Origin: an uncultured Clostridia bacterium
GTDB lineage: Bacteria > Bacillota > Clostridia > Christensenellales > UBA1242
Reading direction: 5' to 3'
Length of the DNA: 64,000 nt
Assembly (NCBI GenBank): GCA_944372465.1
Contig: CALVZG010000031.1
Span: forward strand, 3,410-67,409
Shown: positions 1-64,000 of the stretch, in pieces
Layout: the number at the start of each line of letters is the position of its first letter
Position numbering within the stretch: position 1 is the stretch's first letter
Translations under genes and position numbers: made by a program
Notes under the pieces: generated by a model
What the model was told of the DNA's origin: nothing
What the model saw: the letters and a program-made list of their open reading frames with translations, nothing else
The model's database searches: none

Positions 1-64
1 AAATGATTGATATTAAAGTTTAAATTAATTTTATATTAATTTAATCTTAAACAAGGAGTACAAT

Positions 65-556
65 ATGAAAAAAACAAAGTTATTACTTATTTCACTTTTA
101 ATTTTTCCTTTAATTCTTTCAGGTTGTGGAAAGACTGAATTAAATTATTCAATAATAGAAAGAGATGAGCAACATATAGGAGGTGATTTGTCATTTGAGT
201 ATGACAGTGATTCGCATATAGCCACTTTTGGAGGCGAAGGTGAGGTTGTTGAATTTTATGATATAGATATAGCACGAGGTTTTAAAGAAAAGGGGAATAG
301 AATAGGAATAAAAATAACAGCACCAAAACAAATAAAAGATTATGAATCAGGTATAGCAAAAATTGGAAATCAAAAGATAGAGGTCGGGGCAATTTATAAA
401 CAAGTTAATTCAAATAAAGTAAGTGAGGCAGTATTTTATCCATTAGTAGACGAAAATAATAGAAAGATAGAATTAAAAATTACATGGGAAAATAATACTG
501 CAGAACAAACATATTTAATTATAATAAAAGAGGGTACAAACTTTGCACAGGAGTAA
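65..556 (+). CDS. putative lipoprotein (hypothetical)
   Basis: 163-aa ORF. AGGAG lies 6 nt before the ATG. The N-terminal signal peptide ends in the lipobox LILSGC. No catalytic motif recognised. Confidence 0.6.
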   Translation: MKKTKLLLISLLIFPLILSGCGKTELNYSIIERDEQHIGGDLSFEYDSDSHIATFGGEGEVVEFYDIDIARGFKEKGNRIGIKITAPKQIKDYESGIAKIGNQKIEVGAIYKQVNSNKVSEAVFYPLVDENNRKIELKITWENNTAEQTYLIIIKEGTNFAQE

Positions 557-626
557 ATTTTACTTAATAAATTAAATATAAAAGGATAAAAAATAAATGA
601 AATAACAAAAACTTTAAGAAAAACGC

Positions 627-655
627 TTGACAAATAAAAGTTTATTATATATAAT
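627..655 (+). promoter_or_regulatory. consensus sigma-A promoter for tRNA-Glu
   Basis: TTGACA (627-632), a 17-nt spacer, then TATAAT (650-655). It lies about 40 nt upstream of the tRNA 5' end. Confidence 0.6.
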
Positions 656-694
656 GTGAAAGTATCAAAAAATATCTCCCAATTTTTGATATAA

Positions 695-769
695 GGCCTC
701 ATGGTCAAGCGGTTAAGACATCGCCCTTTCACGGCGGAATCAGGGGTTCGATTCCCCTTGAGGCTACCA
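695..769 (+). tRNA. tRNA-Glu (anticodon UUC), CCA encoded
   Basis: 75-nt cloverleaf folded by hand. Acceptor GGCCTCA/TGAGGCT (G1-U72 wobble). 3-bp D stem GTC/GAC with AAGCGGTTAA loop. Anticodon stem TCGCC/GGCGG with loop CTTTCAC. T arm AGGGG-TTCGATT-CCCCT. Ends in A-CCA. Closely resembles Bacillus-type tRNA-Glu. Confidence 0.9.
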
Positions 770-784
770 AAAAGAAATAAAACT

Positions 785-825
785 ACCCAAATACTTGTCA
801 AATAAGTGTTTGGGTATTTTCGTTT
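785..825 (+). terminator. rho-independent terminator after tRNA-Glu
   Basis: 12-bp stem ACCCAAATACTT / AAGTGTTTGGGT with one G-U pair and a 7-nt loop. Followed by ATTTTCGTTT. Confidence 0.6.
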
Positions 826-915
826 AATTATAATAATTTTAAACTTAAACTAAAAATAAAAATTAATAATCAGTTAGTTAATTATGTAAAAAATAATTAT
901 TTATTCAATAAATTT

Positions 916-1647
916 TTATATGTTGATATTAGTTCTAGCAACTCCACAAGCATAAATTTTCTTTGCTTTGACAAGCAGACTAGAACAAGTATTTATGGTT
1001 GCACAAGTAGTTATTACATCATCAACAAGTAAAATAGTTTTTCCTCTTATTGAAGTTTTGTCAACAAGAGTCATGCTATCTAATAGATTATTTTGTCTAT
1101 CTTCATAATTTAAAAATTTTTGTTTAGAGGTTATAACATTTTTAACAAGCACTTCCATTACAGGTTTGTTTAATATCCGCCCAATTTCATTAGCAAGGAG
1201 TAGAGAGGGGTTGTAACCTCTTCGCTTTATAGTTTTTATATGTGATGGTACAGGAACAATGATATCAAATTGAATATTTTCTTCTTTCAGCCTATTAATA
1301 ATCAGTTCGGCAAATGGTCTGGCTAAAAATCTTGCGTTGTCTTCTTTAAATTTAAGTATAGCATTTTTGACTTTATCATTATAATTAAGTGGACATACAC
1401 ACTTTTCAAAAAATCTTTTACTATTTTTACAATGGTCGCAAATAATATTTCCCTCTTTGATAATAGTGTCGCATTTTACACAACGATTTCCCTCATTAAA
1501 TATATCATCTAACAGACATTCCTTGCAAAAAACATATTCGTTACTAAATAAATCTTTTCCACATAAAATACACTTGAAATCATTAGGGAAGAGGATATCA
1601 AGAGTTTTGTTAGCAATTCTTTTGATTTTTTCAGTAAAGTTTTTCAT
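916..1647 (-). CDS. comF: ComF family protein (phosphoribosyltransferase-like, competence-associated)
   Basis: 243 aa. N-terminal Cys-rich zinc-ribbon pairs (CILCGK...CKEC, CVKC...CDHC). C-terminal PRTase loop ILLVDDVITTCATI. AAAGGTG RBS. Lies directly downstream of recD2 on the same strand. Confidence 0.75.
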   Translation of the reverse strand: MKNFTEKIKRIANKTLDILFPNDFKCILCGKDLFSNEYVFCKECLLDDIFNEGNRCVKCDTIIKEGNIICDHCKNSKRFFEKCVCPLNYNDKVKNAILKFKEDNARFLARPFAELIINRLKEENIQFDIIVPVPSHIKTIKRRGYNPSLLLANEIGRILNKPVMEVLVKNVITSKQKFLNYEDRQNNLLDSMTLVDKTSIRGKTILLVDDVITTCATINTCSSLLVKAKKIYACGVARTNINI

Positions 1648-1671
1648 AATAACACCTTTAATGATAAATAA

Positions 1672-3909
1672 TTAATTAAATAATTCTTTTATTTTTTTAT
1701 CTGCATCAATTAAAAGTTGTTTTAAAAGTGTGAAGCGTTGGACAGTATAATTGTTTGAAACCATTCGTTTAAGATTTTTTTGCTCACCAACAATAACAAC
1801 CATTTTTTTAGCACGAGTTACTGCGGTATAAATTAGATTTCTTGTTAAAATCATACTTGGACCTGCTATAGCAGGTATGATAACAACATCAAATTCAGAG
1901 CCTTGACTTTTATGTATGGTAATAGCATAAGCGAGAGAAAGTTGGCTGATTTCAGTCCTAGGATAAAGACAACGGCGTCCATCTTCGAATAAAACTACCA
2001 TTTCATTTGTTTGAAAATCAATGAGTTCAATGTAACCAATGTCGCCATTAAAAACGCCTTCTCCTTCTTCTTCAATAAAACCATTCATTTTTTTCCAAAC
2101 AAGGTTATAGTTATTTGTTGTTTGCATAACTTTATCACCAACTCTAAAAATGCTATTTCCAACAGCAATTTCCATTTTTTGAATAGAGGAGGGATTAATA
2201 CTATCTTGTAAACACTTATTAAGGTTATCTATTCCGCAAACACCGGCTTTAAGAGGGGCTAGCACTTGAATTTGGCAACTATCAAGCCCTGTGAATTTAG
2301 GTAATCTGTTTACCACCATATCGACAATAGAATTTTTAATACTGTTAAGGTCAGATTTTTCTTCAAAGAAAAAGTCTTTTGAAGAATTGTTTATAAGAGG
2401 CATTTTGCCATCATTGATAAGATGGGCATTTGTGATGATAAGACTATCGTCATTTTGTCTAAAGATTTTTGTAAGCATAGAGATTGTTACAATCTTGCTT
2501 TTAATAATGTCATCAAGTACATTTCCAGCCCCAACACTTGGAAGTTGGTCTTTATCTCCAACAAGTATAAGTTTGCAGTCGCGAGGGAGTGCTTTACAAA
2601 GATGACTCATAAGTGCGACATCAACCATAGAAACCTCATCAACAATAACGGCATCAGTTTTAAGAGGATTGTTTTCATTATATACAAAACGACTTAATTT
2701 CGCAAGGTCGCCACTTGCGACTTCAAGTGCTCTATGTATGGTTTTTGCTTCCTCGCCTGTACTATCGCTCATACGCTTTGCAGCACGACCAGTAGGAGCA
2801 AGAAGAATAAATTTTTGATTATTTTGCTTTAATATTTCAATTATACATTTAATAATGGTTGTTTTGCCTGTGCCGGGTCCTCCAGTAATAACTGAAACGC
2901 CATTATTAATAGAATTGATAATAGCATTTTTTTGTTCTTCGTGAAATTTTATTTTATTTCTTTTTTCAAAATAATCAATATCATCATCAACATTCTTTTT
3001 TTCAAGAACAGTTGACGAGTTTAGTAAAGCGATTTTTTGAGCGACCGAACTTTCATAAAAATAATATTTGGAAGGAATTACAATTTCATAACCTTCATGC
3101 CAAGATAAAATGACAGTTTTGTCAAGAGTAAGCCCTTGCAAAGCATCATCAAAAAGTTCTTTATTATTTTCAAACGGAAGTTCTAAAATATTTTCGGCTT
3201 GACTAAATAAAAGATTTTTTGGCATATAAGTATTACCAGTTTTTTCGACAGCGTTATTAAGCGAATGTAAAATTCCTGCACGAACCCGATATTCGCTATT
3301 TTCGTTAATTCCAATAGATTTTGCGATTTTGTCAGCGGATAGAAAACCTATACCATCAACATCTTCAACCAAACGATAGGGGTTTGTTTTAATAACTTCA
3401 ATAGTCTTATCTCCGTAAACATCATAAATTTTAAGAGCCATGTTGGTAGTCAAGTTGTATTTTTGGAGGAACATAACAGTATTTTGTAATTTTTTAAGTT
3501 CTTTAAATTTATCGCCAATATCAAGAGCCTTTTTTAGACTTATATTTTTTATTTCAGCAAGAGAAGAAGGGCTCATTTCAATAATATCAAAAGTTTGTTC
3601 TTTGAAGTGATTGACAATGTTTTTAGCAGTTGCAGGTCCAACGCCTTTAATAAGTCCAGAAGCAAGATATTTTTCGATACCTGCAAGAGTAGTAGGCAAA
3701 ATAACTTCATATGATGAGAAAGCAAATTGATAACCATATTTAGAATTATTGACATAATCACCATCAAGAGCGAGATTTTCCCCAATATTAGCGTTAATCA
3801 ATTTACCAGTGCAAGTAACGGGAGTAGATTTGAAGTCAATAATAAAAACAGTATAACCATTTTGGTCATTTCTAAAAATCACATCTTCAATAGGTCCTTC
3901 AATACGCAT
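1672..3909 (-). CDS. recD2: SF1B ATP-dependent DNA helicase, RecD2/RecD-TraA family
   Basis: 745 aa. Walker A ITGGPGTGKTT and Walker B VIVDEVSMVD. LILVGDKDQLPSVGAGN motif. C-terminal AITIHKSQGSEF and YTAVTRAKK motifs typical of RecD-like helicases. Confidence 0.85.
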   Translation of the reverse strand: MRIEGPIEDVIFRNDQNGYTVFIIDFKSTPVTCTGKLINANIGENLALDGDYVNNSKYGYQFAFSSYEVILPTTLAGIEKYLASGLIKGVGPATAKNIVNHFKEQTFDIIEMSPSSLAEIKNISLKKALDIGDKFKELKKLQNTVMFLQKYNLTTNMALKIYDVYGDKTIEVIKTNPYRLVEDVDGIGFLSADKIAKSIGINENSEYRVRAGILHSLNNAVEKTGNTYMPKNLLFSQAENILELPFENNKELFDDALQGLTLDKTVILSWHEGYEIVIPSKYYFYESSVAQKIALLNSSTVLEKKNVDDDIDYFEKRNKIKFHEEQKNAIINSINNGVSVITGGPGTGKTTIIKCIIEILKQNNQKFILLAPTGRAAKRMSDSTGEEAKTIHRALEVASGDLAKLSRFVYNENNPLKTDAVIVDEVSMVDVALMSHLCKALPRDCKLILVGDKDQLPSVGAGNVLDDIIKSKIVTISMLTKIFRQNDDSLIITNAHLINDGKMPLINNSSKDFFFEEKSDLNSIKNSIVDMVVNRLPKFTGLDSCQIQVLAPLKAGVCGIDNLNKCLQDSINPSSIQKMEIAVGNSIFRVGDKVMQTTNNYNLVWKKMNGFIEEEGEGVFNGDIGYIELIDFQTNEMVVLFEDGRRCLYPRTEISQLSLAYAITIHKSQGSEFDVVIIPAIAGPSMILTRNLIYTAVTRAKKMVVIVGEQKNLKRMVSNNYTVQRFTLLKQLLIDADKKIKELFN

Positions 3910-4006
3910 ACATATATTTTAATTCCATTTGTAAATAAAATCAACTAAAATTTGCTTGCAATTACTAAAAATATTTTATATACTTATACCAATAAGAGTA
4001 AAAAAG

Positions 4007-4390
4007 ATGAAGAATTTAGAAAAATTAATTGAAATAGAAGCATTGCTTGAAAATTTAATGAAGAGTCATAAAAAGGGCGGAATATTGCGTACTAAAGTTT
4101 TATTTTTCTGTTCAGTATATCAAAATTTACCTGTAGGAATAATAATAGATAAGTTAGGAATAAAGAAAACTAATTTTGCTTTAATGACATCTGAACTTGA
4201 AAAAGATGGTTGTATAATAATAAAACAATCAAATATAGATAGACGCTGTAGAACAGTTGAGGTAACCGAAAAGGGCAAAAAAGAACTAGAAGATTATAAA
4301 AAAGAATTAGATAAATCTCTCGGCAATACTACACTTGAAGTTGACAAAGCAATACAAATATTGTCTGTTTATCTAAATAAAAACATTTAA
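4007..4390 (+). CDS. MarR-family winged-helix transcriptional regulator
   Basis: The track ORF starts at 3956. I prefer the internal ATG at 4007 (MKNLEKL...), giving about 127 aa. The region ...GIKKTNFALMTSELEKDGCIIIKQSNIDRRCRTVEVTEKG is MarR-like (HTH followed by a wing). Confidence 0.55.
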   Translation: MKNLEKLIEIEALLENLMKSHKKGGILRTKVLFFCSVYQNLPVGIIIDKLGIKKTNFALMTSELEKDGCIIIKQSNIDRRCRTVEVTEKGKKELEDYKKELDKSLGNTTLEVDKAIQILSVYLNKNI

Positions 4391-4505
4391 TAAAAAATAA
4401 AAAATAAATAAAACAAATTAAATTAAAAGAGAATAAAAATATATAAAGGCAATAAGAAAAATATAAAAGGAATAAGAAAACAAATAAACAATTAAAGGAG
4501 CAAAA

Positions 4506-5909
4506 ATGCTTAAAATTTATAATACGCTAACAAGGAAAAAAGAAATTTTTCAGCCATATGATAAAAATAATGTAAAAATGTATGCTTGTGGAATAACTGT
4601 ATCAGGTAATGCACATATAGGTCATTTATATCAGGCAATGATATATGATATAATAAGAAAAGTTCTTGAAAAAAATGGTTATAAAGTAACATATGCACGA
4701 AATTACACCGATATTGATGATAAAATAATAGCATCTGCAAATAAACTTGGTATTGATTCTAAAGTTTACGCAGAAAATATGATAAAGAAAATTGATGAAG
4801 AGATGAGATATTTTCAAGTAGACGAACCTACAATATGGCTTAAAGCAACTGAAAATATTGATAATATAATAAATTTTGTAAAAAGATTGATAGAGAAAGG
4901 CTATGCATATACAACAAAGAATGGAGATGTCTATTACAGCGTAGAAAAATTTTCAAAATATGGTTGTCTTTCAAATAGAAATTTAGAAGATGCAAAAAAT
5001 AATTATAGAATAGAGAATGATGAAGAAAAAAAATCTCCATTAGATTTTGCCCTATGGAAAAGTGCAAAAGCGGGAGAGCCATATTGGATTTCACCATGGG
5101 GAAAGGGTAGACCGGGTTGGCATATAGAATGTTCAACAATGAATATGACTGCTTTTGGGGAGCAGATAGACATACATGGTGGCGGAAGAGATTTAATTTT
5201 CCCACACCATGAAAACGAGATTGCACAAACAGAGGCATTGACGGGGAAGCAATTTGCAAAATATTGGATACACAATGGTCTTATAAAGGTGAATGGACAG
5301 AAGATGAGTAAAAGTTTAGGCAATTCTATAATTCTAGAAGACTTAAAGAAAAAATATCCCCCAGAAACAGTTAAGTTTGCCTTGCTTCAAAATAGTTATA
5401 GAAGTGATATAAATTTAACAGACGAAATTTTTGATTTAGCAGAAAAACAAATGTATAATTTTTATTCTGTTTTAAATAAAGTTGAACAAACATTTAAAAT
5501 AGGAAGTGAAACATTAATAGAAGATAATGAATATGATAAAAAAGTCAATGAAGCACTTCAAGATGATTTCAACACACCAAAAGCATTATCATACTTATTT
5601 GATATATTCAAAGAGATGTCAAAGAAAGTCAAAGATTTAGATGATAGCGTAGTCAAAGATTATTTTAAGGTAAAACAAGCATACAAAATATTAGGATTGT
5701 TTGTAAACGATTCAAAAAAAGTGCTAGAATTTTATGATAACAAGAATCAAATTGAAATTCCATCGCAGATAAAAGAAATGGCAGAAAAACGCTGGCAGGC
5801 AAAACTTAATAAAGACTATCAGCAGGCAGATGTTTTAAGACAAGAAATAGAAAATCAAGGCTATCAAATAAAGGATAGTAAAGAGGATTATAATATAATA
5901 AAGAAATAA
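4506..5909 (+). CDS. cysS: cysteine--tRNA ligase
   Basis: 467 aa. HIGH-type motif GNAHIGH, KMSKS motif, and WHIECS zinc-site motif. AAAGGAG RBS. Confidence 0.95.
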   Translation: MLKIYNTLTRKKEIFQPYDKNNVKMYACGITVSGNAHIGHLYQAMIYDIIRKVLEKNGYKVTYARNYTDIDDKIIASANKLGIDSKVYAENMIKKIDEEMRYFQVDEPTIWLKATENIDNIINFVKRLIEKGYAYTTKNGDVYYSVEKFSKYGCLSNRNLEDAKNNYRIENDEEKKSPLDFALWKSAKAGEPYWISPWGKGRPGWHIECSTMNMTAFGEQIDIHGGGRDLIFPHHENEIAQTEALTGKQFAKYWIHNGLIKVNGQKMSKSLGNSIILEDLKKKYPPETVKFALLQNSYRSDINLTDEIFDLAEKQMYNFYSVLNKVEQTFKIGSETLIEDNEYDKKVNEALQDDFNTPKALSYLFDIFKEMSKKVKDLDDSVVKDYFKVKQAYKILGLFVNDSKKVLEFYDNKNQIEIPSQIKEMAEKRWQAKLNKDYQQADVLRQEIENQGYQIKDSKEDYNIIKK

Positions 5910-5952
5910 AAAGTTATAAAAAAATAAAAAGTTATAAAAATATATAAAAAAG

Positions 5953-5977
5953 ATACGGGTCAATTCCCGTATTTTTT
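5953..5977. terminator. bidirectional hairpin terminator between cysS and rpmB
   Basis: Stem ATACGGG / CCCGTAT with 6-nt loop. A-run upstream and T-run (5973-5977) downstream. A second hairpin AGACATC/GATGTCT (6002-6021), flanked by an A-run on the plus strand, fits an rpmB terminator on the minus strand. Confidence 0.6.
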
Positions 5978-6031
5978 AAATCAAAGATATATAAATAAAA
6001 AAGACATCATAAAAGATGTCTAAAAAATAAC

Positions 6032-6214
6032 CTATGCTTTTTTAGCAGTTCTAATACATTTGGTACATGCTTTAACTGTTTTAGGTTTTCCATCAACTTC
6101 AATAGTAGTTTTTTGAAGATTGAGTTCATAAGTTCTATTATATTTCTTATTAGAGAAAGAAACTTGTTTTCCAGTTGCTTTGCTTCTTCCACATACTTCA
6201 CATACTCTAGACAT
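6032..6214 (-). CDS. rpmB: 50S ribosomal protein L28
   Basis: The track ORF extends to 6247. The true start is probably the ATG at 6214 (MSRVCEVCGR...), preceded by GGAGG about 7 nt upstream. 60 aa with the L28-like sequence ...KQVSFSNKKYNRTYELNLQK... Confidence 0.9.
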   Translation of the reverse strand: MSRVCEVCGRSKATGKQVSFSNKKYNRTYELNLQKTTIEVDGKPKTVKACTKCIRTAKKA

Positions 6215-6349
6215 AATAATCCTCCATAAATAAATTTTATCTTGCACTATACTATATCATTTTTAAGAAAAAAAATCAACTCTTTTTTCCAAAAATGTTA
6301 TAAAACTTAAAAAAATGTAACAAATTCATAGGAATTGAATAAAAAAAGG

Positions 6350-6378
6350 TTGTAATTTTTTTAAATATATAGTATTAT
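6350..6378 (+). promoter_or_regulatory. candidate sigma-A promoter for asp23-yloV operon
   Basis: TTGTAA, 17 nt, then TATTAT, about 35 nt upstream of the ATG at 6413. In DNA this AT-rich such matches are common. Confidence 0.35.
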
Positions 6379-6412
6379 ATATAGAGCGAAGTATCAAATA
6401 ATAGGGGGCTAA

Positions 6413-6763
6413 ATGACAGTTGATACCAATAATTATTATGGTAACATATCAATTTCCGACAATGCGATAAGGATTGTCGCAGGTTATGCTGCCCTAGATT
6501 GTTATGGGGTGGTGGATTTAGTTGCAAAAACCATAACAGACAGCGCAAAAGAATTAATAAAGAAAGAATCTTATTCCAAAGGAATTAAGATAAGTCATAT
6601 CGACAACAGAATTTATATAGATGTTTACTGTATACTTAAATATGGTGTTTCAATAAGTGCAGTTGCAGAATCACTCAGAAAGTCTGTAAAATATAGTGTA
6701 GAATATTTTACAGGCATGCTTGTTGATGCAGTAAATGTCCATGTTGTCGGAGTAAGAGTTTAG
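6413..6763 (+). CDS. Asp23/Gls24-family alkaline shock protein (YloU-like)
   Basis: 116 aa. N-terminal ISDNAIRIVAGYAALDCYGVV is typical of Asp23-family proteins. GGGGG RBS. Conserved pairing with the downstream DAK2 protein. Confidence 0.85.
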   Translation: MTVDTNNYYGNISISDNAIRIVAGYAALDCYGVVDLVAKTITDSAKELIKKESYSKGIKISHIDNRIYIDVYCILKYGVSISAVAESLRKSVKYSVEYFTGMLVDAVNVHVVGVRV

Positions 6764-6775
6764 GAGCATTGAACT

Positions 6776-8410
6776 ATGATAAAAACGATAAACGGAGCAA
6801 CATTCCGCAAGATGATAGTTGCTGGGGCAAGTTTGCTTGAGCAAAATAAGAAATATGTCGATTCATTAAATGTATTCCCTGTGCCAGATGGCGATACAGG
6901 AACAAATATGTTTTTGACAATGAAATCAGCAGTAAACGAGGTTTCCCAATGTATCACAAATAATTTGGACGCTTTAAGTAAAGCGTTTTCAAAGGGCGCA
7001 CTAAAAGGTGCTAGAGGAAATAGTGGGGTTATAACATCTCAAATATTCAAAGGATTTTGTTCAGAAACTGCCAAAGTAAGCGAAATCACAACAAAAGTAT
7101 TTGCAAAGGCTATGCAAGAGGGTGCTAATATAGCATATAAGGCTGTTACAAAGCCAAAAGAGGGGACAATACTTACAGTTATAAGAGTTATGGCAGAAAA
7201 TGCTGTAAATGTAGCAAAAAAGTGTGATGATTTCGAAATCTTTTTTAAGAAAGTTTTGGAAACAGGAGAGGAAATTTTAAAACAAACTCCAGAAATGCTT
7301 CCAGTTCTTAAAAAAGCGGGAGTTGTAGATGCCGGTGGTCGTGGAATTATTGTAATTTTCACAGGCTTTTATAAACTCATAATGGGCGAAGAAGACTTTG
7401 AATTCCAATTTGAAGATGATAAGAAAACACAAACAGTTGATGAAGTAATAGCAGATATAAATGCTCTTGAAGATATTCAATTTGCTTATTGTACAGAATA
7501 TATGATTATTCATATGAAAAAGCAAACAACAGAAGCAGATATTGACAAATTGCGTGAAAAACTAATGCAAATAGGTGATTCAGTTATCTGTATAGGAGAT
7601 TTGAATCTTGTCAAAGTCCATGTACATTCAAACGAACCAAACAAAGCCCTTGAATATGCTCTTGAATTAGGAGAACTCTATAACTTGAAAATAGAAAATA
7701 TGAGAGAGCAAAATAGAGAAATTAAGAAGAAAAATGTAGCACAAGAAGAAACAAAAGAACATGGAATGATAGCAGTAGCACCGGGCGAAGGGCTTTCTGC
7801 AATATTTAAAGATTTAAGCGTAGATGAAATAATATTTGGTGGGCAAACAATGAACCCGTCTGCAGCCGATATAGCAGCCGCAGCCGATAAAGTGCCAGCA
7901 AGAAATGTTTTTGTTTTCCCAAATAATAAAAATATAGTGCTCGCAGCACAACAAGCAAATGACTTAACAAACAAAAACTTGATTATAATACCAACTCGTT
8001 CAATTCCAGAGGGTATAAGTGCGACAATAGCCTTTAATCCAGACGGAAGCGTAGAAGAGAACACCGAAGCCATGAATGATGCTATAAAGGGTGTAAAATC
8101 TGGAATGGTAACCTATGCTGTAAGAGATACTCATGTTGACGGTTTTGATTTATCAGTAGGCGAAATAATAGGTCTTGATGATAAAGCAATTCTTGCAAAA
8201 GGAAAACATGTATCAGAAACAACAGAAGGCTTAATTGCAAAAATGATGAGTGATGAAATCATGAATATAACTCTTTTCTATGGCGAAGATATAAGAGAAG
8301 AAGAAGCAAATGCTTTAGCAGAAAAAATAGCAACTTTATATCCAGATTGCGAAGTTACAGCAGCATTTGGCGGTCAACCTGTTTATTATTATATTGTAAG
8401 TCTAGAATAA
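6776..8410 (+). CDS. yloV: DAK2 domain fusion protein (YloV family)
   Basis: 544 aa. N-terminal DAK2 signature PVPDGDTGTNM and GARGNSGVI. C-terminal DegV-like half. Synteny with the asp23-like gene. Confidence 0.85.
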   Translation: MIKTINGATFRKMIVAGASLLEQNKKYVDSLNVFPVPDGDTGTNMFLTMKSAVNEVSQCITNNLDALSKAFSKGALKGARGNSGVITSQIFKGFCSETAKVSEITTKVFAKAMQEGANIAYKAVTKPKEGTILTVIRVMAENAVNVAKKCDDFEIFFKKVLETGEEILKQTPEMLPVLKKAGVVDAGGRGIIVIFTGFYKLIMGEEDFEFQFEDDKKTQTVDEVIADINALEDIQFAYCTEYMIIHMKKQTTEADIDKLREKLMQIGDSVICIGDLNLVKVHVHSNEPNKALEYALELGELYNLKIENMREQNREIKKKNVAQEETKEHGMIAVAPGEGLSAIFKDLSVDEIIFGGQTMNPSAADIAAAADKVPARNVFVFPNNKNIVLAAQQANDLTNKNLIIIPTRSIPEGISATIAFNPDGSVEENTEAMNDAIKGVKSGMVTYAVRDTHVDGFDLSVGEIIGLDDKAILAKGKHVSETTEGLIAKMMSDEIMNITLFYGEDIREEEANALAEKIATLYPDCEVTAAFGGQPVYYYIVSLE

Positions 8411-8435
8411 AATGTTAGATAGTTAAAAAAATAGG

Positions 8436-8466
8436 AAATCACACAGATTAAAGTGTGATTTTTTTA
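8436..8466 (+). terminator. rho-independent terminator after yloV
   Basis: 9-bp stem AAATCACAC / GTGTGATTT with 8-nt loop, running into a T-run (8459-8465, partly within the stem). Confidence 0.65.
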
Positions 8467-8519
8467 AAGAATAAAAAATAATATAAAATGATTAAATTAC
8501 TATTTTATTTGAAAAATTT

Positions 8520-8553
8520 GGAAATTCATTAGCGAAGTTGCTAGTGAATTTCC
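8520..8553 (-). terminator. strong hairpin, probable terminator of the minus-strand HTH gene
   Basis: 14-bp stem GGAAATTCATTAGC / GCTAGTGAATTTCC with one G-U and 6-nt loop. On the minus strand it is followed by CAAATTTTTC. Confidence 0.4.
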
Positions 8554-8581
8554 AAATAAAAAATGACATTTTTTTTATTTT

Positions 8582-8687
8582 TATCTTTTGTATAAAAGCA
8601 TAAAAGAGATTATCTTTTGTGTATAAAACAATTTGTCTTATGTAAGTAAAATTGTCTATCATTTGTATAAAAGATAATTATCTTTTT
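8582..8687. repeat. 3.5 direct copies of a 17-19-nt motif TATC(T/A)TTTGT(G)TATAAAA(G/C)
   Basis: Copies at 8582-8598, 8611-8629 and 8657-8673, plus a partial copy at 8679-8687. All lie in non-coding DNA just downstream of the HTH gene at 8691-8948. Confidence 0.5.
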
Positions 8688-8690
8688 CAG

Positions 8691-8948
8691 TCAATATTTA
8701 GAATTAAATTCAATAATAAGGTCCATTATAGAGCAGTTTATTGTTTTGGCGATTTTAGAAATATCCACAATGTTTACTTTGTCTAAAAGGTTGTTTAAAA
8801 GATGTGTAATTGTTATAAATTTAACATCTGATTGTTTAGCAAATTCAATTAAAGACAAATTATGTCTTACTAAATAATCTCGAATAATTTTAGTATTTAT
8901 AAACACATCTTCCGCATATTTCTTATTTCTTGAATATTCTTCTTTCAT
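8691..8948 (-). CDS. XRE/Cro-C1-type HTH protein (repressor-like)
   Basis: The track ORF runs to 8993, but a strong promoter lies inside that extension. I therefore prefer the ATG at 8948 (MKEEYSRNKKY..., 85 aa). HTH-like segment LSLIEFAKQSDVKFITITHLLN. Confidence 0.55.
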   Translation of the reverse strand: MKEEYSRNKKYAEDVFINTKIIRDYLVRHNLSLIEFAKQSDVKFITITHLLNNLLDKVNIVDISKIAKTINCSIMDLIIEFNSKY

Positions 8949-8960
8949 ATTGACAAACAT

Positions 8961-8989
8961 ATTATAACACATATTTGTGTGTTTGGCAA
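8961..8989 (-). promoter_or_regulatory. near-consensus extended -10 promoter for the minus-strand HTH gene
   Basis: The minus strand reads TTGCCA, 17 nt, then TGT-TATAAT. The -10 ends 13 nt before the ATG at 8948, so the leader would be only about 6 nt with no SD. Confidence 0.55.
8967..8980. promoter_or_regulatory. candidate operator ACAC-N6-GTGT (site 1)
   Basis: ACACATATTTGTGT sits in the spacer of the leftward promoter. It has the same half-site architecture as site 2. Confidence 0.4.
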
Positions 8990-9048
8990 ACAAATTTTTT
9001 AAAAATTTTTTTTAAATTAACATATATATGTGTATTCGTTTATGTGTA

Positions 9049-9062
9049 ACACGAAATCGTGT
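9049..9062. promoter_or_regulatory. candidate operator ACAC-N6-GTGT (site 2)
   Basis: ACACGAAATCGTGT is a perfect 6-2-6 inverted repeat (ACACGA AA TCGTGT). It lies 22 nt upstream of the ATG at 9084 and overlaps a TATACT -10-like hexamer. Confidence 0.4.
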
Positions 9063-9083
9063 ATACTTAATTTGGAGAAATAA

Positions 9084-9290
9084 ATGAAAGCAGGGGATAT
9101 CATTAAGTTTTGGAGATTGGAATTTAAATTAACTCAAAAGCAACTTGCAGAAATGATAGGTTCAACACAACAAAGTATTTCGCGTTGGGAGAACAATCAA
9201 AATATTCCATCAATATTAGATTGCGTAAAATTATCAAGGGCATTAAAAATATCACTTGATGAGATGTTTGCTGATTTAGATACAGAATAA
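9084..9290 (+). CDS. XRE-family HTH transcriptional regulator (Cro-like)
   Basis: 68 aa. Classic HTH_3 pattern LTQKQLAEMIGSTQQSISRWENNQNIPS. GGAG RBS. Confidence 0.8.
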   Translation: MKAGDIIKFWRLEFKLTQKQLAEMIGSTQQSISRWENNQNIPSILDCVKLSRALKISLDEMFADLDTE

Positions 9291-9331
9291 AAATTTCAGT
9301 TAAAAGAATTAGTTGAAAAATTAACATTTTA

Positions 9332-9361
9332 TTGTTATTAATTTTTTTAATATGTTATAAT
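9332..9361 (+). promoter_or_regulatory. extended -10 promoter abutting the tlyA start codon
   Basis: TTGTTA (9332-9337), 18 nt, then TGT-TATAAT (-10 at 9356-9361). The A of the ATG (9367) is 6 nt after the -10. No SD. Confidence 0.45.
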
Positions 9362-9366
9362 ATAAT

Positions 9367-10164
9367 ATGAGACTTGATAAATTTATATTTGAAAAAGGGT
9401 ATGTTGATTCCCGTGCAAAAGCACAACAATTGATAAAAAATGGTTTAGTGTATGTAAATGATAAAGTGGAAATTAAACCATCATTTGAAGTATTATGTAA
9501 TGAAAAAATAACTATTTCAAACTACCATAAATATGTATCACGGGGAGCATATAAACTATTGACAGCAATTTCAAAATTTGATATTGACTTTAAAGACAAA
9601 GTTGTGGCCGATATAGGTGCATCGACAGGCGGATTTACACAAGTGGCTTTAGAGCATGGTGCTAAAAAAGTGTATGCTATTGATGTAGGGAGAGGGGAAT
9701 TATCTAGTCAAATTGCAAGTGATGAAAGAGTTGTAAATTTAGAAAACACAGATTTTAGAGTTATAACCAAAGATAAAATTAAAGATACAAATTTAGTGAT
9801 AGGTGATATATCTTTTATTTCGTTAAGACATATTATGCCAAAAATTAAAGAACTTTTTGGGAGTATTAATGTTGTTATTTTGTTTAAACCGCAATTTGAA
9901 TGTGGAAAAGAATTAGCAAAAAAATATAAAGGTGTAATAAAAAATAGAGATATACATAAAAACCTTTTAAAAGAGTTTATAATTTATATAAATAGTATGG
10001 GATATAAAGTTAGCAACTTAACCTACTCTTCTATTATGGGAAAGAGTGGCAATATAGAATATCTTTTTTATATAAACGGAGAAAATCAATCTTTTAATGT
10101 GGAAGAGATTGTAGATGAGGCTTTTAATTATTTTAAAAATAAAAAAGATGATGAGCCTATATAG
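9367..10164 (+). CDS. tlyA: TlyA-family rRNA 2'-O-methyltransferase (hemolysin A-like)
   Basis: 265 aa. N-terminal S4 domain MRLDKFIFEKGYVDSRAKAQQLIKNG. FtsJ-type SAM motif DIGASTGGFTQV...AIDVG. Confidence 0.85.
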   Translation: MRLDKFIFEKGYVDSRAKAQQLIKNGLVYVNDKVEIKPSFEVLCNEKITISNYHKYVSRGAYKLLTAISKFDIDFKDKVVADIGASTGGFTQVALEHGAKKVYAIDVGRGELSSQIASDERVVNLENTDFRVITKDKIKDTNLVIGDISFISLRHIMPKIKELFGSINVVILFKPQFECGKELAKKYKGVIKNRDIHKNLLKEFIIYINSMGYKVSNLTYSSIMGKSGNIEYLFYINGENQSFNVEEIVDEAFNYFKNKKDDEPI

Positions 10165-10223
10165 TTGTTTGTGATAAACATACGCTCATAATCTTTTTTA
10201 ATAAGATTTATAATTTAAAGATT

Positions 10224-10898
10224 TTAAACTCTAGTTACATTAATAGTATTTGAATTAGTTGCCGTTGGATATAATGGTAAATCTCCTACACCGGGACAAA
10301 CATTGCAGTTTTGACATGCTTGACAAGGTGGAATTACAGGGTAACCATAAGATGGAATTAATAGGTCGACAACAGCAGTAACTTTAATCACAATTTGTAA
10401 ACAGCCTGTTACTGTGAAAGTGTTTTCAGCCGTATAAGAGCCGATAGTACTTGAGAACGCAGCATTAGCAATTATATCAATAGGCGACATAGATGGTTGA
10501 GGTACAAAAAGCACTGTGCTTTTATTTATTGTAATGCTAGAAGTACCTGTGCCAATAACACCATTTGCGTCTCTATAAGTTACCGTTAAAGGAATAGTAA
10601 TAGTCATAGTTACATTAGCATAATTAGGTGTTTGCTCAAGTCTGTCAATAACGATATCAGTTACAGTTACATCAGATCCTATTTGATTTTGTGCAGATAT
10701 ATAAGTTAAAGGGAGTGCAGGCGATGCTGGATTAAAACTTGTAACAGGGAGAATTATACCTGTTTCTGTAGTTTGTGAAACGCAGGCGTCAAAAACTTTT
10801 GTAGTTTCGATTAAAACCTTTTCACAAATCCCATTCATTGGATTACCAGAAAGTGGACCGGGACGATTAGGATTTGTATTGTTTATATAAAAAGACAT
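10224..10898 (-). CDS. hypothetical beta-rich protein with Cys-rich C-terminus (possible spore or surface structural protein)
   Basis: 224 aa. Strong AGGAGG RBS. T/S/V/I-rich sequence with a C-terminal cluster PPCQACQNCNVCPG. Monocistronic. Function not recognised. Confidence 0.55.
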   Translation of the reverse strand: MSFYINNTNPNRPGPLSGNPMNGICEKVLIETTKVFDACVSQTTETGIILPVTSFNPASPALPLTYISAQNQIGSDVTVTDIVIDRLEQTPNYANVTMTITIPLTVTYRDANGVIGTGTSSITINKSTVLFVPQPSMSPIDIIANAAFSSTIGSYTAENTFTVTGCLQIVIKVTAVVDLLIPSYGYPVIPPCQACQNCNVCPGVGDLPLYPTATNSNTINVTRV

Positions 10899-11059
10899 AA
10901 ATAAAACCTCCTATCTTTTTAAAGTTTACCAAAAGTAAACCTACTATACTAAATATATGTAGAATGATTTGCGTTTGTGAACGAAAGAAAATAATTTGCA
11001 ATGTCATAAATTGAAAAAATTTATCACATATTAAATGTTATGCAATTATTATATAATTG

Positions 11060-11088
11060 TTGACTAATAATAAGAAAATAAGTAAAAT
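11060..11088 (+). promoter_or_regulatory. candidate sigma-A promoter for prfB
   Basis: TTGACT, 17 nt, then TAAAAT, about 40 nt upstream of the prfB ATG at 11129. Confidence 0.45.
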
Positions 11089-11128
11089 ATACTTGTTTAA
11101 AGAAATAGAATGTTATGGTGAGGTAATT

Positions 11129-12230
11129 ATGATTATAGAAAATATAAAAGAAAAATTAAATACAATAGATAGCGAAATTAAATTTATAAAGGAGTGTCTT
11201 TGACGAGAATAATCTATATAAGACATTAGAAGTATTAAAAAATGAGCAGATGAAAGATAACTTTTATCTTGACCAAAAGAGAGTTTTAGAAGTTGGGAAA
11301 AAAGTCAAATCATGTGAAAGCAAAATAGGTCTTATAAAAGGACTAGAAACATTATTAAGTGATTGTAAAACTTATATTGAACTTTATGAAGAAAGTCATG
11401 ACCAAACATTAGAAAAAGAACTTGAAGAAAGTCTCAATAATCTTGAAACAGAAGTAGAGAAAGCAAAAATAAAGACACTTCTTTCAGGAAAATATGACGA
11501 TTATGATGCGATAATGACATTACATTCTGGGGCAGGAGGTACAGAAGCACAGGATTGGACTGAAATGCTTTTTAGAATGTATAAAATGTACGCAGAGAAA
11601 CAAGGCTATAAAATAAGAATTTTGGATATATTAAATGGAGATGAAGCAGGGATAAAATCAATTACTTTTGAAGTCAATGGCGACAATGCATATGGTTTTT
11701 TAAAAGCAGAAAAGGGAGTGCATAGGCTTGTTAGAATTTCACCATTTGACGCAAATGCAAGACGCCATACATCTTTTGCAAGTGTTGAAGTTATGCCTAA
11801 AATTGAAGAAAAACCTAATATAGAAATAAAACCTGAAGATTTAAAAATTGATACCTATCGTTCAAGTGGTGCAGGCGGACAGAATGTAAACAAGACAGAA
11901 AGTGCTATAAGAATAACTCATATTCCTACAGGGATAGTGGTGTCATGTCAAGTAGAACGCTCGCAATTACAAAATCGAGAAATGGCAATGCAAATGTTAT
12001 ACTCTCGCCTTGCAGAAAAAGAAGAACAAGAAGAGATGGAAAAACTTGCAAAGATAAGGGGAGAGATAAAGAAGATTGAATGGGGCAGTCAAATAAGAAG
12101 TTATGTTTTTTGCCCATATACTCTTGTAAAAGACCATAGAACAGGATATGAGGACACAAATATTCAATCTGTTATGGACGGAAATATACAAGAGTTTATA
12201 AATGAATACTTAAAGAAAATTAATTTTTAA
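11129..12230 (+). CDS. prfB: peptide chain release factor 2, made by programmed +1 frameshift: join(11129..11200,11202..12230)
   Basis: Frame 0 gives MIIENIKEKLNTIDSEIKFIKECL, then an in-frame TGA at 11201. A +1 shift on CTT-T reads GAC GAG AAT... and joins the 326-aa track ORF exactly in frame at 11250. The product is about 366 aa with the RF2 SPF and GGQ motifs. GGTGAGG RBS. Confidence 0.9.
11189..11204 (+). promoter_or_regulatory. RF2 autoregulatory +1 frameshift site
   Basis: Internal SD-like AAGGAG (11189-11194), 3 nt, then CTT TGA C (11198-11204). This is the canonical RF2 shift cassette. Confidence 0.9.
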
Positions 12231-12340
12231 TATGCTATTTTTTAAAAAACAAATATATTAAAAATATAAAAGATGAGTATTTTTGATAAAAATAAAAGAT
12301 AAGCGTAAAAGATAAATATAAAAGATAGAACTTAATTGTT

Positions 12341-12378
12341 AAGATGCTAATTATTATTAATTAAGCATCTTTTTATTT
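12341..12378 (+). terminator. rho-independent terminator after prfB
   Basis: Stem AAGATGCT / AGCATCTT around an AT-rich loop, followed by TTTTATTT. Confidence 0.55.
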
Positions 12379-12404
12379 ACAAAGATTAAATTATTTGATA
12401 TAAT
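12376..12404 (+). promoter_or_regulatory. extended -10 promoter abutting the tsaD ORF start
   Basis: TTTACA, 17 nt, then TGA-TATAAT (-10 at 12399-12404). The ATG at 12411 begins 7 nt after the -10. Confidence 0.45.
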
Positions 12405-12410
12405 ATTAAT

Positions 12411-13469
12411 ATGAATTACTACGAAAGAATGAAAGAAAAATTTAATAAGTTAAAAACAAAACAAGAAGTTATTATCCTGTCTATTGAGTCATCATGTGAT
12501 GAAACAAGCGTGGCTGTTGTTAAGAATGGTCGTGTTGTTTTGTCAAATATTATTGCATCACAAATTGAAATTCACAGGCGTTTTGGTGGAGTAGTTCCAG
12601 AAGTTGCTTCAAGAAATCATATAACGGCAATTTCAAATATATTTGAAGAGGCATTGCAAGAGGCAAATATTTCAAAAAACGATATTGATGCAGTAGCGGT
12701 AACATATGGTGCAGGGCTTATGGGTGCTTTACTTGTAGGAGTGAACTATGCAAAAGGACTTGCATATGCTTTAGATGTTCCATTAATTGCAGTAAGCCAT
12801 GTATATGGTCATATTTCAGCAAATTATATTTCACATCAAGATTTAAAACCACCTTTTGTTTGTTTGATGGTTAGTGGGGGGCATACTGCTTTATTAAGGG
12901 TTGATGATTACAATAAAATGAAATTACTTGGTACAACTGTAGATGACGCGGTTGGTGAAGCATTTGATAAAGTCGCAAGAGTTTTAGGACTACAATATCC
13001 GGGCGGACCAGAGATAGATAAACTTGCTAAAGAGGGACATTTAACATATAAATTTACTGTTTCTAATGCATTAAAAAATACATTTAATTTTTCTTTTAGC
13101 GGAATAAAAACAGAAGTTGTTAATTTAGTTCACAATAAGACACAAAAAGGTGAAGAAATAGATAAAGCAAACATAGCATATTCTTTTCAAGAATGTATAA
13201 CTGATGAATTATCAAATAAGGCTATAAAATCCTGCAAAAATCAAGAGATAAGAAAACTTGTAGTAGCGGGTGGTGTAGGAGCAAACTCAAGACTAAAAGA
13301 AAAACTTTTAAATCTTTGTACTGAAAATAATATAGAATTTTTCAGTCCAGTACTAAAATATTGCACAGATAATGCTGCAATGATAGGTTCATGTGCTTAT
13401 TATATGTTAAAAGATGGACTTGGACTTGCTCAATTAGACCTCACTGCAAAACCAAATATTGATTTATAA
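12411..13469 (+). CDS. tsaD: tRNA N6-adenosine threonylcarbamoyltransferase
   Basis: 352 aa. ILSIESSCDETSVAVV, the HxxxH-like GHISANY region and GGVGANS motifs of the Kae1/TsaD family. The first approx. 20 aa are an N-terminal extension. An alternative start at Met7 (12429) is possible. Confidence 0.9.
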   Translation: MNYYERMKEKFNKLKTKQEVIILSIESSCDETSVAVVKNGRVVLSNIIASQIEIHRRFGGVVPEVASRNHITAISNIFEEALQEANISKNDIDAVAVTYGAGLMGALLVGVNYAKGLAYALDVPLIAVSHVYGHISANYISHQDLKPPFVCLMVSGGHTALLRVDDYNKMKLLGTTVDDAVGEAFDKVARVLGLQYPGGPEIDKLAKEGHLTYKFTVSNALKNTFNFSFSGIKTEVVNLVHNKTQKGEEIDKANIAYSFQECITDELSNKAIKSCKNQEIRKLVVAGGVGANSRLKEKLLNLCTENNIEFFSPVLKYCTDNAAMIGSCAYYMLKDGLGLAQLDLTAKPNIDL

Positions 13470-13602
13470 TAAAGAAAAATTTTGCACAAGTTATAAAGAT
13501 AAATATTAAAAATTTGTATATAGTTTAATATTTAAATAATTTTAATTAAATAAAAAAATTATAAAAATAGATTTATTATAATAACTTATAAAGGAGAAAG
13601 AC

Positions 13603-14787
13603 ATGGAACTTTTAGCACCTGCAGGAAATTTTGATAAATTAGTAACAGCAGTCCACTATGGAGCTGATGCAGTTTATTTTTCAGGTAAAAGATATGGGTT
13701 AAGAGCATTTGCAGGCAATTTTAGTGAACAAGAGATATTTCAAGCAATGGAATATTTGCACAAAAACAATAAAAAAGGGTATATAACATTAAATATTGTT
13801 GCAAAAGATAATGATTTTGAAGGTTTAGATGATTACTTAAAACTTTTAATTGATGCAAAGGTTGATGGTATAATAGTTTCAGATGTAGGACTTATCTACT
13901 ATATAAGAAAGAACTTTCCGACTATAAATGTACATGTGTCGACTCAAGCAAATGTAAACAATTCACAATCAGCTAAATTTTTTGCAGATTTAGGTTGCAC
14001 AAGGATAGTGTTAGCAAGAGAATTAAATCTTGAAGATATAAAAAAACTACATAAATCTTTAGGTGATAGCATAGAATTAGAAGCATTTGTTCATGGAGCA
14101 ATGTGTATATCGTATTCAGGAAGATGTTTGCTATCAAATTATTTAAGCGGAAGGGATAGCAATCATGGGGCCTGTGTTCAAGCATGCAGATGGAAATATT
14201 ATATAAGAGAAGAAAATAGGGAAGATAGTTTACCAATTGAAGAAGATGAAAGAGGAACTTATATATTAAATTCTAAAGATATGTGTTTAATAGACCATTT
14301 AAAAGAGTTGGAAGAGGCAGGTATTTCAAGCTTAAAAATAGAGGGAAGAATGAAATCAGATTATTATGTGGCTTCTGTGGTTAATGCTTATCGACGAGCA
14401 CTAGATGGTTTTAAAGATTATGAAATTTTGCATAACGAACTTGAAAAGACAAGCCATAGAAGATATACAACAGGCTTCTATTTTAACGATGATAAAAAAG
14501 AATATTTAGAAGATTCAATGCCTGTTCAGTCTTATGTTTTTATTGCTAAAGTAGTGGAAGATGCAAAAGATGGCTATGTTAAAGTTGAAATGCGTAATCG
14601 TTTTAAAAAAGGTGATGTATTAGAGATATTAAGTCCTGATGATAATTTTTTAAAGACTATTAAAATTGATAAAATTATAGATTCAAAAGATGAAGAAATT
14701 GATGACGCAAAACGAGTTCAAGAAATAGTAAAAATTAATTGTCCATATAATTTAAAAAGTGGGGATATTTTAAGAATAGAAAAATAA
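13603..14787 (+). CDS. peptidase U32 family protein
   Basis: 394 aa. N-terminal MELLAPAGNFDKLVTAVHYGADAVYFSG and the conserved E-x-F-x-H-G-A-x-C region (LEAFVHGAMCISYSGRC). AAAGGAG RBS. Confidence 0.85.
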   Translation: MELLAPAGNFDKLVTAVHYGADAVYFSGKRYGLRAFAGNFSEQEIFQAMEYLHKNNKKGYITLNIVAKDNDFEGLDDYLKLLIDAKVDGIIVSDVGLIYYIRKNFPTINVHVSTQANVNNSQSAKFFADLGCTRIVLARELNLEDIKKLHKSLGDSIELEAFVHGAMCISYSGRCLLSNYLSGRDSNHGACVQACRWKYYIREENREDSLPIEEDERGTYILNSKDMCLIDHLKELEEAGISSLKIEGRMKSDYYVASVVNAYRRALDGFKDYEILHNELEKTSHRRYTTGFYFNDDKKEYLEDSMPVQSYVFIAKVVEDAKDGYVKVEMRNRFKKGDVLEILSPDDNFLKTIKIDKIIDSKDEEIDDAKRVQEIVKINCPYNLKSGDILRIEK

Positions 14788-14823
14788 TAAAATAATTTTT
14801 TACACAAAAATAATAAAATAAAA

Positions 14824-14850
14824 AATCACCAATATAATGGTGATTTTTTT
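14824..14850. terminator. bidirectional terminator between convergent genes
   Basis: Stem AATCACCA / TGGTGATT with 6-nt loop. A-run upstream and T7 downstream. Confidence 0.7.
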
Positions 14851-14873
14851 GAGGTAAATATTAATCATTTAGA

Positions 14874-15926
14874 TTATTCTTCGTCATCAGTCGGATTATT
14901 TTTTTGTTCTTCTTCTGCTTTTACTCTTAAAGATTCTAAGAATTTCTCAAATTCAATATCATCTTCTTCCTCTGGAGTTAAAGGTCTTTCTTCTTTAACT
15001 TGATTATCTTGTGCTTCTTCTTGAGATTGTGATTCTTTTTCTATTTCTTCTTGATTTTGAGCATCTTCTTGTTCTTTTTCTTTATCTTGGCTATCTTCCA
15101 AAGTTTTCTCTTGTGATTCTTTAATTTCTTCTATATTTTCATTATTTTCTTGAACATTTTCTTTAATTTCATTTTCTGCAATGTTTTCTTCACTTTCAGT
15201 ACTTTCAGTTGATTTTTCAGTTAGTTTTTCAACATTCTCTTCTTTAATATTTTCTTCTAATTGTTCGTCTTTTTGAATATCATTGTTATTTTCTTCATTA
15301 GAAAGGTTATTGATTTGTTCCTCACTATTAATTTGATTATCTTCTTTTGTATCTTGATTTTCTTCTATATTTTCTTGTTCTTCATCATTAACTTCTAAAG
15401 GTTTTATCTCTTCTTGATTTTCTTGTTCAACAATATTAGAATCTTCTACTTCATCTTTTTGTTCCTCTACATTTTCTTCATTTTCAATACTTTTTGTAGA
15501 GTCTGCAAGTAGTAAAGGTTTTTGATTTGCATCTTTATCATTAACTTCTACTTCTGCAACAGTTTCAGTATTTGTATTTTCTTCATCTTCATCTTCATTT
15601 TCATCTTGGAATTCATTTTGATGTTTGTTGTAAAGAGCTTGAGAAACAATGATAATCATTCCTGAAATTATTACGGCAAGAATAATTGAAACTACTAAAT
15701 TTAATGTTTCGTCATTTCTAAAGCCATCAAGGAAAGAGAAAATTAAAAATAACCAAGCTACAAAAGCGATACTAGGTATAACAAGAGCCATACTAACTAC
15801 TTTTACAAAAGAATTTAATTTTTTAGCATATTTTATTGCAAGGAAAGTTGTAGCAATAGATACAACAGATAATAAAATAGCAATAATAAATGCGGCAATT
15901 TGAGAATCAGACATATATTCGAACAT
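14874..15926 (-). CDS. membrane protein with a very long acidic low-complexity tail
   Basis: 350 aa. GGAGG RBS. About 100 N-terminal residues form 3 predicted TM helices. About 250 aa follow that are dominated by E, N, D, Q and K (for example EENIEENQDTKEDNQINSEEQ). Confidence 0.6.
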   Translation of the reverse strand: MFEYMSDSQIAAFIIAILLSVVSIATTFLAIKYAKKLNSFVKVVSMALVIPSIAFVAWLFLIFSFLDGFRNDETLNLVVSIILAVIISGMIIIVSQALYNKHQNEFQDENEDEDEENTNTETVAEVEVNDKDANQKPLLLADSTKSIENEENVEEQKDEVEDSNIVEQENQEEIKPLEVNDEEQENIEENQDTKEDNQINSEEQINNLSNEENNNDIQKDEQLEENIKEENVEKLTEKSTESTESEENIAENEIKENVQENNENIEEIKESQEKTLEDSQDKEKEQEDAQNQEEIEKESQSQEEAQDNQVKEERPLTPEEEDDIEFEKFLESLRVKAEEEQKNNPTDDEE

Positions 15927-16047
15927 AATTCCTCCATCTAACTATCAATAGTATATAACATTAATTAACTTTTGTCAATATTGTTTTTTCTTTTTTATTA
16001 AAATTTTATTTTGAAAATTTTTAATATTAGGTTATACTAATAATATA

Positions 16048-16968
16048 ATGGAAGAAATAAAAGATAAACAAAGCACAAAATTGGGCAAGAATAAAAAACT
16101 TTTTATAATAATTTCATTAGTGATTATAGTTTTGGCATTAGGAGGTATAATCACAGCATTTTTGCTTAATTATAATGTTTACGCTCCTAGCAACTTAAAG
16201 GTACTTGATGATGGAAATAATGTTTATATTTGCACTGATATGAATGATAATTATTCAAGTTATAGATTTACATTTGTTTCTAATAGCAAAGAAATAGTTA
16301 TTGATAGTCAAAATAATATGTTATCAATTAATGAACTTGAAGAATATGGTGTTGAAATAGGTCAAACTTATCAAATAACTGTTCAGTATATTGCCCAGAA
16401 TGAAGGCAACAATAGTCAAGTTAGCGAAAGTTTAACTTGGAAATCGTATAAATATCTTACTGCTCCACAACTATCCTATAATGTTTTAAATGATAGAATT
16501 GAATGGAACGCAATAAGCGGTGCTGATTATTATAAAGTTTTTATAAATGGTTTAGAGCCTATTACAACAACACAAACTTTTATTGACTTGCAAACTATAG
16601 AGGGTGGTGAAAGAGTTTTTTATGTAATAGCAATATCAAACAATGAAAATTATAAGTCTAGCATTTCAAACGAGATTAATCAAGTTGTAGTGCATAAATA
16701 CCTGCCTTTTGAAAATGCTACTTTTGATATTGATAGCAAATTAATAGTAATTACAGGTAAGGAATTACTTGAAAAAATAAATGTCTATATAGATAATAAA
16801 CAATATGAGTGTGAAAATTTTGAAACAAATTTTAATGATGGTATTTATACTTATACAATAGATATATCTTTATTTTATCAAGATAATAATTCTGTAGGAG
16901 TAAGTCCTATTACAAAAAATATCTATAATGTTTATGAAGGTGAAATAACACTTTGTCAAATTTTATAA
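16048..16968 (+). CDS. hypothetical membrane-anchored protein (Ig/FN3-like extracellular part)
   Basis: 306 aa with a single N-terminal TM (LFIIISLVIIVLALGGIITAFLL). Beta-rich remainder with an FN3-like segment (EWNAISGADYYKVFING). No SD. A TTGAAA...TATACT promoter-like pair lies close to the ATG. Confidence 0.5.
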   Translation: MEEIKDKQSTKLGKNKKLFIIISLVIIVLALGGIITAFLLNYNVYAPSNLKVLDDGNNVYICTDMNDNYSSYRFTFVSNSKEIVIDSQNNMLSINELEEYGVEIGQTYQITVQYIAQNEGNNSQVSESLTWKSYKYLTAPQLSYNVLNDRIEWNAISGADYYKVFINGLEPITTTQTFIDLQTIEGGERVFYVIAISNNENYKSSISNEINQVVVHKYLPFENATFDIDSKLIVITGKELLEKINVYIDNKQYECENFETNFNDGIYTYTIDISLFYQDNNSVGVSPITKNIYNVYEGEITLCQIL

Positions 16969-17052
16969 TCAGAAGCAAATAAAAGAAAATAAAATAAAAA
17001 ATTCACATAAAAATAAAAATAATAAGACATACTAATTAAAAGGAGACTTGGT

Positions 17053-18477
17053 ATGTCTTATTTTAATGTTGAAAATAAAATTGAAGAGGTAAAAACGACT
17101 TTAAATGAAAGCATTGATTTTTCTAGTCGAATTTTCAAAAAAAATAGTCAGGAATTAGGTTTTTTGTATTTAAAAAGCATAATTGACCAACAACTTTTTT
17201 CGTCAGCTATATATTTCCCATTACAAATGTTTGATAATAAAATAACAATAGAAAATTTGCAAAATGACATTTTAAAATGTGTGGATATAAAAGAAGTTAC
17301 AAAAAAAGAAATTATTAAAGAAATATTAGATGGAAGAGTTATTATCATAACAAATTTTTCAAACAAAGTTTTGTCTATAGATTTATTAAAATTCCCAACT
17401 AGAACACCAACAGAGCCTCCAACATCTCCAGTAATACAAGGTCCAAGAGAAGGCTTTGTTGAAGATATGCAGACAAATGTTACTTTATTAAGAAGAAGAC
17501 TAAAAACTCAAGATTTAGTAATAGATGTATTGAGGGTGGGTTCACAAACTCAAACAAAAGTATGTGTAACATATTTAAAAGGCATTGCTAATAAAAAAAT
17601 AGTAAAAGAAATAAAAGATAATATAAGCAAAATAAAAATAGATGGGATTTTAGACTCTTACAATATTTTATCCTTTCTAGAGAAAAAACCGGGTTCTTTA
17701 TTTAAACAAATAGGAAATACCGAGAAACCAGACATTGTAGTATCAAAAATGTTAGAAGGCAAGGTTGCAATAATTGTAGACAACTCGCCAATAGTTTTAA
17801 CAGTTCCATTTGTCTTTATAGAAGATTTGCAAAACAGTAATGATTACTATACAAATCATCATTATTCAAGTTTTGTTAGAATTATAAGATTATTAGGATT
17901 ACTTATAGCACTTATTGCACCCGGTTTTTATCTTGCTTTACAGTTATATCATTACAATATTTTGCCACTTAACTTTCTGATAACAATAGCAGACACAACG
18001 CAGGGATTGCCGTTTACGCCATTTTTAGAGATATTATTTATATTTTTGTTATTTCAAATATTATATGAAGTAAGTTTGCGTTTACCAAGTTATTTAGGAC
18101 TTGCTACTTCGGTAGTGGGAGCATTAATTTTAGGTGATACAGGTGTAAAAGCGGGTTTAATATCTCCACCGGGAGTAATAATAGTTGCTCTATCAAAGAT
18201 TGCACTTTATACCATACCAGAGCAAGCACCACAAATTACAGTTTTACAATTAGTATTCATTATTTTAGGAGGCTCTTTAGGTCTAATAGGTTTAATATCA
18301 GGATTAGTTTACATTATAAACTATCTCAACAATTTTGATAGTTATCATACTCCGTATTTGGCGCCATATTCTCCAAGAATACCTCAAGATTTAAAAGATG
18401 CAATATTTATGGACCCAATATATAATAAAAGACAACGGCCTAAATCTTTTAGTCCAGAAAAAGAGGAGAGAGTATGA
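17053..18477 (+). CDS. spore germination protein, GerA-family A subunit
   Basis: 474 aa. GRVIIITN..., GKVAIIVDNSPIVLTVPFVF and a C-terminal multi-TM region typical of GerAA/GerKA. AAAGGAG RBS. ATGA overlap with the next gene. Confidence 0.85.
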   Translation: MSYFNVENKIEEVKTTLNESIDFSSRIFKKNSQELGFLYLKSIIDQQLFSSAIYFPLQMFDNKITIENLQNDILKCVDIKEVTKKEIIKEILDGRVIIITNFSNKVLSIDLLKFPTRTPTEPPTSPVIQGPREGFVEDMQTNVTLLRRRLKTQDLVIDVLRVGSQTQTKVCVTYLKGIANKKIVKEIKDNISKIKIDGILDSYNILSFLEKKPGSLFKQIGNTEKPDIVVSKMLEGKVAIIVDNSPIVLTVPFVFIEDLQNSNDYYTNHHYSSFVRIIRLLGLLIALIAPGFYLALQLYHYNILPLNFLITIADTTQGLPFTPFLEILFIFLLFQILYEVSLRLPSYLGLATSVVGALILGDTGVKAGLISPPGVIIVALSKIALYTIPEQAPQITVLQLVFIILGGSLGLIGLISGLVYIINYLNNFDSYHTPYLAPYSPRIPQDLKDAIFMDPIYNKRQRPKSFSPEKEERV

Positions 18478-19568
18478 AAAGAATAAATGCCAGACAATGT
18501 GGAGTTTTAATTGTAATGTGTATTTTTGCAAACAAAATATTACTTTTACCATCACTAATGTTTGAAAAGACTTCAGCAGATTCTATTTTTGTTTTAATAA
18601 CTCTTTTTTTGCTAGATTTAGCAATACTTCCAATTTTTATTAAGTTAAAAGAATTATATCCTGATAAAAAATTTTATGACATTTTAAAAGAGAAATTAGG
18701 AATAATAATAACAAAGATAATCTATTTTGCATTACTATTTTTCTTCTTTTTTAAATGTTTGTTGGTATTTTCTATAACTTATGTATATTTTAAACAACAA
18801 ATATACCAAGATGAATTTATATTTATGGCGTTAATAGCATTTTTACCAGTAATAAATCATGCAGTTTTAAGTGGAGTGCGTGCTTTTTCGCGTACAATAG
18901 AAATGTTTTTTGGAATAGTAATAGCAGGGTTTATAGTTTGTCTTGTTATATCATTATTTACACCAATATCATCTCCATATTTTTTTGTAACAAGTGGAAA
19001 AGATTTTTTTCTATCACTTTATGACCATATATTTGCATTTGGAGATTTTATTATTTTGTTTTTGATAATGGATAAAATAGAGTTAAAAAAAGAACAAACT
19101 AAACAACTTTTTTTGTATTCAATATTTGGTATAGTTTTGGTAGTTATTTTATTTTATTTATTTTATGCGAAATATCAAATAACAGCATTTATGCACAACA
19201 ACGCACTTGCAGATTTACTAGTATTTTCAGTCCAATTTAATGCAATAGGAAGACTAGATATTATAGCAATGTTAACAATAATGTTTATAACGCTTTTCCA
19301 AATGGAGATATTTAATTATGCTTTTTGTGATTGTTTTGTCAATATTTTCCCACTTTTAAATAAGAATTATTCAATAGTAGTTTTTGATATAGTCTTTTGT
19401 ATATCATATTATGTATTTATAGGAAAATATGAAACAATGGTAACATCAACACTTTTTTGGTTGCCATATTTAGCAATAATTATAAATTATGTTTTGCCAA
19501 TAATAGTGCTAGTAATAATAGGAATTGTAAGGAGGAAAATTGAAAAAAAAGATAAAAATATTAATTAA
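18474..19568 (+). CDS. spore germination protein, GerA-family B subunit (APC-type permease)
   Basis: 364 aa and polytopic (about 10 TM). N-terminus INARQCGVLIVMCIF resembles GerAB/SpoVAF-type permeases. Translationally coupled inside the A-B-C operon. Confidence 0.8.
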   Translation: MKRINARQCGVLIVMCIFANKILLLPSLMFEKTSADSIFVLITLFLLDLAILPIFIKLKELYPDKKFYDILKEKLGIIITKIIYFALLFFFFFKCLLVFSITYVYFKQQIYQDEFIFMALIAFLPVINHAVLSGVRAFSRTIEMFFGIVIAGFIVCLVISLFTPISSPYFFVTSGKDFFLSLYDHIFAFGDFIILFLIMDKIELKKEQTKQLFLYSIFGIVLVVILFYLFYAKYQITAFMHNNALADLLVFSVQFNAIGRLDIIAMLTIMFITLFQMEIFNYAFCDCFVNIFPLLNKNYSIVVFDIVFCISYYVFIGKYETMVTSTLFWLPYLAIIINYVLPIIVLVIIGIVRRKIEKKDKNIN

Positions 19569-20811
19569 AATGCCAATGATGATAGTATTTATTATAATAT
19601 TGTTATTTTTCACCCCTTTTGCGATATATTCACCCGGCGAAAATAGAAATAGAGGCGTAGTAACTGCACTTGGTATAGATAAGATAGATAATCAATATGA
19701 GATATCGTTATTAACATTTATCCCAACTGCTAATCAGTCTTATCGAGAAAAGAGTTCGGTTATATCTGGGAAAGGGGATTCTGTCGCAGAAGCAGTTTAT
19801 AACGCACAAATAGCAATGGGGCGTTCGGTAGGGCTTTCTCATGCAAAAACGACAGTGGTCAATGAGAATTTATTAGAGGAAGATGTAGCCTCAACCATTG
19901 ATTATTTAAGTAGAATAGCATCACTCCCAGAAAATACCGTTTTTGTATGTACAAATAAGACAGCAAAAGAGATGTTAGAAAATTCACAAGATTTAGTAAA
20001 TAATTTAGGATTAAAATTAGAACAAATTATAGCATATAATGCAAATAACCTATATGTAACAGATACTTCATTAGAGGCATTTTATAAGGGTTATTTTAGC
20101 CCTATAAAATCATCACTTATAGGATATCTAACTATAGAGGATGTAGACAACAACTCATCTAATTCTGATATAAGCAGTATTCAAAATTCAGGTGGAGATC
20201 AAAAACAAGCAAATAATGGAAGCAGTGGTGATAATAGTTCATCATCAAATAGTGGGACTAAAAAGCGTATAGTAAATCAAGGACAAGCAGTACTTTTAAA
20301 AGAAGGGAAAAAAGTGGCTTTGCTTGACATAGACCAACTAAATGGTATCAATATTTTAAACCCTAAATCTATAAATCAAATAATAAAGATTGAAAATGTA
20401 GAAAAAGATGGACAAAATTTAAGTTTAGAATACAAAATCAAGACAAAAAAGACTTTGATATCAACGAAATTTGAAAATGGATATCCAATATTCATAGCAC
20501 AACTAATATTAGGTTTAGAATTAGTAGAAATAAATGGCGAAGAAGAGGCTTTAAAAGTAAATACAGAGTTTAGCGAAATTAATGAAGAAATAGCGGGAAA
20601 AATTGAAGAGCAAATAAAAAAACAATTTACTCAATCAATAAATATATTAAGAGAATGTGATGCAGATGTTTTAGGAATAGGACGAGAATTTTTCTTTAAT
20701 AATAGAAAAGAATTTATAGAGTTTATCAATATGCTAGGAGGCAAGGAAAATGTCGATAAATTTTTAGACCATGTAACATTTAAGTTAAATATGGTAATTC
20801 AACCTGACTAA
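19540..20811 (+). CDS. Ger(x)C-family germination protein (C subunit), apparently without lipobox Cys
   Basis: 423 aa. TTG start 4 nt after GGAGG, with an alternative ATG at 19570. VTALGIDK motif of GerAC proteins. No cysteine in the N-terminal hydrophobic segment. S/N/G-rich insert (NSSNSDISSIQNSGGDQKQANNGSSGDNSSSSNSG). Confidence 0.75.
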   Translation: MKKKIKILIKMPMMIVFIIILLFFTPFAIYSPGENRNRGVVTALGIDKIDNQYEISLLTFIPTANQSYREKSSVISGKGDSVAEAVYNAQIAMGRSVGLSHAKTTVVNENLLEEDVASTIDYLSRIASLPENTVFVCTNKTAKEMLENSQDLVNNLGLKLEQIIAYNANNLYVTDTSLEAFYKGYFSPIKSSLIGYLTIEDVDNNSSNSDISSIQNSGGDQKQANNGSSGDNSSSSNSGTKKRIVNQGQAVLLKEGKKVALLDIDQLNGINILNPKSINQIIKIENVEKDGQNLSLEYKIKTKKTLISTKFENGYPIFIAQLILGLELVEINGEEEALKVNTEFSEINEEIAGKIEEQIKKQFTQSINILRECDADVLGIGREFFFNNRKEFIEFINMLGGKENVDKFLDHVTFKLNMVIQPD

Positions 20812-20867
20812 AAATGTCGTAAAAAGTAGATAAATAAAAAAAATCTTTAAAAAGCCCCCTTAATTTG

Positions 20868-20896
20868 TTGTGTAAAATAAAAAATTATGATACAAT
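20868..20896 (+). promoter_or_regulatory. candidate extended -10 promoter for ftsH
   Basis: TTGTGT, 17 nt, then TGA-TACAAT. Leaves a leader of about 115 nt. Confidence 0.4.
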
Positions 20897-21015
20897 ATCT
20901 TGAGTCATTGATACTAGAAAAAATGAAAGGTGTCATGCAAATAAATATGAATAAAGAACATAAATTGGTTATAAAACAAATTTAAAAAAATTAAGGACAA
21001 AAATAAGGAGGCAAT

Positions 21016-23352
21016 GTGAACGAACCAAAATCAAAATTTAGATGGTCATATTTAATAGCCCTATTGTTAGTAGTATTTTTGTTAGTAATAGTTTTTACTA
21101 ATAATGGTTACAAAGGGGAAAAAATCACTGGCGGAGCAACTGAAGTTCAAGAATTAGTAGATGGAAGATACAACGCAAATAAAGAAAATAAATGGGAGAA
21201 AGTTGTAGCGGTTTATTATACAACTGATACAATGTATTTCTTAATTGAAGATTCAAAATATCAAGGAAGATTTCCTAAATATTCAGATTACTATATAAAT
21301 TATATAACTGAAGATGAACTTACAGAATTAAGAGATATAATTAACACCTACAATAATGACCCAACTCATACTGAAAAAATAGCAGTAGATGTTGCAGTTC
21401 AAGGAATAAATGCTTGGGATATAATTTATCCTATACTATATATTGCGTTTGGACTATTCCTAGTATTTATGATATTTAGATTATTAAATAGCACTAATAA
21501 AGGAGCAATGAGTTTTGGTAAATCAAGAGCCAAAGCATACACAACAAGCAAAGTAAGATTTAGTGATATAGCAGGAACAGAGGAAGAAAAAGAAGAATTA
21601 AAAGAGATAGTAGAATTTTTAAAAGCACCAAAGAAATTTACTGACCTAGGTGCAAGAATACCAAAAGGCGTATTGCTAGTAGGTTATCCAGGAACGGGTA
21701 AAACATTACTTGCAAGAGCAGTTGCAGGCGAAGCAAATGTGCCATTCATTTCTATAAGTGGTTCAGACTTTGTAGAAATGTTTGTAGGTGTAGGTGCATC
21801 AAGAGTAAGAGATTTATTTGACCAGGCAAAGAAGAATAAACCTTGTATAGTTTTCATTGATGAAATAGATGCAGTTGGTCGTCAAAGAGGTGCAGGTTTA
21901 GGTGGCGGCAATGATGAAAGAGAGCAAACATTAAATCAATTATTAGTAGAGATGGATGGATTTGAGTCAAATGAAGGAATAATTGTTTTAGCAGCAACCA
22001 ATAGAGCAGATATTCTTGACCCTGCACTCATGCGTCCGGGCAGATTTGATAGACAAATTTATGTAAATGTTCCAGATGTAAAAGGCAGAGAAGGAATACT
22101 TAGAATTCATGCAAGAAATAAACCAATAGATGAAAATGTAGATTTTAAAACACTTGCTAAAATAACAGTTGGATTTACAGGTGCAGATATAGAAAATATG
22201 CTCAATGAGGCAGCAATATTAGCGGCAAGAGCCAATAGACCAAAAATCACTATGTCTGATATTACAGAAGGTATTAATAAGGTTATGATGGGGCCACAAA
22301 AGAAGAGTAGGCTTGTAACCGAACGCGATAAAAAAATAACCGCATATCATGAGTCAGGCCATGCAATTCTTGCAAAGAAACTTGAAAATACTGATGAAGT
22401 TCAAGAAGTATCAATAATACCAAGAGGTATGGCAGGTGGATATACAATGCAAAGACCTGAAAATGACAATTCTTATAGAACTTATAACTACTTAATGGAC
22501 GAAATTTGTGTGTGCATGGGTGGTAGAATTGCCGAAGAATTAATATTTAAAGACATTTCTACAGGAGCATCAAATGATATCTCTCAAGCAACTAAAATTG
22601 CTCATAACATGGTATATAATTGGGGAATGAGTAAGAATTTAGGATTTTTAAGCCTTGATAGTTCAGAACAAGTATTTATAGGAAGAGATTATCAAACAAA
22701 AAATGATTTTTCAGAGAAGTTAGCAGCAGAAGCAGATGACGAAGTAAGAGCAATTTTAGATTACAATTACAAACGAGCAAAGAAACTTTTAACTGAAAAT
22801 GTAAAACTTCTTGATGAAATGGCTAAACTTTTACTCGATAAGGAAACTATTAATAAAGATGAAGTTGATATGCTTGTCGAAGGAAAGTTAGCAGAAGAAA
22901 TTTCAAAAATTATGGAAGAGCGTGAAAGAAAACAACACGAAAAAGAAGAAAAATTTAGAAAAGAGCAAGCAGAAAAAGAACGCCTAGCGATTTTAGAAAG
23001 AAAATTGGCAGAGGGTAAAAAATTGCTTGAAAGTGGAGTTATTACTCAAGAAGATTACAACGCAATTGAAAAAGTTTATCAAGAAAATGTCAAAAATAGC
23101 AATACATCAAATACAAAAGAAACAAATGACCAAAACGATAGTGATGACAATAGTGTAAATGTTGTAATAAATCAAGGTGTAACTTTACTTGATAATCAAG
23201 ATAAAACAAATGACCAAATTAAAGATGACCAAAGTATAGAAACACAGCAAGATGACAATAAAACTAATGATGTAGAAAAATCAAAAAATAATGAAGAAAA
23301 TAAAAGCACTAAACAAGAAAAGACCAAAAAAAGTAATAAAAAAGGGGAGTAA
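21016..23352 (+). CDS. ftsH: ATP-dependent zinc metalloprotease FtsH with long low-complexity C-terminal tail
   Basis: 778 aa. GTG start after AAGGAGG. Walker [19 protein letters not shown], Walker [10 protein letters not shown], the SRH region, and zinc site HESGHA. The last approx. 170 aa are K/E/N/D-rich. Confidence 0.95.
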
Positions 23353-23357
23353 ACTAG

Positions 23358-24041
23358 ATGGAAGAAACTAAACAATCGCAAGATGTAGATGCAGTTTTAA
23401 GCACAGTTAGTGATGAATACTTAAGAAAGAAAAAGCGAAATAAGAAGATTACGGTATCAATTATTTCAGCGGTTATATTGGCTTTAGTTATTGTAATAAT
23501 CACACTTGCTTGTATAAGAATTGATTTAAAACCATATTTTATCTCTCAACCAACAAATATTCAAGTATATACAAATGATAATTTGACTTTTACTCCTAAC
23601 GATGATAACAATGAAGAGTTTTTTAATATTTATGAAGATTCTTTTTACTCCACAATATTGACAGCAATGTTTACTGGGAATTTAGGAAAGTATGAAATAG
23701 TTGAAGGTCCAACTGAAGCGTTTTATTCAGATGCGACAAATAGACAGGGAATGAGCAGTGTATTAAAAAGTTATCTAGGTTCAAACTATGTTCACCTTTT
23801 CTATGCACAAGAGCAAAAATTATATAACGCCGATGGAAGCATATATCATTCAAATAGAAATTCAAATCAATATGAATTTTCTTATCAAGATGTATACTTT
23901 AATATAACAAATGAAAACGCAGAACATGATTTAACTTTCTATTTTGGTGCATATTATGGTTCATCTACTCCTAAAATCATATCAATTACAGTTAGAGCAA
24001 ACACCTACGCAATCTATGATTATGTAGTAAACGACAAATAA
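23358..24041 (+). CDS. hypothetical single-pass membrane protein
   Basis: 227 aa. GGGGAG RBS. A basic stretch then a TM (ITVSIISAVILALVIVIITLACI). Starts 5 nt after the ftsH stop, so it is probably co-transcribed. Confidence 0.5.
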   Translation: MEETKQSQDVDAVLSTVSDEYLRKKKRNKKITVSIISAVILALVIVIITLACIRIDLKPYFISQPTNIQVYTNDNLTFTPNDDNNEEFFNIYEDSFYSTILTAMFTGNLGKYEIVEGPTEAFYSDATNRQGMSSVLKSYLGSNYVHLFYAQEQKLYNADGSIYHSNRNSNQYEFSYQDVYFNITNENAEHDLTFYFGAYYGSSTPKIISITVRANTYAIYDYVVNDK

Positions 24042-24057
24042 TTTATATTTAATAAAA

Positions 24058-24086
24058 AAGATTGAGATACACTCAATCTTTTTTTA
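24058..24086. terminator. bidirectional terminator
   Basis: Stem AAGATTGAG / CTCAATCTT with 5-nt loop, flanked by an A-run and a T-run. Lies between convergent genes. Confidence 0.7.
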
Positions 24087-24173
24087 CTTTATTATTATTT
24101 TAAGAAAATGATAAATTTTGATACTTTTTATTAAATTCAAAATTATATCATTGATTATTATTGTTTTTGCCTA

Positions 24174-26774
24174 TTACTGTTTTTGTAACAAACTTATAAC
24201 CTTGTCCCTTAATTTATCAATACGCTTTTGATTAAATTTAATTAACAAAATCAATATCACAGAAACAATCATAATAGCGAAGAATGTTATAAGGACGGTA
24301 AATGAACTTGATGATATTGAGAAGAATTTAGGAAGTGCAATAATAGTACCTGTAATACAAATTAATGATATGCCCAGCGTTAAAGCTTTTAAAAGGGTGA
24401 ACGGTATACAAAGAGTGCTAAGATTTAGAAAACCTGTATAAGTTAGAACTAAAACGCAAAGTGTTTTATATTCTTCATCATTAAGAATGATTGTTCCGTT
24501 TGCAGAACTATTTAAAGCAATGACTATAAGAACATTTATAAGTAAAAGTAATGCTCTAGGCAATGAACGCTTTAAAACTTGAGGAATAAAGTTGCCTCTT
24601 ATTGGTTTAGTGTTAGGTTCAAAAGTAAGAAGAAAAGAAGGCACACCAATTACGAAAGCTTCTAGAAGCATCATCATGCTTGGTCTAAAAGGATAAGAAA
24701 TTTGCAAGAAAAGTGTGATAACAGTAAGAATGATTGCAAAGAATGTTTTCATTAGAAATAGTGAAGATGAATTTTGGACATTATTTACGACCTGCCTGCC
24801 TTCCTTAACGACAGAAGGAAGTGAAGAAAAATTTGATTCAAGAAGGACAAGTTTTGATATGTTTCTTGCGACTTCGCTACCATCAGCCATTGCAATAGAG
24901 CAATCGGCTTCTTTCAATGCTAAAGTGTCATTTACTCCATCACCTGTCATAGCAACAACTTTACCTTTATTTTTTAATGCTTTTATTATTGTATATTTTT
25001 GTTCAGGAGTAACTCTTCCAAAAACTGTAAATTGGTCAGCCATTTGTTCAACTTCTTTTAAACTAAAGTTTTCAAGAGAAACAAATTTATCACTGTGTTC
25101 AACACCGACTCTTTGAGCAATCTTTGAAACGGTAGCGGGGTCATCACCAGAAATAATTTTAATTTCCACGCCATTATCTTTAAACCATTGTATAGTTTCA
25201 ATAGCATCTTCTCGAATATGTTCTTCAATAACAATAAGTGCAAGTAAAGTAGAGTTTTTGCCTGTCATATTTTTATCAAATTTTTCACTAGATTCGCTAA
25301 GTGCAAGAACTCTCAATCCTTTATTTTGTTGTTCTTTTATAAAATCTAATTGTTGTTGACTTAATTTGCAACCGATACGAGTCGCAGCACCTAGAAAATA
25401 TACTTTTTTATTAGAAAGATGAGTTATTGAATATTTTCTTTCAGAAGAGAACTCTACAATATCAAGAGCAGTAAATTCGTCATTTCTGCCAAATTCCTTA
25501 ATCATAGCACTAGAAGTTGCGTTTATAGTTTTTTGAACATTTAAAATATTAGATAATATTTTTTTAATGCTAGTTTTTCGTTTGGTAGAATAAGACATAA
25601 AATCAACAACATTCATAGTTCCGTCAGTAATAGTTCCTGTTTTATCAAGACACAATACATTAGTTCTAGCAAGCATTTCAATAGAATATAAATCTCGAAC
25701 CAAAGTCTTTTTTCTTGCAAGTTTGATTACGCCAATCGCAAGAGCAATAGTTACAAGAAGAAACATTCCAGCAGGAATCATACTAGTAAGTGCACCACTT
25801 GTATTAGTTACTTGGTCTTTTAAAGTAGAACCAGTTTGGGTATATTCTTTTAAAAAAGTAAGAATACCAATAGGAACAAGAGCAATACCAATATATTTAA
25901 TAAGTCTATTTAAGTCTTTGAATAGGTTGGATTGTGGGGCCTTAAATTCTTTTGCTTTTTTCGCCATTTGATAGATATAATTGTCTTTACCAATCTTGTC
26001 GACTTTAGCATAACATTGACCAGATACTATAAAACTACCAGATAGAAGGGGTGCATTAATAGTTTTTTCAATAGCGTTAGATTCGCCAGTAAGCAAACTT
26101 TCATTAACTTCTACACTACCATCTACTATAACACAATCAGAAGGTATTTGATTTCCATTAGATAGAATAATAATATCATCAAGAAGAAGTTGGTCGCTAG
26201 GCAATTCAATGATTTTTCCATCACGCATTGTTTTAACAAGTGGAGCAGTAACAATAGATAACTTTTCTATAGTAATTTTTGCTCTTATTTCTTGAATAAT
26301 GGCAATAGCAGTGTTAGCAATAATAACAAAGATAAAAATTAAATCACTATAAGAACCAACGGCAATCAAAGCAACTGCGATAATTAGCCAAAGCATATTG
26401 AAAAAAGTAAATATATTTTTAGCAAAAATTGACCAATAAGATTTACTTGATTTAACTTTAGTTTTATTCACAAGGTTATCTAGTTTTCTTTTTTCCACCT
26501 GTTCAGAATTTAAACCAATTTTAAAATCGACATCATATCTTTCTACATTTTCAGGAACTGCAGGGATATCTTCATCTGCTTTTTTCTTTGACATATTTAA
26601 AGTGAAAGATTTTTTTAATCTTTCTAAAAATCCCATATTATTTTCATAACCTTGCAAAGTATAAAAAAGAATAGAAGGTCCATAAGTTGCAGAACTTCTT
26701 TTATACTCATAATTTTGTTTTAAAAGAGCATTACAATTTATTTTTGAATCTATATTATTTTTCTTTGATTTCAT
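24174..26774 (-). CDS. cation-translocating P-type ATPase (P2-like, Ca2+/Mg2+ class)
   Basis: 866 aa. Phosphorylation motif CLDKTGTITDG, TGES, hinge MTGDGVNDTLALKEAD, and about 10 TM helices. The N-terminal approx. 45 aa are unconvincing, so the start may be an internal Met. Confidence 0.85.
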   Translation of the reverse strand: MKSKKNNIDSKINCNALLKQNYEYKRSSATYGPSILFYTLQGYENNMGFLERLKKSFTLNMSKKKADEDIPAVPENVERYDVDFKIGLNSEQVEKRKLDNLVNKTKVKSSKSYWSIFAKNIFTFFNMLWLIIAVALIAVGSYSDLIFIFVIIANTAIAIIQEIRAKITIEKLSIVTAPLVKTMRDGKIIELPSDQLLLDDIIILSNGNQIPSDCVIVDGSVEVNESLLTGESNAIEKTINAPLLSGSFIVSGQCYAKVDKIGKDNYIYQMAKKAKEFKAPQSNLFKDLNRLIKYIGIALVPIGILTFLKEYTQTGSTLKDQVTNTSGALTSMIPAGMFLLVTIALAIGVIKLARKKTLVRDLYSIEMLARTNVLCLDKTGTITDGTMNVVDFMSYSTKRKTSIKKILSNILNVQKTINATSSAMIKEFGRNDEFTALDIVEFSSERKYSITHLSNKKVYFLGAATRIGCKLSQQQLDFIKEQQNKGLRVLALSESSEKFDKNMTGKNSTLLALIVIEEHIREDAIETIQWFKDNGVEIKIISGDDPATVSKIAQRVGVEHSDKFVSLENFSLKEVEQMADQFTVFGRVTPEQKYTIIKALKNKGKVVAMTGDGVNDTLALKEADCSIAMADGSEVARNISKLVLLESNFSSLPSVVKEGRQVVNNVQNSSSLFLMKTFFAIILTVITLFLQISYPFRPSMMMLLEAFVIGVPSFLLTFEPNTKPIRGNFIPQVLKRSLPRALLLLINVLIVIALNSSANGTIILNDEEYKTLCVLVLTYTGFLNLSTLCIPFTLLKALTLGISLICITGTIIALPKFFSISSSSFTVLITFFAIMIVSVILILLIKFNQKRIDKLRDKVISLLQKQ

Positions 26775-26786
26775 TTTTTCGTATTA

Positions 26787-26816
26787 ATTATATATTATTT
26801 ATTAACACCTTGTCAA
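26787..26816 (-). promoter_or_regulatory. near-consensus promoter for the P-type ATPase
   Basis: The minus strand reads TTGACA, 18 nt, then TATAAT. The -10 ends 13 nt before the annotated ATG at 26774. Confidence 0.5.
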
Positions 26817-26833
26817 CTTTATTACAAATAGAT

Positions 26834-26850
26834 TTGACAATGTTTGTCAA
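26834..26850. promoter_or_regulatory. 7-3-7 perfect palindrome TTGACAA-TGT-TTGTCAA (candidate operator)
   Basis: Lies in the divergent ATPase/cca intergenic region. A third TTGTCAA half-site sits at 26810-26816, overlapping the -35 of the ATPase promoter. Confidence 0.4.
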
Positions 26851-27012
26851 AAAAAGTATTCTATATAAATGGAAGAAGTTGTAACAAAAAATTTAATTAA
26901 TGAAAAACTAAATTTACAAACTTTGTTAATTTACATAAAAAATTGAAAATTAATATATAATTAAGTAAATTTCAAACTACTAAATTCTTTCAATTATAAA
27001 AAGGATAAAGAT

Positions 27013-28251
27013 ATGGAAATAAAAATACCTGATGATTTGAAAATATTAGCAAATATTTTGCCTGTCAATTTATATGTTGTTGGCGGATATATAAGAAATA
27101 TCATTATGGGATTAGATAATGAAGATATTGATATTTGTTCAAGTCTTACTCTTGAAGAACTTGAAAAATGCTTAAAAAACACTACATACAAATTAAAAAT
27201 AAAAAGCAAAGCATTAGGTAGTGCTGAAGTTTTATCAAATGGTGTAGGTTATGAGTATACCTGCTTTAGAAAGGATATTTATCCAAATAATGGAAGTCAT
27301 ATGCCAGAAAAAGTGATATTTATTAAAGATGTAAAAGAAGATGCGAAGCGAAGGGATTTTACTTGTAATGCACTATATTATGATATTAAAAATGATAAAT
27401 TGCTTGATTTTTATAATGGAATAGAAGACATAAACAAAAAGATAATAAGAACGGTTGAAACTCCAGAAGAAGTCCTTTCTCATGACGGGGTAAGACTTTT
27501 AAGAATGTTTAGATTTGAATGTGAACTTAATTTTAAAATAGATAAACATACATATCAAGTTGCTTTAGAAAATAGAAATAATCTTCGAGATATATCTGGA
27601 GAAAGATTGATATATGAAATTACCCGAATTTTACATAGCCCACAAAAATATAAAGGGTACACAAAGCAAAATGCCTATATGAAAGCATTAAAACAATTTA
27701 ATAGAGAAAAATTGTGGCAAAATTTTGGCATTGATTGTCCTAAAATTAAGTTTAATATGGTGAAAAAAGTAGAGCATAAATCACAAGGTTTTTTGATAGA
27801 TGTTATAGACACAGTAAATCCTATTTCAATATCTTATTACCTAAACTTAATTTTAACTGAATCTTTTGGAATGAATAAAAAGATGACAGAACAATATATT
27901 AATATCTTATCGGGATACTATGAAGCGTTAAATCATCAACAAAACAAACCATATTTTTTCAAATATTTTAATAATTTTCCTAATATATATATGCTTTTAT
28001 CACATAAATCAAAATATTTAGCAAATAAATATCAATTTTTTTATAAATATATAATTTCACATAAAATAGTGGTATCAATAAAAGATTTAAAAATAACAGG
28101 AGAGGATATAAAAAAGAATTATCCAACAGTGAAAAGTAATAGATATAAACCTATATTAGAAAGTCTTTTAAGTGATATTTTTGATGGGAAGTTAAATAAT
28201 GAAAAAGAGGAACTTCTTGAAGCAGTGGAGTCTAAACTAAAATATTTATAA
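27013..28251 (+). CDS. cca: CCA tRNA nucleotidyltransferase / poly(A) polymerase-family protein
   Basis: 412 aa. Head-domain motifs LYVVGGYIRN...DIDI and RRDFTCNALYYD. Confidence 0.8.
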   Translation: MEIKIPDDLKILANILPVNLYVVGGYIRNIIMGLDNEDIDICSSLTLEELEKCLKNTTYKLKIKSKALGSAEVLSNGVGYEYTCFRKDIYPNNGSHMPEKVIFIKDVKEDAKRRDFTCNALYYDIKNDKLLDFYNGIEDINKKIIRTVETPEEVLSHDGVRLLRMFRFECELNFKIDKHTYQVALENRNNLRDISGERLIYEITRILHSPQKYKGYTKQNAYMKALKQFNREKLWQNFGIDCPKIKFNMVKKVEHKSQGFLIDVIDTVNPISISYYLNLILTESFGMNKKMTEQYINILSGYYEALNHQQNKPYFFKYFNNFPNIYMLLSHKSKYLANKYQFFYKYIISHKIVVSIKDLKITGEDIKKNYPTVKSNRYKPILESLLSDIFDGKLNNEKEELLEAVESKLKYL

Positions 28252-28271
28252 TTTTAAAAATATAGCAAAAA

Positions 28272-28299
28272 AATAATCCTTATTTTAGGATTATTTTTT
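28272..28299. terminator. bidirectional terminator
   Basis: Stem AATAATCCT / AGGATTATT with 6-nt loop and flanking A- and T-runs. Lies between convergent cca and the VanW-family gene. Confidence 0.65.
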
Positions 28300-29806
28300 A
28301 AATTATATTGAATTTTCTTTTTGCATTTTCCAATGTTTGTTTCGTTACTTTTTGAGGATTAATATATTTTACATTGCTTGCTGGTAGCGACATACCTTCT
28401 TCAAGAGAGGCACTACCTTCAACAATAATACCATTTTGTGGTTGATAATGGTCATGTCTAATTTTTTTTTCTTCTATAAGCTTGCCATCTTTATAATATT
28501 GCACATATCCTTTACTTTCATATCCCTCTTGTGGATACTTTACTCTATAATATTCACCTTTATAAAGAACTTTATCACTATATTTTCCATCTTTGTCGAC
28601 TATAATTTTATCTCCGCCATGAGGAATAACTTTAACAAGTTCTGACCTAGTTTTAATCTCTAAACCGTCGTCTAAAGGTTGACCATATATTTCTACTATG
28701 GCTTCACTATCGTTGCCATATGCCTTAATGTAAATAGGAGTATCAAGGTTGTTTTTAAAAACGAGGTCAGCATATCCTTCACTTACCATAGCATCAAAAG
28801 AGAGTGGGACATAAGAGGCAGGAAGAGAGTGGTGGTTGGCTTGCAAAATTTCTATATCTGCAAGTAGCAACGCATTATATAAAGTGGTAGATGCTTGACA
28901 AACACCGCCTCCAACTCCTGAAACATAACTACCATTAAAAATTATATAAGCATTTGAGTAACCGTTTTGACTAGTTCGTGGTCCTGTTACATTGTTGAAA
29001 GATATTTCTTGTTCAGGTTCAACAATCATACCATTAAAATTTGATAGTGCTAACTTTATATTAGACTTCCTATTTTCTGAAGATTTAGCATAATTTGTGC
29101 TAAATTTTGCTCTTAATTTAATATTTTCTAATAAATTCTCCAAATTTTCAGAAGGAGTGATTTCTTCAAAAGGGATATTGATGGTAACATCATCACCTTC
29201 TTGAAAAGCATCGTTAATTGCTTGCTCAAGGGCAGCCCTATCGACCTTTATACCATTTTGACTTTCAGAAAGAGAAAACATAGTTTGTGCATTAGGATTA
29301 AAAACTACAATAGATTTTATAGGCTCTTTTTCAATTTCTTTTATTATATCATCAATTTTTTCATCAACTCCACCTAAAAGATTTTGATAAGGAATGTTAA
29401 TTGAAAGCCCTTCATTTTTGATTTTGTTTTCTATCTTTTTCTTTTGAAATATATTTCCCTCTCTACCATAATTAATTATGTTATCAAGAGAATTGTCAAA
29501 ACTCCCTACAATTTCAAAATCGCTACCTTTAATTTCCCAACTATTATCTCCATTTTTTAAGGTTAATTTTATATTTTCGATATTATCAACTAGATTTTTA
29601 GAAAGTGCATCATTAGCCTCACTTTTAGTCATTCCAGAAACATCAACCCCATTTATATGAGTGTTTTGATAAAAAGTGGTTTTATCACTAATATTGTCGC
29701 CAAAATAAAATTGACAAAATAAAAGCAACAAAACGGCAATTATGCAAACAATAGATAGCCAAATGATTGATGATTTATTACTTTTAACCTGCTGTATAGT
29801 TTTCAA
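28298..29806 (-). CDS. VanW-family protein with C-terminal G5-like domain
   Basis: The track start at 29836 is a TTG without an SD. The TTG at 29806 is preceded by AAAGGAG 7 nt upstream (MKTIQQVKSNK...). N-terminal TM. VanW core GGGVCQASTTLYNALLLA...HHSLPASYVPLSFDA. Confidence 0.8.
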   Translation of the reverse strand: MKTIQQVKSNKSSIIWLSIVCIIAVLLLLFCQFYFGDNISDKTTFYQNTHINGVDVSGMTKSEANDALSKNLVDNIENIKLTLKNGDNSWEIKGSDFEIVGSFDNSLDNIINYGREGNIFQKKKIENKIKNEGLSINIPYQNLLGGVDEKIDDIIKEIEKEPIKSIVVFNPNAQTMFSLSESQNGIKVDRAALEQAINDAFQEGDDVTINIPFEEITPSENLENLLENIKLRAKFSTNYAKSSENRKSNIKLALSNFNGMIVEPEQEISFNNVTGPRTSQNGYSNAYIIFNGSYVSGVGGGVCQASTTLYNALLLADIEILQANHHSLPASYVPLSFDAMVSEGYADLVFKNNLDTPIYIKAYGNDSEAIVEIYGQPLDDGLEIKTRSELVKVIPHGGDKIIVDKDGKYSDKVLYKGEYYRVKYPQEGYESKGYVQYYKDGKLIEEKKIRHDHYQPQNGIIVEGSASLEEGMSLPASNVKYINPQKVTKQTLENAKRKFNII

Positions 29807-29915
29807 AATAATTCTCCTTTGACCTATTATTTGCAAATTGTAAAAAATATTACATAAATAAACTAAATTCTTAAGATTGCTGTATAATAATTAAAAATAA
29901 AACTTATAATAAACT

Positions 29916-30644
29916 ATGAATTTATCTTTAAGAAAGAAGATTTTAAGAAGTATTTTAGTAATAATGTTGATTGTGTTATTCTTAACTCTTTCATATTTTA
30001 TATTAGTTTGGACAGGATTATGGGAAAAATTTAATTCAGTAGAAAAATTAAGAAAATTTATATTAGATTTAGGGTTTTGGGGAAGGATAGCCTTTGTTTC
30101 ATTTCAATTTTTACAAGTAACCATTTTACCACTTCCATCACCAATATTAATCATAGCAGGTTCTTTAATTTATGGGCCATTTCAAGCAGGGCTATTATCA
30201 TTAGCAGGGATTCTTTTAGGAAGTGCCTTTGCCTTTTTCCTTGGTCGAGTATTTGGAGTAAAATTAGTATCTTTTATGATAGGAAAAGAAAGCCAAAAGA
30301 AATGGTCAAAATCTTTAAGTAATTGCAAGTATTCATATGTTATCATGATGCTTTTGCCGTGTTTTCCAGATGATATATTATGTTTAGTTGCTGGACTTAC
30401 AGATATGAGTTGGACATTTTTTATGGTAACTCAACTTATAGCGCGTCCAATAGGGATTTTTGCGGTTAGTTTCTTGTCTAGTGGAGAAGTAATACCATAC
30501 AGTGGTTGGGGACTTGCAGTGTGGGCAATAATAATAATAGTGTCTTTAATTTTAATATTTTTAGCAGGCAAATATAATAATGAAATTGAGAAGTTTATCA
30601 ATAAAATATTCAAAAAACAAAAAATAAAAAATAATAAACAATAA
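29916..30644 (+). CDS. TVP38/TMEM64 (DedA-related) family membrane protein
   Basis: 242 aa and polytopic. Motif FLQVTILPLPSPILIIAGSLIYGPFQAGLLSLAGILLGSAFAFFLGR. Confidence 0.75.
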   Translation: MNLSLRKKILRSILVIMLIVLFLTLSYFILVWTGLWEKFNSVEKLRKFILDLGFWGRIAFVSFQFLQVTILPLPSPILIIAGSLIYGPFQAGLLSLAGILLGSAFAFFLGRVFGVKLVSFMIGKESQKKWSKSLSNCKYSYVIMMLLPCFPDDILCLVAGLTDMSWTFFMVTQLIARPIGIFAVSFLSSGEVIPYSGWGLAVWAIIIIVSLILIFLAGKYNNEIEKFINKIFKKQKIKNNKQ

Positions 30645-30797
30645 GTAAAAATAAAAAAATTAATAAAATATTATATTATTTAAAAAATGATATAAAAAAT
30701 AATTAAATTAAACTTAAAAAATAAATGTAAAAATAAAAATATAATAAATTAATAGAAAATAAATAAAAAATCATTAATATAATTTTATTTATTTATT

Positions 30798-30956
30798 TTA
30801 TTTTTTTATAAAAATAATTTTACCTTTAGTTACCATTTTAGGACTTATATTGTTGTATATCAAAATTTTAATAGGTGAAATCTCATATTTTTGAGCAATA
30901 GTATCAATATTATCATTTTCTTTTACAATGTAGATTTGATTAAATTCTTTTTTCAT
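30798..30956 (-). CDS. small LysM-domain protein (52 aa), absent from the ORF track
   Basis: My own translation of the minus strand gives MKKEFNQIYIVKENDNIDTIAQKYEISPIKILIYNNISPKMVTKGKIIFIKK. AAGGAGG lies about 7 nt upstream of the ATG. It shows the LysM pattern (Y-x-V-x-x-x-D-x-x-x-x-I-A-x-K-Y...N). It is below the 60-aa track cut-off. Confidence 0.7.
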   Translation of the reverse strand: MKKEFNQIYIVKENDNIDTIAQKYEISPIKILIYNNISPKMVTKGKIIFIKK

Positions 30957-31017
30957 AAAATTCCTCCTTATAGTATTAAAATTTATTCAATTAAAATAAC
31001 ATATATGAGGAGATAGT

Positions 31018-32565
31018 ATGAAATCTTTATTTAAAACAGTAGCACTGATAACAATATTTTCTTTTCTTACAAGAGTGTCAGGCTTTATTTTTAGAATAAT
31101 TTTATCGCGAGTAGTAGGTGCAGAAGGCGTAGGACTATATCAAGTAGCCTCATCAGTATTTATGGTTCTTTTAACTGTGATTTCAAGTGGAATACCGTTG
31201 ATAATATCTAGAATGAGTGCTTCTTTTTCTACTAAAAAAGATAAAAAAAGTGAAGCATCTTTAATAAGCGTAGCATTGATTTATACTTTAACAATATCTT
31301 TATTTTTATGTTTAATTGTTTTGTTATTTAAAGGGCTTTTTGAAAATTTATTTACAGAGGAGCGATGTTATGAAATTTTGATAGTGTTATTGCCAAGTTT
31401 AATTTTTTCATCAGTTTATTGTGTTTTCAGAGGTGCTCTTTGGGGTAAAGGAAATTATTTTGCGTTATGTGTAAGCGAGTTTTACGAGCAGGTAGTAAGG
31501 ATTATATTAGGAGTTTTATTTATAGGTTCAAGTTTGTCTGCGATTGAAAATGCACTAAATTTAGGCTGGTCTATGACAATAGCCTGTTTACTTTCAATGA
31601 TATTTGTTATCCTTTTATATTTTAATTATGGTGGAAGACTTGGCAAAGCGAAAAAAAGTTTTTTAAAACCATTAATAAGGCAATCATCACCAATAACAAT
31701 AATGAGAGTAGCAGGTTCTTTTATACAACCATTAATTGCGTTAATAATTCCAGCAAGATTAATGGCAATAGGTTACACAAGCACACAAGCATTAAGTTTG
31801 TATGGTATAGCAGTAGGAATGACATTACCACTATTGTTTGTCCCAACAACAATAATAGGCTCACTTTCAACTGCACTTGTCCCAGATATTTCAAAAGCGG
31901 TAGCACAAAATGACCAAGAACATATAGAGTCAAGGATAAATAGTTCAATACAATTTTCTCTAATAATTTCAGCGTTGTTTGTACCAATTTTTTTAGGTAT
32001 GGGTGAAATGACAGGGTTGTTTTTATATGACAATATATTGAGTGGAACATTATTACAAGCGGCATCTTGGGTGTTAATCCCGTTAGGTCTTACAAATATC
32101 ACATCAGCACTATTAAATTCATTAGGTTATGAAAGTAGGTCATTTGTAAACTTTTTAATTGGTTCAATTGCAATGTTTATATGCCTTTGGACGCTTCCGA
32201 CTTTGGTAGGAATAAACTCAATAATATGGGCAATGGGGATAAATTATGTAATAACAGCAATTTTAAACATAATGCTTTTAAAGAAAAAGACAAAAGCAAA
32301 ATTTAAAATAACACAATCTTTAATAAAATTTATATTGATAATAATTCCATCAGCGGCATTAACAAGTTTTATTGTTAGTTTATCAAATTATGTATTCCCT
32401 TTATTTATTACTATGGTGATAGGTGGGGGTATTAGTGTTGTATCATTTATTCTTTTAGGCACAGTATTTAATTTAATAGATAGTAAGAAAGTATTAGAGT
32501 TATTGAGAAGGAAGTTAAAACTAGGGAAAAACAAAATAAAAACACAAACAAATGGTATAAAATAA
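31018..32565 (+). CDS. MOP-superfamily flippase, SpoVB / polysaccharide biosynthesis protein-like
   Basis: 515 aa with about 14 TM. N-terminus LITIFSFLTRVSGFIFRIILSRVVGAEGVGLYQ is typical of SpoVB/MurJ-like proteins. GAGGAG RBS. Confidence 0.75.
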   Translation: MKSLFKTVALITIFSFLTRVSGFIFRIILSRVVGAEGVGLYQVASSVFMVLLTVISSGIPLIISRMSASFSTKKDKKSEASLISVALIYTLTISLFLCLIVLLFKGLFENLFTEERCYEILIVLLPSLIFSSVYCVFRGALWGKGNYFALCVSEFYEQVVRIILGVLFIGSSLSAIENALNLGWSMTIACLLSMIFVILLYFNYGGRLGKAKKSFLKPLIRQSSPITIMRVAGSFIQPLIALIIPARLMAIGYTSTQALSLYGIAVGMTLPLLFVPTTIIGSLSTALVPDISKAVAQNDQEHIESRINSSIQFSLIISALFVPIFLGMGEMTGLFLYDNILSGTLLQAASWVLIPLGLTNITSALLNSLGYESRSFVNFLIGSIAMFICLWTLPTLVGINSIIWAMGINYVITAILNIMLLKKKTKAKFKITQSLIKFILIIIPSAALTSFIVSLSNYVFPLFITMVIGGGISVVSFILLGTVFNLIDSKKVLELLRRKLKLGKNKIKTQTNGIK

Positions 32566-32586
32566 ATAAAATGCACAAAATAAATT

Positions 32587-33309
32587 ATGCTTACAATAGT
32601 AATAAGGTCGATAATCATATATTTGATTGTCTTGTTAGTGTTTAGATTGATGGGGAAGAGGCAATTAGGGCAAATGCAACCATTTGAACTTGTCCTAACT
32701 TTAATTATTGCCGATTTGGCTACAATTCCGATGGCAGAGGTGTCTGTTCCTGTTTTACATGGTGTAGTACCACTTTTAACATTAGTGGTTTTGCATTTTT
32801 TATTAACATTGATTTGTCGCAGTAGTCAGCATTTAAGTAAAATTATAAGTGGAAAGCCAGTTATAATAGTTAATCCGAAAGGAATTGATTATCGAGCAAT
32901 GAAAAAGTTAAATCTATCTACAGATGATCTATTTGAAGCATTAAGAGCCTGTGGGTATTTTAGTATTTCTCAAGTACAATATGCGATAATGGAAACCAAT
33001 GGAAAAGTTAGCGTAATGCCGAAAGCATCTTCAGCACCTGTTACAAATTCAGATTTAAATACTGATGCTGTAGATAGTTTTTTACCATTAGTTCTTGTAA
33101 GTGAAGGAAAAGTAATTAAAGAAAATATATTATTAGCAGGAGTAAGTCAACAAGAAGTTCAAAAAATTATTAAAGAGAATAATAAAAATAAAAACATTTC
33201 TATAAAAGATGTACTTTTACTTACAGTAGATAAGACAGGAGAAGGGTATTTGCAAACGAAAAAAGGTGAGGGAATATCTTTTCAGACAAAAAGGTTGGTA
33301 GAGCAATGA
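32587..33309 (+). CDS. DUF421 (YetF-family) membrane protein
   Basis: 240 aa. N-terminus YLIVLLVFRLMGKRQLGQMQPFELVLTLIIADLA is the characteristic YetF/DUF421 opening. ATGA-coupled to the next gene. Confidence 0.8.
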   Translation: MLTIVIRSIIIYLIVLLVFRLMGKRQLGQMQPFELVLTLIIADLATIPMAEVSVPVLHGVVPLLTLVVLHFLLTLICRSSQHLSKIISGKPVIIVNPKGIDYRAMKKLNLSTDDLFEALRACGYFSISQVQYAIMETNGKVSVMPKASSAPVTNSDLNTDAVDSFLPLVLVSEGKVIKENILLAGVSQQEVQKIIKENNKNKNISIKDVLLLTVDKTGEGYLQTKKGEGISFQTKRLVEQ

Positions 33310-33701
33310 AATTTTTTCATTATATAAATTTTATTTTAATAGTTTTGCTTTTAATAGGTATTTGCGTATGTGAAGAGGTGATAGTATCAAATTCTCTTAA
33401 AGACATTCAATCAAAATGTTATGAAATAGAGAATGTTCTTTCTGAACTTGATGATTTAAAGAATATGAATATAACTATGAAAATCGATAATTTAGAATAT
33501 GTATGGACTGAAGATGAAAAAGCAATGTGTCTTTTAGTAAATCATAAAAATATACAAGAAATAGGACAAGAGATAGCAAAACTTAAATTATACATAGCAA
33601 GCAATGATATAGATGCCTTTAGGGTTTCTATTGAAGAAATTAAATTCTATTGTCATAGTTATCTTCATTTCATGGGGGCTAATTTACATAATGTTCTATA
33701 A
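33306..33701 (+). CDS. DUF4363-like small membrane-anchored protein
   Basis: 131 aa with an N-terminal TM, then a helical region. The DUF421-DUF4363 pairing is common in spore-formers. Assignment is by context and overall look only. Confidence 0.5.
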   Translation: MKFFHYINFILIVLLLIGICVCEEVIVSNSLKDIQSKCYEIENVLSELDDLKNMNITMKIDNLEYVWTEDEKAMCLLVNHKNIQEIGQEIAKLKLYIASNDIDAFRVSIEEIKFYCHSYLHFMGANLHNVL

Positions 33702-33716
33702 AATTAGATAAAAATA

Positions 33717-33796
33717 GGCACTTGAAATTTGCTAATCTAAAGATAGCAAATACAAGCTTTTCAGCTTGTAATGGCTTTCGCCATTATTCAAGTGCC
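33717..33796. other. 80-nt perfectly paired four-way junction (cloverleaf-topology) element
   Basis: Closing stem GGCACTTGAA (33717-26) / TTCAAGTGCC (33787-96). Arm 1 is ATTTGCTA/TAGCAAAT. Arm 2 is ACAAGC/GCTTGT. Arm 3 is AATGGC/GCCATT. That gives 30 Watson-Crick pairs with no G-U pair and only one unpaired junction base. Followed by ATTGTTTTTA. Confidence 0.6.
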
Positions 33797-33831
33797 ATTG
33801 TTTTTATCTAATTTTTAATATAAAGTCATAT

Positions 33832-34953
33832 TTACCAAACTTTTTCTTTTTTGTTTTTAAGTTTAGCAAAAACAATTACGAGTATAATTGCTAAAACGGC
33901 AAGAGCAATAATAATATAAACAATAATAAAATAGTTAAAATAGAATCCGGTTTTTACTTCAATTGAATCACTTGTAAGTGAAGTGTTAGAATTATTAGCC
34001 TTATAAACGCACCAAACTTGCCAAGTTCCAGAAATTTCATCATCATTAAATAAAAAGGTTTGTCCTGTTCTTTCATAACTATCATACAGATAATCGGCAC
34101 AATCAGAAAAACTTTCTTTTTCTAAATCTTCAGCACAAAGAGCATAAATTGTCCCATCCTCGCTTTCGCCTTTAACATACCAAGTAAGACAAGTGCTATC
34201 AATAAATTCATATTCATCAAAGTTTTCAAGATAGAATTGGAAAGAATCATGTAATGAATTAGGACTAGAAATAGTGTTATAAGAAATTTCTGGAGCATTA
34301 GCAATTTCACTAGTAGGGGTAATAGCATAATAATTTGAATAAGCGTCAGCCCCATTAATGTCAACAACAAATTGATAAATACCCCAACCGCTAATATTTA
34401 CAGAATTTCCACCAAAAATCCCATTAAGACCATCATCAATATCAAAAGAAAAGTTTAGATTAGAAAAATTGTTATAATTAGTAGTTTCTTGAGTTACATA
34501 CACATTTTCAAGAGTGATTGTTTCGTTGACTTCAAAAATATTGTTTTCAAGATATCCTTTAAGGAAACGAACAGATAAAGAAAGGACATAAGTTTCATTA
34601 TTATCAGGATTGTTAGGATTTAAAGGTGGGGGATTGTTTTCATCAACATTAAATGAAATAGTAAACTGTTCAGCATTCGACCATTCAATAGAATAGGCTT
34701 GCCCATCATAATAAGGTGTAGTTGTGTCTAGATTAATATCTTGATTATCTCTAGAAGTAATTTTTACATTAAAATTACCAGCCAAAGTATTTTGTGCTAG
34801 CAAGCCAGTATAAGATGTAGCAAAAGAATTTTTATTATAATTAAAGTCTTTATTATTTTCGCTATATAATAAATTAATAAAAAATGTTAAAAATATGCTC
34901 AAAAGTAATAATAAGGAAATAAAAATAACTCCATGTTTTTTAACTTTTGTCAT
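33832..34953 (-). CDS. hypothetical surface protein with N-terminal signal anchor and C-terminal TM
   Basis: I prefer the ATG at 34953 (MTKVKKHGVIFISLLLLL...), which has AAGGAG upstream. The track start is 34986. The sequence is N/Y/S/T-rich and beta-like. C-terminal TM FIIVYIIIALAVLAIILVIVF followed by KLKNKKEK. Confidence 0.55.
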   Translation of the reverse strand: MTKVKKHGVIFISLLLLLSIFLTFFINLLYSENNKDFNYNKNSFATSYTGLLAQNTLAGNFNVKITSRDNQDINLDTTTPYYDGQAYSIEWSNAEQFTISFNVDENNPPPLNPNNPDNNETYVLSLSVRFLKGYLENNIFEVNETITLENVYVTQETTNYNNFSNLNFSFDIDDGLNGIFGGNSVNISGWGIYQFVVDINGADAYSNYYAITPTSEIANAPEISYNTISSPNSLHDSFQFYLENFDEYEFIDSTCLTWYVKGESEDGTIYALCAEDLEKESFSDCADYLYDSYERTGQTFLFNDDEISGTWQVWCVYKANNSNTSLTSDSIEVKTGFYFNYFIIVYIIIALAVLAIILVIVFAKLKNKKEKVW

Positions 34954-35117
34954 AAATGTTCTCCTTTTATAAAAAAATGATAGCATAATATTAATTTTTT
35001 AAAAAATATTTTTTAAGAATTTATAAAATTTTTTTAAATATTAAAAAATCTTAAAAAGAAATAATAAACAATAAAAAATAATCAAAGAATAATAATAAAA
35101 AATAATCTGCAACATTG

Positions 35118-35146
35118 TTGACAAAATTAATCAAAAATTATATACT
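35118..35146 (+). promoter_or_regulatory. consensus-like promoter abutting the ATG of the GlmU-like gene
   Basis: TTGACA, 17 nt, then TATACT. The A of the ATG (35153) lies 7 nt after the -10. No SD. Confidence 0.5.
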
Positions 35147-35152
35147 AAAATT

Positions 35153-36013
35153 ATGGAAAAAGAAGATATAGATTTATTAGTAGCAGAAAATCAAATTTCA
35201 ATAGATTTTGACGCAATATCATCATATCAAGAAGAAGAAAGCATGATATTTCCTAAATCATTAATAAAGCCAATAAATACCGAATGGATAAAAAATGAAG
35301 TGCTTTTTGTGGTGGTAAAATCTTATCATGATGATGTAATAAAAAATATGCCAAGTTTAAAACTTTGTGGAAAAACTTTGCTAGATTGGGTGCTAAATGC
35401 TGGAAGTGGTTGCGAACAAAAGATTGTTGATGATTGTGAAAATATCATAGAAAGAATTAAAACAATTAACACTGACAAAAATATTATAGCGGTTTTTTAT
35501 AGTGATACTCCATTATTTGATAAAGCAACTTTTAACTATTTTTGCAATTATTTTTCTTCAAGAAATATGAATTTTTTAAAATTGTCGCGAGGATTTATTG
35601 TAAAGACGGAATTTTTAAGATATAGTCAAAGTATTGCTCAAGGAACACCACAACTTGATGACAAAAATTTAATGGTTGCAGATAGTGCTAAAAACTTAAA
35701 TTATATGAGCAATATTTTGTACAATAAAATATTAAATTATCACATAAAAAATGGTGTAATTATATTTGGTCAAAATACAGTTTTTATTGATGCAGATGTT
35801 GAGATAGAAAGCGGAGTTATAATTTATCCAAATAATGTAATTATGGGACAAAGTATATTATCAAATGATGTTGTTTTAGAAAGCGGTAATATTATAAAAG
35901 ATAGTATTATTTCAAGTGGTGCTATAATAAGAAATAGTTATATAGAAAAAAGTAAAATAGGGCAAGGCCAGATAATAGAGCCATTTAGCAAGATTATAGG
36001 ACAGGAGATTTAA
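35153..36013 (+). CDS. GlmU-like nucleotidyltransferase / left-handed beta-helix protein, short and degenerate
   Basis: 286 aa. The LKLCGKTLLDWV segment resembles the GlmU N-domain, but the G-x-G-T-R(M) loop is replaced by VVVKSYHDDVIKNM. The C-terminus has hexapeptide-repeat character (IESGVIIYPNNVIMGQSILSNDVVLESGNII...). It occupies the glmU position upstream of pth-mfd. Confidence 0.5.
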   Translation: MEKEDIDLLVAENQISIDFDAISSYQEEESMIFPKSLIKPINTEWIKNEVLFVVVKSYHDDVIKNMPSLKLCGKTLLDWVLNAGSGCEQKIVDDCENIIERIKTINTDKNIIAVFYSDTPLFDKATFNYFCNYFSSRNMNFLKLSRGFIVKTEFLRYSQSIAQGTPQLDDKNLMVADSAKNLNYMSNILYNKILNYHIKNGVIIFGQNTVFIDADVEIESGVIIYPNNVIMGQSILSNDVVLESGNIIKDSIISSGAIIRNSYIEKSKIGQGQIIEPFSKIIGQEI

Positions 36014-36014
36014 A

Positions 36015-36560
36015 ATGTTTATAATAATAGGACTAGGCAATATAGGTATACAATATCAAAATACCTTTCATAATCTTGGATTTAAAGTAATAGATAAAAT
36101 TTCCCAAAAACTTTCAATTAAATTAGATAAAAAGAAATATAAGGCATTAATAGGGCAAGGATATTATAATAATACTCCTATAATGCTAGTCAAACCAACT
36201 ACCTATATGAATAATAGTGGAGAATGTGCAGTTCTTTTAAAAAAGAGATTTAAAGATGCACGAATTATAGTGGCAGTGGACGATATAGATTTACCAAAAG
36301 GTAAAGTAAGATATAGAGAAAGAGGAAAATCAGGAACGCATAATGGACTTCGTTCATTAGTTGAATATATTGGTGAAGATTTTGAACGAGTAAAAATAGG
36401 TGCTGGGAGAGATACAAATAAAGACCTTGCCGATTATGTAATTTCTAATATAAAGATTGAAGACGAAAAACTTTTTGAAAACGCAATAGAAGAGGCAAGC
36501 AACTTAATACTTGAAATAATCAAAGAAAATAGAAAATTAAATTATATTAATAAAAAATAA
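36015..36560 (+). CDS. pth: peptidyl-tRNA hydrolase
   Basis: 181 aa. IIGLGNIG..YQNTFHNLGF and the GTHNGLRS motif. Confidence 0.9.
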   Translation: MFIIIGLGNIGIQYQNTFHNLGFKVIDKISQKLSIKLDKKKYKALIGQGYYNNTPIMLVKPTTYMNNSGECAVLLKKRFKDARIIVAVDDIDLPKGKVRYRERGKSGTHNGLRSLVEYIGEDFERVKIGAGRDTNKDLADYVISNIKIEDEKLFENAIEEASNLILEIIKENRKLNYINKK

Positions 36561-36678
36561 GGATAAAAAATTATAAATAATAAAAATGAAACCAAAAATA
36601 AATTATTATAAATTTTTTATCTAAATGTATTTTTTTTCATGATAAATAATTAAAGCGAGTATAAAAATTCAGGTGATT

Positions 36679-39600
36679 ATGAAATATTTAGAAAAAGAAT
36701 TATCCAAAATCTTAAAAAATAAAAATATATCAGAACTAGGCGATGGAGAAAAAATAATGCTTTTAACTCAATTTAATCGCCTGATTTTTTTATGCAATAA
36801 TTTTGTTAGTGCAGGTAAGATTAAAAGAGGGCTTGAAAGTTTTGGGAAGAAAGTAGAAATAATTTCAAACGCAAGAGAAAGCGAAGATGAAAATGATAAA
36901 AATTTACTTCCTTTTGTTGATGGCATAAACAAATATCTGGCAGGAGAAATTGATGCTCTTATATTTTTACCATGTTCAATGATTATAAAGTTTGATTTGT
37001 CAAAGTTTTGCCCAATAAAAATAGAAAAAGATAAAAATTATAATATAGAAGAGTTGACAACTAAACTTGTTGAATATGGTTTTCAACGAACAAGTCTTGT
37101 AGAAGAAGTTGGACAATTTGCTTTGCGTGGAGATATTTTAGATATTTTTTCTTCTTCAAATAAAAATCCATATAGAATAGAATTTTTTGATGATTTAGTA
37201 GAAAGTATCAGCACATTTGACCATACTACCATGAAAAATATTGAAAAACTAGAATCAGCGACAATAGCACTTTCAAAATTGCCATTAGGACAAAATAATG
37301 TTTTTGATTTAAATGGCGATAAAATTATAGACGAACCCAAAAAGATAGAAGAAGAAATAACGCTTTTAAAACAAAGTTATAGTTCAATGTCTTTTTATAA
37401 CTATAAAAATTATGAAGATTTTGAAAATTTATTTTCTAAAGCAAACTATATCTTTGATAATTTTATGATAACTAAACCTGACTATTATAATGAAAGAGTT
37501 GCAGAAAGAAGTTATTTAACTGATTTTTTAGCATTAAAACAAGATATAATAGATTTTAAGAATTTAAATCAAGGTATAATTTTGTTTGCAGGAGAAAAAA
37601 GATTTAAAAAAAATTTATCAGATTTTTTAACTGAAAACGGCTTTTCATATTTTGATTATGATGGACAAAAGATAGAAAAAAGAAATATATACTTGTCCGA
37701 ACTTGCAATGCCAAATTCTTTTTCTTTTTTAAGAGAAGGGGTAATAGGAATAGGTTGTGATAGTTTGTTTAGAATGCCAAACACTTCATTTTCAAGAAGT
37801 AGGCACTCAGTTTTTTATCTTCCAAAATTAGGGGACTATGTAGTGCACTCTTTTCATGGTATAGGCAAATGTATTAAGATAGAAAGATTAAAAATTTCAG
37901 ATGTAGAAAAAGATTATTTTGTAATTGAATACAAAAATGGAGATATTCTTTATCTTCCTAGCGAAGAGGCCAATACTATTTCAGCATATATAGGAGGTGA
38001 AGAACAACCAAAACTATCATCATTAGGTGGCGGAGAGTTTAATAGACTTAAAGAAAGAGTTCGTGCAAGCATAAAAGAAATGGCTATAAGCCTAGTAGAA
38101 ATTTACAAAGAAAGACAAACTTTAAAAGGATTTAAGTTTAAGCGAGATGATTATTTAGAAAAACAATTTGCAGATGCTTTTGGTTATCAAGAAACACCAG
38201 ACCAATTAAAAGCAATAAGTGATGTAGATAAGGATATGGAAAGTGATAAAGTTATGGATAGACTTATCTGTGGAGATGTCGGATTTGGAAAGACTGAAGT
38301 AGCATTAAGAGCAAGTTTTAAATGTATCTATAACGGCAAACAAGTAAGCCTACTTTGTCCAACCACAATACTTTCTCAACAGCATTATATCACAGCAAAA
38401 GAGCGACTAGAGCCATTTGGTATACATGTCGAAGTAATAAATAGATTTAAAAGTCCAAAACAAGTTCAAGATATAATAAGGCGTTGTGAAGATGGCGAAA
38501 TAGATATGTTAATAGGGACTCATAAAATATTAAATAGTGAAGTAAAATATCATGATTTAGGACTATTAATTTTAGACGAAGAACAAAGGTTCGGCGTAGA
38601 ACATAAAGAAAAAATAAAAGATAGCAACAGAAATGTAGATGTTTTGACACTTTCTGCCACACCTATACCAAGAACATTAAATATGTCTCTTTCAGGAATA
38701 AGAGATATTTCAGTCATATCAACACCTCCTCGTGATCGTCTGCCAATTCAAACATATGTTACAGAAGAAAATGACCAACTTATTAAAGATGTTATAAATA
38801 GAGAATTAGCGAGAAAAGGACAAATATTCGTTGTTTATAATAGAGTGGAATCTATTGAGGAATTTGCAAGTCATATAAGGAAATTAGTTCCAAATGCTAA
38901 TGTAGGGGTCGCACATGGACAAATGAATGAAAAATTGCTAGAAAATGTGATAGATAGACTTTATAATGGTGTATATAATGTTTTAGTAGCAACAACATTG
39001 ATAGAAAATGGAATAAATCTTCCTTTAGCAAACACAATGATAGTGATAGAAGCAGACAGGCTGGGATTAAGTCAACTTTATCAATTAAGGGGAAGAATAG
39101 GAAGAAGTGATAGATTAAGTTATGCGTATTTAACTTATACTAAAGATAAACACATGACAGATGATGCATATAAAAGGTTAGAAGCGATAAAAGAGTTCAG
39201 TCAACTTGGAAGTGGCTTTAAAATAGCGATGCGAGATCTTGAGTTAAGGGGAGCAGGAAACATATTTGGCAAAGAACAACATGGGCACATAGCGAAAGTG
39301 GGATATGATATGTTTGTAAAACTTTTAGATGAGGAAGTTAAGGATATAAAAGGTGAAAAGATATTAAAAAGAAGTGATGTAAAACTAGAAATAGCGTTAA
39401 GTGCATTTATAAGTGAAGATTATATAGAAGATAACGAGCAAAGAATAGCATATTATACACAAATTAGCGAAATTACTTCAAAAGAACAACTTGCAAGCAT
39501 ATTACAAAGTTTAAAAGATGGTTACGGCCAAGTTCCTAAAGAGGTTGAAAATTTAGCAAAACTTGCATATTTAAGGAATTTAGCAAGTGAATTTGGAGTG

Positions 39601-39813
39601 CAAAAAATAAGAATAAATAAATATGAAAATATTGTATTTTTAGAGAAAAAAGAGGAAATAATTGATAAAAGGCTTGCTTTAGTTTTAGAAAAATTTGATG
39701 GAAAACTCACTTTTGATAGTAATATAAAAATAAAATTTGTCTTGCAAAAAACTATTATAGAAAGTGTAATAAAGATGATTGAATTTTTTGAAAAAGCAAA
39801 ATTTAGTAATTAA
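36679..39813 (+). CDS. mfd: transcription-repair coupling factor
   Basis: About 1044 aa (the track starts at GTG 36673). CarD-like segment YVVHSFHGIGK. SF2 motifs GDVGFGKTEVALRA, LILDEEQRFGV, TATPIPRTL and QLRGRIGRS. Confidence 0.95.
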   Translation: MKYLEKELSKILKNKNISELGDGEKIMLLTQFNRLIFLCNNFVSAGKIKRGLESFGKKVEIISNARESEDENDKNLLPFVDGINKYLAGEIDALIFLPCSMIIKFDLSKFCPIKIEKDKNYNIEELTTKLVEYGFQRTSLVEEVGQFALRGDILDIFSSSNKNPYRIEFFDDLVESISTFDHTTMKNIEKLESATIALSKLPLGQNNVFDLNGDKIIDEPKKIEEEITLLKQSYSSMSFYNYKNYEDFENLFSKANYIFDNFMITKPDYYNERVAERSYLTDFLALKQDIIDFKNLNQGIILFAGEKRFKKNLSDFLTENGFSYFDYDGQKIEKRNIYLSELAMPNSFSFLREGVIGIGCDSLFRMPNTSFSRSRHSVFYLPKLGDYVVHSFHGIGKCIKIERLKISDVEKDYFVIEYKNGDILYLPSEEANTISAYIGGEEQPKLSSLGGGEFNRLKERVRASIKEMAISLVEIYKERQTLKGFKFKRDDYLEKQFADAFGYQETPDQLKAISDVDKDMESDKVMDRLICGDVGFGKTEVALRASFKCIYNGKQVSLLCPTTILSQQHYITAKERLEPFGIHVEVINRFKSPKQVQDIIRRCEDGEIDMLIGTHKILNSEVKYHDLGLLILDEEQRFGVEHKEKIKDSNRNVDVLTLSATPIPRTLNMSLSGIRDISVISTPPRDRLPIQTYVTEENDQLIKDVINRELARKGQIFVVYNRVESIEEFASHIRKLVPNANVGVAHGQMNEKLLENVIDRLYNGVYNVLVATTLIENGINLPLANTMIVIEADRLGLSQLYQLRGRIGRSDRLSYAYLTYTKDKHMTDDAYKRLEAIKEFSQLGSGFKIAMRDLELRGAGNIFGKEQHGHIAKVGYDMFVKLLDEEVKDIKGEKILKRSDVKLEIALSAFISEDYIEDNEQRIAYYTQISEITSKEQLASILQSLKDGYGQVPKEVENLAKLAYLRNLASEFGVQKIRINKYENIVFLEKKEEIIDKRLALVLEKFDGKLTFDSNIKIKFVLQKTIIESVIKMIEFFEKAKFSN

Positions 39814-39935
39814 ACTAAAGAATGAAAGTCAATAAAAATAACAAAAAATGAAAAAATCTTATAAAATGTTTTAATTTGCTTGAAATTTTGTGCGACAATA
39901 TGTTAATATTTATAGTGATTATTATTGGAGATAAA

Positions 39936-41687
39936 ATGAAGAAGAAATTTACTGGATTTTTATTGAGTTTTTGTTTACTTTGCATGGGATTACTTGCAGG
40001 GTGCTCTTTGGTTGAAACAAATTACGGCAAGTATTATAATCAAGTAGTTGCGGTAGTTGAAAATAAAACAACAGGTCAAAAGGCAGAGATTACTAAAAGC
40101 GATTTGATATCAAGTTATCAAAGTTATGGTTATACTTATGAGCAATACAATGGTTATACAAGAGAAGAGGCAATACAACTTTCACTTGAACTTTTAGAAA
40201 ATAGAAAGATAACTCTTTTAACTGCAGAAAACGAGTTTGGTATAAACCAAGACGGAACAGGTCTTACAACAAAAGAAAAAACCTACCTCTATCAACAAGT
40301 GGTAGACTCTTTAGATAGCAACTTACAATCTTACTATGATGATATAGTAGGAACTGAAGATGAAGAAGAAAGTAGTGATGACATAACATTTGATGGTTAC
40401 ACAAAGAATGCAGTTATAAAAGAAAGTGTTGATAAAAATGGAAATACAATATATGTTATAGAAAGAACAAATGTTGAAGATGAACTTTTAGGCGACTTTT
40501 TCCCAACGGTAAACAGAGATTTTAATAATAGTGATGATAGAAATTTAATATATGAAAACTTTAGAGATTATGTATTAAACAATAATGATAATTATAAAAA
40601 AGCATTTAATAATTATTTTAATGATTTAAAAGCATCAGAATATGGTCAAAATCTATCAACAGATGCACCAAGTGTTTTTGATAGAGAGATAGATAGACTA
40701 TATAAAGTAGCATATGAAAATTATGTTGTAGAAAAATATTCTTATTCAAACAGAAATCTGGATAGTATATCATCAATCACTTCTTCACAAATTGTAGATT
40801 TATATACAAGCAAAGTAAGACAATCTTACACTCAATATGTTCTCGAAAAAGATACAAATTATGAAACGAATGTTCAAGAAAGTTTAAATGATGTTTATTA
40901 TTTTAAAAGCGGAGATAATGAAACAAAATTCTTTACTGTAGCAAATGTTCTATTCATGTTTAATGATGAGCAACAAGCAGAATATGACGCTCTTACAGCA
41001 AAGATAGAGGCAGATGACGGCGGGTATTATAGCGGACAATATCAAAAAGAATTAGATAAATTGTATGAATCAATAGAACCTGTAGTAAGAGTTTATAATG
41101 AAAATACAGGAATCTATGAAGAATTAGAAGATACAAATGGTCTTACTGTCGATGATATATACAATAGAATTGCTCTTTCATTAAGATCGGCACAAACAAC
41201 TGAAAACATAAATTATATAGGTGATACAATCAACGATTTTATCTACGAATATAATGAGGATACAGGTATGTTTAATGCAGAGTCAAACTATGTAATAGGA
41301 ATTGACTCTGAAGGTAATGCAGTTTCAAGTTTTGTAGAACCATTTAATGATGCTGCAATAGAATTATATAATAATGGAAATGCTGAAATAGGTGATATTT
41401 CAGGGCTAGTAAGAACAGAATATGGGATTCATATATTGATATATACAGGCGAATGCAAGAACCTATTTGACGGAATAAATAGTTCATTCTCGTTAAGCAG
41501 TGATGCTATAGAAACATTGTATAATACTAGAGTAAATTTACTTGTTGATAAAACATATTTTGATGTTTTATATGATGAGATTTATAGTGATAACTATAGT
41601 TATTTTGAATCATCAAACTTAAATTTCTTGCGTGAAAGTTATAATATTTCTGAATATAGTAGTAGATATTCTGACCTTTATAATTAA
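39936..41687 (+). CDS. PrsA/SurA-like peptidyl-prolyl isomerase lipoprotein (unusually long)
   Basis: I prefer the ATG at 39936 after GGAG (MKKKFTGFLLSFCLLCMGLLAGCS, lipobox LLAGC). About 583 aa. There is a parvulin-like segment near the C-terminus (GLVRTEYGIHILIYTG). Sits in the position downstream of mfd. Confidence 0.6.
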   Translation: MKKKFTGFLLSFCLLCMGLLAGCSLVETNYGKYYNQVVAVVENKTTGQKAEITKSDLISSYQSYGYTYEQYNGYTREEAIQLSLELLENRKITLLTAENEFGINQDGTGLTTKEKTYLYQQVVDSLDSNLQSYYDDIVGTEDEEESSDDITFDGYTKNAVIKESVDKNGNTIYVIERTNVEDELLGDFFPTVNRDFNNSDDRNLIYENFRDYVLNNNDNYKKAFNNYFNDLKASEYGQNLSTDAPSVFDREIDRLYKVAYENYVVEKYSYSNRNLDSISSITSSQIVDLYTSKVRQSYTQYVLEKDTNYETNVQESLNDVYYFKSGDNETKFFTVANVLFMFNDEQQAEYDALTAKIEADDGGYYSGQYQKELDKLYESIEPVVRVYNENTGIYEELEDTNGLTVDDIYNRIALSLRSAQTTENINYIGDTINDFIYEYNEDTGMFNAESNYVIGIDSEGNAVSSFVEPFNDAAIELYNNGNAEIGDISGLVRTEYGIHILIYTGECKNLFDGINSSFSLSSDAIETLYNTRVNLLVDKTYFDVLYDEIYSDNYSYFESSNLNFLRESYNISEYSSRYSDLYN

Positions 41688-41718
41688 GAATAATTATTAT
41701 AAGATAAAACAAAATAAA

Positions 41719-41754
41719 AAAGATACCAGCACTTGACAGGAGGTATCTTTTTTT
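41719..41754 (+). terminator. rho-independent terminator after the prsA-like gene
   Basis: 9-bp stem AAAGATACC / GGTATCTTT with 14-nt loop, followed by a T-run. Confidence 0.65.
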
Positions 41755-41768
41755 GATAGTATATATAC

Positions 41769-43346
41769 ATGAAAAATAAAAAGGGACAAAATACAAATAA
41801 AGATTCTTCAATTAAAAGTGAGGAAACTTTTTTTGTACAATCAAATATTGATGACCTTTTAACAAATGATAGCACTGAAGTAAATAAAAACTCTTTACAA
41901 AATAAACAAGAAGACAAAAAAAATAGCAATCAAAATAAAGAAAAAATAGAATTTTCTACAGAGAAAGATAAAAACACCAACAATAAAAATATAGAAGAAG
42001 ATAAAAATATTATTAATAATCAAACAATAGAGGGAATAGAAAAATTCTCTCAAATTAAGGACGACAACATTGAAAATAGTAATAAATATGATGAAGATAA
42101 TAATCAGAATATTGATAGCGAAAATTCATATGCTGACCAAAAGAAAAAATTAGACGAAGCAGAGCAATCAGTATCAAAGCATAACAGCAAAAAAAGTAAA
42201 ATAATAAGTTTAGTATTTTTTATTGTAAATATTTTTGTAGTTGCAGGAATTTTAGCATATCAATTTACTAGAGAAGAGATTGCACCAATAGAGGGCTTAC
42301 GGTTAGACATCTCATATATATTTATTGTTATATTATTTTTTTGTTTAGTACAATTTTTTGAAACATTAGCATTAGGATATTTAGTAAAACAATCAACAGG
42401 GAAGTGGAGGTTAGGACTTTCTTATAAAGTGGTAGAAATAGGAAGATATTATGATAATGTAACACCGCTTTCTTCAGGAGGACAACCTTTTCAAATTTCT
42501 TACATGAAATCAAGAGGAATGCCTCTTCACACTTCGCTGTCAATTCCACTTGCTAAATATGTTTTTCATCAAATGGCATGGGTTGTTTTAAGTTTAATTT
42601 GCCTTATTATATCATCAACAAACAATAATTTTAGCAAATTCACATCAATAACTAGTATTTTAGGGTTTATTTTAGGAGCAATTATTCTTTTTGTTACAAT
42701 ATTTCTTTCAATCTGTAAAAGTCTTGGGAAAAAGATAGTAGTAAAAGTATTAAAACTTCTCCATAAGATGAAAATAGTAAAAAATTATGACAAGCAATAT
42801 GAAAAAATTTCTAAATATATAAGCGACTTTCAAGATGTAATGAAACAATATGCAAAATCTCCAAAAGATTTTATAGTCATGTTTTTTACTTGCTTTATAA
42901 AGTTAACATGCAATTATTGTATGCCATTTTTTATAGTAAAATTATTTATGCCAGGTCTAGAAGGAAGCATGTTTTTAAATTTATTTGTTATGTCAATGCT
43001 AGTTGACCTGTCATCATCTTTCTTTCCATTGCCGGGCGGAACGGGAATGAATGAAATTTCATTTACTGCGGCTTTTGCTTCTGTAATAGGTGAGGGCAAT
43101 ATTTTAGTTTGGGTATTGCTAGTGTGGAGATTTTTCTCATATTATATATATCTATTACAAGGGGTTTGTATTTTATCTTATGATATGGCATATGGCAATA
43201 GAAAATATAAATGGCAAGTTAAAAAAGATAAATTAGTAGAAGAAAGTATGATTTTTAAACAAAATCAAATAGACAAATTTAAAGCAGATAGAAATAAAAG
43301 AAGAAAAATAAAGCAAAAAAATGCAAAAATAAAAGAATATTTATAA
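41769..43346 (+). CDS. flippase-like membrane protein (UPF0104 / lysyl-PG-synthase TM-region family) with low-complexity N-terminus
   Basis: 525 aa. The first approx. 140 aa are N/K/E/D-rich. The polytopic core has YYDNVTPLSSGGQPFQISYM and FFPLPGGTGMNE motifs typical of this family. No SD at the annotated start. Confidence 0.65.
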   Translation: MKNKKGQNTNKDSSIKSEETFFVQSNIDDLLTNDSTEVNKNSLQNKQEDKKNSNQNKEKIEFSTEKDKNTNNKNIEEDKNIINNQTIEGIEKFSQIKDDNIENSNKYDEDNNQNIDSENSYADQKKKLDEAEQSVSKHNSKKSKIISLVFFIVNIFVVAGILAYQFTREEIAPIEGLRLDISYIFIVILFFCLVQFFETLALGYLVKQSTGKWRLGLSYKVVEIGRYYDNVTPLSSGGQPFQISYMKSRGMPLHTSLSIPLAKYVFHQMAWVVLSLICLIISSTNNNFSKFTSITSILGFILGAIILFVTIFLSICKSLGKKIVVKVLKLLHKMKIVKNYDKQYEKISKYISDFQDVMKQYAKSPKDFIVMFFTCFIKLTCNYCMPFFIVKLFMPGLEGSMFLNLFVMSMLVDLSSSFFPLPGGTGMNEISFTAAFASVIGEGNILVWVLLVWRFFSYYIYLLQGVCILSYDMAYGNRKYKWQVKKDKLVEESMIFKQNQIDKFKADRNKRRKIKQKNAKIKEYL

Positions 43347-43368
43347 TAAATAAAACCAAAATAAATAT

Positions 43369-43926
43369 ATGAAGATTACAAAGTCAAATTTTGGTTGGAT
43401 GTTTACATGTTTTGGACTATTAGTGCTACTTGGAATAGCAATTTATCTTGGTGCATCAGGGTGGTTTTTCAAGACAGATATATCTTATACAACAGATTTA
43501 GAACTTGGGAAAACTGTATCTACATCTATTAAAAAAAATCAAGCACAATCAATTTCGCTAACTTTTGATGGCTCTTATTTAGCAGGTGAAAGGCTTCCAC
43601 AAATTGTCAGTATAAAAAATAATGATGAAGAAGCAAATATTTATATTCGAGCAAAAGTTTATGTTTATAATGGAGAAAATGTAACTTTAGATATGGATAT
43701 TTTAGAAACAGTAAACTGGGTGTATAATCAAGATGATGGATATTATTATTATAATGATGTTTTAATACCGGGCGATAAAGCCACTTTATGTTCATATGTA
43801 ATTATAGGAGAGAATAGTAATTTTTCAGGACACAAAAAGTATATTTTAACTATTTTATTTGAGGCGTTATCAGAAAATGAATATGTTGTGAATTTATGGG
43901 GAACAAATCCATTACAAAATATTTGA
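43369..43926 (+). CDS. TasA/camelysin-like (SipW-type signal peptide) secreted protein, tentative
   Basis: 185 aa. The N-terminal hydrophobic segment ends ...GASGWFFKTD, like the A-x-F-x-D motif of SipW substrates. Later motifs: NIYIRAKVYVY, WVYNQDDGYYYYNDVLIPGDKAT and LFEALSEN. Judged by resemblance only. Confidence 0.4.
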   Translation: MKITKSNFGWMFTCFGLLVLLGIAIYLGASGWFFKTDISYTTDLELGKTVSTSIKKNQAQSISLTFDGSYLAGERLPQIVSIKNNDEEANIYIRAKVYVYNGENVTLDMDILETVNWVYNQDDGYYYYNDVLIPGDKATLCSYVIIGENSNFSGHKKYILTILFEALSENEYVVNLWGTNPLQNI

Positions 43927-43989
43927 CAAATGTTGAAAAAGAAATTAAAATAGTTTTTAATTAAGAATTATAGATTTTGAGGAGGAAAA

Positions 43990-44439
43990 ATGGACAAAAA
44001 AATTCCACCATTGCCACCAAGACGCCCAATACCACAAAAACCTAATATCATAAAAAATGCAAATTCATCAGGGGAAAACAAAGTAGAGGCAAACCATCAA
44101 ACAAAAATTGCAAACAATCAATCAAAAAGCATAAGTTCAATAAAAGAAGATGCTATCAAAAATCAACAAGAAAACGAGAATATTAAATTACAAGATATAG
44201 CACAAGAGGGAAATTTAAATTCAGAAAATTTAGAAACCACCGAAAAAGAAAATCAAAATAATCAAAGTGTTACAAATAAAGAAGATTTGGGACAAGAACA
44301 ACTTCAAAACATAAAATCAAAAAATAAAAATAGAGAAAATTTTTCGCAAAATATAAAATATAAAACATTATTTTTATCTATTTTATGTGCAATGTGCTTT
44401 GTGGGAGCAATTATAAGTTTTGTTTTTGTTTTGTTATAA
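43990..44439 (+). CDS. hypothetical tail-anchored protein with proline-rich N-terminus
   Basis: 149 aa. GGAGG RBS. Starts MDKKIPPLPPRRPIPQKP, then a N/Q/E/K low-complexity region, then a C-terminal TM LFLSILCAMCFVGAIISFVFVLL. Confidence 0.5.
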   Translation: MDKKIPPLPPRRPIPQKPNIIKNANSSGENKVEANHQTKIANNQSKSISSIKEDAIKNQQENENIKLQDIAQEGNLNSENLETTEKENQNNQSVTNKEDLGQEQLQNIKSKNKNRENFSQNIKYKTLFLSILCAMCFVGAIISFVFVLL

Positions 44440-44494
44440 ATCTTTGATAATATTATAGAATACAAAAAATAATAAAAATTTCGACAATTTAAAA

Positions 44495-44989
44495 ATGATA
44501 ATAAAGGAGAAAAAAGGCAATCATAAATTTATGAAAAAAATGATTGCCTTTTTTGTTTTGATATTTTTATTGATAAGTATAAACATTTTTAAGCAAAATG
44601 ATTTCTCGCCTTTCCTTAATTATTCAAAACTTGTATTAGTATCATCTCAACCATTATTTACTGAACAAGAATATATAAAAAATGGGAATGATTATTATTT
44701 TCAATTTGCCAATAATGAAGCAAGCAAAAATATATTGATGGAAAATCAAAATATAAAAAGTTATATCTTTTATTATGATAAAGATTATAAATTAAAAGAC
44801 TTTATTAAAAGTTTAGACATTATCTATAAAGGGGGACAATTAGCAGATAATAGATATACGATTTACTATGGTTATTATGGAAATTACAAAGATTATAGAA
44901 TAATTGATGGTAAAAAGATAAATTTTCAATTAGTGCATACTTCAGAAGAATGGATTTTAGGATTTCCTTTAATTACAACAGGATATTAA
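44495..44989 (+). CDS. hypothetical secreted or membrane-anchored protein
   Basis: 164 aa. The hydrophobic segment MIAFFVLIFLLISINIF follows an internal Met at 44531, so the start is ambiguous. Confidence 0.4.
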   Translation: MIIKEKKGNHKFMKKMIAFFVLIFLLISINIFKQNDFSPFLNYSKLVLVSSQPLFTEQEYIKNGNDYYFQFANNEASKNILMENQNIKSYIFYYDKDYKLKDFIKSLDIIYKGGQLADNRYTIYYGYYGNYKDYRIIDGKKINFQLVHTSEEWILGFPLITTGY

Positions 44990-45052
44990 TTAAAAAATAA
45001 AAATTAATGTATAAATCAAATTTTTTAGTCAATAAATGTTGTAGGAGGTAAC

Positions 45053-45616
45053 ATGGAAATAGGAAAAGAAAATAAGTTTGTTGAATTTTTAAAGAAGTAT
45101 GGTATTTATGTAGTAGTTGGTGTAGTAGTATTTGCAGTAGCATTGACATTTACATTATTAGCAGCTCTTAATGGAAGTGTTAGGACAGGTGGTGGAACTT
45201 TAGATTTTACTCTACCTATGAATAATGCCACAGTAGTAAAAGACTATTCAGATACCGCTCTTCAAGAAAACTCAACATTAAATCAATGGGAAGCACATCT
45301 TGCAGTTGACTTAACTTCAGAAGATAGTGATGTTTTCGCAGTATATGATGGTACTGTTGCAAGTGTAGGTTATGATTATCTTTCTGGATACACAATAACC
45401 ATATCTCATTCAGACGGATTTTTATCCATCTACTCATCATTAGCAGAAGAAGTTGAAGTAGAAGAAGGAGATAAAGTAGTCGCAGGAGAGAAAATCGGTA
45501 GTGCAAGTGAAAGTGCAGAGGGCGAACTTGATATGGGTGCACATTTACATTTTACATTAATGCTTAATGACGACTATGTAGATCCTAATGATTATTTAAG
45601 TTTGCAATTAAAATAA
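45053..45616 (+). CDS. membrane-anchored M23/LytM peptidase-domain protein, SpoIIQ-like
   Basis: 187 aa. AGGAGG RBS. N-terminal TM. The LytM domain has intact HLAVD (H-x3-D) and HLHF (H-x-H) motifs. It neighbours spoIIID, as spoIIQ does in clostridia. Confidence 0.65.
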   Translation: MEIGKENKFVEFLKKYGIYVVVGVVVFAVALTFTLLAALNGSVRTGGGTLDFTLPMNNATVVKDYSDTALQENSTLNQWEAHLAVDLTSEDSDVFAVYDGTVASVGYDYLSGYTITISHSDGFLSIYSSLAEEVEVEEGDKVVAGEKIGSASESAEGELDMGAHLHFTLMLNDDYVDPNDYLSLQLK

Positions 45617-45629
45617 TCAGCGAAATATA

Positions 45630-45665
45630 ATACGATAATATTAAAAATTATCGTATTTTATTTTG
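45630..45665 (+). terminator. rho-independent terminator
   Basis: 10-bp stem ATACGATAAT / ATTATCGTAT with 7-nt loop, followed by TTTATTTT. Confidence 0.6.
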
Positions 45666-45707
45666 AAAAATTAGATAATTATGGTATACTCACAATGGAG
45701 GTTTATA

Positions 45708-45944
45708 ATGAACACAATCGACAAGGTGAAAAAAATAATCGCTGAGCAATTATGTATATCAATAGATGAAATTTCAGACACTGCAAATGTGGTAGAAGAT
45801 TTGGGGGCCGATTCACTAGATATTGTTGAACTTTTAATGACATTTGAAGAAGAATTTAGTGTTAAAATTCCAGATGAAAAACTTGAAGAATTAAAGACAA
45901 TTCCACAAATTGTAGCAATAATTGATGAATATTCAAAAAAATAA
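45708..45944 (+). CDS. acpP: acyl carrier protein
   Basis: I prefer the ATG at 45708 after GGAG (MNTIDKVKKII...), giving 78 aa. Phosphopantetheine attachment motif DLGADSLDIVEL. Confidence 0.85.
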   Translation: MNTIDKVKKIIAEQLCISIDEISDTANVVEDLGADSLDIVELLMTFEEEFSVKIPDEKLEELKTIPQIVAIIDEYSKK

Positions 45945-45963
45945 ATGAAAAATAAATGAAATA

Positions 45964-46012
45964 AAATAGACTATGTTTAAATGGGAAACCAAACAATCAT
46001 AGTCTATTTTTC
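45964..46012 (+). terminator. rho-independent terminator after acpP
   Basis: 12-bp stem AAATAGACTATG / CATAGTCTATTT, with a T-run starting inside the 3' arm (TTTTTC). Confidence 0.6.
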
Positions 46013-46033
46013 TTTATAATTCTACATAATATG

Positions 46034-46062
46034 ACATAAAAATAATATCTCTTTCATAAGTT
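46034..46062 (+). promoter_or_regulatory. possible sigma-E-type sporulation promoter for spoIIID
   Basis: ACATAAA, 14 nt, then CATAAGTT. This resembles the mother-cell sigma-E pattern (ATA...CATAcanT). spoIIID is sigma-E dependent in Bacillus. Weak evidence in AT-rich DNA. Confidence 0.3.
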
Positions 46063-46080
46063 TATAACATGGAGGGCTTA

Positions 46081-46356
46081 ATGAAAGAGGATTTAGTAGA
46101 GCGTATAATGAATGTTGCAAATCATATTTTAAAAACGCATGACACCATCAGGAAAACGGCAAAGATATATGGATATAGCAAAAGTACAATACATCATGAT
46201 GTTTCAATAAAATTAAAAAATATTGATTTTAATCTTTATCAAAGAACTAAACAAGTACTTGATGAAAATTTTGCAGAAAAACATATAAGAGGAGGGGAAG
46301 CAACTAGAAAGAGATACAAAGAATTAGAAGAAATTGAAGAGGAAAAAAGCGTCTGA
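46081..46356 (+). CDS. spoIIID: sporulation transcriptional regulator SpoIIID
   Basis: I prefer the ATG at 46081 after GGAGGG. About 91 aa. The HTH segment TIRKTAKIYGYSKSTIHHDV and the basic tail IRGGEATRKRYK are characteristic of SpoIIID. Confidence 0.85.
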   Translation: MKEDLVERIMNVANHILKTHDTIRKTAKIYGYSKSTIHHDVSIKLKNIDFNLYQRTKQVLDENFAEKHIRGGEATRKRYKELEEIEEEKSV

Positions 46357-46370
46357 ATCAAGACGCTTTT
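46345..46370. terminator. bidirectional terminator overlapping the spoIIID stop codon
   Basis: 10-bp stem AAAAGCGTCT / AGACGCTTTT. The 6-nt loop GAATCA contains part of the TGA stop. Shared by convergent spoIIID and fba. Confidence 0.6.
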
Positions 46371-47289
46371 AAATTTTATTATTAGAATAAAAAATATTAC
46401 AAATTTTGTTAGAAACAACATCAACAATTTTGTTTTTACCTTCTACGAGATATTTTCTAGGGTCAAAATTTTCAGGAAAAGACATTAAATATTTTCTAAC
46501 TTGAGAGGTCATTGCAAGTCTTATGTCTGTATCTGTGTTTATTTTTATAATATTGTGGTTTTTTACAACATTTTGAAGTAACTCCTTTGGTATGCCTATA
46601 GCTTTTTTTATTTCTCCACCATAAGTATTTATTTCATCAACTAAATCATTTTCTACAGTAGATGCACCATGAAGAACAAGAGGAAAGTTTGGTAATAATT
46701 TTTCAATTTCCTCCAAAATATCAAGCCTTAAAGTTTGCTCTCTTTGATATTTATAAACTCCATGACTAGTTCCTATAGCAATAGCCAGCATATCTATATT
46801 AGTACTTTCAACAAATTTTTGGGCTAAATTGGGGTCTGTGTAGAGATGACTTGAATAAGACACATTGTCTTCAATACCTTTTATTTGTCCTAATTCTCCT
46901 TCTACATAAACATTAAATGGATGTGCATATTCACATACCTTTTTGGTTAAATTTATATTTTCATCAAATGATAGTGAACTTCCATCTATCATAACACTAT
47001 CAAATCCAAGATCAACAGCTTTTTTACAAGTTTCAAAAGATTTTCCGTGGTCTAAATGTAAAAATAGATAAGGAAATATATTTTTACTTGCTTTAGCAAG
47101 ATTGATAGTAAATTCATCTCCCATATATGATAATGCACTTTCACTTACTGAAATAATGGCAGGAGAGGAATTGTTTTTGCAAGCCTCCAAAATACCTTGT
47201 AATGATTCCATATTGCAAAAATTAAAAGCACCCAAAGCAAATTTTTCATTTAAAGCTTTGTTTATATAATATTTAAGATTTTTTTGCAT
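46369..47289 (-). CDS. fba: class II fructose/tagatose-bisphosphate aldolase
   Basis: 306 aa. AGGAG RBS. Motifs LHLDHGKS, VMIDGS, EGELG and VLHGAS of class II ketose-bisphosphate aldolases. Confidence 0.8.
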   Translation of the reverse strand: MQKNLKYYINKALNEKFALGAFNFCNMESLQGILEACKNNSSPAIISVSESALSYMGDEFTINLAKASKNIFPYLFLHLDHGKSFETCKKAVDLGFDSVMIDGSSLSFDENINLTKKVCEYAHPFNVYVEGELGQIKGIEDNVSYSSHLYTDPNLAQKFVESTNIDMLAIAIGTSHGVYKYQREQTLRLDILEEIEKLLPNFPLVLHGASTVENDLVDEINTYGGEIKKAIGIPKELLQNVVKNHNIIKINTDTDIRLAMTSQVRKYLMSFPENFDPRKYLVEGKNKIVDVVSNKICNIFYSNNKI

Positions 47290-47361
47290 AAATAACTCCT
47301 ATTAAAGTTTAACACATTTTTTATAAAATTCAAACATAATTATATTTTGAGGAGTATTAAT

Positions 47362-48021
47362 ATGAAAAAATTTTTTGTTCTTGCATTAATTTTATTATGT
47401 CCAATCATGCTTTTGGGTTGTTCTAATAATAGCGATTTAGAAGATAATATGAGTGAAATAACCAAAATTTATTATCAAGGCAATGATTTAAATAATGAAG
47501 TTGTCGCTTCAATTAGTGTTGGTCAAAGAGAGATAGACTATAGTATTGATGGAATTCATGAAGATGTTTGTGATTTTTCTTTAGTAGTTGTAAACTTCAA
47601 CAAAATATTTGATGAAGATACCATAAAAGTAATGCTTTCAATAAATGGGGAAACTATGGAATTTGAAATGTACTATAATCCTGTAAATCATTTTTACATG
47701 AATGATATAGGTTATGCATTAGGTGAAAATGATGAGATAAGTCTTTCATATCAAGATTATAATATTTTATTTAACAATGTGAGCAAAAATTTTTCAATTG
47801 ATTGGAAAGAAGCTTTAGAAATTGCAAAAAACAGTTTAGAAGAAAGATTAAACAGTTTTTATCAATCTGGTAATTTTAAAGGAGAATGTTATCTTAAAAT
47901 ATTAACTGAACAAGATGAGAATTTCGAAGATTTATTTTGGTATTTTTCAGCGGTTAGTCAAAACGGAGAAGTTTTAAATGTAGTTATTAATGTTGAAAAT
48001 GGAAATGTTTTGGTAGATTAA
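47362..48021 (+). CDS. putative lipoprotein (hypothetical)
   Basis: I prefer the ATG at 47362 after GAGGAG (MKKFFVLALILLCPIMLLGCS, lipobox LLGC). The track start at 47347 is a TTG. Confidence 0.6.
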   Translation: MKKFFVLALILLCPIMLLGCSNNSDLEDNMSEITKIYYQGNDLNNEVVASISVGQREIDYSIDGIHEDVCDFSLVVVNFNKIFDEDTIKVMLSINGETMEFEMYYNPVNHFYMNDIGYALGENDEISLSYQDYNILFNNVSKNFSIDWKEALEIAKNSLEERLNSFYQSGNFKGECYLKILTEQDENFEDLFWYFSAVSQNGEVLNVVINVENGNVLVD

Positions 48022-48091
48022 AATTCGGCTCGCTTTTAGTCTTTTTATTGTAAATTTTCTTTTGCTCGCCGGTTTAATTTTGTATAATTAA

Positions 48092-48120
48092 TTGAAAAAT
48101 GTGCAATTTTTTGATATAAT
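48092..48120 (+). promoter_or_regulatory. consensus extended -10 promoter abutting the hflX start codon
   Basis: TTGAAA, 17 nt, then TGA-TATAAT (-10 at 48115-48120). The A of the ATG (48127) lies 7 nt after the -10. The intervening AAAAAT has no SD. Confidence 0.55.
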
Positions 48121-48126
48121 AAAAAT

Positions 48127-49242
48127 ATGAAAAAATATAATGAAACAAAAATAGAAAAAGAAAATGTAATTGTAGTAACAGTTTGCACTAAAAAAAATGA
48201 AGGGGTAAAGAGAAAGTTAGATGAGATTACTCGTCTTTCTATTTCTGCGGGATTAAATATAGTTAAAGACTTTTATCAAATAATAAAAGATTTTAATAAA
48301 GCAACAGTGTTAGGAAGCGGGAAAGTAAAAGAAATAAAAGAATTTATAAATAATTGTGATGAAATTATAGATGTAGTTATTGTTGATTATCCTTTAAGTG
48401 GCTCACAAATGAAAAATTTGTCCAAAGAGTTTGGTGTCAAAGTTTTAGATAGAGTAGGGCTTATTATAGATATATTTGCAAGCAGAGCACAATCTAGAGA
48501 AGCAAAATTGCAAGTTAAACTTGCTCAAGATTTATATATTCTTCCTCGATTAACAGAGTTGCAGGGAACAAGTGGAAGATTTGGAAGTGCAGGAGTTGGA
48601 ATGCGTGGGCCGGGAGAGTCTAAACTTGAATTAAATAGGCGTATTTTAACACATGAAATGGATTTTTTGAAAAAACAAATTGAAAAGATAAAACTTCAAA
48701 GACAATCAACAAGGAAAGAAAGGTTAAAATCAGATTTACCAAAAATCGCTTTAGTAGGATATACAAATTCAGGCAAATCAAGCCTATTAAATAGTTTGGT
48801 AAAAGAGAGTATATATGCTGATGATAGATATTTTGCGACACTAGATACTACGACAAGAAAATTATATTTAGAAGACAATAAATTTGCTATAATTACTGAT
48901 ACAGTTGGGTTTATAAGTGATTTGCCGCATCAACTTATAGATGCCTTTTCTTCTACACTTGAAGAAGCCGTTGATGCAGATTTATTGTTACATGTAGTTG
49001 ATATATCACTAATGAACGAAGAAAATGGTGAAAAAGAATATCAAACTAATATGAAAGTAACTAATGAATTACTTGATAAACTTGGTGCAACTCAAAATAG
49101 AATAATTGTTTATAATAAAGCCGATCTTTTAAATAAACCAATAATGATAAAAGAAAATGAAGTTTTAGTTTCTACAAAAACTAAAAAAGGTTTAAAAATA
49201 TTAATAAATATGATAAATGATAACTTATATGGCAAGAAATAA
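48127..49242 (+). CDS. hflX: GTPase HflX
   Basis: 371 aa. HflX N-domain, then G-domain motifs GYTNSGKSSLLN (G1), DTVGF (G3) and NKAD (G4). Confidence 0.9.
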   Translation: MKKYNETKIEKENVIVVTVCTKKNEGVKRKLDEITRLSISAGLNIVKDFYQIIKDFNKATVLGSGKVKEIKEFINNCDEIIDVVIVDYPLSGSQMKNLSKEFGVKVLDRVGLIIDIFASRAQSREAKLQVKLAQDLYILPRLTELQGTSGRFGSAGVGMRGPGESKLELNRRILTHEMDFLKKQIEKIKLQRQSTRKERLKSDLPKIALVGYTNSGKSSLLNSLVKESIYADDRYFATLDTTTRKLYLEDNKFAIITDTVGFISDLPHQLIDAFSSTLEEAVDADLLLHVVDISLMNEENGEKEYQTNMKVTNELLDKLGATQNRIIVYNKADLLNKPIMIKENEVLVSTKTKKGLKILINMINDNLYGKK

Positions 49243-49313
49243 TAAAAGATAGTTTTAATTAAATTATAAAGTTAAATTTTGATTATTATTTAAAATAAGG
49301 GTCAAACTAATAA

Positions 49314-49341
49314 AAAAATTTATCTTAATAGATAAATTTTT
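49314..49341. terminator. bidirectional terminator
   Basis: 11-bp stem AAAAATTTATC / GATAAATTTTT with 6-nt loop. Lies between convergent hflX and the DUF1858 gene. Confidence 0.55.
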
Positions 49342-49364
49342 TTTATATAAAATTAAATTTAAGA

Positions 49365-49595
49365 TTATTCTTTATATTTATGATTTTGATTATAAACTTC
49401 ATTTAACTTATCAACTAGAAAATCCACATCAACTTCATGTACTTCAGCCGCTTCTTCAATAGTTTCTTCAAGACCTAAATGACAAAATATACAATGCATG
49501 CCAAATCCCATAAAAACATCACCTAAATTTTCATCTAATTTTAATACATCATCAATTATCATATCTTTTGTTATAATATTCTTTGCTTTTTTCAT
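49365..49595 (-). CDS. DUF1858-domain protein (hybrid-cluster-protein-associated redox disulfide domain-like)
   Basis: I prefer the ATG at 49595 (MKKAKNIITKDMIIDDVL...), giving 76 aa. The pattern ITKDM.I..VL......VF..FGMHC..C......T.EEAA..H..D matches this family. Confidence 0.6.
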   Translation of the reverse strand: MKKAKNIITKDMIIDDVLKLDENLGDVFMGFGMHCIFCHLGLEETIEEAAEVHEVDVDFLVDKLNEVYNQNHKYKE

Positions 49596-49746
49596 ACAAA
49601 ATATTTTAGCACAAAAAATATATAATGTCAAATTAAAAATATAAAAAATAAAAATAAAAAATATATAAAAAATATCAAAAAATGTAATTTTTTTGTTTTT
49701 TTTGACAATTATTCATAAATAGATTAATTCTAGTGTATGTTATAGC

Positions 49747-50478
49747 ATGGAAAAATTAAGTAGTTTGATTTCAAAAAAAATTATATCATTACAAGAAGGA
49801 GAATTAGTAGGGTATTGTATTAATGCTCTATTTAATGAAGATTTAAAATCTTTAGAAGGTTTAATAATTGTAGATGAAGAAAGTGAAGAGATGTTCTTGT
49901 TAAAATATAAGGATATAAAGAGCAAAAGTGATGAATGTATCATGATAGATAGTTCAAAAGTTTTAGACATTTTCATAGAAGAAGATACCTATAATCCTAT
50001 AGGAAAAGTTGTTTATGATACAAATGGCGTAAATCTTGGTAAAGTTAAAGATATTCTTCTGCAGGGGAAGATAGTTCGAAGAGTAATGACAGATAAATGT
50101 GAGTTTTTTTGGAAAAATATAAAAAAAACAGGGAAAAATTATGTGATTTATGGAACAAAAGAAAAAAAATCATCTAACAAATCTTTTAAAGAAAATATAA
50201 AATTAAATAAAAATAATATGCAGAAAGTGTCAATTAGTCAATTGCAAAATAAAAATATAATTCAAATAAATAATCAAAATTTAAAAGATAAAAAAATTAA
50301 CAAACCTTACAGAATTTTGGCTAATCAAAATAGTATTTTAGGTAGAACAATGCAAGAAGATTTATATGGATATAATCATGAAATAATTGCAAGAAAATAT
50401 GACATAATAAACCAAAATATAATTAATAGGGCTAAAAATCACAATAAATTAAATTTTTTAATTTACTATAGCAAATAA
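49747..50478 (+). CDS. PRC-barrel-like (YlmC/YmxH-related) protein with low-complexity linker
   Basis: 243 aa. There are two segments of PRC-barrel character (ISLQEGELVGYCINALFNEDLKSLEGLIIVDEE and IGKVVYDTNGVNLGKVKDILLQGKIV). Tentative. Confidence 0.45.
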   Translation: MEKLSSLISKKIISLQEGELVGYCINALFNEDLKSLEGLIIVDEESEEMFLLKYKDIKSKSDECIMIDSSKVLDIFIEEDTYNPIGKVVYDTNGVNLGKVKDILLQGKIVRRVMTDKCEFFWKNIKKTGKNYVIYGTKEKKSSNKSFKENIKLNKNNMQKVSISQLQNKNIIQINNQNLKDKKINKPYRILANQNSILGRTMQEDLYGYNHEIIARKYDIINQNIINRAKNHNKLNFLIYYSK

Positions 50479-50717
50479 TTATATATATTAAATTTGAAAA
50501 ATTATAATGATTAATTAAATTTATAAAAATAACCATTTTGTGTTATTTTTTATTATTATAAATATGAAAAATATTTTAAATTTAAAAATTATAAAAATTA
50601 TTAAAATTTAACATAAATATTATATATATTTATGAAAATATAAAAAATATGTAAAATCTCGTTTAATCGTTTGTATTTTTGCTATAAATTGTAGTAAAAT
50701 AAATTAGCGAGGTTGAT

Positions 50718-53378
50718 ATGATAAGAATTGTGCCTAGAAGAACAAAGGTAAAACTAGAATTTATAAGAGGATTTACAGGTTTAGATTTGTTACTTGCTGT
50801 GCTTGCAGCTGTAGTTTTGATTGTACTTGCAGCTTCAAATTTTGAAGGCCATATATGGATAGCAATGGTATGGGCAATTATAAGCATATCAATGTTTTTT
50901 AAAATAGCTGATAGTGATAGGTTCTATGTAACAATATCACATTTAGTAAGATTTTCCATGCAAAAGAAAAAATATGAAAAAGCACCAAAGAAAGGTAAAC
51001 CAAACATAAAAAACATAATACCATTTGAATCTATATATCAAGATAGATGTATATCTTATGGGAATTATTATGCCGAAGTATTAGAAGTAAAGCCAATTTT
51101 ATTTGACTTATTAAATGAATATAATCAAAATAATGTTATAGATATAGGTTTTGGTAATGCGTTAAGAAGATTAGATGAAAATCAAGTTTGTGAAATAGTC
51201 AAAATAAACAAAGCGATGGTGCTTGATAATTATGCTTATAATGAAAATAAAAAATATGATAGACTTTTAGACCAATTATATGAGAACCAAATGTCGCAAG
51301 GCGAAGTAGATGCAAGAGCACCAATTTTTGAAGAGAGAATTGCATTTATAGAGGATAGAAATAGAACAAATAAAATTTATAAGGATTATTTTTATTTAGT
51401 AATATTAGGTAAAGATTTAGAAGCACTTGAAAATACAGTTAGCGGAATGGCATCATCACTGGCAACGGCACTCATACCTGTAACTACAAGGCGTCTTATA
51501 GGAAGCGAACTCGCAATTTTTTTAAGAGCGAATTACAATAGAGAATTCAATGAAAGAGAATTAGAGAGCGTGCCTTTTTCAGAATTTATTAACTGGGCAA
51601 CACCAGATAAAATTAAGTTTTCATCTGCAAAATATAATATAGATGGAAATAATTATAGAACATATGCCATAACAGAATATCCTCTACAAGTTGGGAATGC
51701 TTGGGGTGCATCATTTTTCTTATTGGATAGGACTAAAGTTGTAATGAAATTTAAAAAAGCACCAAAGTTTGATTCAGAAAAAAAGATTGATAAAGCCATC
51801 ATGGATATGGAAACTAAATTATATAAAACAGGGAAAAGTAGTACAAGAATAGAAATATCAACCCATCTTCAAACTTTAAGGAACCTGCTTGCAGAATTAA
51901 AAAATAATAATCAACAACTTTATGATATAAATACATTTATAACTTGTGAAGATTCAGCAAGAAAAGATGTAAAGGCAATATTGAAACAAGAGGGCTATCG
52001 TTATACCGAACTTTTTGCTAGACAAATTGATGCTTTTATAAGTACAGGTATATCAATGAGAGATAATATAAAAGAATTGCAAAGAGGAATTCCAACATAT
52101 ACATTAGCAGGAGTATTCCCATTTATTTCTTCAGAACTTCAAGATGAAAATGGCTTTTATATTGGAGATAATGAATATCCTGTTTTTATAGATTTCTTTA
52201 AGCGTGATGCTCAAAGAGTTAACTCAAATATGATGATAATAGGTAAATCTGGTTCAGGAAAATCATTTGCTACAAAAACACTACTTGCAAATTTTGCAGC
52301 AGATAACACTAAAATATTCATTTGCGACCCAGAAAAAGAGTATTCAAAATTAACTGACAGTCTAAAAGGGAAACTAATAGATGTAGGTTCATCTCTACAA
52401 GGAATAATAAATCCATTCCATGTAATAAGAGCTTTAGATAAAGATGATGACGAAAAAGAAGAGGATAACGATAAAATAAAAAAAGATGATTCTTTTAATC
52501 AACATTTGCAGTTTTTGGAGCAATTTTTTAGAACAATATTAGAGGGGATTTCTTCAGATGCTTTTGAAATAATAAACTCATTAGTACTTGATTTATATTC
52601 TAAATTTAATATAGATGAAAATACCGATTTAAAAGATTTGAAACCAAAAGATTATCCTACTTTTGACGATTTATATGCATTATTACAAGAGAGGTTAAAG
52701 ACGGCAAAAGAGGAATTTATATTGAATAACCTTCGTGTTGCAGAAGCATATATTAGAAAGTTTGCAAAAGGTGGGCGAAATTCTAACTTGTGGAATGGTC
52801 CAACATCAATTGAAACAAATGAAAACTTTGTATGCTTTAACTTTCAATCTTTGATTGCAGGAAATAACGATATGTTAACAAATGCTCAAATGCTATTAGT
52901 TTTTAAATATATAGAAAATGAAATTATAAATAATAAAGATTATAATAAACTTCACAATACGAATCGAAAAATTATAGTAGTTGTAGATGAAGCACATACT
53001 TTCATAAACCCAAAATATCCAATAGCATTAAACTTCATGACAGCGATGGCAAAAAGAATTCGTAAGTATGGCGGAATGCAAATTGTAATCACTCAAAACA
53101 TAAATGACTTTGTTGGTTCAGAAGAAATAAAAAGACAGTCAACAGCAGTTATTAATGCATGTCAGTATTCACTTATTTTCTCTCTTTCTCCAAATGATGT
53201 TAATGACCTTATTGAATTATATAAAAACTCTGGAGGAATCAATAAGACAGAAAGAAACCGTATAGTTTCTGCTCAAGTAGGACAAGCGTTTGTAATAACT
53301 GCTCCTACAGCAAGAACAATGGTCCAAATTCGTCCTCTTGATTATGTAGTTTCAATATTTAAGGAGAAAAACGAATAA
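50718..53378 (+). CDS. VirB4/TrsE/PrgJ/ConE-type (type IV secretion) ATPase with fused N-terminal two-TM anchor
   Basis: 886 aa. GAGG RBS. N-terminus RRTKVKLEFIRGFTGLDLLLAVLAAVVLIVLAAS...IWIAMVWAIISISMFF forms 2 TM helices, resembling the small PrgI/Orf17-like partner proteins. Segment YYAEVLEVKPILFDLLNE. Walker A IIGKSGSGKS (52242-52265) and DPEKEY. Walker B IIVVVDEAH (the DE codons at 52986-52991). IVITQNINDF sensor. Confidence 0.8.
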   Translation: MIRIVPRRTKVKLEFIRGFTGLDLLLAVLAAVVLIVLAASNFEGHIWIAMVWAIISISMFFKIADSDRFYVTISHLVRFSMQKKKYEKAPKKGKPNIKNIIPFESIYQDRCISYGNYYAEVLEVKPILFDLLNEYNQNNVIDIGFGNALRRLDENQVCEIVKINKAMVLDNYAYNENKKYDRLLDQLYENQMSQGEVDARAPIFEERIAFIEDRNRTNKIYKDYFYLVILGKDLEALENTVSGMASSLATALIPVTTRRLIGSELAIFLRANYNREFNERELESVPFSEFINWATPDKIKFSSAKYNIDGNNYRTYAITEYPLQVGNAWGASFFLLDRTKVVMKFKKAPKFDSEKKIDKAIMDMETKLYKTGKSSTRIEISTHLQTLRNLLAELKNNNQQLYDINTFITCEDSARKDVKAILKQEGYRYTELFARQIDAFISTGISMRDNIKELQRGIPTYTLAGVFPFISSELQDENGFYIGDNEYPVFIDFFKRDAQRVNSNMMIIGKSGSGKSFATKTLLANFAADNTKIFICDPEKEYSKLTDSLKGKLIDVGSSLQGIINPFHVIRALDKDDDEKEEDNDKIKKDDSFNQHLQFLEQFFRTILEGISSDAFEIINSLVLDLYSKFNIDENTDLKDLKPKDYPTFDDLYALLQERLKTAKEEFILNNLRVAEAYIRKFAKGGRNSNLWNGPTSIETNENFVCFNFQSLIAGNNDMLTNAQMLLVFKYIENEIINNKDYNKLHNTNRKIIVVVDEAHTFINPKYPIALNFMTAMAKRIRKYGGMQIVITQNINDFVGSEEIKRQSTAVINACQYSLIFSLSPNDVNDLIELYKNSGGINKTERNRIVSAQVGQAFVITAPTARTMVQIRPLDYVVSIFKEKNE

Positions 53379-53392
53379 TTTATGTAATAAAA

Positions 53393-53424
53393 ACAAATGA
53401 GTTAAATCGCTTTATCTCATTTGT
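53393..53424 (+). other. intercistronic hairpin between the ATPase and the giant gene
   Basis: Perfect 9-bp stem ACAAATGAG / CTCATTTGT with 14-nt loop, followed by CTTTAAT. The U-tract is weak, so this is at best a partial terminator or a processing/stability element. Confidence 0.4.
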
Positions 53425-53463
53425 CTTTAATAAAAAAGACATAAATAAGAAAAGGAAGGTTGT

Positions 53464-56400
53464 ATGACAAATTCTAAAAAATTAAGTATGTTTATATTTA
53501 GTTTGCTACTTGTCGTTGCAGGCTTTCTTTTTGCTTCTTGTGGAGCGAAAAATTATTCAAATGTAACATTGACAGCATCACAAGAAGAAATAATACTTTT
53601 TGCAAATGAAGAAAATGCACAAAATGTAACTTTTACCATTAACAATCCAGTTAGTGGAATGGCAAGTTCTTTAAGTTATAGTTTATCTAATCCAAGTATT
53701 TGCACTATTACAGTATTAAGCACACAGAATTATTCTACAACTTATGCCATTACAGGTATTAAAGGTGGTTTTTCGGAGTTTACAGTTAAAACAAATGAGG
53801 GGAATATTTCTCATACTATAAAAATACAAGTAAAACAATATTCTTCTGATTTGACTGCAAATAGTAATTCATTATATTTATCTCTTTCAAATCAATTATA
53901 TCCAACATCAGCAGATTTTAATTTTTCTAACAATGCGACAGAGCGTGAACTTAAATACTATTTCTATGGAGAGATAAATAATAGTGCAGAAGCATCTTTA
54001 GATGATTTAATACAAGATGGAGAATATTCAAATTCTTTTGTCAGTGCAAGTCTTATTGAAGTCGATAATAATAAATATATAATATTTGTAAATGAGCAAG
54101 GTCTTTATTATACTTTAGGGCAAGCAATAGAAGATAATAGAACTCAAAATACTATATATAATTTTTTGTCAGTCGAATATGATAACGGGCAATATTTATT
54201 CAATACAAATATTGCAACAGAAGTGCAAGCAGGTGATAAATTAACTTTTTATGCAGTTAACGAAATAGAAACGGATGAAATTTTGTCCTGTCAAAGAGAT
54301 TTTTATATTCTTGTAGACATAAATTATGAGAGTATTAGTTATGATTATGGTTATAAAATAGATGAATATGAATATACAATTGGTTCAGATAGATTATATA
54401 AAATCGAGGGAGCAAGCGAGAAAGAAATAACATTAATTCCTAGTTATAAAAGTGTCATATCAAATGGAATTTATATAGGTAATACAGTCGATTATAAAAC
54501 AATATATTTAGCTATCACTATTGAGGGCGGGAATGATTTAATACAAATCAAATCTTCTGTAGATAATTTAAATGTGATAAATGTTAAAAAATTAGGACAA
54601 CTTTCTGAAAATGAATTCACGACCTATTACTTCCAAATAGATTGTGCTTCAGGAGTAGGAAATATTACAAATTTTAATGTGAACTTATACTATGCAGGTT
54701 TTGAAAATAGTGAAGATAGTAATGTAAATTTTGTATATTCTTTACCTGTAAGAATAAGAGTTATACCTACCAATCTATTAGTTAATAATGTTGATTTAAC
54801 AACAACAGAACATACATATACTTTTTATAATAGTTATGCAGGTCAATCATTTGGTTGGCAAGAGTTTATGTTTACAGTTAATCCTGCAGATGCTGAATAT
54901 GAAAGTTTATCAATTAATTTGACTGGAAGTAGTTTACAATTAAGGTATAACAATACAATTTATTCTAATCAAATAGTAGAGATAAAAGACTTAAGTATTC
55001 CTATTTATTTAAAAGGCATAGAAAATTCAGCAATAACGACTGAAGACCAATTAGTTTCAATAACTTTATATTTCAATGTAATACAAAACGACTCTTTACA
55101 ATTAGAATTAAAATATAAAATCGCACAAGGTGCAACCTTAATAGATTATAAAACAGAAGCATTTAAAGAGAGAATTTATCTTGATTACAATAATACAGAT
55201 TTTGTAGAGTTTTTAGATATCTATGCTAATGCACAGTTTGAAGATATAAAAGTTAATAATATTTCAGGGAGTGATGTTGCAAGATTTGCAATTGATTCAA
55301 GTAATTTGTATGAGCAAGAAGGAAACAACTATATTTTAAATTTAAAAATCAAGGCAATGACTGCTGGAACAGGGACATATTCTATAGTATTAGATAACGG
55401 AATGCAAACATCTCTTACCATAACAGTGCAAGAAACTTTAAATGATGTAGAAATAATTACGCAAAATCAACAAAATTCTATAAAGTATAATGAGAATATA
55501 AAGGAAGAAAATAGAAATTCGACATTATTTTATGTATATAATGATGAAAATAATGATACATTTTTTGATGTTGAAATTCAAGCTAATAATAATGAAAATT
55601 CACAAGCAATCACAAACATACAATTTAATATAAATTCACAAATAATTCAATTAAGAAATGCAACAAATAACAATAAAAATTTTGATATCTATACAATAAG
55701 CAATGGCTCAAGTGAAGTTGAGTTAGTGATAAACGGCTATAGTATAACAAACTTTGTTTTAGAAAATAAAACATTATATTATTATTTAGATGTAGTTGCT
55801 TTTAGTTACATAGAAAATTTGAATGTTTATAAAGAAAAAGATGGAAGAGGTAATTATTTAGATGCAAGCAATGTAAATGAAAATATAAGAAATTATGGGG
55901 TAAATGCGGCTTATGCATATGTTTATTCAGGGACAACACAATCAAATGCAAGAGAAGTAAAATTTAATATAACAGTAAATAATAAAAATGCATATCTATT
56001 TGCTTCACCAGAATTATTAAATTATGAAACGAGAATAACATACATAAAAAATTCATTTGACCCAAGTTATGTATATTGGGAAACAGACTCCGATCAAGGT
56101 ATTCAATTAAATGGTGAATATGTAAATATAATGTACAAATCAAACAATTACAATAATATCTATACTATTGTTGGGTTGGGGACATTTGATACAGAAACTA
56201 TGACATTTACGGCATTTTCTGACTTACAAAATGAAAGAAGTTTTAAATTAATAGCCCATGTTAGACAATACGGAAGAGTTTATTCTTATACAATAAATGT
56301 AAGGATTTCAATTTATGAAGAAGTTAATCGCATAACTTTACAAGAATCATTAACAGAAATAGAGTTTACATCAACAAATAGGCAAGAAACATTGATTGCT

Positions 56401-59400
56401 TATCCTACAAATCTCACAGCCACAAACGGAGAAATCGTTGCATTATTTGAGGGTGGTTCGATAACTGTAGAGAATGAAAATGGAATAAATGAAACATATT
56501 ATATGATAGACGAAAATTCAATAGAGTATATTGAAAGTAGTGGAAGGTATCAAATAATACTAACAGTTAATGATGAGTTTGTTAAGTATGCAGAAAATTA
56601 TGAAAGCGAGATGAAAGGAACTTTATATATAGTTGCTAGAGATTGGCTAGATGAAAATAACAATATATTAAGCGACTATCAAAGTTTGGCGATAACAATA
56701 GATGTAAGATTTGCAAATGGTACAGAGCAAAATAGATTTAACATTTCTAGCACTGATGATTTAATAAATATGAATTTGTCAGCACATTATAGAATAAATA
56801 CAACAATAGATGTTTCTACTATAAGTGATAAATTACCTCTTGGAACATTGAAAGGTTCAATTGTTGGTACAAGTGAATATTCAGAAATTACTGGGATAAA
56901 CATAATTAATTATTCTACAGGAAGTGATGAAAATAATTATTATGGTTTATTCTCATCTATTGCAGAAGGTGCATATATAGAATATGTTTCATTTTCAGGA
57001 CAATTCAATATAGGCGAAGAAGAGAATCAATCATCATATGCTAAAAGTAATAGTTACATAGGTATTGTAGCGGGCATTAATAATGGAACATTGATAAACA
57101 TAGGTGTAACTATATCTAGTTCTCAAATTAATGTTACAAGTGGGTATATCGGAGGTGTAGTAGGTTACAATAATGGAAGTATTATTCAAGACTACACACT
57201 CTTTGAAGATAATTCATCTAATACAAGAAGTTATAACGAAATACAATTAAAAAATGAAAATGGTAATTATGATATTGTTGGAGCAGGCAGATATAGTTAT
57301 GCTGGATATAACCCAAAAATTCTTACATACATGACAGGGGATATAATAGTTAATTATATTTCAAATCAATCTTTACAAGGTTCATTAAATACTTATGTTG
57401 GTGGTGTAATTGGTTATAATAATGGAAGTATAACAAAAATAGATACAAAAGTTTTAAATTTTGCAGGATATACAAACTATTTGGTATATTCTTTGATAAA
57501 AGTAGAGCCGGTCTTATTTGGAAGTTCTTCTTCAATAACAAATATGACATATGTAGGAGCCCTTGTTGGTTTCAGTAGCAATAATAGTTCTATATATAGT
57601 GGTTATAATAATTATCAAAATGACACTTTATCATTTACAAAATATTTATATTATGAAAATTCAATTCAGTCAAATACTACAAACGACTATACTGCAGGTC
57701 AAGGTATTGTTGTAGGTGGAGAAGTTAGTGGATATGACTATGTTGGAGGAGTAATAGGATATATAGACACAGTAGGAGAAAATGGTATATCAATAAATGA
57801 TTTTACAGGAATTACATCTCGAACATTTGTAACAGGTTATCTGTCTTCTTCGGCAACACCAACACCAGCCCGCGTAGCAGGAATAGTATATATAAATAAT
57901 GTTGAAACATTAACATCTGCTTTTGCTCTACAAGCAGTAGATGTCGGGAATGCAGGCATAAACGCTTCAATGATTGTAATTTATAATACATCTATAATAG
58001 ACGCATATTATAGTAATGTAGAAGAAAACATAGCAAATTCAAATAAACTTGCTTTTGGAATATCAACAAATAATATTGTAGCGGTCATGAATGGAGTAGA
58101 GGGCGAGAAACAAGAGAATATTAATTATACCAATGTATACTCATATGTTGTATCAAGAGAAAGACTTTTGTTAGCTCAAGATAGCAGTAGTTTAACTATA
58201 AATAATTTAACAAAGACATCATATTATGGTGATTTTATAATTGTTGGTGATAATGGTAGTACGCTTTTAGGGCAATCATTCTTTACAAGTGGAGGAACAG
58301 AATTTTTATCATTAAAGGCAAATTATAATAATAAATTAGAAGCAAATGACTATCCTGAATATCAAGGAATAGGCAATAATGAAATATATTATATGTTTTA
58401 TTTTAAAGCTTCTTCAACAAATTCTTCATCAACTGGTGAAGATTATCAATATCTTCTTGATACATATATGAATTATGTAAGTTATGGAAGTATATTGTAT
58501 CCATTTATAACTAATGGGGAAATGATATTTACATCAAATACTCGAAGCGTGCTTACAATAGATCAAAATGGCAGAATACATGTGTTAGGCACAGGGCTTG
58601 CTCAAATTTCTGCAACAAGTATATTAAATACTAATAATGCAATAGATTTTTATATATATGTTGTTAATTATTTTAATCCTGATGAACCAACTTTTACTGA
58701 TGGTGAAGAAAAAGATAATTCAATAATATATCCTAATGGTTCGGCATCATCACTTCCTATTGATGATACTACTATAAATTTAAGAGGACAAAATAGTGCA
58801 ATATTGTATGTTAGACCTAATTACACTTTAAGTATGAGTATATCTTCAAGCACAAGTAGTAATCAAACTTTTGAGTCTAATGCTTTAGGAGAGGCAACTT
58901 TAAATAATGTAGTATTTAATTTGGAAACTAACAATGTAGTTACAGCCCAAATAACAAGCGTCCAAAAGTTAAATTCAGAAGGGATAATGGAAGAAGCAAC
59001 AGAAGAACTTGATATTGAAATTACAGGTCAAACAATAACAATAAGACGCAATGAAAATACAACAGAAAGTGATTATAAATTAGTAATAAACCCACAACTT
59101 CAAATTACATTTAATGAAACAGATAAGAATACAAACAACCAAGTTGAAATTGTATATTCATCAAATGTTAATAAACAACTTGATAATGTTATAGTAAATT
59201 ATAGAAAAGGTGCTTCATCAATAAATAATTCAAAATATAATGAAGTTACGCTTTTATCAAGCAAAAAAGTAGAAGATTTAATAATTATTAATTCTACTGC
59301 ATTAGAAGAAACTCCATATTATTACATAGTAGGTTTAAACAATGAAAATATTCAAGGAAGCGAAGCACTAAAAGACTTAGGTTTTTCTTTCTTGTATGAT

Positions 59401-62400
59401 ATAGAGCCTTCAAATAATTATGGAGAAAACTTCCTATTTGACATAACTTTCTTGAAAGATGCAAACAACTCGACTGATTTAACAAATCAAAAATTTAATT
59501 TAACAATATCAGTAAACAAAAATTCACAAGCATATGTTAATAGATATATAGAAAATATATATGGTCAGTATACAATTTACATTCTTGCTCAATCAAATAC
59601 ATCAGTTTATACTGCTATTACAATAAATTTTGAGCAAACTAGTATAACTTCAGTTGTAATAGACAATTATTCAAATTTATCAGAAGCAACAGGCAATGCA
59701 GGGATTACGACAAATTCAGAATATGCTTATCCAGGTACGACAGGTCTTATTGCTATTACAATAACACCTGAAGATAGTGATTTTGATTATATTTTGATAG
59801 AGAACGCAGAAAGTAATTATCAAGCAGGGAATGCTTCTGCTACATTTGGTTTTCTTGCTAGAAAGGCAAATTCTCAAGGGGAAGACAATATATTTGATGA
59901 TAAATCAATAGTAGGTTCAACAACTGCAACAGGCTTAAAAATAAATTTAGATAATATAATAAAAACTTATAATCAAACAGATGATAAAGGACAAAATCTA
60001 TATTATATTTATAATGGAGTAATATATATAAGTTATAATATGGATTCATATAATGTAAATGATGAAAGCATAACATCAATTAAAATTACATTGATGAAAG
60101 ATGGGGTAGAAGCCTATACTGTAACTAAAAATTTAACAATTAGATTACAAAATTATGTAACTGTTGAATTAGATGGTAAAACGCCAACAAGTTCAAATGA
60201 AGGTGGATATTATGCGACATATACAGTTGCAAGAGGTTTAAGATATAAATTAAACATAAATTCTTACGGATATCTTTCTACAAGCATATCAGCCCCACAA
60301 TTATCAAATAATACATTAGCAAATATTGTAGAAGAAAATGGTGAGTATTATCTAGAAATCACTTCAAATAATATAGATTATAATGCTAATTCATTTAATA
60401 TCACTATTACTGCAACACAGAAAGATGGTGATGTGGTGCGAACTTCAACAAGTACAACACATATAGTGGTTCAAGAATATGTAGTTAATTATAACGGAGA
60501 GAATGTAGGCAAAAGTGAAGATATTGTAAGCGGAATGGGAGATGGACAAATCAACATTCAAGTTGGTACACAAACAACATTTAGTATAGATATTTATAAT
60601 TTTATTGAATATGATGAAACAAATGTTGAAATTGTAAATAGCGTGGCATATTTTATGCAAAGTCTTGCTACAGAAGGATTATGGAAAGTCAACACGAATT
60701 TGATAAGCGATACTCAACCTGATTATGCAGAGGCAGATGAAAATGGATTGGTTTATTATTTAGGTTATGATGAAAACGGGCAGATAATTTCTGGGAATAA
60801 TTATTACTTTAATTATAGTGGACTTAATTTTATACCTATAAGAACTCATGTCCCTGAAGATAGATTTTATTATATTAACTTCTATGCTAATTTTACATAT
60901 TCAAGTTCTAATGGAACATATATGGTTTTAAAGTCAACGCAAAATGATGATAATATAGTTATAGGCAGTCAAACAGTACACACTGAATTTGTCCTTAATG
61001 TATATTCATCAAGTAGCGAAGAAAGTCCTATTCCAATATATGATTATAGTGATTTCTTGAATATGCAATCAGGAGGATATTATATACTATTAAATGATAT
61101 AACACTTCCTAATGTTTCAAACATAGAGAAAGGTATTGAGGCATATACTCCACAAAATGCAAATTTCAAGTCTTTAGATGGAAACGGTCATACAATAAAC
61201 TTTGCTGGTAAATATGATATGGGTTCATTAACAGATATAGGCTTATTTACAAGATTGTCAGAAGGCTGTGTAATCAAAAATCTAAATGTAAATTTCACAT
61301 CGGCAACTGATGGTTCAGATTTGAATATAGAACAAAATGATTATGGTTGGTATGGTTTACGAACAGTTAAATTTGTAACAACAGCAGATAGTTTTAATTT
61401 TGGTTCAATTGTTGTAGATAACCAAGGAATAATAACTAATTGCAAGGTAACAACTGACAATGTAAATGGAAATGAGTATTATATTGTTGTGGAAGCAAAC
61501 AATGCATTATTCGGCTCAAGTTATATGGGCGGACTTGTGTCATCTAATTCTGGATATATCACTAATTGTTCAGTTTCTGTCAATATGAAAACACCATATT
61601 ATATGGGTGGTGTAGTAGCACAAAATTCAGGGAAAATTGCATCAACATATTTTAAAGATGGTATTTTAATAAATAATTCACAACAAAATCAACATGTTGC
61701 AGGCTTTGTAGTAACAAATAGTAGTTCTGGTCAAATAATAACAAGTTATGTATCTGGTAAACAGTCAAGTACATCATTATTTAGTAAAGATACTGATAGT
61801 TATATTATGTCAACAATATCATCTGCAGGATTTGTATTCGAAAATCAAGGAAGTATAAGTGATTGTTATACAGACATATTATTATCAAAGACTACTGGTG
61901 ATATGGCTGGATTTGCTTACTATAATAGTGGAACTATCAGAAATTCATTCTCACTTTCTCAACTACGAAATAATGTTACTGCTTCTGCAGGTTTTGCAAG
62001 ATACAACACTCAAGAAGGGACCATAGGTACTTTTGAAAATTGTTATTATTTCTATAACGAAGCACAAGATAGAACTACAGTAGGGCAAACATCAAATTAT
62101 TTGAGTGATGATGGATTTATAATAAATGAATTAGATATCAATACTTCAGTTATCCCAATTTCATATGAGGGCATAGAGAAGTTGAATGCTGGAGGATTTT
62201 CAAACATAGAAGAAAATTTTGGAAGTTATTCATATCAATCATCAATAGGAGTAAATGCGGTTTGGTTCTTTAGTACGGGGAATACTTCAACGACATATGT
62301 AGATTACATTCCAACAACTGAAAAAATTGAGATATCTGGAGATGGTGAAAATGTACAAACAAATACAGTGTACACAACTCAACTAAAAACTTTCGGATTA

Positions 62401-64000
62401 AACAGGTTGGAACTTGTAAGTCCAAACATCGCAACACTTTCAATAAGAAACTTTAGTTACTCTGAAATAGATGCAACAACAGGAGAAACAAATTATTATT
62501 ACATTGATGACGCTTCAGCTCCAAATAGAGGTTCAATTCATAACCCAAGATTAATATATGATGCAAATACAATGGAGTCGGAAATATTAGAACAAAATTC
62601 CAATACAAATTCTAATACAACAAATTATAGAATTATAAGTGATATAGATTATTCGGATTATGATGGTTTATCTCAATTATATAAAACAACATTTGCTGGA
62701 ATTTTAGAAGGTAATGGAATGGAAATTTCAAGAATAAGTCTTGTTTCCATGGATAATTTGACAAGTGCAGGATTATTTGCACAAATAGGAAGTTCAGCAA
62801 ATAGAACAGGGGCGGTTAAGAATTTAACAATCATACCAACTCAAATAGCATTTACAAATACAAATAGTGTAGGTGCTCTTGCTGGAACTCTCCGATATGG
62901 ATATATTTATGATATAACGGTAAATGCGGGGACAACTACAAATGTCGTAATTGGTCAAAACTTCGTTGGTGGAGTTGTTGGACGGGCTATAACATCTTAC
63001 ACAATAAAAAATGTATCAAGTAATATAAGTGTGTCAGCAACATATACATCTTCACTTGATAACATATATTCAGAAACAACTTCAAATTTAGATAGTTATT
63101 CATATGCAGGAAGTGTAGCTGGATATTTAGGAACAGGTAATATATACAATATAAATGTAAGTAATGTAAATTCAATTTTGGGAAGCCGTGCTGGATTAGC
63201 CTTTGGAGGTATAGGGAATAAAGCAAATGTACAATATGTTTATGTTGATGTAAAACAAGACAGTATTATAAGAGCTTACCATTATGGCGGATATGTAGCG
63301 GGAGAAATTTCAGGTAATTTAAGTTATGTGCAAGTATCAAATAATCAAAATGTAGAAGAAACATTTGTGGTAGTTCCAAGAGCAGCAAGCGCTGTGGGAG
63401 GAATAACTGGTTTACTTTCAGGAGGAAAGATAAGCAATGCGGTAATGGAACAAAGTTTTAAGGCTACATCAGTAAGTTCGTCATCAAATGTAATCAAGTA
63501 TGTAGGAGGAATTGCTGGAATTGTAACAGATGCAGGTAATACTCCATCATACATAGAATATTGTGTAGTAAATGCTAGTATAGAAAGTTCTTCTATTTTA
63601 GGTGGTGCTGTAGGTCAGGTAGAAAATGCTGTTATAGCAGATAACATAGCAATCAAGAGTTCGTCATTAACTGTCAGTGGACAATCAATAAATCCATATT
63701 TAGGCGGAATAATAGGGTACTTGACTAATGATAACAATTCATCTTTAACTATGACAAATAGTTATTGCACAACACCTTTAACTATAAATACAAGCACATC
63801 AGGTGTGGAATCTACAGCTTCAGCTGGTGGGTTAATAGGTTATGCAGAAAGGACTCCAACATTAGCATATTGTTATACAACATCAACAATATCAGCAACT
63901 GTTGTTGATAATAGGTCTATATCAAGTGTAACTGATTATAGTAATGTAACTTCTGATAACGATAATAACGATAATATTGCTATATTTAACTATGTTATAA
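53464..64000 (+). CDS. giant surface lipoprotein (over 3,512 aa, 3' end beyond the window) with Ig-like domains and three GLUG-repeat beta-helix modules
   Basis: Not in the supplied track because it has no stop in the window. AAGGAAGG RBS. The ATG at 53464 gives MTNSKKLSMFIFSLLLVVAGFLFASCG (lipobox FASC). I translated 53464-58680, 58981-59160 and 61021-63999 by hand without meeting a stop. No other plus-strand ORF of 60 aa or more is listed anywhere in 53379-64000. GLUG-type repeats include YIGGVVGYNNGSIIQDY, YMGGLVSSNSGYITNCS, LGGIIGYLTNDN and AGGLIGYAE. A Big_2-like segment reads VLTIDQNGRIHVLGTGLAQISATS. Confidence 0.85.
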   Translation, partial: MTNSKKLSMFIFSLLLVVAGFLFASCGAKNYSNVTLTASQEEIILFANEENAQNVTFTINNPVSGMASSLSYSLSNPSICTITVLSTQNYSTTYAITGIKGGFSEFTVKTNEGNISHTIKIQVKQYSSDLTANSNSLYLSLSNQLYPTSADFNFSNNATERELKYYFYGEINNSAEASLDDLIQDGEYSNSFVSASLIEVDNNKYIIFVNEQGLYYTLGQAIEDNRTQNTIYNFLSVEYDNGQYLFNTNIATEVQAGDKLTFYAVNEIETDEILSCQRDFYILVDINYESISYDYGYKIDEYEYTIGSDRLYKIEGASEKEITLIPSYKSVISNGIYIGNTVDYKTIYLAITIEGGNDLIQIKSSVDNLNVINVKKLGQLSENEFTTYYFQIDCASGVGNITNFNVNLYYAGFENSEDSNVNFVYSLPVRIRVIPTNLLVNNVDLTTTEHTYTFYNSYAGQSFGWQEFMFTVNPADAEYESLSINLTGSSLQLRYNNTIYSNQIVEIKDLSIPIYLKGIENSAITTEDQLVSITLYFNVIQNDSLQLELKYKIAQGATLIDYKTEAFKERIYLDYNNTDFVEFLDIYANAQFEDIKVNNISGSDVARFAIDSSNLYEQEGNNYILNLKIKAMTAGTGTYSIVLDNGMQTSLTITVQETLNDVEIITQNQQNSIKYNENIKEENRNSTLFYVYNDENNDTFFDVEIQANNNENSQAITNIQFNINSQIIQLRNATNNNKNFDIYTISNGSSEVELVINGYSITNFVLENKTLYYYLDVVAFSYIENLNVYKEKDGRGNYLDASNVNENIRNYGVNAAYAYVYSGTTQSNAREVKFNITVNNKNAYLFASPELLNYETRITYIKNSFDPSYVYWETDSDQGIQLNGEYVNIMYKSNNYNNIYTIVGLGTFDTETMTFTAFSDLQNERSFKLIAHVRQYGRVYSYTINVRISIYEEVNRITLQESLTEIEFTSTNRQETLIAYPTNLTATNGEIVALFEGGSITVENENGINETYYMIDENSIEYIESSGRYQIILTVNDEFVKYAENYESEMKGTLYIVARDWLDENNNILSDYQSLAITIDVRFANGTEQNRFNISSTDDLINMNLSAHYRINTTIDVSTISDKLPLGTLKGSIVGTSEYSEITGINIINYSTGSDENNYYGLFSSIAEGAYIEYVSFSGQFNIGEEENQSSYAKSNSYIGIVAGINNGTLINIGVTISSSQINVTSGYIGGVVGYNNGSIIQDYTLFEDNSSNTRSYNEIQLKNENGNYDIVGAGRYSYAGYNPKILTYMTGDIIVNYISNQSLQGSLNTYVGGVIGYNNGSITKIDTKVLNFAGYTNYLVYSLIKVEPVLFGSSSSITNMTYVGALVGFSSNNSSIYSGYNNYQNDTLSFTKYLYYENSIQSNTTNDYTAGQGIVVGGEVSGYDYVGGVIGYIDTVGENGISINDFTGITSRTFVTGYLSSSATPTPARVAGIVYINNVETLTSAFALQAVDVGNAGINASMIVIYNTSIIDAYYSNVEENIANSNKLAFGISTNNIVAVMNGVEGEKQENINYTNVYSYVVSRERLLLAQDSSSLTINNLTKTSYYGDFIIVGDNGSTLLGQSFFTSGGTEFLSLKANYNNKLEANDYPEYQGIGNNEIYYMFYFKASSTNSSSTGEDYQYLLDTYMNYVSYGSILYPFITNGEMIFTSNTRSVLTIDQNGRIHVLGTGLAQISATSILNTNNAIDFYIYVVNYFNPDEPTFTDGEEKDNSIIYPNGSASSLPIDDTTINLRGQNSAILYVRPNYTLSMSISSSTSSNQTFESNALGEATLNNVVFNLETNNVVTAQITSVQKLNSEGIMEEATEELDIEITGQTITIRRNENTTESDYKLVINPQLQITFNETDKNTNNQVEIVYSSNVNKQLDNVIVNYRKGASSINNSKYNEVTLLSSKKVEDLIIINSTALEETPYYYIVGLNNENIQGSEALKDLGFSFLYDIEPSNNYGENFLFDITFLKDANNSTDLTNQKFNLTISVNKNSQAYVNRYIENIYGQYTIYILAQSNTSVYTAITINFEQTSITSVVIDNYSNLSEATGNAGITTNSEYAYPGTTGLIAITITPEDSDFDYILIENAESNYQAGNASATFGFLARKANSQGEDNIFDDKSIVGSTTATGLKINLDNIIKTYNQTDDKGQNLYYIYNGVIYISYNMDSYNVNDESITSIKITLMKDGVEAYTVTKNLTIRLQNYVTVELDGKTPTSSNEGGYYATYTVARGLRYKLNINSYGYLSTSISAPQLSNNTLANIVEENGEYYLEITSNNIDYNANSFNITITATQKDGDVVRTSTSTTHIVVQEYVVNYNGENVGKSEDIVSGMGDGQINIQVGTQTTFSIDIYNFIEYDETNVEIVNSVAYFMQSLATEGLWKVNTNLISDTQPDYAEADENGLVYYLGYDENGQIISGNNYYFNYSGLNFIPIRTHVPEDRFYYINFYANFTYSSSNGTYMVLKSTQNDDNIVIGSQTVHTEFVLNVYSSSSEESPIPIYDYSDFLNMQSGGYYILLNDITLPNVSNIEKGIEAYTPQNANFKSLDGNGHTINFAGKYDMGSLTDIGLFTRLSEGCVIKNLNVNFTSATDGSDLNIEQNDYGWYGLRTVKFVTTADSFNFGSIVVDNQGIITNCKVTTDNVNGNEYYIVVEANNALFGSSYMGGLVSSNSGYITNCSVSVNMKTPYYMGGVVAQNSGKIASTYFKDGILINNSQQNQHVAGFVVTNSSSGQIITSYVSGKQSSTSLFSKDTDSYIMSTISSAGFVFENQGSISDCYTDILLSKTTGDMAGFAYYNSGTIRNSFSLSQLRNNVTASAGFARYNTQEGTIGTFENCYYFYNEAQDRTTVGQTSNYLSDDGFIINELDINTSVIPISYEGIEKLNAGGFSNIEENFGSYSYQSSIGVNAVWFFSTGNTSTTYVDYIPTTEKIEISGDGENVQTNTVYTTQLKTFGLNRLELVSPNIATLSIRNFSYSEIDATTGETNYYYIDDASAPNRGSIHNPRLIYDANTMESEILEQNSNTNSNTTNYRIISDIDYSDYDGLSQLYKTTFAGILEGNGMEISRISLVSMDNLTSAGLFAQIGSSANRTGAVKNLTIIPTQIAFTNTNSVGALAGTLRYGYIYDITVNAGTTTNVVIGQNFVGGVVGRAITSYTIKNVSSNISVSATYTSSLDNIYSETTSNLDSYSYAGSVAGYLGTGNIYNINVSNVNSILGSRAGLAFGGIGNKANVQYVYVDVKQDSIIRAYHYGGYVAGEISGNLSYVQVSNNQNVEETFVVVPRAASAVGGITGLLSGGKISNAVMEQSFKATSVSSSSNVIKYVGGIAGIVTDAGNTPSYIEYCVVNASIESSSILGGAVGQVENAVIADNIAIKSSSLTVSGQSINPYLGGIIGYLTNDNNSSLTMTNSYCTTPLTINTSTSGVESTASAGGLIGYAERTPTLAYCYTTSTISATVVDNRSISSVTDYSNVTSDNDNNDNIAIFNYVI

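Follow-up and report, generated by a model that had tools for sequence, protein, structure and literature searches.

We analyzed a 64-kb stretch of DNA, called the window throughout, at whose end lies one very large gene, preceded by genes for a VirB4-type ATPase, a PRC-barrel protein, and a DUF1858 protein (Table 1). Translation of frame +1 from position 53464 to 64000 gave 0 stops across 3,512 codons, an outcome with a chance of P ~1e-145 given the local base composition; the other five frames held 208 to 413 stops over the same interval. The stretches that had been left untranslated in the initial annotation (58681-58980 and 59161-61020) are also open in this frame. An in-frame TAA sits 5 codons upstream of the ATG at 53464. 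As stated in the initial annotation, the gene is missing from the list of open reading frames (ORFs) because it runs off the end of the window, and the ORF tool omits end-truncated ORFs by design.

In each of eleven species-level orthologues, the gene is one uninterrupted ORF of 3,503 to 3,872 aa; together with the 3,512 stop-free codons, these orthologues confirm that the giant gene is real, intact, and interrupted by the window edge. Judging from the orthologue lengths, the window is without only ~300 aa of the giant protein, so the frame first described as still open at the window edge would by homology end shortly past it and not much further on. The stop is expected ~0.9 kb beyond the window, with rpoB some 250-350 nt after it. 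In our reading, judged probable as a whole with the surface adhesin or contact role discussed below, the window carries the N-terminal 3,512 residues of a protein that measures ~3,800 residues (~420 kDa) in full. The giant protein is acidic (pI 4.3). The top identity in a scan of genomes for relatives was 72%, and a scan of the C-terminal part of the protein against JGI metagenomes returned no match.

Table 1. Features of the giant gene and of the genes upstream of it, in window coordinates.
Feature	Position	Strand	Basis
DUF1858 protein, 88 aa	49365..49631	-	Pfam DUF1858, 52.4 bits
PRC-barrel protein, 243 aa	49747..50478	+	Pfam PRC, E = 9.8e-8
Membrane-anchored VirB4-type ATPase, 886 aa	50718..53378	+	NCBIfam, PDB, Pfam
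Ribosome-binding site AGGAAGG, 4 nt 5' of ATG	53453..53459	+	Read from sequence
Predicted signal peptide II with lipobox, aa 1-26, LFAS/C	53464..53541	+	Sequence and 12-sequence alignment
N-terminal Ig-like beta-sandwich, aa ~36-125	53569..53838	+	AF2 and weak Pfam; moderate support
Family-specific all-beta N-terminal region, aa 126-1091	53839..56736	+	Low-confidence AF2
GLUG beta-helix module 1, aa 1092-1545	56737..58098	+	hhalign; Pfam Glug in orthologue
Middle beta-rich region, aa 1546-2519	58099..61020	+	Family-specific apart from Big_2 domain
Big_2-type Ig-like domain, aa ~1661-1795	58444..58848	+	phmmer transitive homology
GLUG beta-helix module 2, aa 2520-2870, entry DGNGHTI ... GLF	61021..62073	+	AF2, Foldseek, Pfam in orthologues
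Conserved inter-helix domain, aa 2871-3039, mostly beta	62074..62580	+	AF2 and conservation
GLUG beta-helix module 3, aa 3040-3512+, entry EGNGMEI ... GLF	62581..64000	+	Pfam, AF2; cut by window end

The N terminus of the giant protein carries the signal sequence MTNSKKLSMFIFSLLLVVAGFLFAS/C, which has two lysines, a 15-residue hydrophobic core, and a lipobox with Cys26. K5/K6, the hydrophobic core, and C26 are kept in 12/12 aligned sequences, Cys26 being invariant, and the lipobox persists in divergent members as FFVGC or FFAGC. The charged n-region, the h-region, and the lipobox uphold the lipoprotein signal proposed at the outset, and Cys26 is the predicted lipidated residue. This signal peptide is the sole transmembrane-like segment of the giant protein. 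The window itself does not contain the C terminus; in the orthologues, the C termini extend over ~300 further residues and share a conserved tail (W..S...STL.FE.DL.W). An LPXTG signal, a transmembrane helix, or a catalytic domain had been contemplated for this end, and the 11 full-length orthologues have neither a C-terminal LPXTG nor a C-terminal transmembrane helix. No catalytic domain was seen at this end either, and no enzyme active site was detected in the giant protein. The HExxH motif is absent from the window protein and the 11 orthologues, and no peptidase family, including the Peptidase_M26 catalytic domain, was detected in the giant protein. The window encodes another canonical-looking lipoprotein, a PrsA-like protein with LLAGC/S, which suggests that the lipoprotein pathway is used.

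A Pfam scan of the whole giant protein returned 0 families, and the sequence had to be split into 600-aa pieces to reveal Glug. The gathering cutoff of Pfam Glug (PF07581) is 20.5 bits. Module 3 passed it in the window (25.2 bits, 6 stretches); modules 1 and 2 of the window protein stayed below it, at 10 and 12.1 bits. The position of module 1 passed in orthologue L005 (22.7 bits), and that of module 2 passed in orthologues L013 and L017 (21.8 and 31.7 bits). Profile-profile comparison by hhalign connected all three modules, with negative controls, and aligned module 1 with module 2 at a probability of 96.4% (E = 1.3e-9). This link (96%) supports the assignment of module 1 as a related GLUG/beta-helix module. 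The three modules originally described are thus borne out by profile-level relatedness and by at least one family member that passes the Pfam cutoff for each. The entry pattern given for them, D/E-G-N-G-H/M-x-I and then G-L-F, is invariant in modules 2 and 3 but only partial in module 1.

An AF2 model of modules 2 and 3 (pLDDT 80, pTM 0.68) contained two beta-helices. Model residues 10 to 350, corresponding to module 2, showed a beta-helix strand pattern, mostly at pLDDT 85-96; residues 540 to 970, corresponding to module 3, also formed a beta-helix; and residues ~390 to 510, in the inter-helix domain, had low to medium confidence. Foldseek searches with this model retrieved the GLUG-bearing IgA1 proteases 7uvk, 6xja, and 7jgj at a probability of 0.90-0.99, as well as the beta-helix adhesins Ag43 and EtpA, and all matches were right-handed beta-helices. 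By these models, modules 2 and 3 are predicted to fold as right-handed beta-helices. Module 2 is the most conserved stretch of the giant protein (63-66% identity), and the inter-helix domain is 56-64% identical among orthologues. Comparison of the modules with one another at the DNA and protein levels gave no BLASTN or BLASTP self-match except one 38-nt match. The modules are therefore not recent duplicates, as had been conceivable, and these comparisons mark them as ancient.

The remaining regions gave less structural detail. The first ~90 residues of the N-terminal model (residues 11 to 100) form a beta-sandwich of 7 strands at pLDDT 70-85, and a sub-threshold Pfam match to T2SS-T3SS_pil_N covers aa 74-123 (E = 0.022), so that the N-terminal Ig-like domain suggested earlier stands with moderate confidence. 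Overall, the N-terminal AF2 model is all-beta and of low confidence (pLDDT 47), too poor for specific fold claims. Its Foldseek matches are tandem Ig-like arrays at a TM score below 0.2, RTX extender repeats among them, and aa 126-1091 are probably tandem beta-sandwich domains in terms of this model. The same residues had no match in Pfam, NCBIfam, or the PDB, and a word-indexed search of 5.8e9 proteins found only 3 relatives of the N-terminal region. Confident structural models do not extend to aa 126-1091 and 1546-2519, which make up ~60% of the giant protein. In the middle region, an exhaustive phmmer search matched aa ~1661-1795 to multi-copy repeats in proteins P0207-P0222 (library-wide E = 5e-11 to 1e-3), and all seven of these proteins that we scanned are multi-copy Big_2 (PF02368) proteins by Pfam. 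The Big_2-like domain of the initial annotation thus holds by transitive homology but not by direct detection: the segment itself had no Pfam Big_2 match even at E <= 10, and a PDB sequence search with it gave no Big_2 match. NCBIfam searches with all pieces of the giant protein and a search of PDB sequences with a 12-orthologue profile gave 0 matches each.

The middle region found 74 matches among 1.84e9 representatives, 55 of them with E <= 1e-30, and nearly all strong matches were proteins of 3,300 to 3,900 aa with the same layout, aligned at the same relative position. Clustered at 50% identity, the giant family comprises at least 45 clusters, all of them full-length and all named "hypothetical." Identity across orthologues is even along the entire length (40-66% per 100 aa), and G, Y, F, N, and P account for most of the invariant residues. 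The giant protein evolves faster than its surroundings, with 44-45% identity versus 63-82% for the neighbor genes. Fast evolution is usual for exposed surface proteins. Members also occur in genomes with 38-44% GC, and across a large uncultured lineage of gut Clostridia the gene is universal, present in single copy, and passed on vertically as part of the core genome. The earlier description of such a protein as exceptional for a small AT-rich Firmicute was therefore misleading. The organism is a walled spore-former with spore germination and peptidoglycan genes, and the wider neighborhood holds SpoIIID, a SpoIIQ-like M23 protein, and GerABC. A Mollicute or code-4 origin is ruled out by the spore germination and peptidoglycan genes and by the lack of any in-frame TGA in the giant gene.

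In six relatives (L001, L002, L003, L012, L023, and L024), stops or frameshifts interrupt the gene. The L023 split is a scaffold N-gap, the L024 split lies on a contig on which rpoB and rpoC are also fragmented, and those of L002 and L012 occur at 2-3x coverage. The breaks in L002 (a TAG) and L003 (a 1-nt shift) lie no more than one codon apart. The truncated protein P0001 belongs to a 90% cluster that holds an intact 3,873-aa member. The scaffold gap, the low coverage, the fragmented rpoB/rpoC contig, and the intact cluster mate explain the splits, and we rejected the idea that phase variation or programmed splitting is general in this family.

The gene immediately upstream encodes an ATPase with two N-terminal transmembrane helices (a VirB3-like hairpin) and intact motifs, Walker A GKSGSGKS and Walker B VVVDEAH. 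It matched VirB4 families of NCBIfam, best of all NF045975 ("Mbov_0397 family ICE conjugal transfer ATPase"), a full-length match that scored 568.4 bits, short of the cutoff of 590. It also matched PDB 4AG5 VirB4 at E = 7e-43; its Pfam matches are P-loop_TraG, AAA_10, and DUF87. By these sequence matches, the protein is a genuine VirB4. In each of the 21 loci examined, its gene directly precedes the giant gene; the gap is 85 nt in the window, has a median of 63 nt, and falls to 2-11 nt in several loci, and the giant gene sits between the ATPase gene and rpoB in every locus examined. The giant gene is probably co-transcribed with the ATPase gene. The initial annotation overlooked this placement, the feature that most sets the locus apart. 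The PRC-barrel gene lies upstream of the ATPase gene in all loci that reach that far, and the DUF1858 gene keeps its position in relatives, on the strand opposite to the block.

Within the block, conservation is highest for the ATPase (81-82% identity versus 72% for HflX and 66-67% for Fba). In the deepest comparison, with genomes of 38-44% GC, identities were 62-65% for the ATPase, 70-74% for RpoB, and 27-30% for the giant protein, and by these values the ATPase evolves almost as slowly as RNA polymerase. The pairing of ATPase and giant gene persists at this depth while genes further upstream change. The ATPase is only 23-33% identical to plasmid and integrative conjugative element (ICE) VirB4s, a distance that points to vertical descent over a long time under strong constraint. 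When metagenomes were scanned with a profile of the ATPase, all matches were close relatives. VirD4/T4CP, relaxase, VirB6-like, and VirB8-like genes were found neither in the 64-kb window nor in the +/-10-kb flanks of the relatives, and no DDE transposase or other ICE gene is present at the locus. The flanks are pth-mfd, HflX, and rpoBC, and the GC content matches the surroundings, so we rejected an ICE or mobile-element location.

The best reading of these data, and a probable one, is that the giant protein is a long, fibrillar, lipid-anchored surface adhesin or contact protein. In this model, the protein would be exported by Sec, signal peptidase II would cleave the signal, and the lipidated Cys26 would tether the N terminus to the outer face of the cytoplasmic membrane. 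Outward from the anchor would follow a chain of Ig-like/Big_2 beta-sandwiches interrupted by three right-handed GLUG-type beta-helices, with a variable tail of ~300 residues at the distal end. The fibre would span the cell wall and could mediate contact with or adhesion to host glycans, mucus, or other cells. We infer lipidation, surface exposure, and adhesive function from the sequence and models; the adhesin role put forward in the initial annotation remains the most reasonable function, drawn from fold, anchoring, acidity, and fast evolution. However, its basis is a fold class, and beta-helices are found in polysaccharide lyases, hydrolases, and phage depolymerases as well, enzymes that turned up among the weaker fold matches. 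Likewise, the conserved order beside rpoB could reflect general synteny and not function.

The giant lipoprotein and the VirB4-type ATPase, perhaps with the PRC-barrel and DUF1858 proteins, might also form one functional module, a domesticated VirB4 machine with the lipoprotein as its contact arm, in which the lipoprotein would make or sense cell-cell or cell-host contact and the ATPase would power transfer or assembly across the envelope. This would extend the adhesin reading, and we regard it as possible but rather unlikely. The intact Walker motifs of a genuine VirB4, the invariable adjacency with its very short gaps, a pairing that outlasts deep divergence, and the rank of the ATPase as the most conserved gene of the block all argue for it, and the mycoplasma ICE lipoprotein and the Patescibacteria type IV secretion system (T4SS) offer precedents. 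However, the remaining genes of a conjugation apparatus listed above are missing from the window and from the flanks of the relatives, adjacency is the sole link between the two genes, and the block lies in a generally syntenic core region by rpoBC. Since the giant protein has its own Sec/SPII signal, a T4SS is not needed for its export, which also counts against such a machine. Still more tentatively, a lineage-wide set of domesticated VirB4, giant fibre, PRC-barrel protein, and DUF1858 protein could constitute an undescribed minimal contact-dependent envelope machine, its ATPase and fibre coupled since the lineage arose, that has no other canonical T4SS part at the locus and serves not conjugation but transfer, uptake, or fibre assembly.

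It is improbable that the giant protein is a surface-anchored multi-enzyme that degrades or binds glycans, with beta-helices that are catalytic in the manner of pectate lyases, GH28 enzymes, or depolymerases and act on host or dietary polysaccharides. The organism does live in the gut, and Foldseek matched PL6 alginate lyases, GH28 polygalacturonases, GH110, a fucoidan lyase, and phage depolymerases and tailspikes, but these enzyme matches were weak (probability 0.1-0.5, E = 0.01-0.5) compared to 0.90-0.99 for the IgA1-protease beta-helices. The pectate-lyase-like family PF20585 appeared at the entry of module 2 in an orthologue at a sub-threshold 20 bits versus a cutoff of 24.3, and the description of this family is itself that of an adhesive domain. 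Neither Pfam nor NCBIfam detected a family of CAZymes, lyases, or hydrolases in any piece, and the invariant G, Y, F, N, and P residues include no obvious acidic or basic catalytic cluster.

We give equally little credence to a structural envelope layer, in which the protein would be not an adhesin but part of an S-layer-like coat or sheath, or an envelope protein with a role in sporulation. A single-copy core gene by rpoBC that is conserved at full length would suit such a layer, as would the sporulation genes of the wider neighborhood, and the N-terminal model matched the S-layer proteins SbsB, SbsC, Sap, and EA1. However, these matches come from the pLDDT 47 model at a TM score below 0.2 and reflect generic tandem beta-sandwiches, Pfam found no SLH, CWB2, or other cell-wall-binding domain in the giant protein, and a lipid anchor on a 3,800-aa monomer is atypical for S-layers. 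Moreover, housekeeping genes stand between the sporulation genes and the unit, and divergent relatives have other genes in place of the sporulation genes. A decaying pseudogene or an assembly artefact, to which the six split copies might point, is effectively refuted by the 3,512 stop-free codons of the window copy, the more than 45 full-length clusters, and the tracing of relatives' splits to an N-gap, a fragmented contig, and 2-3x coverage.

Under the adhesin reading, the giant protein is probably the dominant surface structure of widespread Clostridia of the human, mouse, and livestock gut, which makes it a natural candidate for the means by which these bacteria attach to a host or to partner cells. 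The gene marks out a protein family without annotation, largely missed by Pfam, in which every public name is "hypothetical protein." Its fixed pairing with a VirB4 offers a testable case of a conjugation ATPase recruited into the core cell biology of Firmicutes, a recruitment so far discussed mainly for Patescibacteria. The locus also shows that a contig's largest gene can go unseen when ORF lists leave out end-truncated frames and that whole-protein Pfam scans can miss everything in such giant proteins.

In Patescibacteria, a chromosomal, relaxase-less MPF-FATA T4SS has been co-opted (PMC12102498). The locus described here resembles that system in having a monoderm-type chromosomal VirB4 that is widespread in one lineage, has no relaxase nearby, and is presumed to be repurposed. 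It differs in that the VirB4 stands alone at the locus and the host is a spore-forming member of the Clostridia and not an epibiont, and the account of the Patescibacteria system mentions no giant lipoprotein paired with the VirB4. In the mycoplasma ICE, the surface lipoprotein CDS14 is essential for transfer, promotes donor-recipient contact, and works with the VirB4 CDS17 (PMC6030558). Here too, a VirB4 whose best match is the same family (CDS17, NF045975) is encoded with a surface lipoprotein, but the score of 568 bits is below the cutoff of 590, ICE genes are lacking, and the locus belongs to the vertically inherited core chromosome. The giant lipoprotein, a possible analogue of CDS14, appears far larger than it.

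The best fold matches are the IgA1/Zmp metalloproteases of Gram-positive bacteria (Streptococcus pneumoniae IgA1P, 6XJA and 7JGJ; G. haemolysans, 7UVK), which share the right-handed GLUG beta-helix with the giant protein. Unlike these proteases, the giant protein has no M26 domain, HExxH motif, or LPXTG and carries a predicted N-terminal lipid anchor; it has three beta-helix modules compared to one in the proteases, and sequence identity is only 12%. Like the Ebh, SasG/Aap-type, RTX/BAP, Ag43, EtpA, and FHA adhesins, the giant protein is very large, acidic, all-beta, and fast-evolving, and like fibrillar and beta-helix adhesins it appears to mix Big_2 stalk domains with beta-helix modules. Unlike those adhesins, it has no near-identical tandem repeats and no sortase, type I secretion, or type V secretion signals, and it would be held instead by an N-terminal lipobox anchor. 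Those adhesins are accessory virulence genes, whereas the giant gene is a core gene, present in one copy, whose place on the chromosome is fixed.

The giant gene (53464-64000, frame +1) translated into 3,512 sense codons with no stop, including the stretches that the initial annotation had left untranslated, while the remaining five frames contained 208 to 413 stops over the same interval. The probability of a frame this long staying open under the local base composition is about 1e-145. As had been supposed, it is missing from the ORF list solely because it extends past the end of the window and such frames are excluded by design. The start is well defined, with AGGAAGG just before the ATG and an in-frame TAA five codons 5' of it. 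The protein begins MTNSKKLSMFIFSLLLVVAGFLFAS/CG, which reads as a textbook signal-peptidase-II signal, in keeping with the lipoprotein signal first proposed, and this is its only transmembrane-like segment. The in-window part is acidic (pI 4.26, 385 kDa).

A scan of species-representative genomes recovered 15 related loci, all from uncultured Clostridia, Eubacteriales, or Firmicutes MAGs of human, mouse, and other guts. Single-frame alignment extended across the whole 3,512 residues in 11 of the 15, and these intact orthologue ORFs (3,503 to 3,872 aa) carry a signal peptide and lipobox like those of the window copy, which is thus short by only ~300 residues. Those C-terminal ~300 residues are the most variable region in the orthologues and end in a conserved "W..S...STL.FE.DL.W" tail. 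They contained no LPXTG, transmembrane helix, or catalytic domain, the C-terminal features that the initial annotation had raised, and Pfam found only sub-threshold Glug there. Identity per 100 residues of the giant protein was 40 to 66%, evenly spread with a peak over GLUG modules 2 and 3. When residues 1546 to 2519 were used as the query in an exhaustive HMMER search over 1.84 billion cluster representatives, 74 matches were obtained (55 at E ≤ 1e-30), nearly all in proteins of 3,300 to 3,900 aa at the equal relative position, with identity down to 28%. The only public name among the relatives is "hypothetical protein [Clostridia bacterium]." Among giant beta-helix/Ig proteins of bacterial surfaces, a known class, the giant protein represents a new family that lacks annotation, and its size, at first called exceptional for a small AT-rich Firmicute, is the norm for its lineage.

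Several relatives have the gene in pieces, with mundane causes: a scaffold gap of Ns (locus L023), fragmentation that also affects rpoB and rpoC (L024), coverage of just 2-3x (L002 and L012), and, for the truncated protein P0001, an intact 3,873-aa member within its 90% cluster. We therefore reject pseudogenization and programmed splitting, and a pseudogene is effectively excluded. One coincidence of position between two independent relatives is left over, despite low-coverage contigs and an intact allele in the same cluster: an in-frame TAG in L002 (5917-5922) and a 1-nt frame change in L003 (2427-2435) lie no more than one codon apart, at a site corresponding to window residues ~731 to 733 (about 55654-55662).

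A whole-protein Pfam scan returned no families. With the protein cut into 600-aa pieces, Glug (PF07581) exceeded the cutoff for module 3 (25.2 bits, six stretches) and was sub-threshold for modules 1 and 2, whose positions pass in orthologues (module 1 in L005, 22.7 bits; module 2 in L013, 21.8 bits, and L017, 31.7 bits). The three modules described initially are upheld. Profile-profile comparison of sub-alignments joined modules 1 and 2 (probability 96.4%, E = 1.3e-9), each of which had a weaker link to module 3 (E about 1e-4); control comparisons to non-GLUG regions gave E ≥ 0.19. Neither BLASTP nor BLASTN detected self-similarity among the modules, so they are ancient and not the product of a recent duplication. 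An AlphaFold2 model of residues 2513 to 3512 (19 sequences; mean pLDDT 80, pTM 0.68) contained two long beta-helices (~2522 to 2862 and ~3052 to 3482) separated by a less confident beta domain. Foldseek matched this model in the PDB only to right-handed parallel beta-helices, with the highest probabilities for GLUG-bearing Gram-positive IgA1 proteases (7uvk, 0.99; 6xja, 0.97; 7jgj, 0.90), followed by Ag43, EtpA, PL6 and GH28 enzymes, and phage tailspikes; a viral structure library left the fold class unchanged. Modules 2 and 3 are the ones modeled as beta-helices; module 1 is tied to them by the profile comparison.

The proposed architecture held for the most part, with weaker support for its Ig-like elements. 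The Big_2 segment was undetected by Pfam and by PDB sequence search, but in the exhaustive search it matched multicopy repeats of proteins that Pfam calls multi-Big_2. The N-terminal 1,075 residues gave a poor, all-beta model (pLDDT 47, 4 sequences) matching generic tandem Ig-like arrays at TM below 0.2; its first ~90 residues form a seven-strand sandwich of moderate confidence, at the place of the proposed N-terminal Ig-like domain.

The window encodes pth, mfd, a PrsA-like lipoprotein, a SpoIIQ-like M23 peptidase, fba, hflX, GerA/B/C, ftsH, and VanW- and MurJ-type genes, a gene content that indicates a walled, spore-forming Firmicute with the standard genetic code, and its GC is uniform at about 28%; the germination operon, with SpoIIID in relatives, rules out a Mollicute-like reduced Firmicute. 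rpoB and rpoC lie 3' of the giant gene in every relative, so this is a core chromosomal locus, and we reject a mobile-element location. In Firmicute genomes, the genes before rpoB are usually rplJ-rplL, which encode ribosomal proteins; in relatives L005-L018 and L036-L039 the gene directly 5' of rpoB is the giant gene, with an intergenic distance of about 200 to 370 nt where both ends were read. In its C-terminal part the 603-aa lipoprotein carries a "GIHILIY" motif that recalls PrsA/PpiC foldases; it had no Pfam or NCBIfam match at E ≤ 0.01 and is kept in relatives (51-52% identity). The cluster of small ORFs ahead of the M23 gene is conserved, being collinear in L019 and L021, and its first ORF weakly resembles SipW-dependent BsaA/TasA-type matrix proteins (E = 0.005).

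Features of the window around the giant gene
Feature	Coordinates	Strand	Remark
GerA/GerB/GerC spore-germination receptor operon	17053-20811	+	
PrsA-like lipoprotein, 603 aa	39876-41687	+	lipobox LLAGC/S
Three small ORFs (185, 149, 164 aa), then SpoIIQ-like M23 peptidase	43369-45616	+	
DUF1858 (minus strand) and 243-aa PRC-barrel protein	49365-50478		PRC-barrel protein with Lys/Asn-rich tail
VirB4-type ATPase, 886 aa	50718-53378	+	85 nt 5' of giant gene
Perfect 9-bp inverted repeat ACAAATGAG...CTCATTTGT	53385-53416	+	14-nt loop, then CTTTAAT; in the 85-nt ATPase-giant gap
AGGAAGG	53453-53459	+	5' of giant-gene ATG; read from sequence

The upstream ATPase has intact Walker A and B motifs and two N-terminal transmembrane helices. 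Its best family match is the mycoplasma-ICE VirB4 family NF045975 ("Mbov_0397 family ICE element conjugal transfer ATPase"; full length, 568 bits, below the cutoff of 590). It matches the solved Thermoanaerobacter VirB4 (4AG5) at E = 7e-43 and is merely 23-33% identical to plasmid and ICE VirB4s. No other gene of the block is as well conserved in the lineage: the ATPase shows 81-82% identity, versus 72% for HflX, 66-67% for Fba, and 44-45% for the giant protein, and among its database relatives the best 120 all show 81-92% identity. The order DUF1858(-)/PRC-barrel/VirB4-like/giant/rpoB/rpoC is retained, with different genes further upstream, in three family members that are far more distant (RpoB 70-74% identical, GC 38-44%); there the ATPase is 62-65% and the giant protein 27-30% identical. 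The DUF1858 and PRC-barrel genes always lie 5' of the ATPase, including in the lineages that diverge most, and the PRC-barrel protein has changed at a rate like that of the giant protein (28-44% identity). Across 21 loci the median ATPase-giant gap is 63 nt, and several loci have gaps of only 2-11 nt. The AT-rich inverted repeat in this gap was not called by a terminator scan and cannot be conserved in relatives with gaps of just 2-21 nt. No VirD4, relaxase, or channel component was found in the window or any flank examined.

We consider the giant protein probably a very long, fibrillar protein of the cell surface, exported by Sec and anchored through an N-terminal lipid, that acts as an adhesin or contact protein. 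Its beta-sandwich domains would form a stalk, and the three GLUG beta-helices and variable C-terminal tail could provide contact surfaces. More tentatively, it might also serve a domesticated VirB4 system as its contact arm; the two observations in favor are the conserved ATPase-giant adjacency and the unusual constraint on the ATPase. The giant protein lacks an HExxH motif, and Pfam and NCBIfam detected neither peptidase nor CAZyme nor any other catalytic family in it; G, Y, F, N, and P make up most of its invariant residues. A glycan-active enzyme seems improbable. We give an S-layer-like or sporulation envelope protein a similarly small chance. The invariant pairing of the giant gene with a slow-evolving chromosomal VirB4 is the reason to follow up this locus. 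The reading as part of a VirB4 system has two analogues: the mycoplasma ICE, where the lipoprotein CDS14 promotes donor-recipient contact alongside VirB4 (PMC6030558), and, in Patescibacteria, a chromosomal T4SS that lacks a relaxase (PMC12102498).
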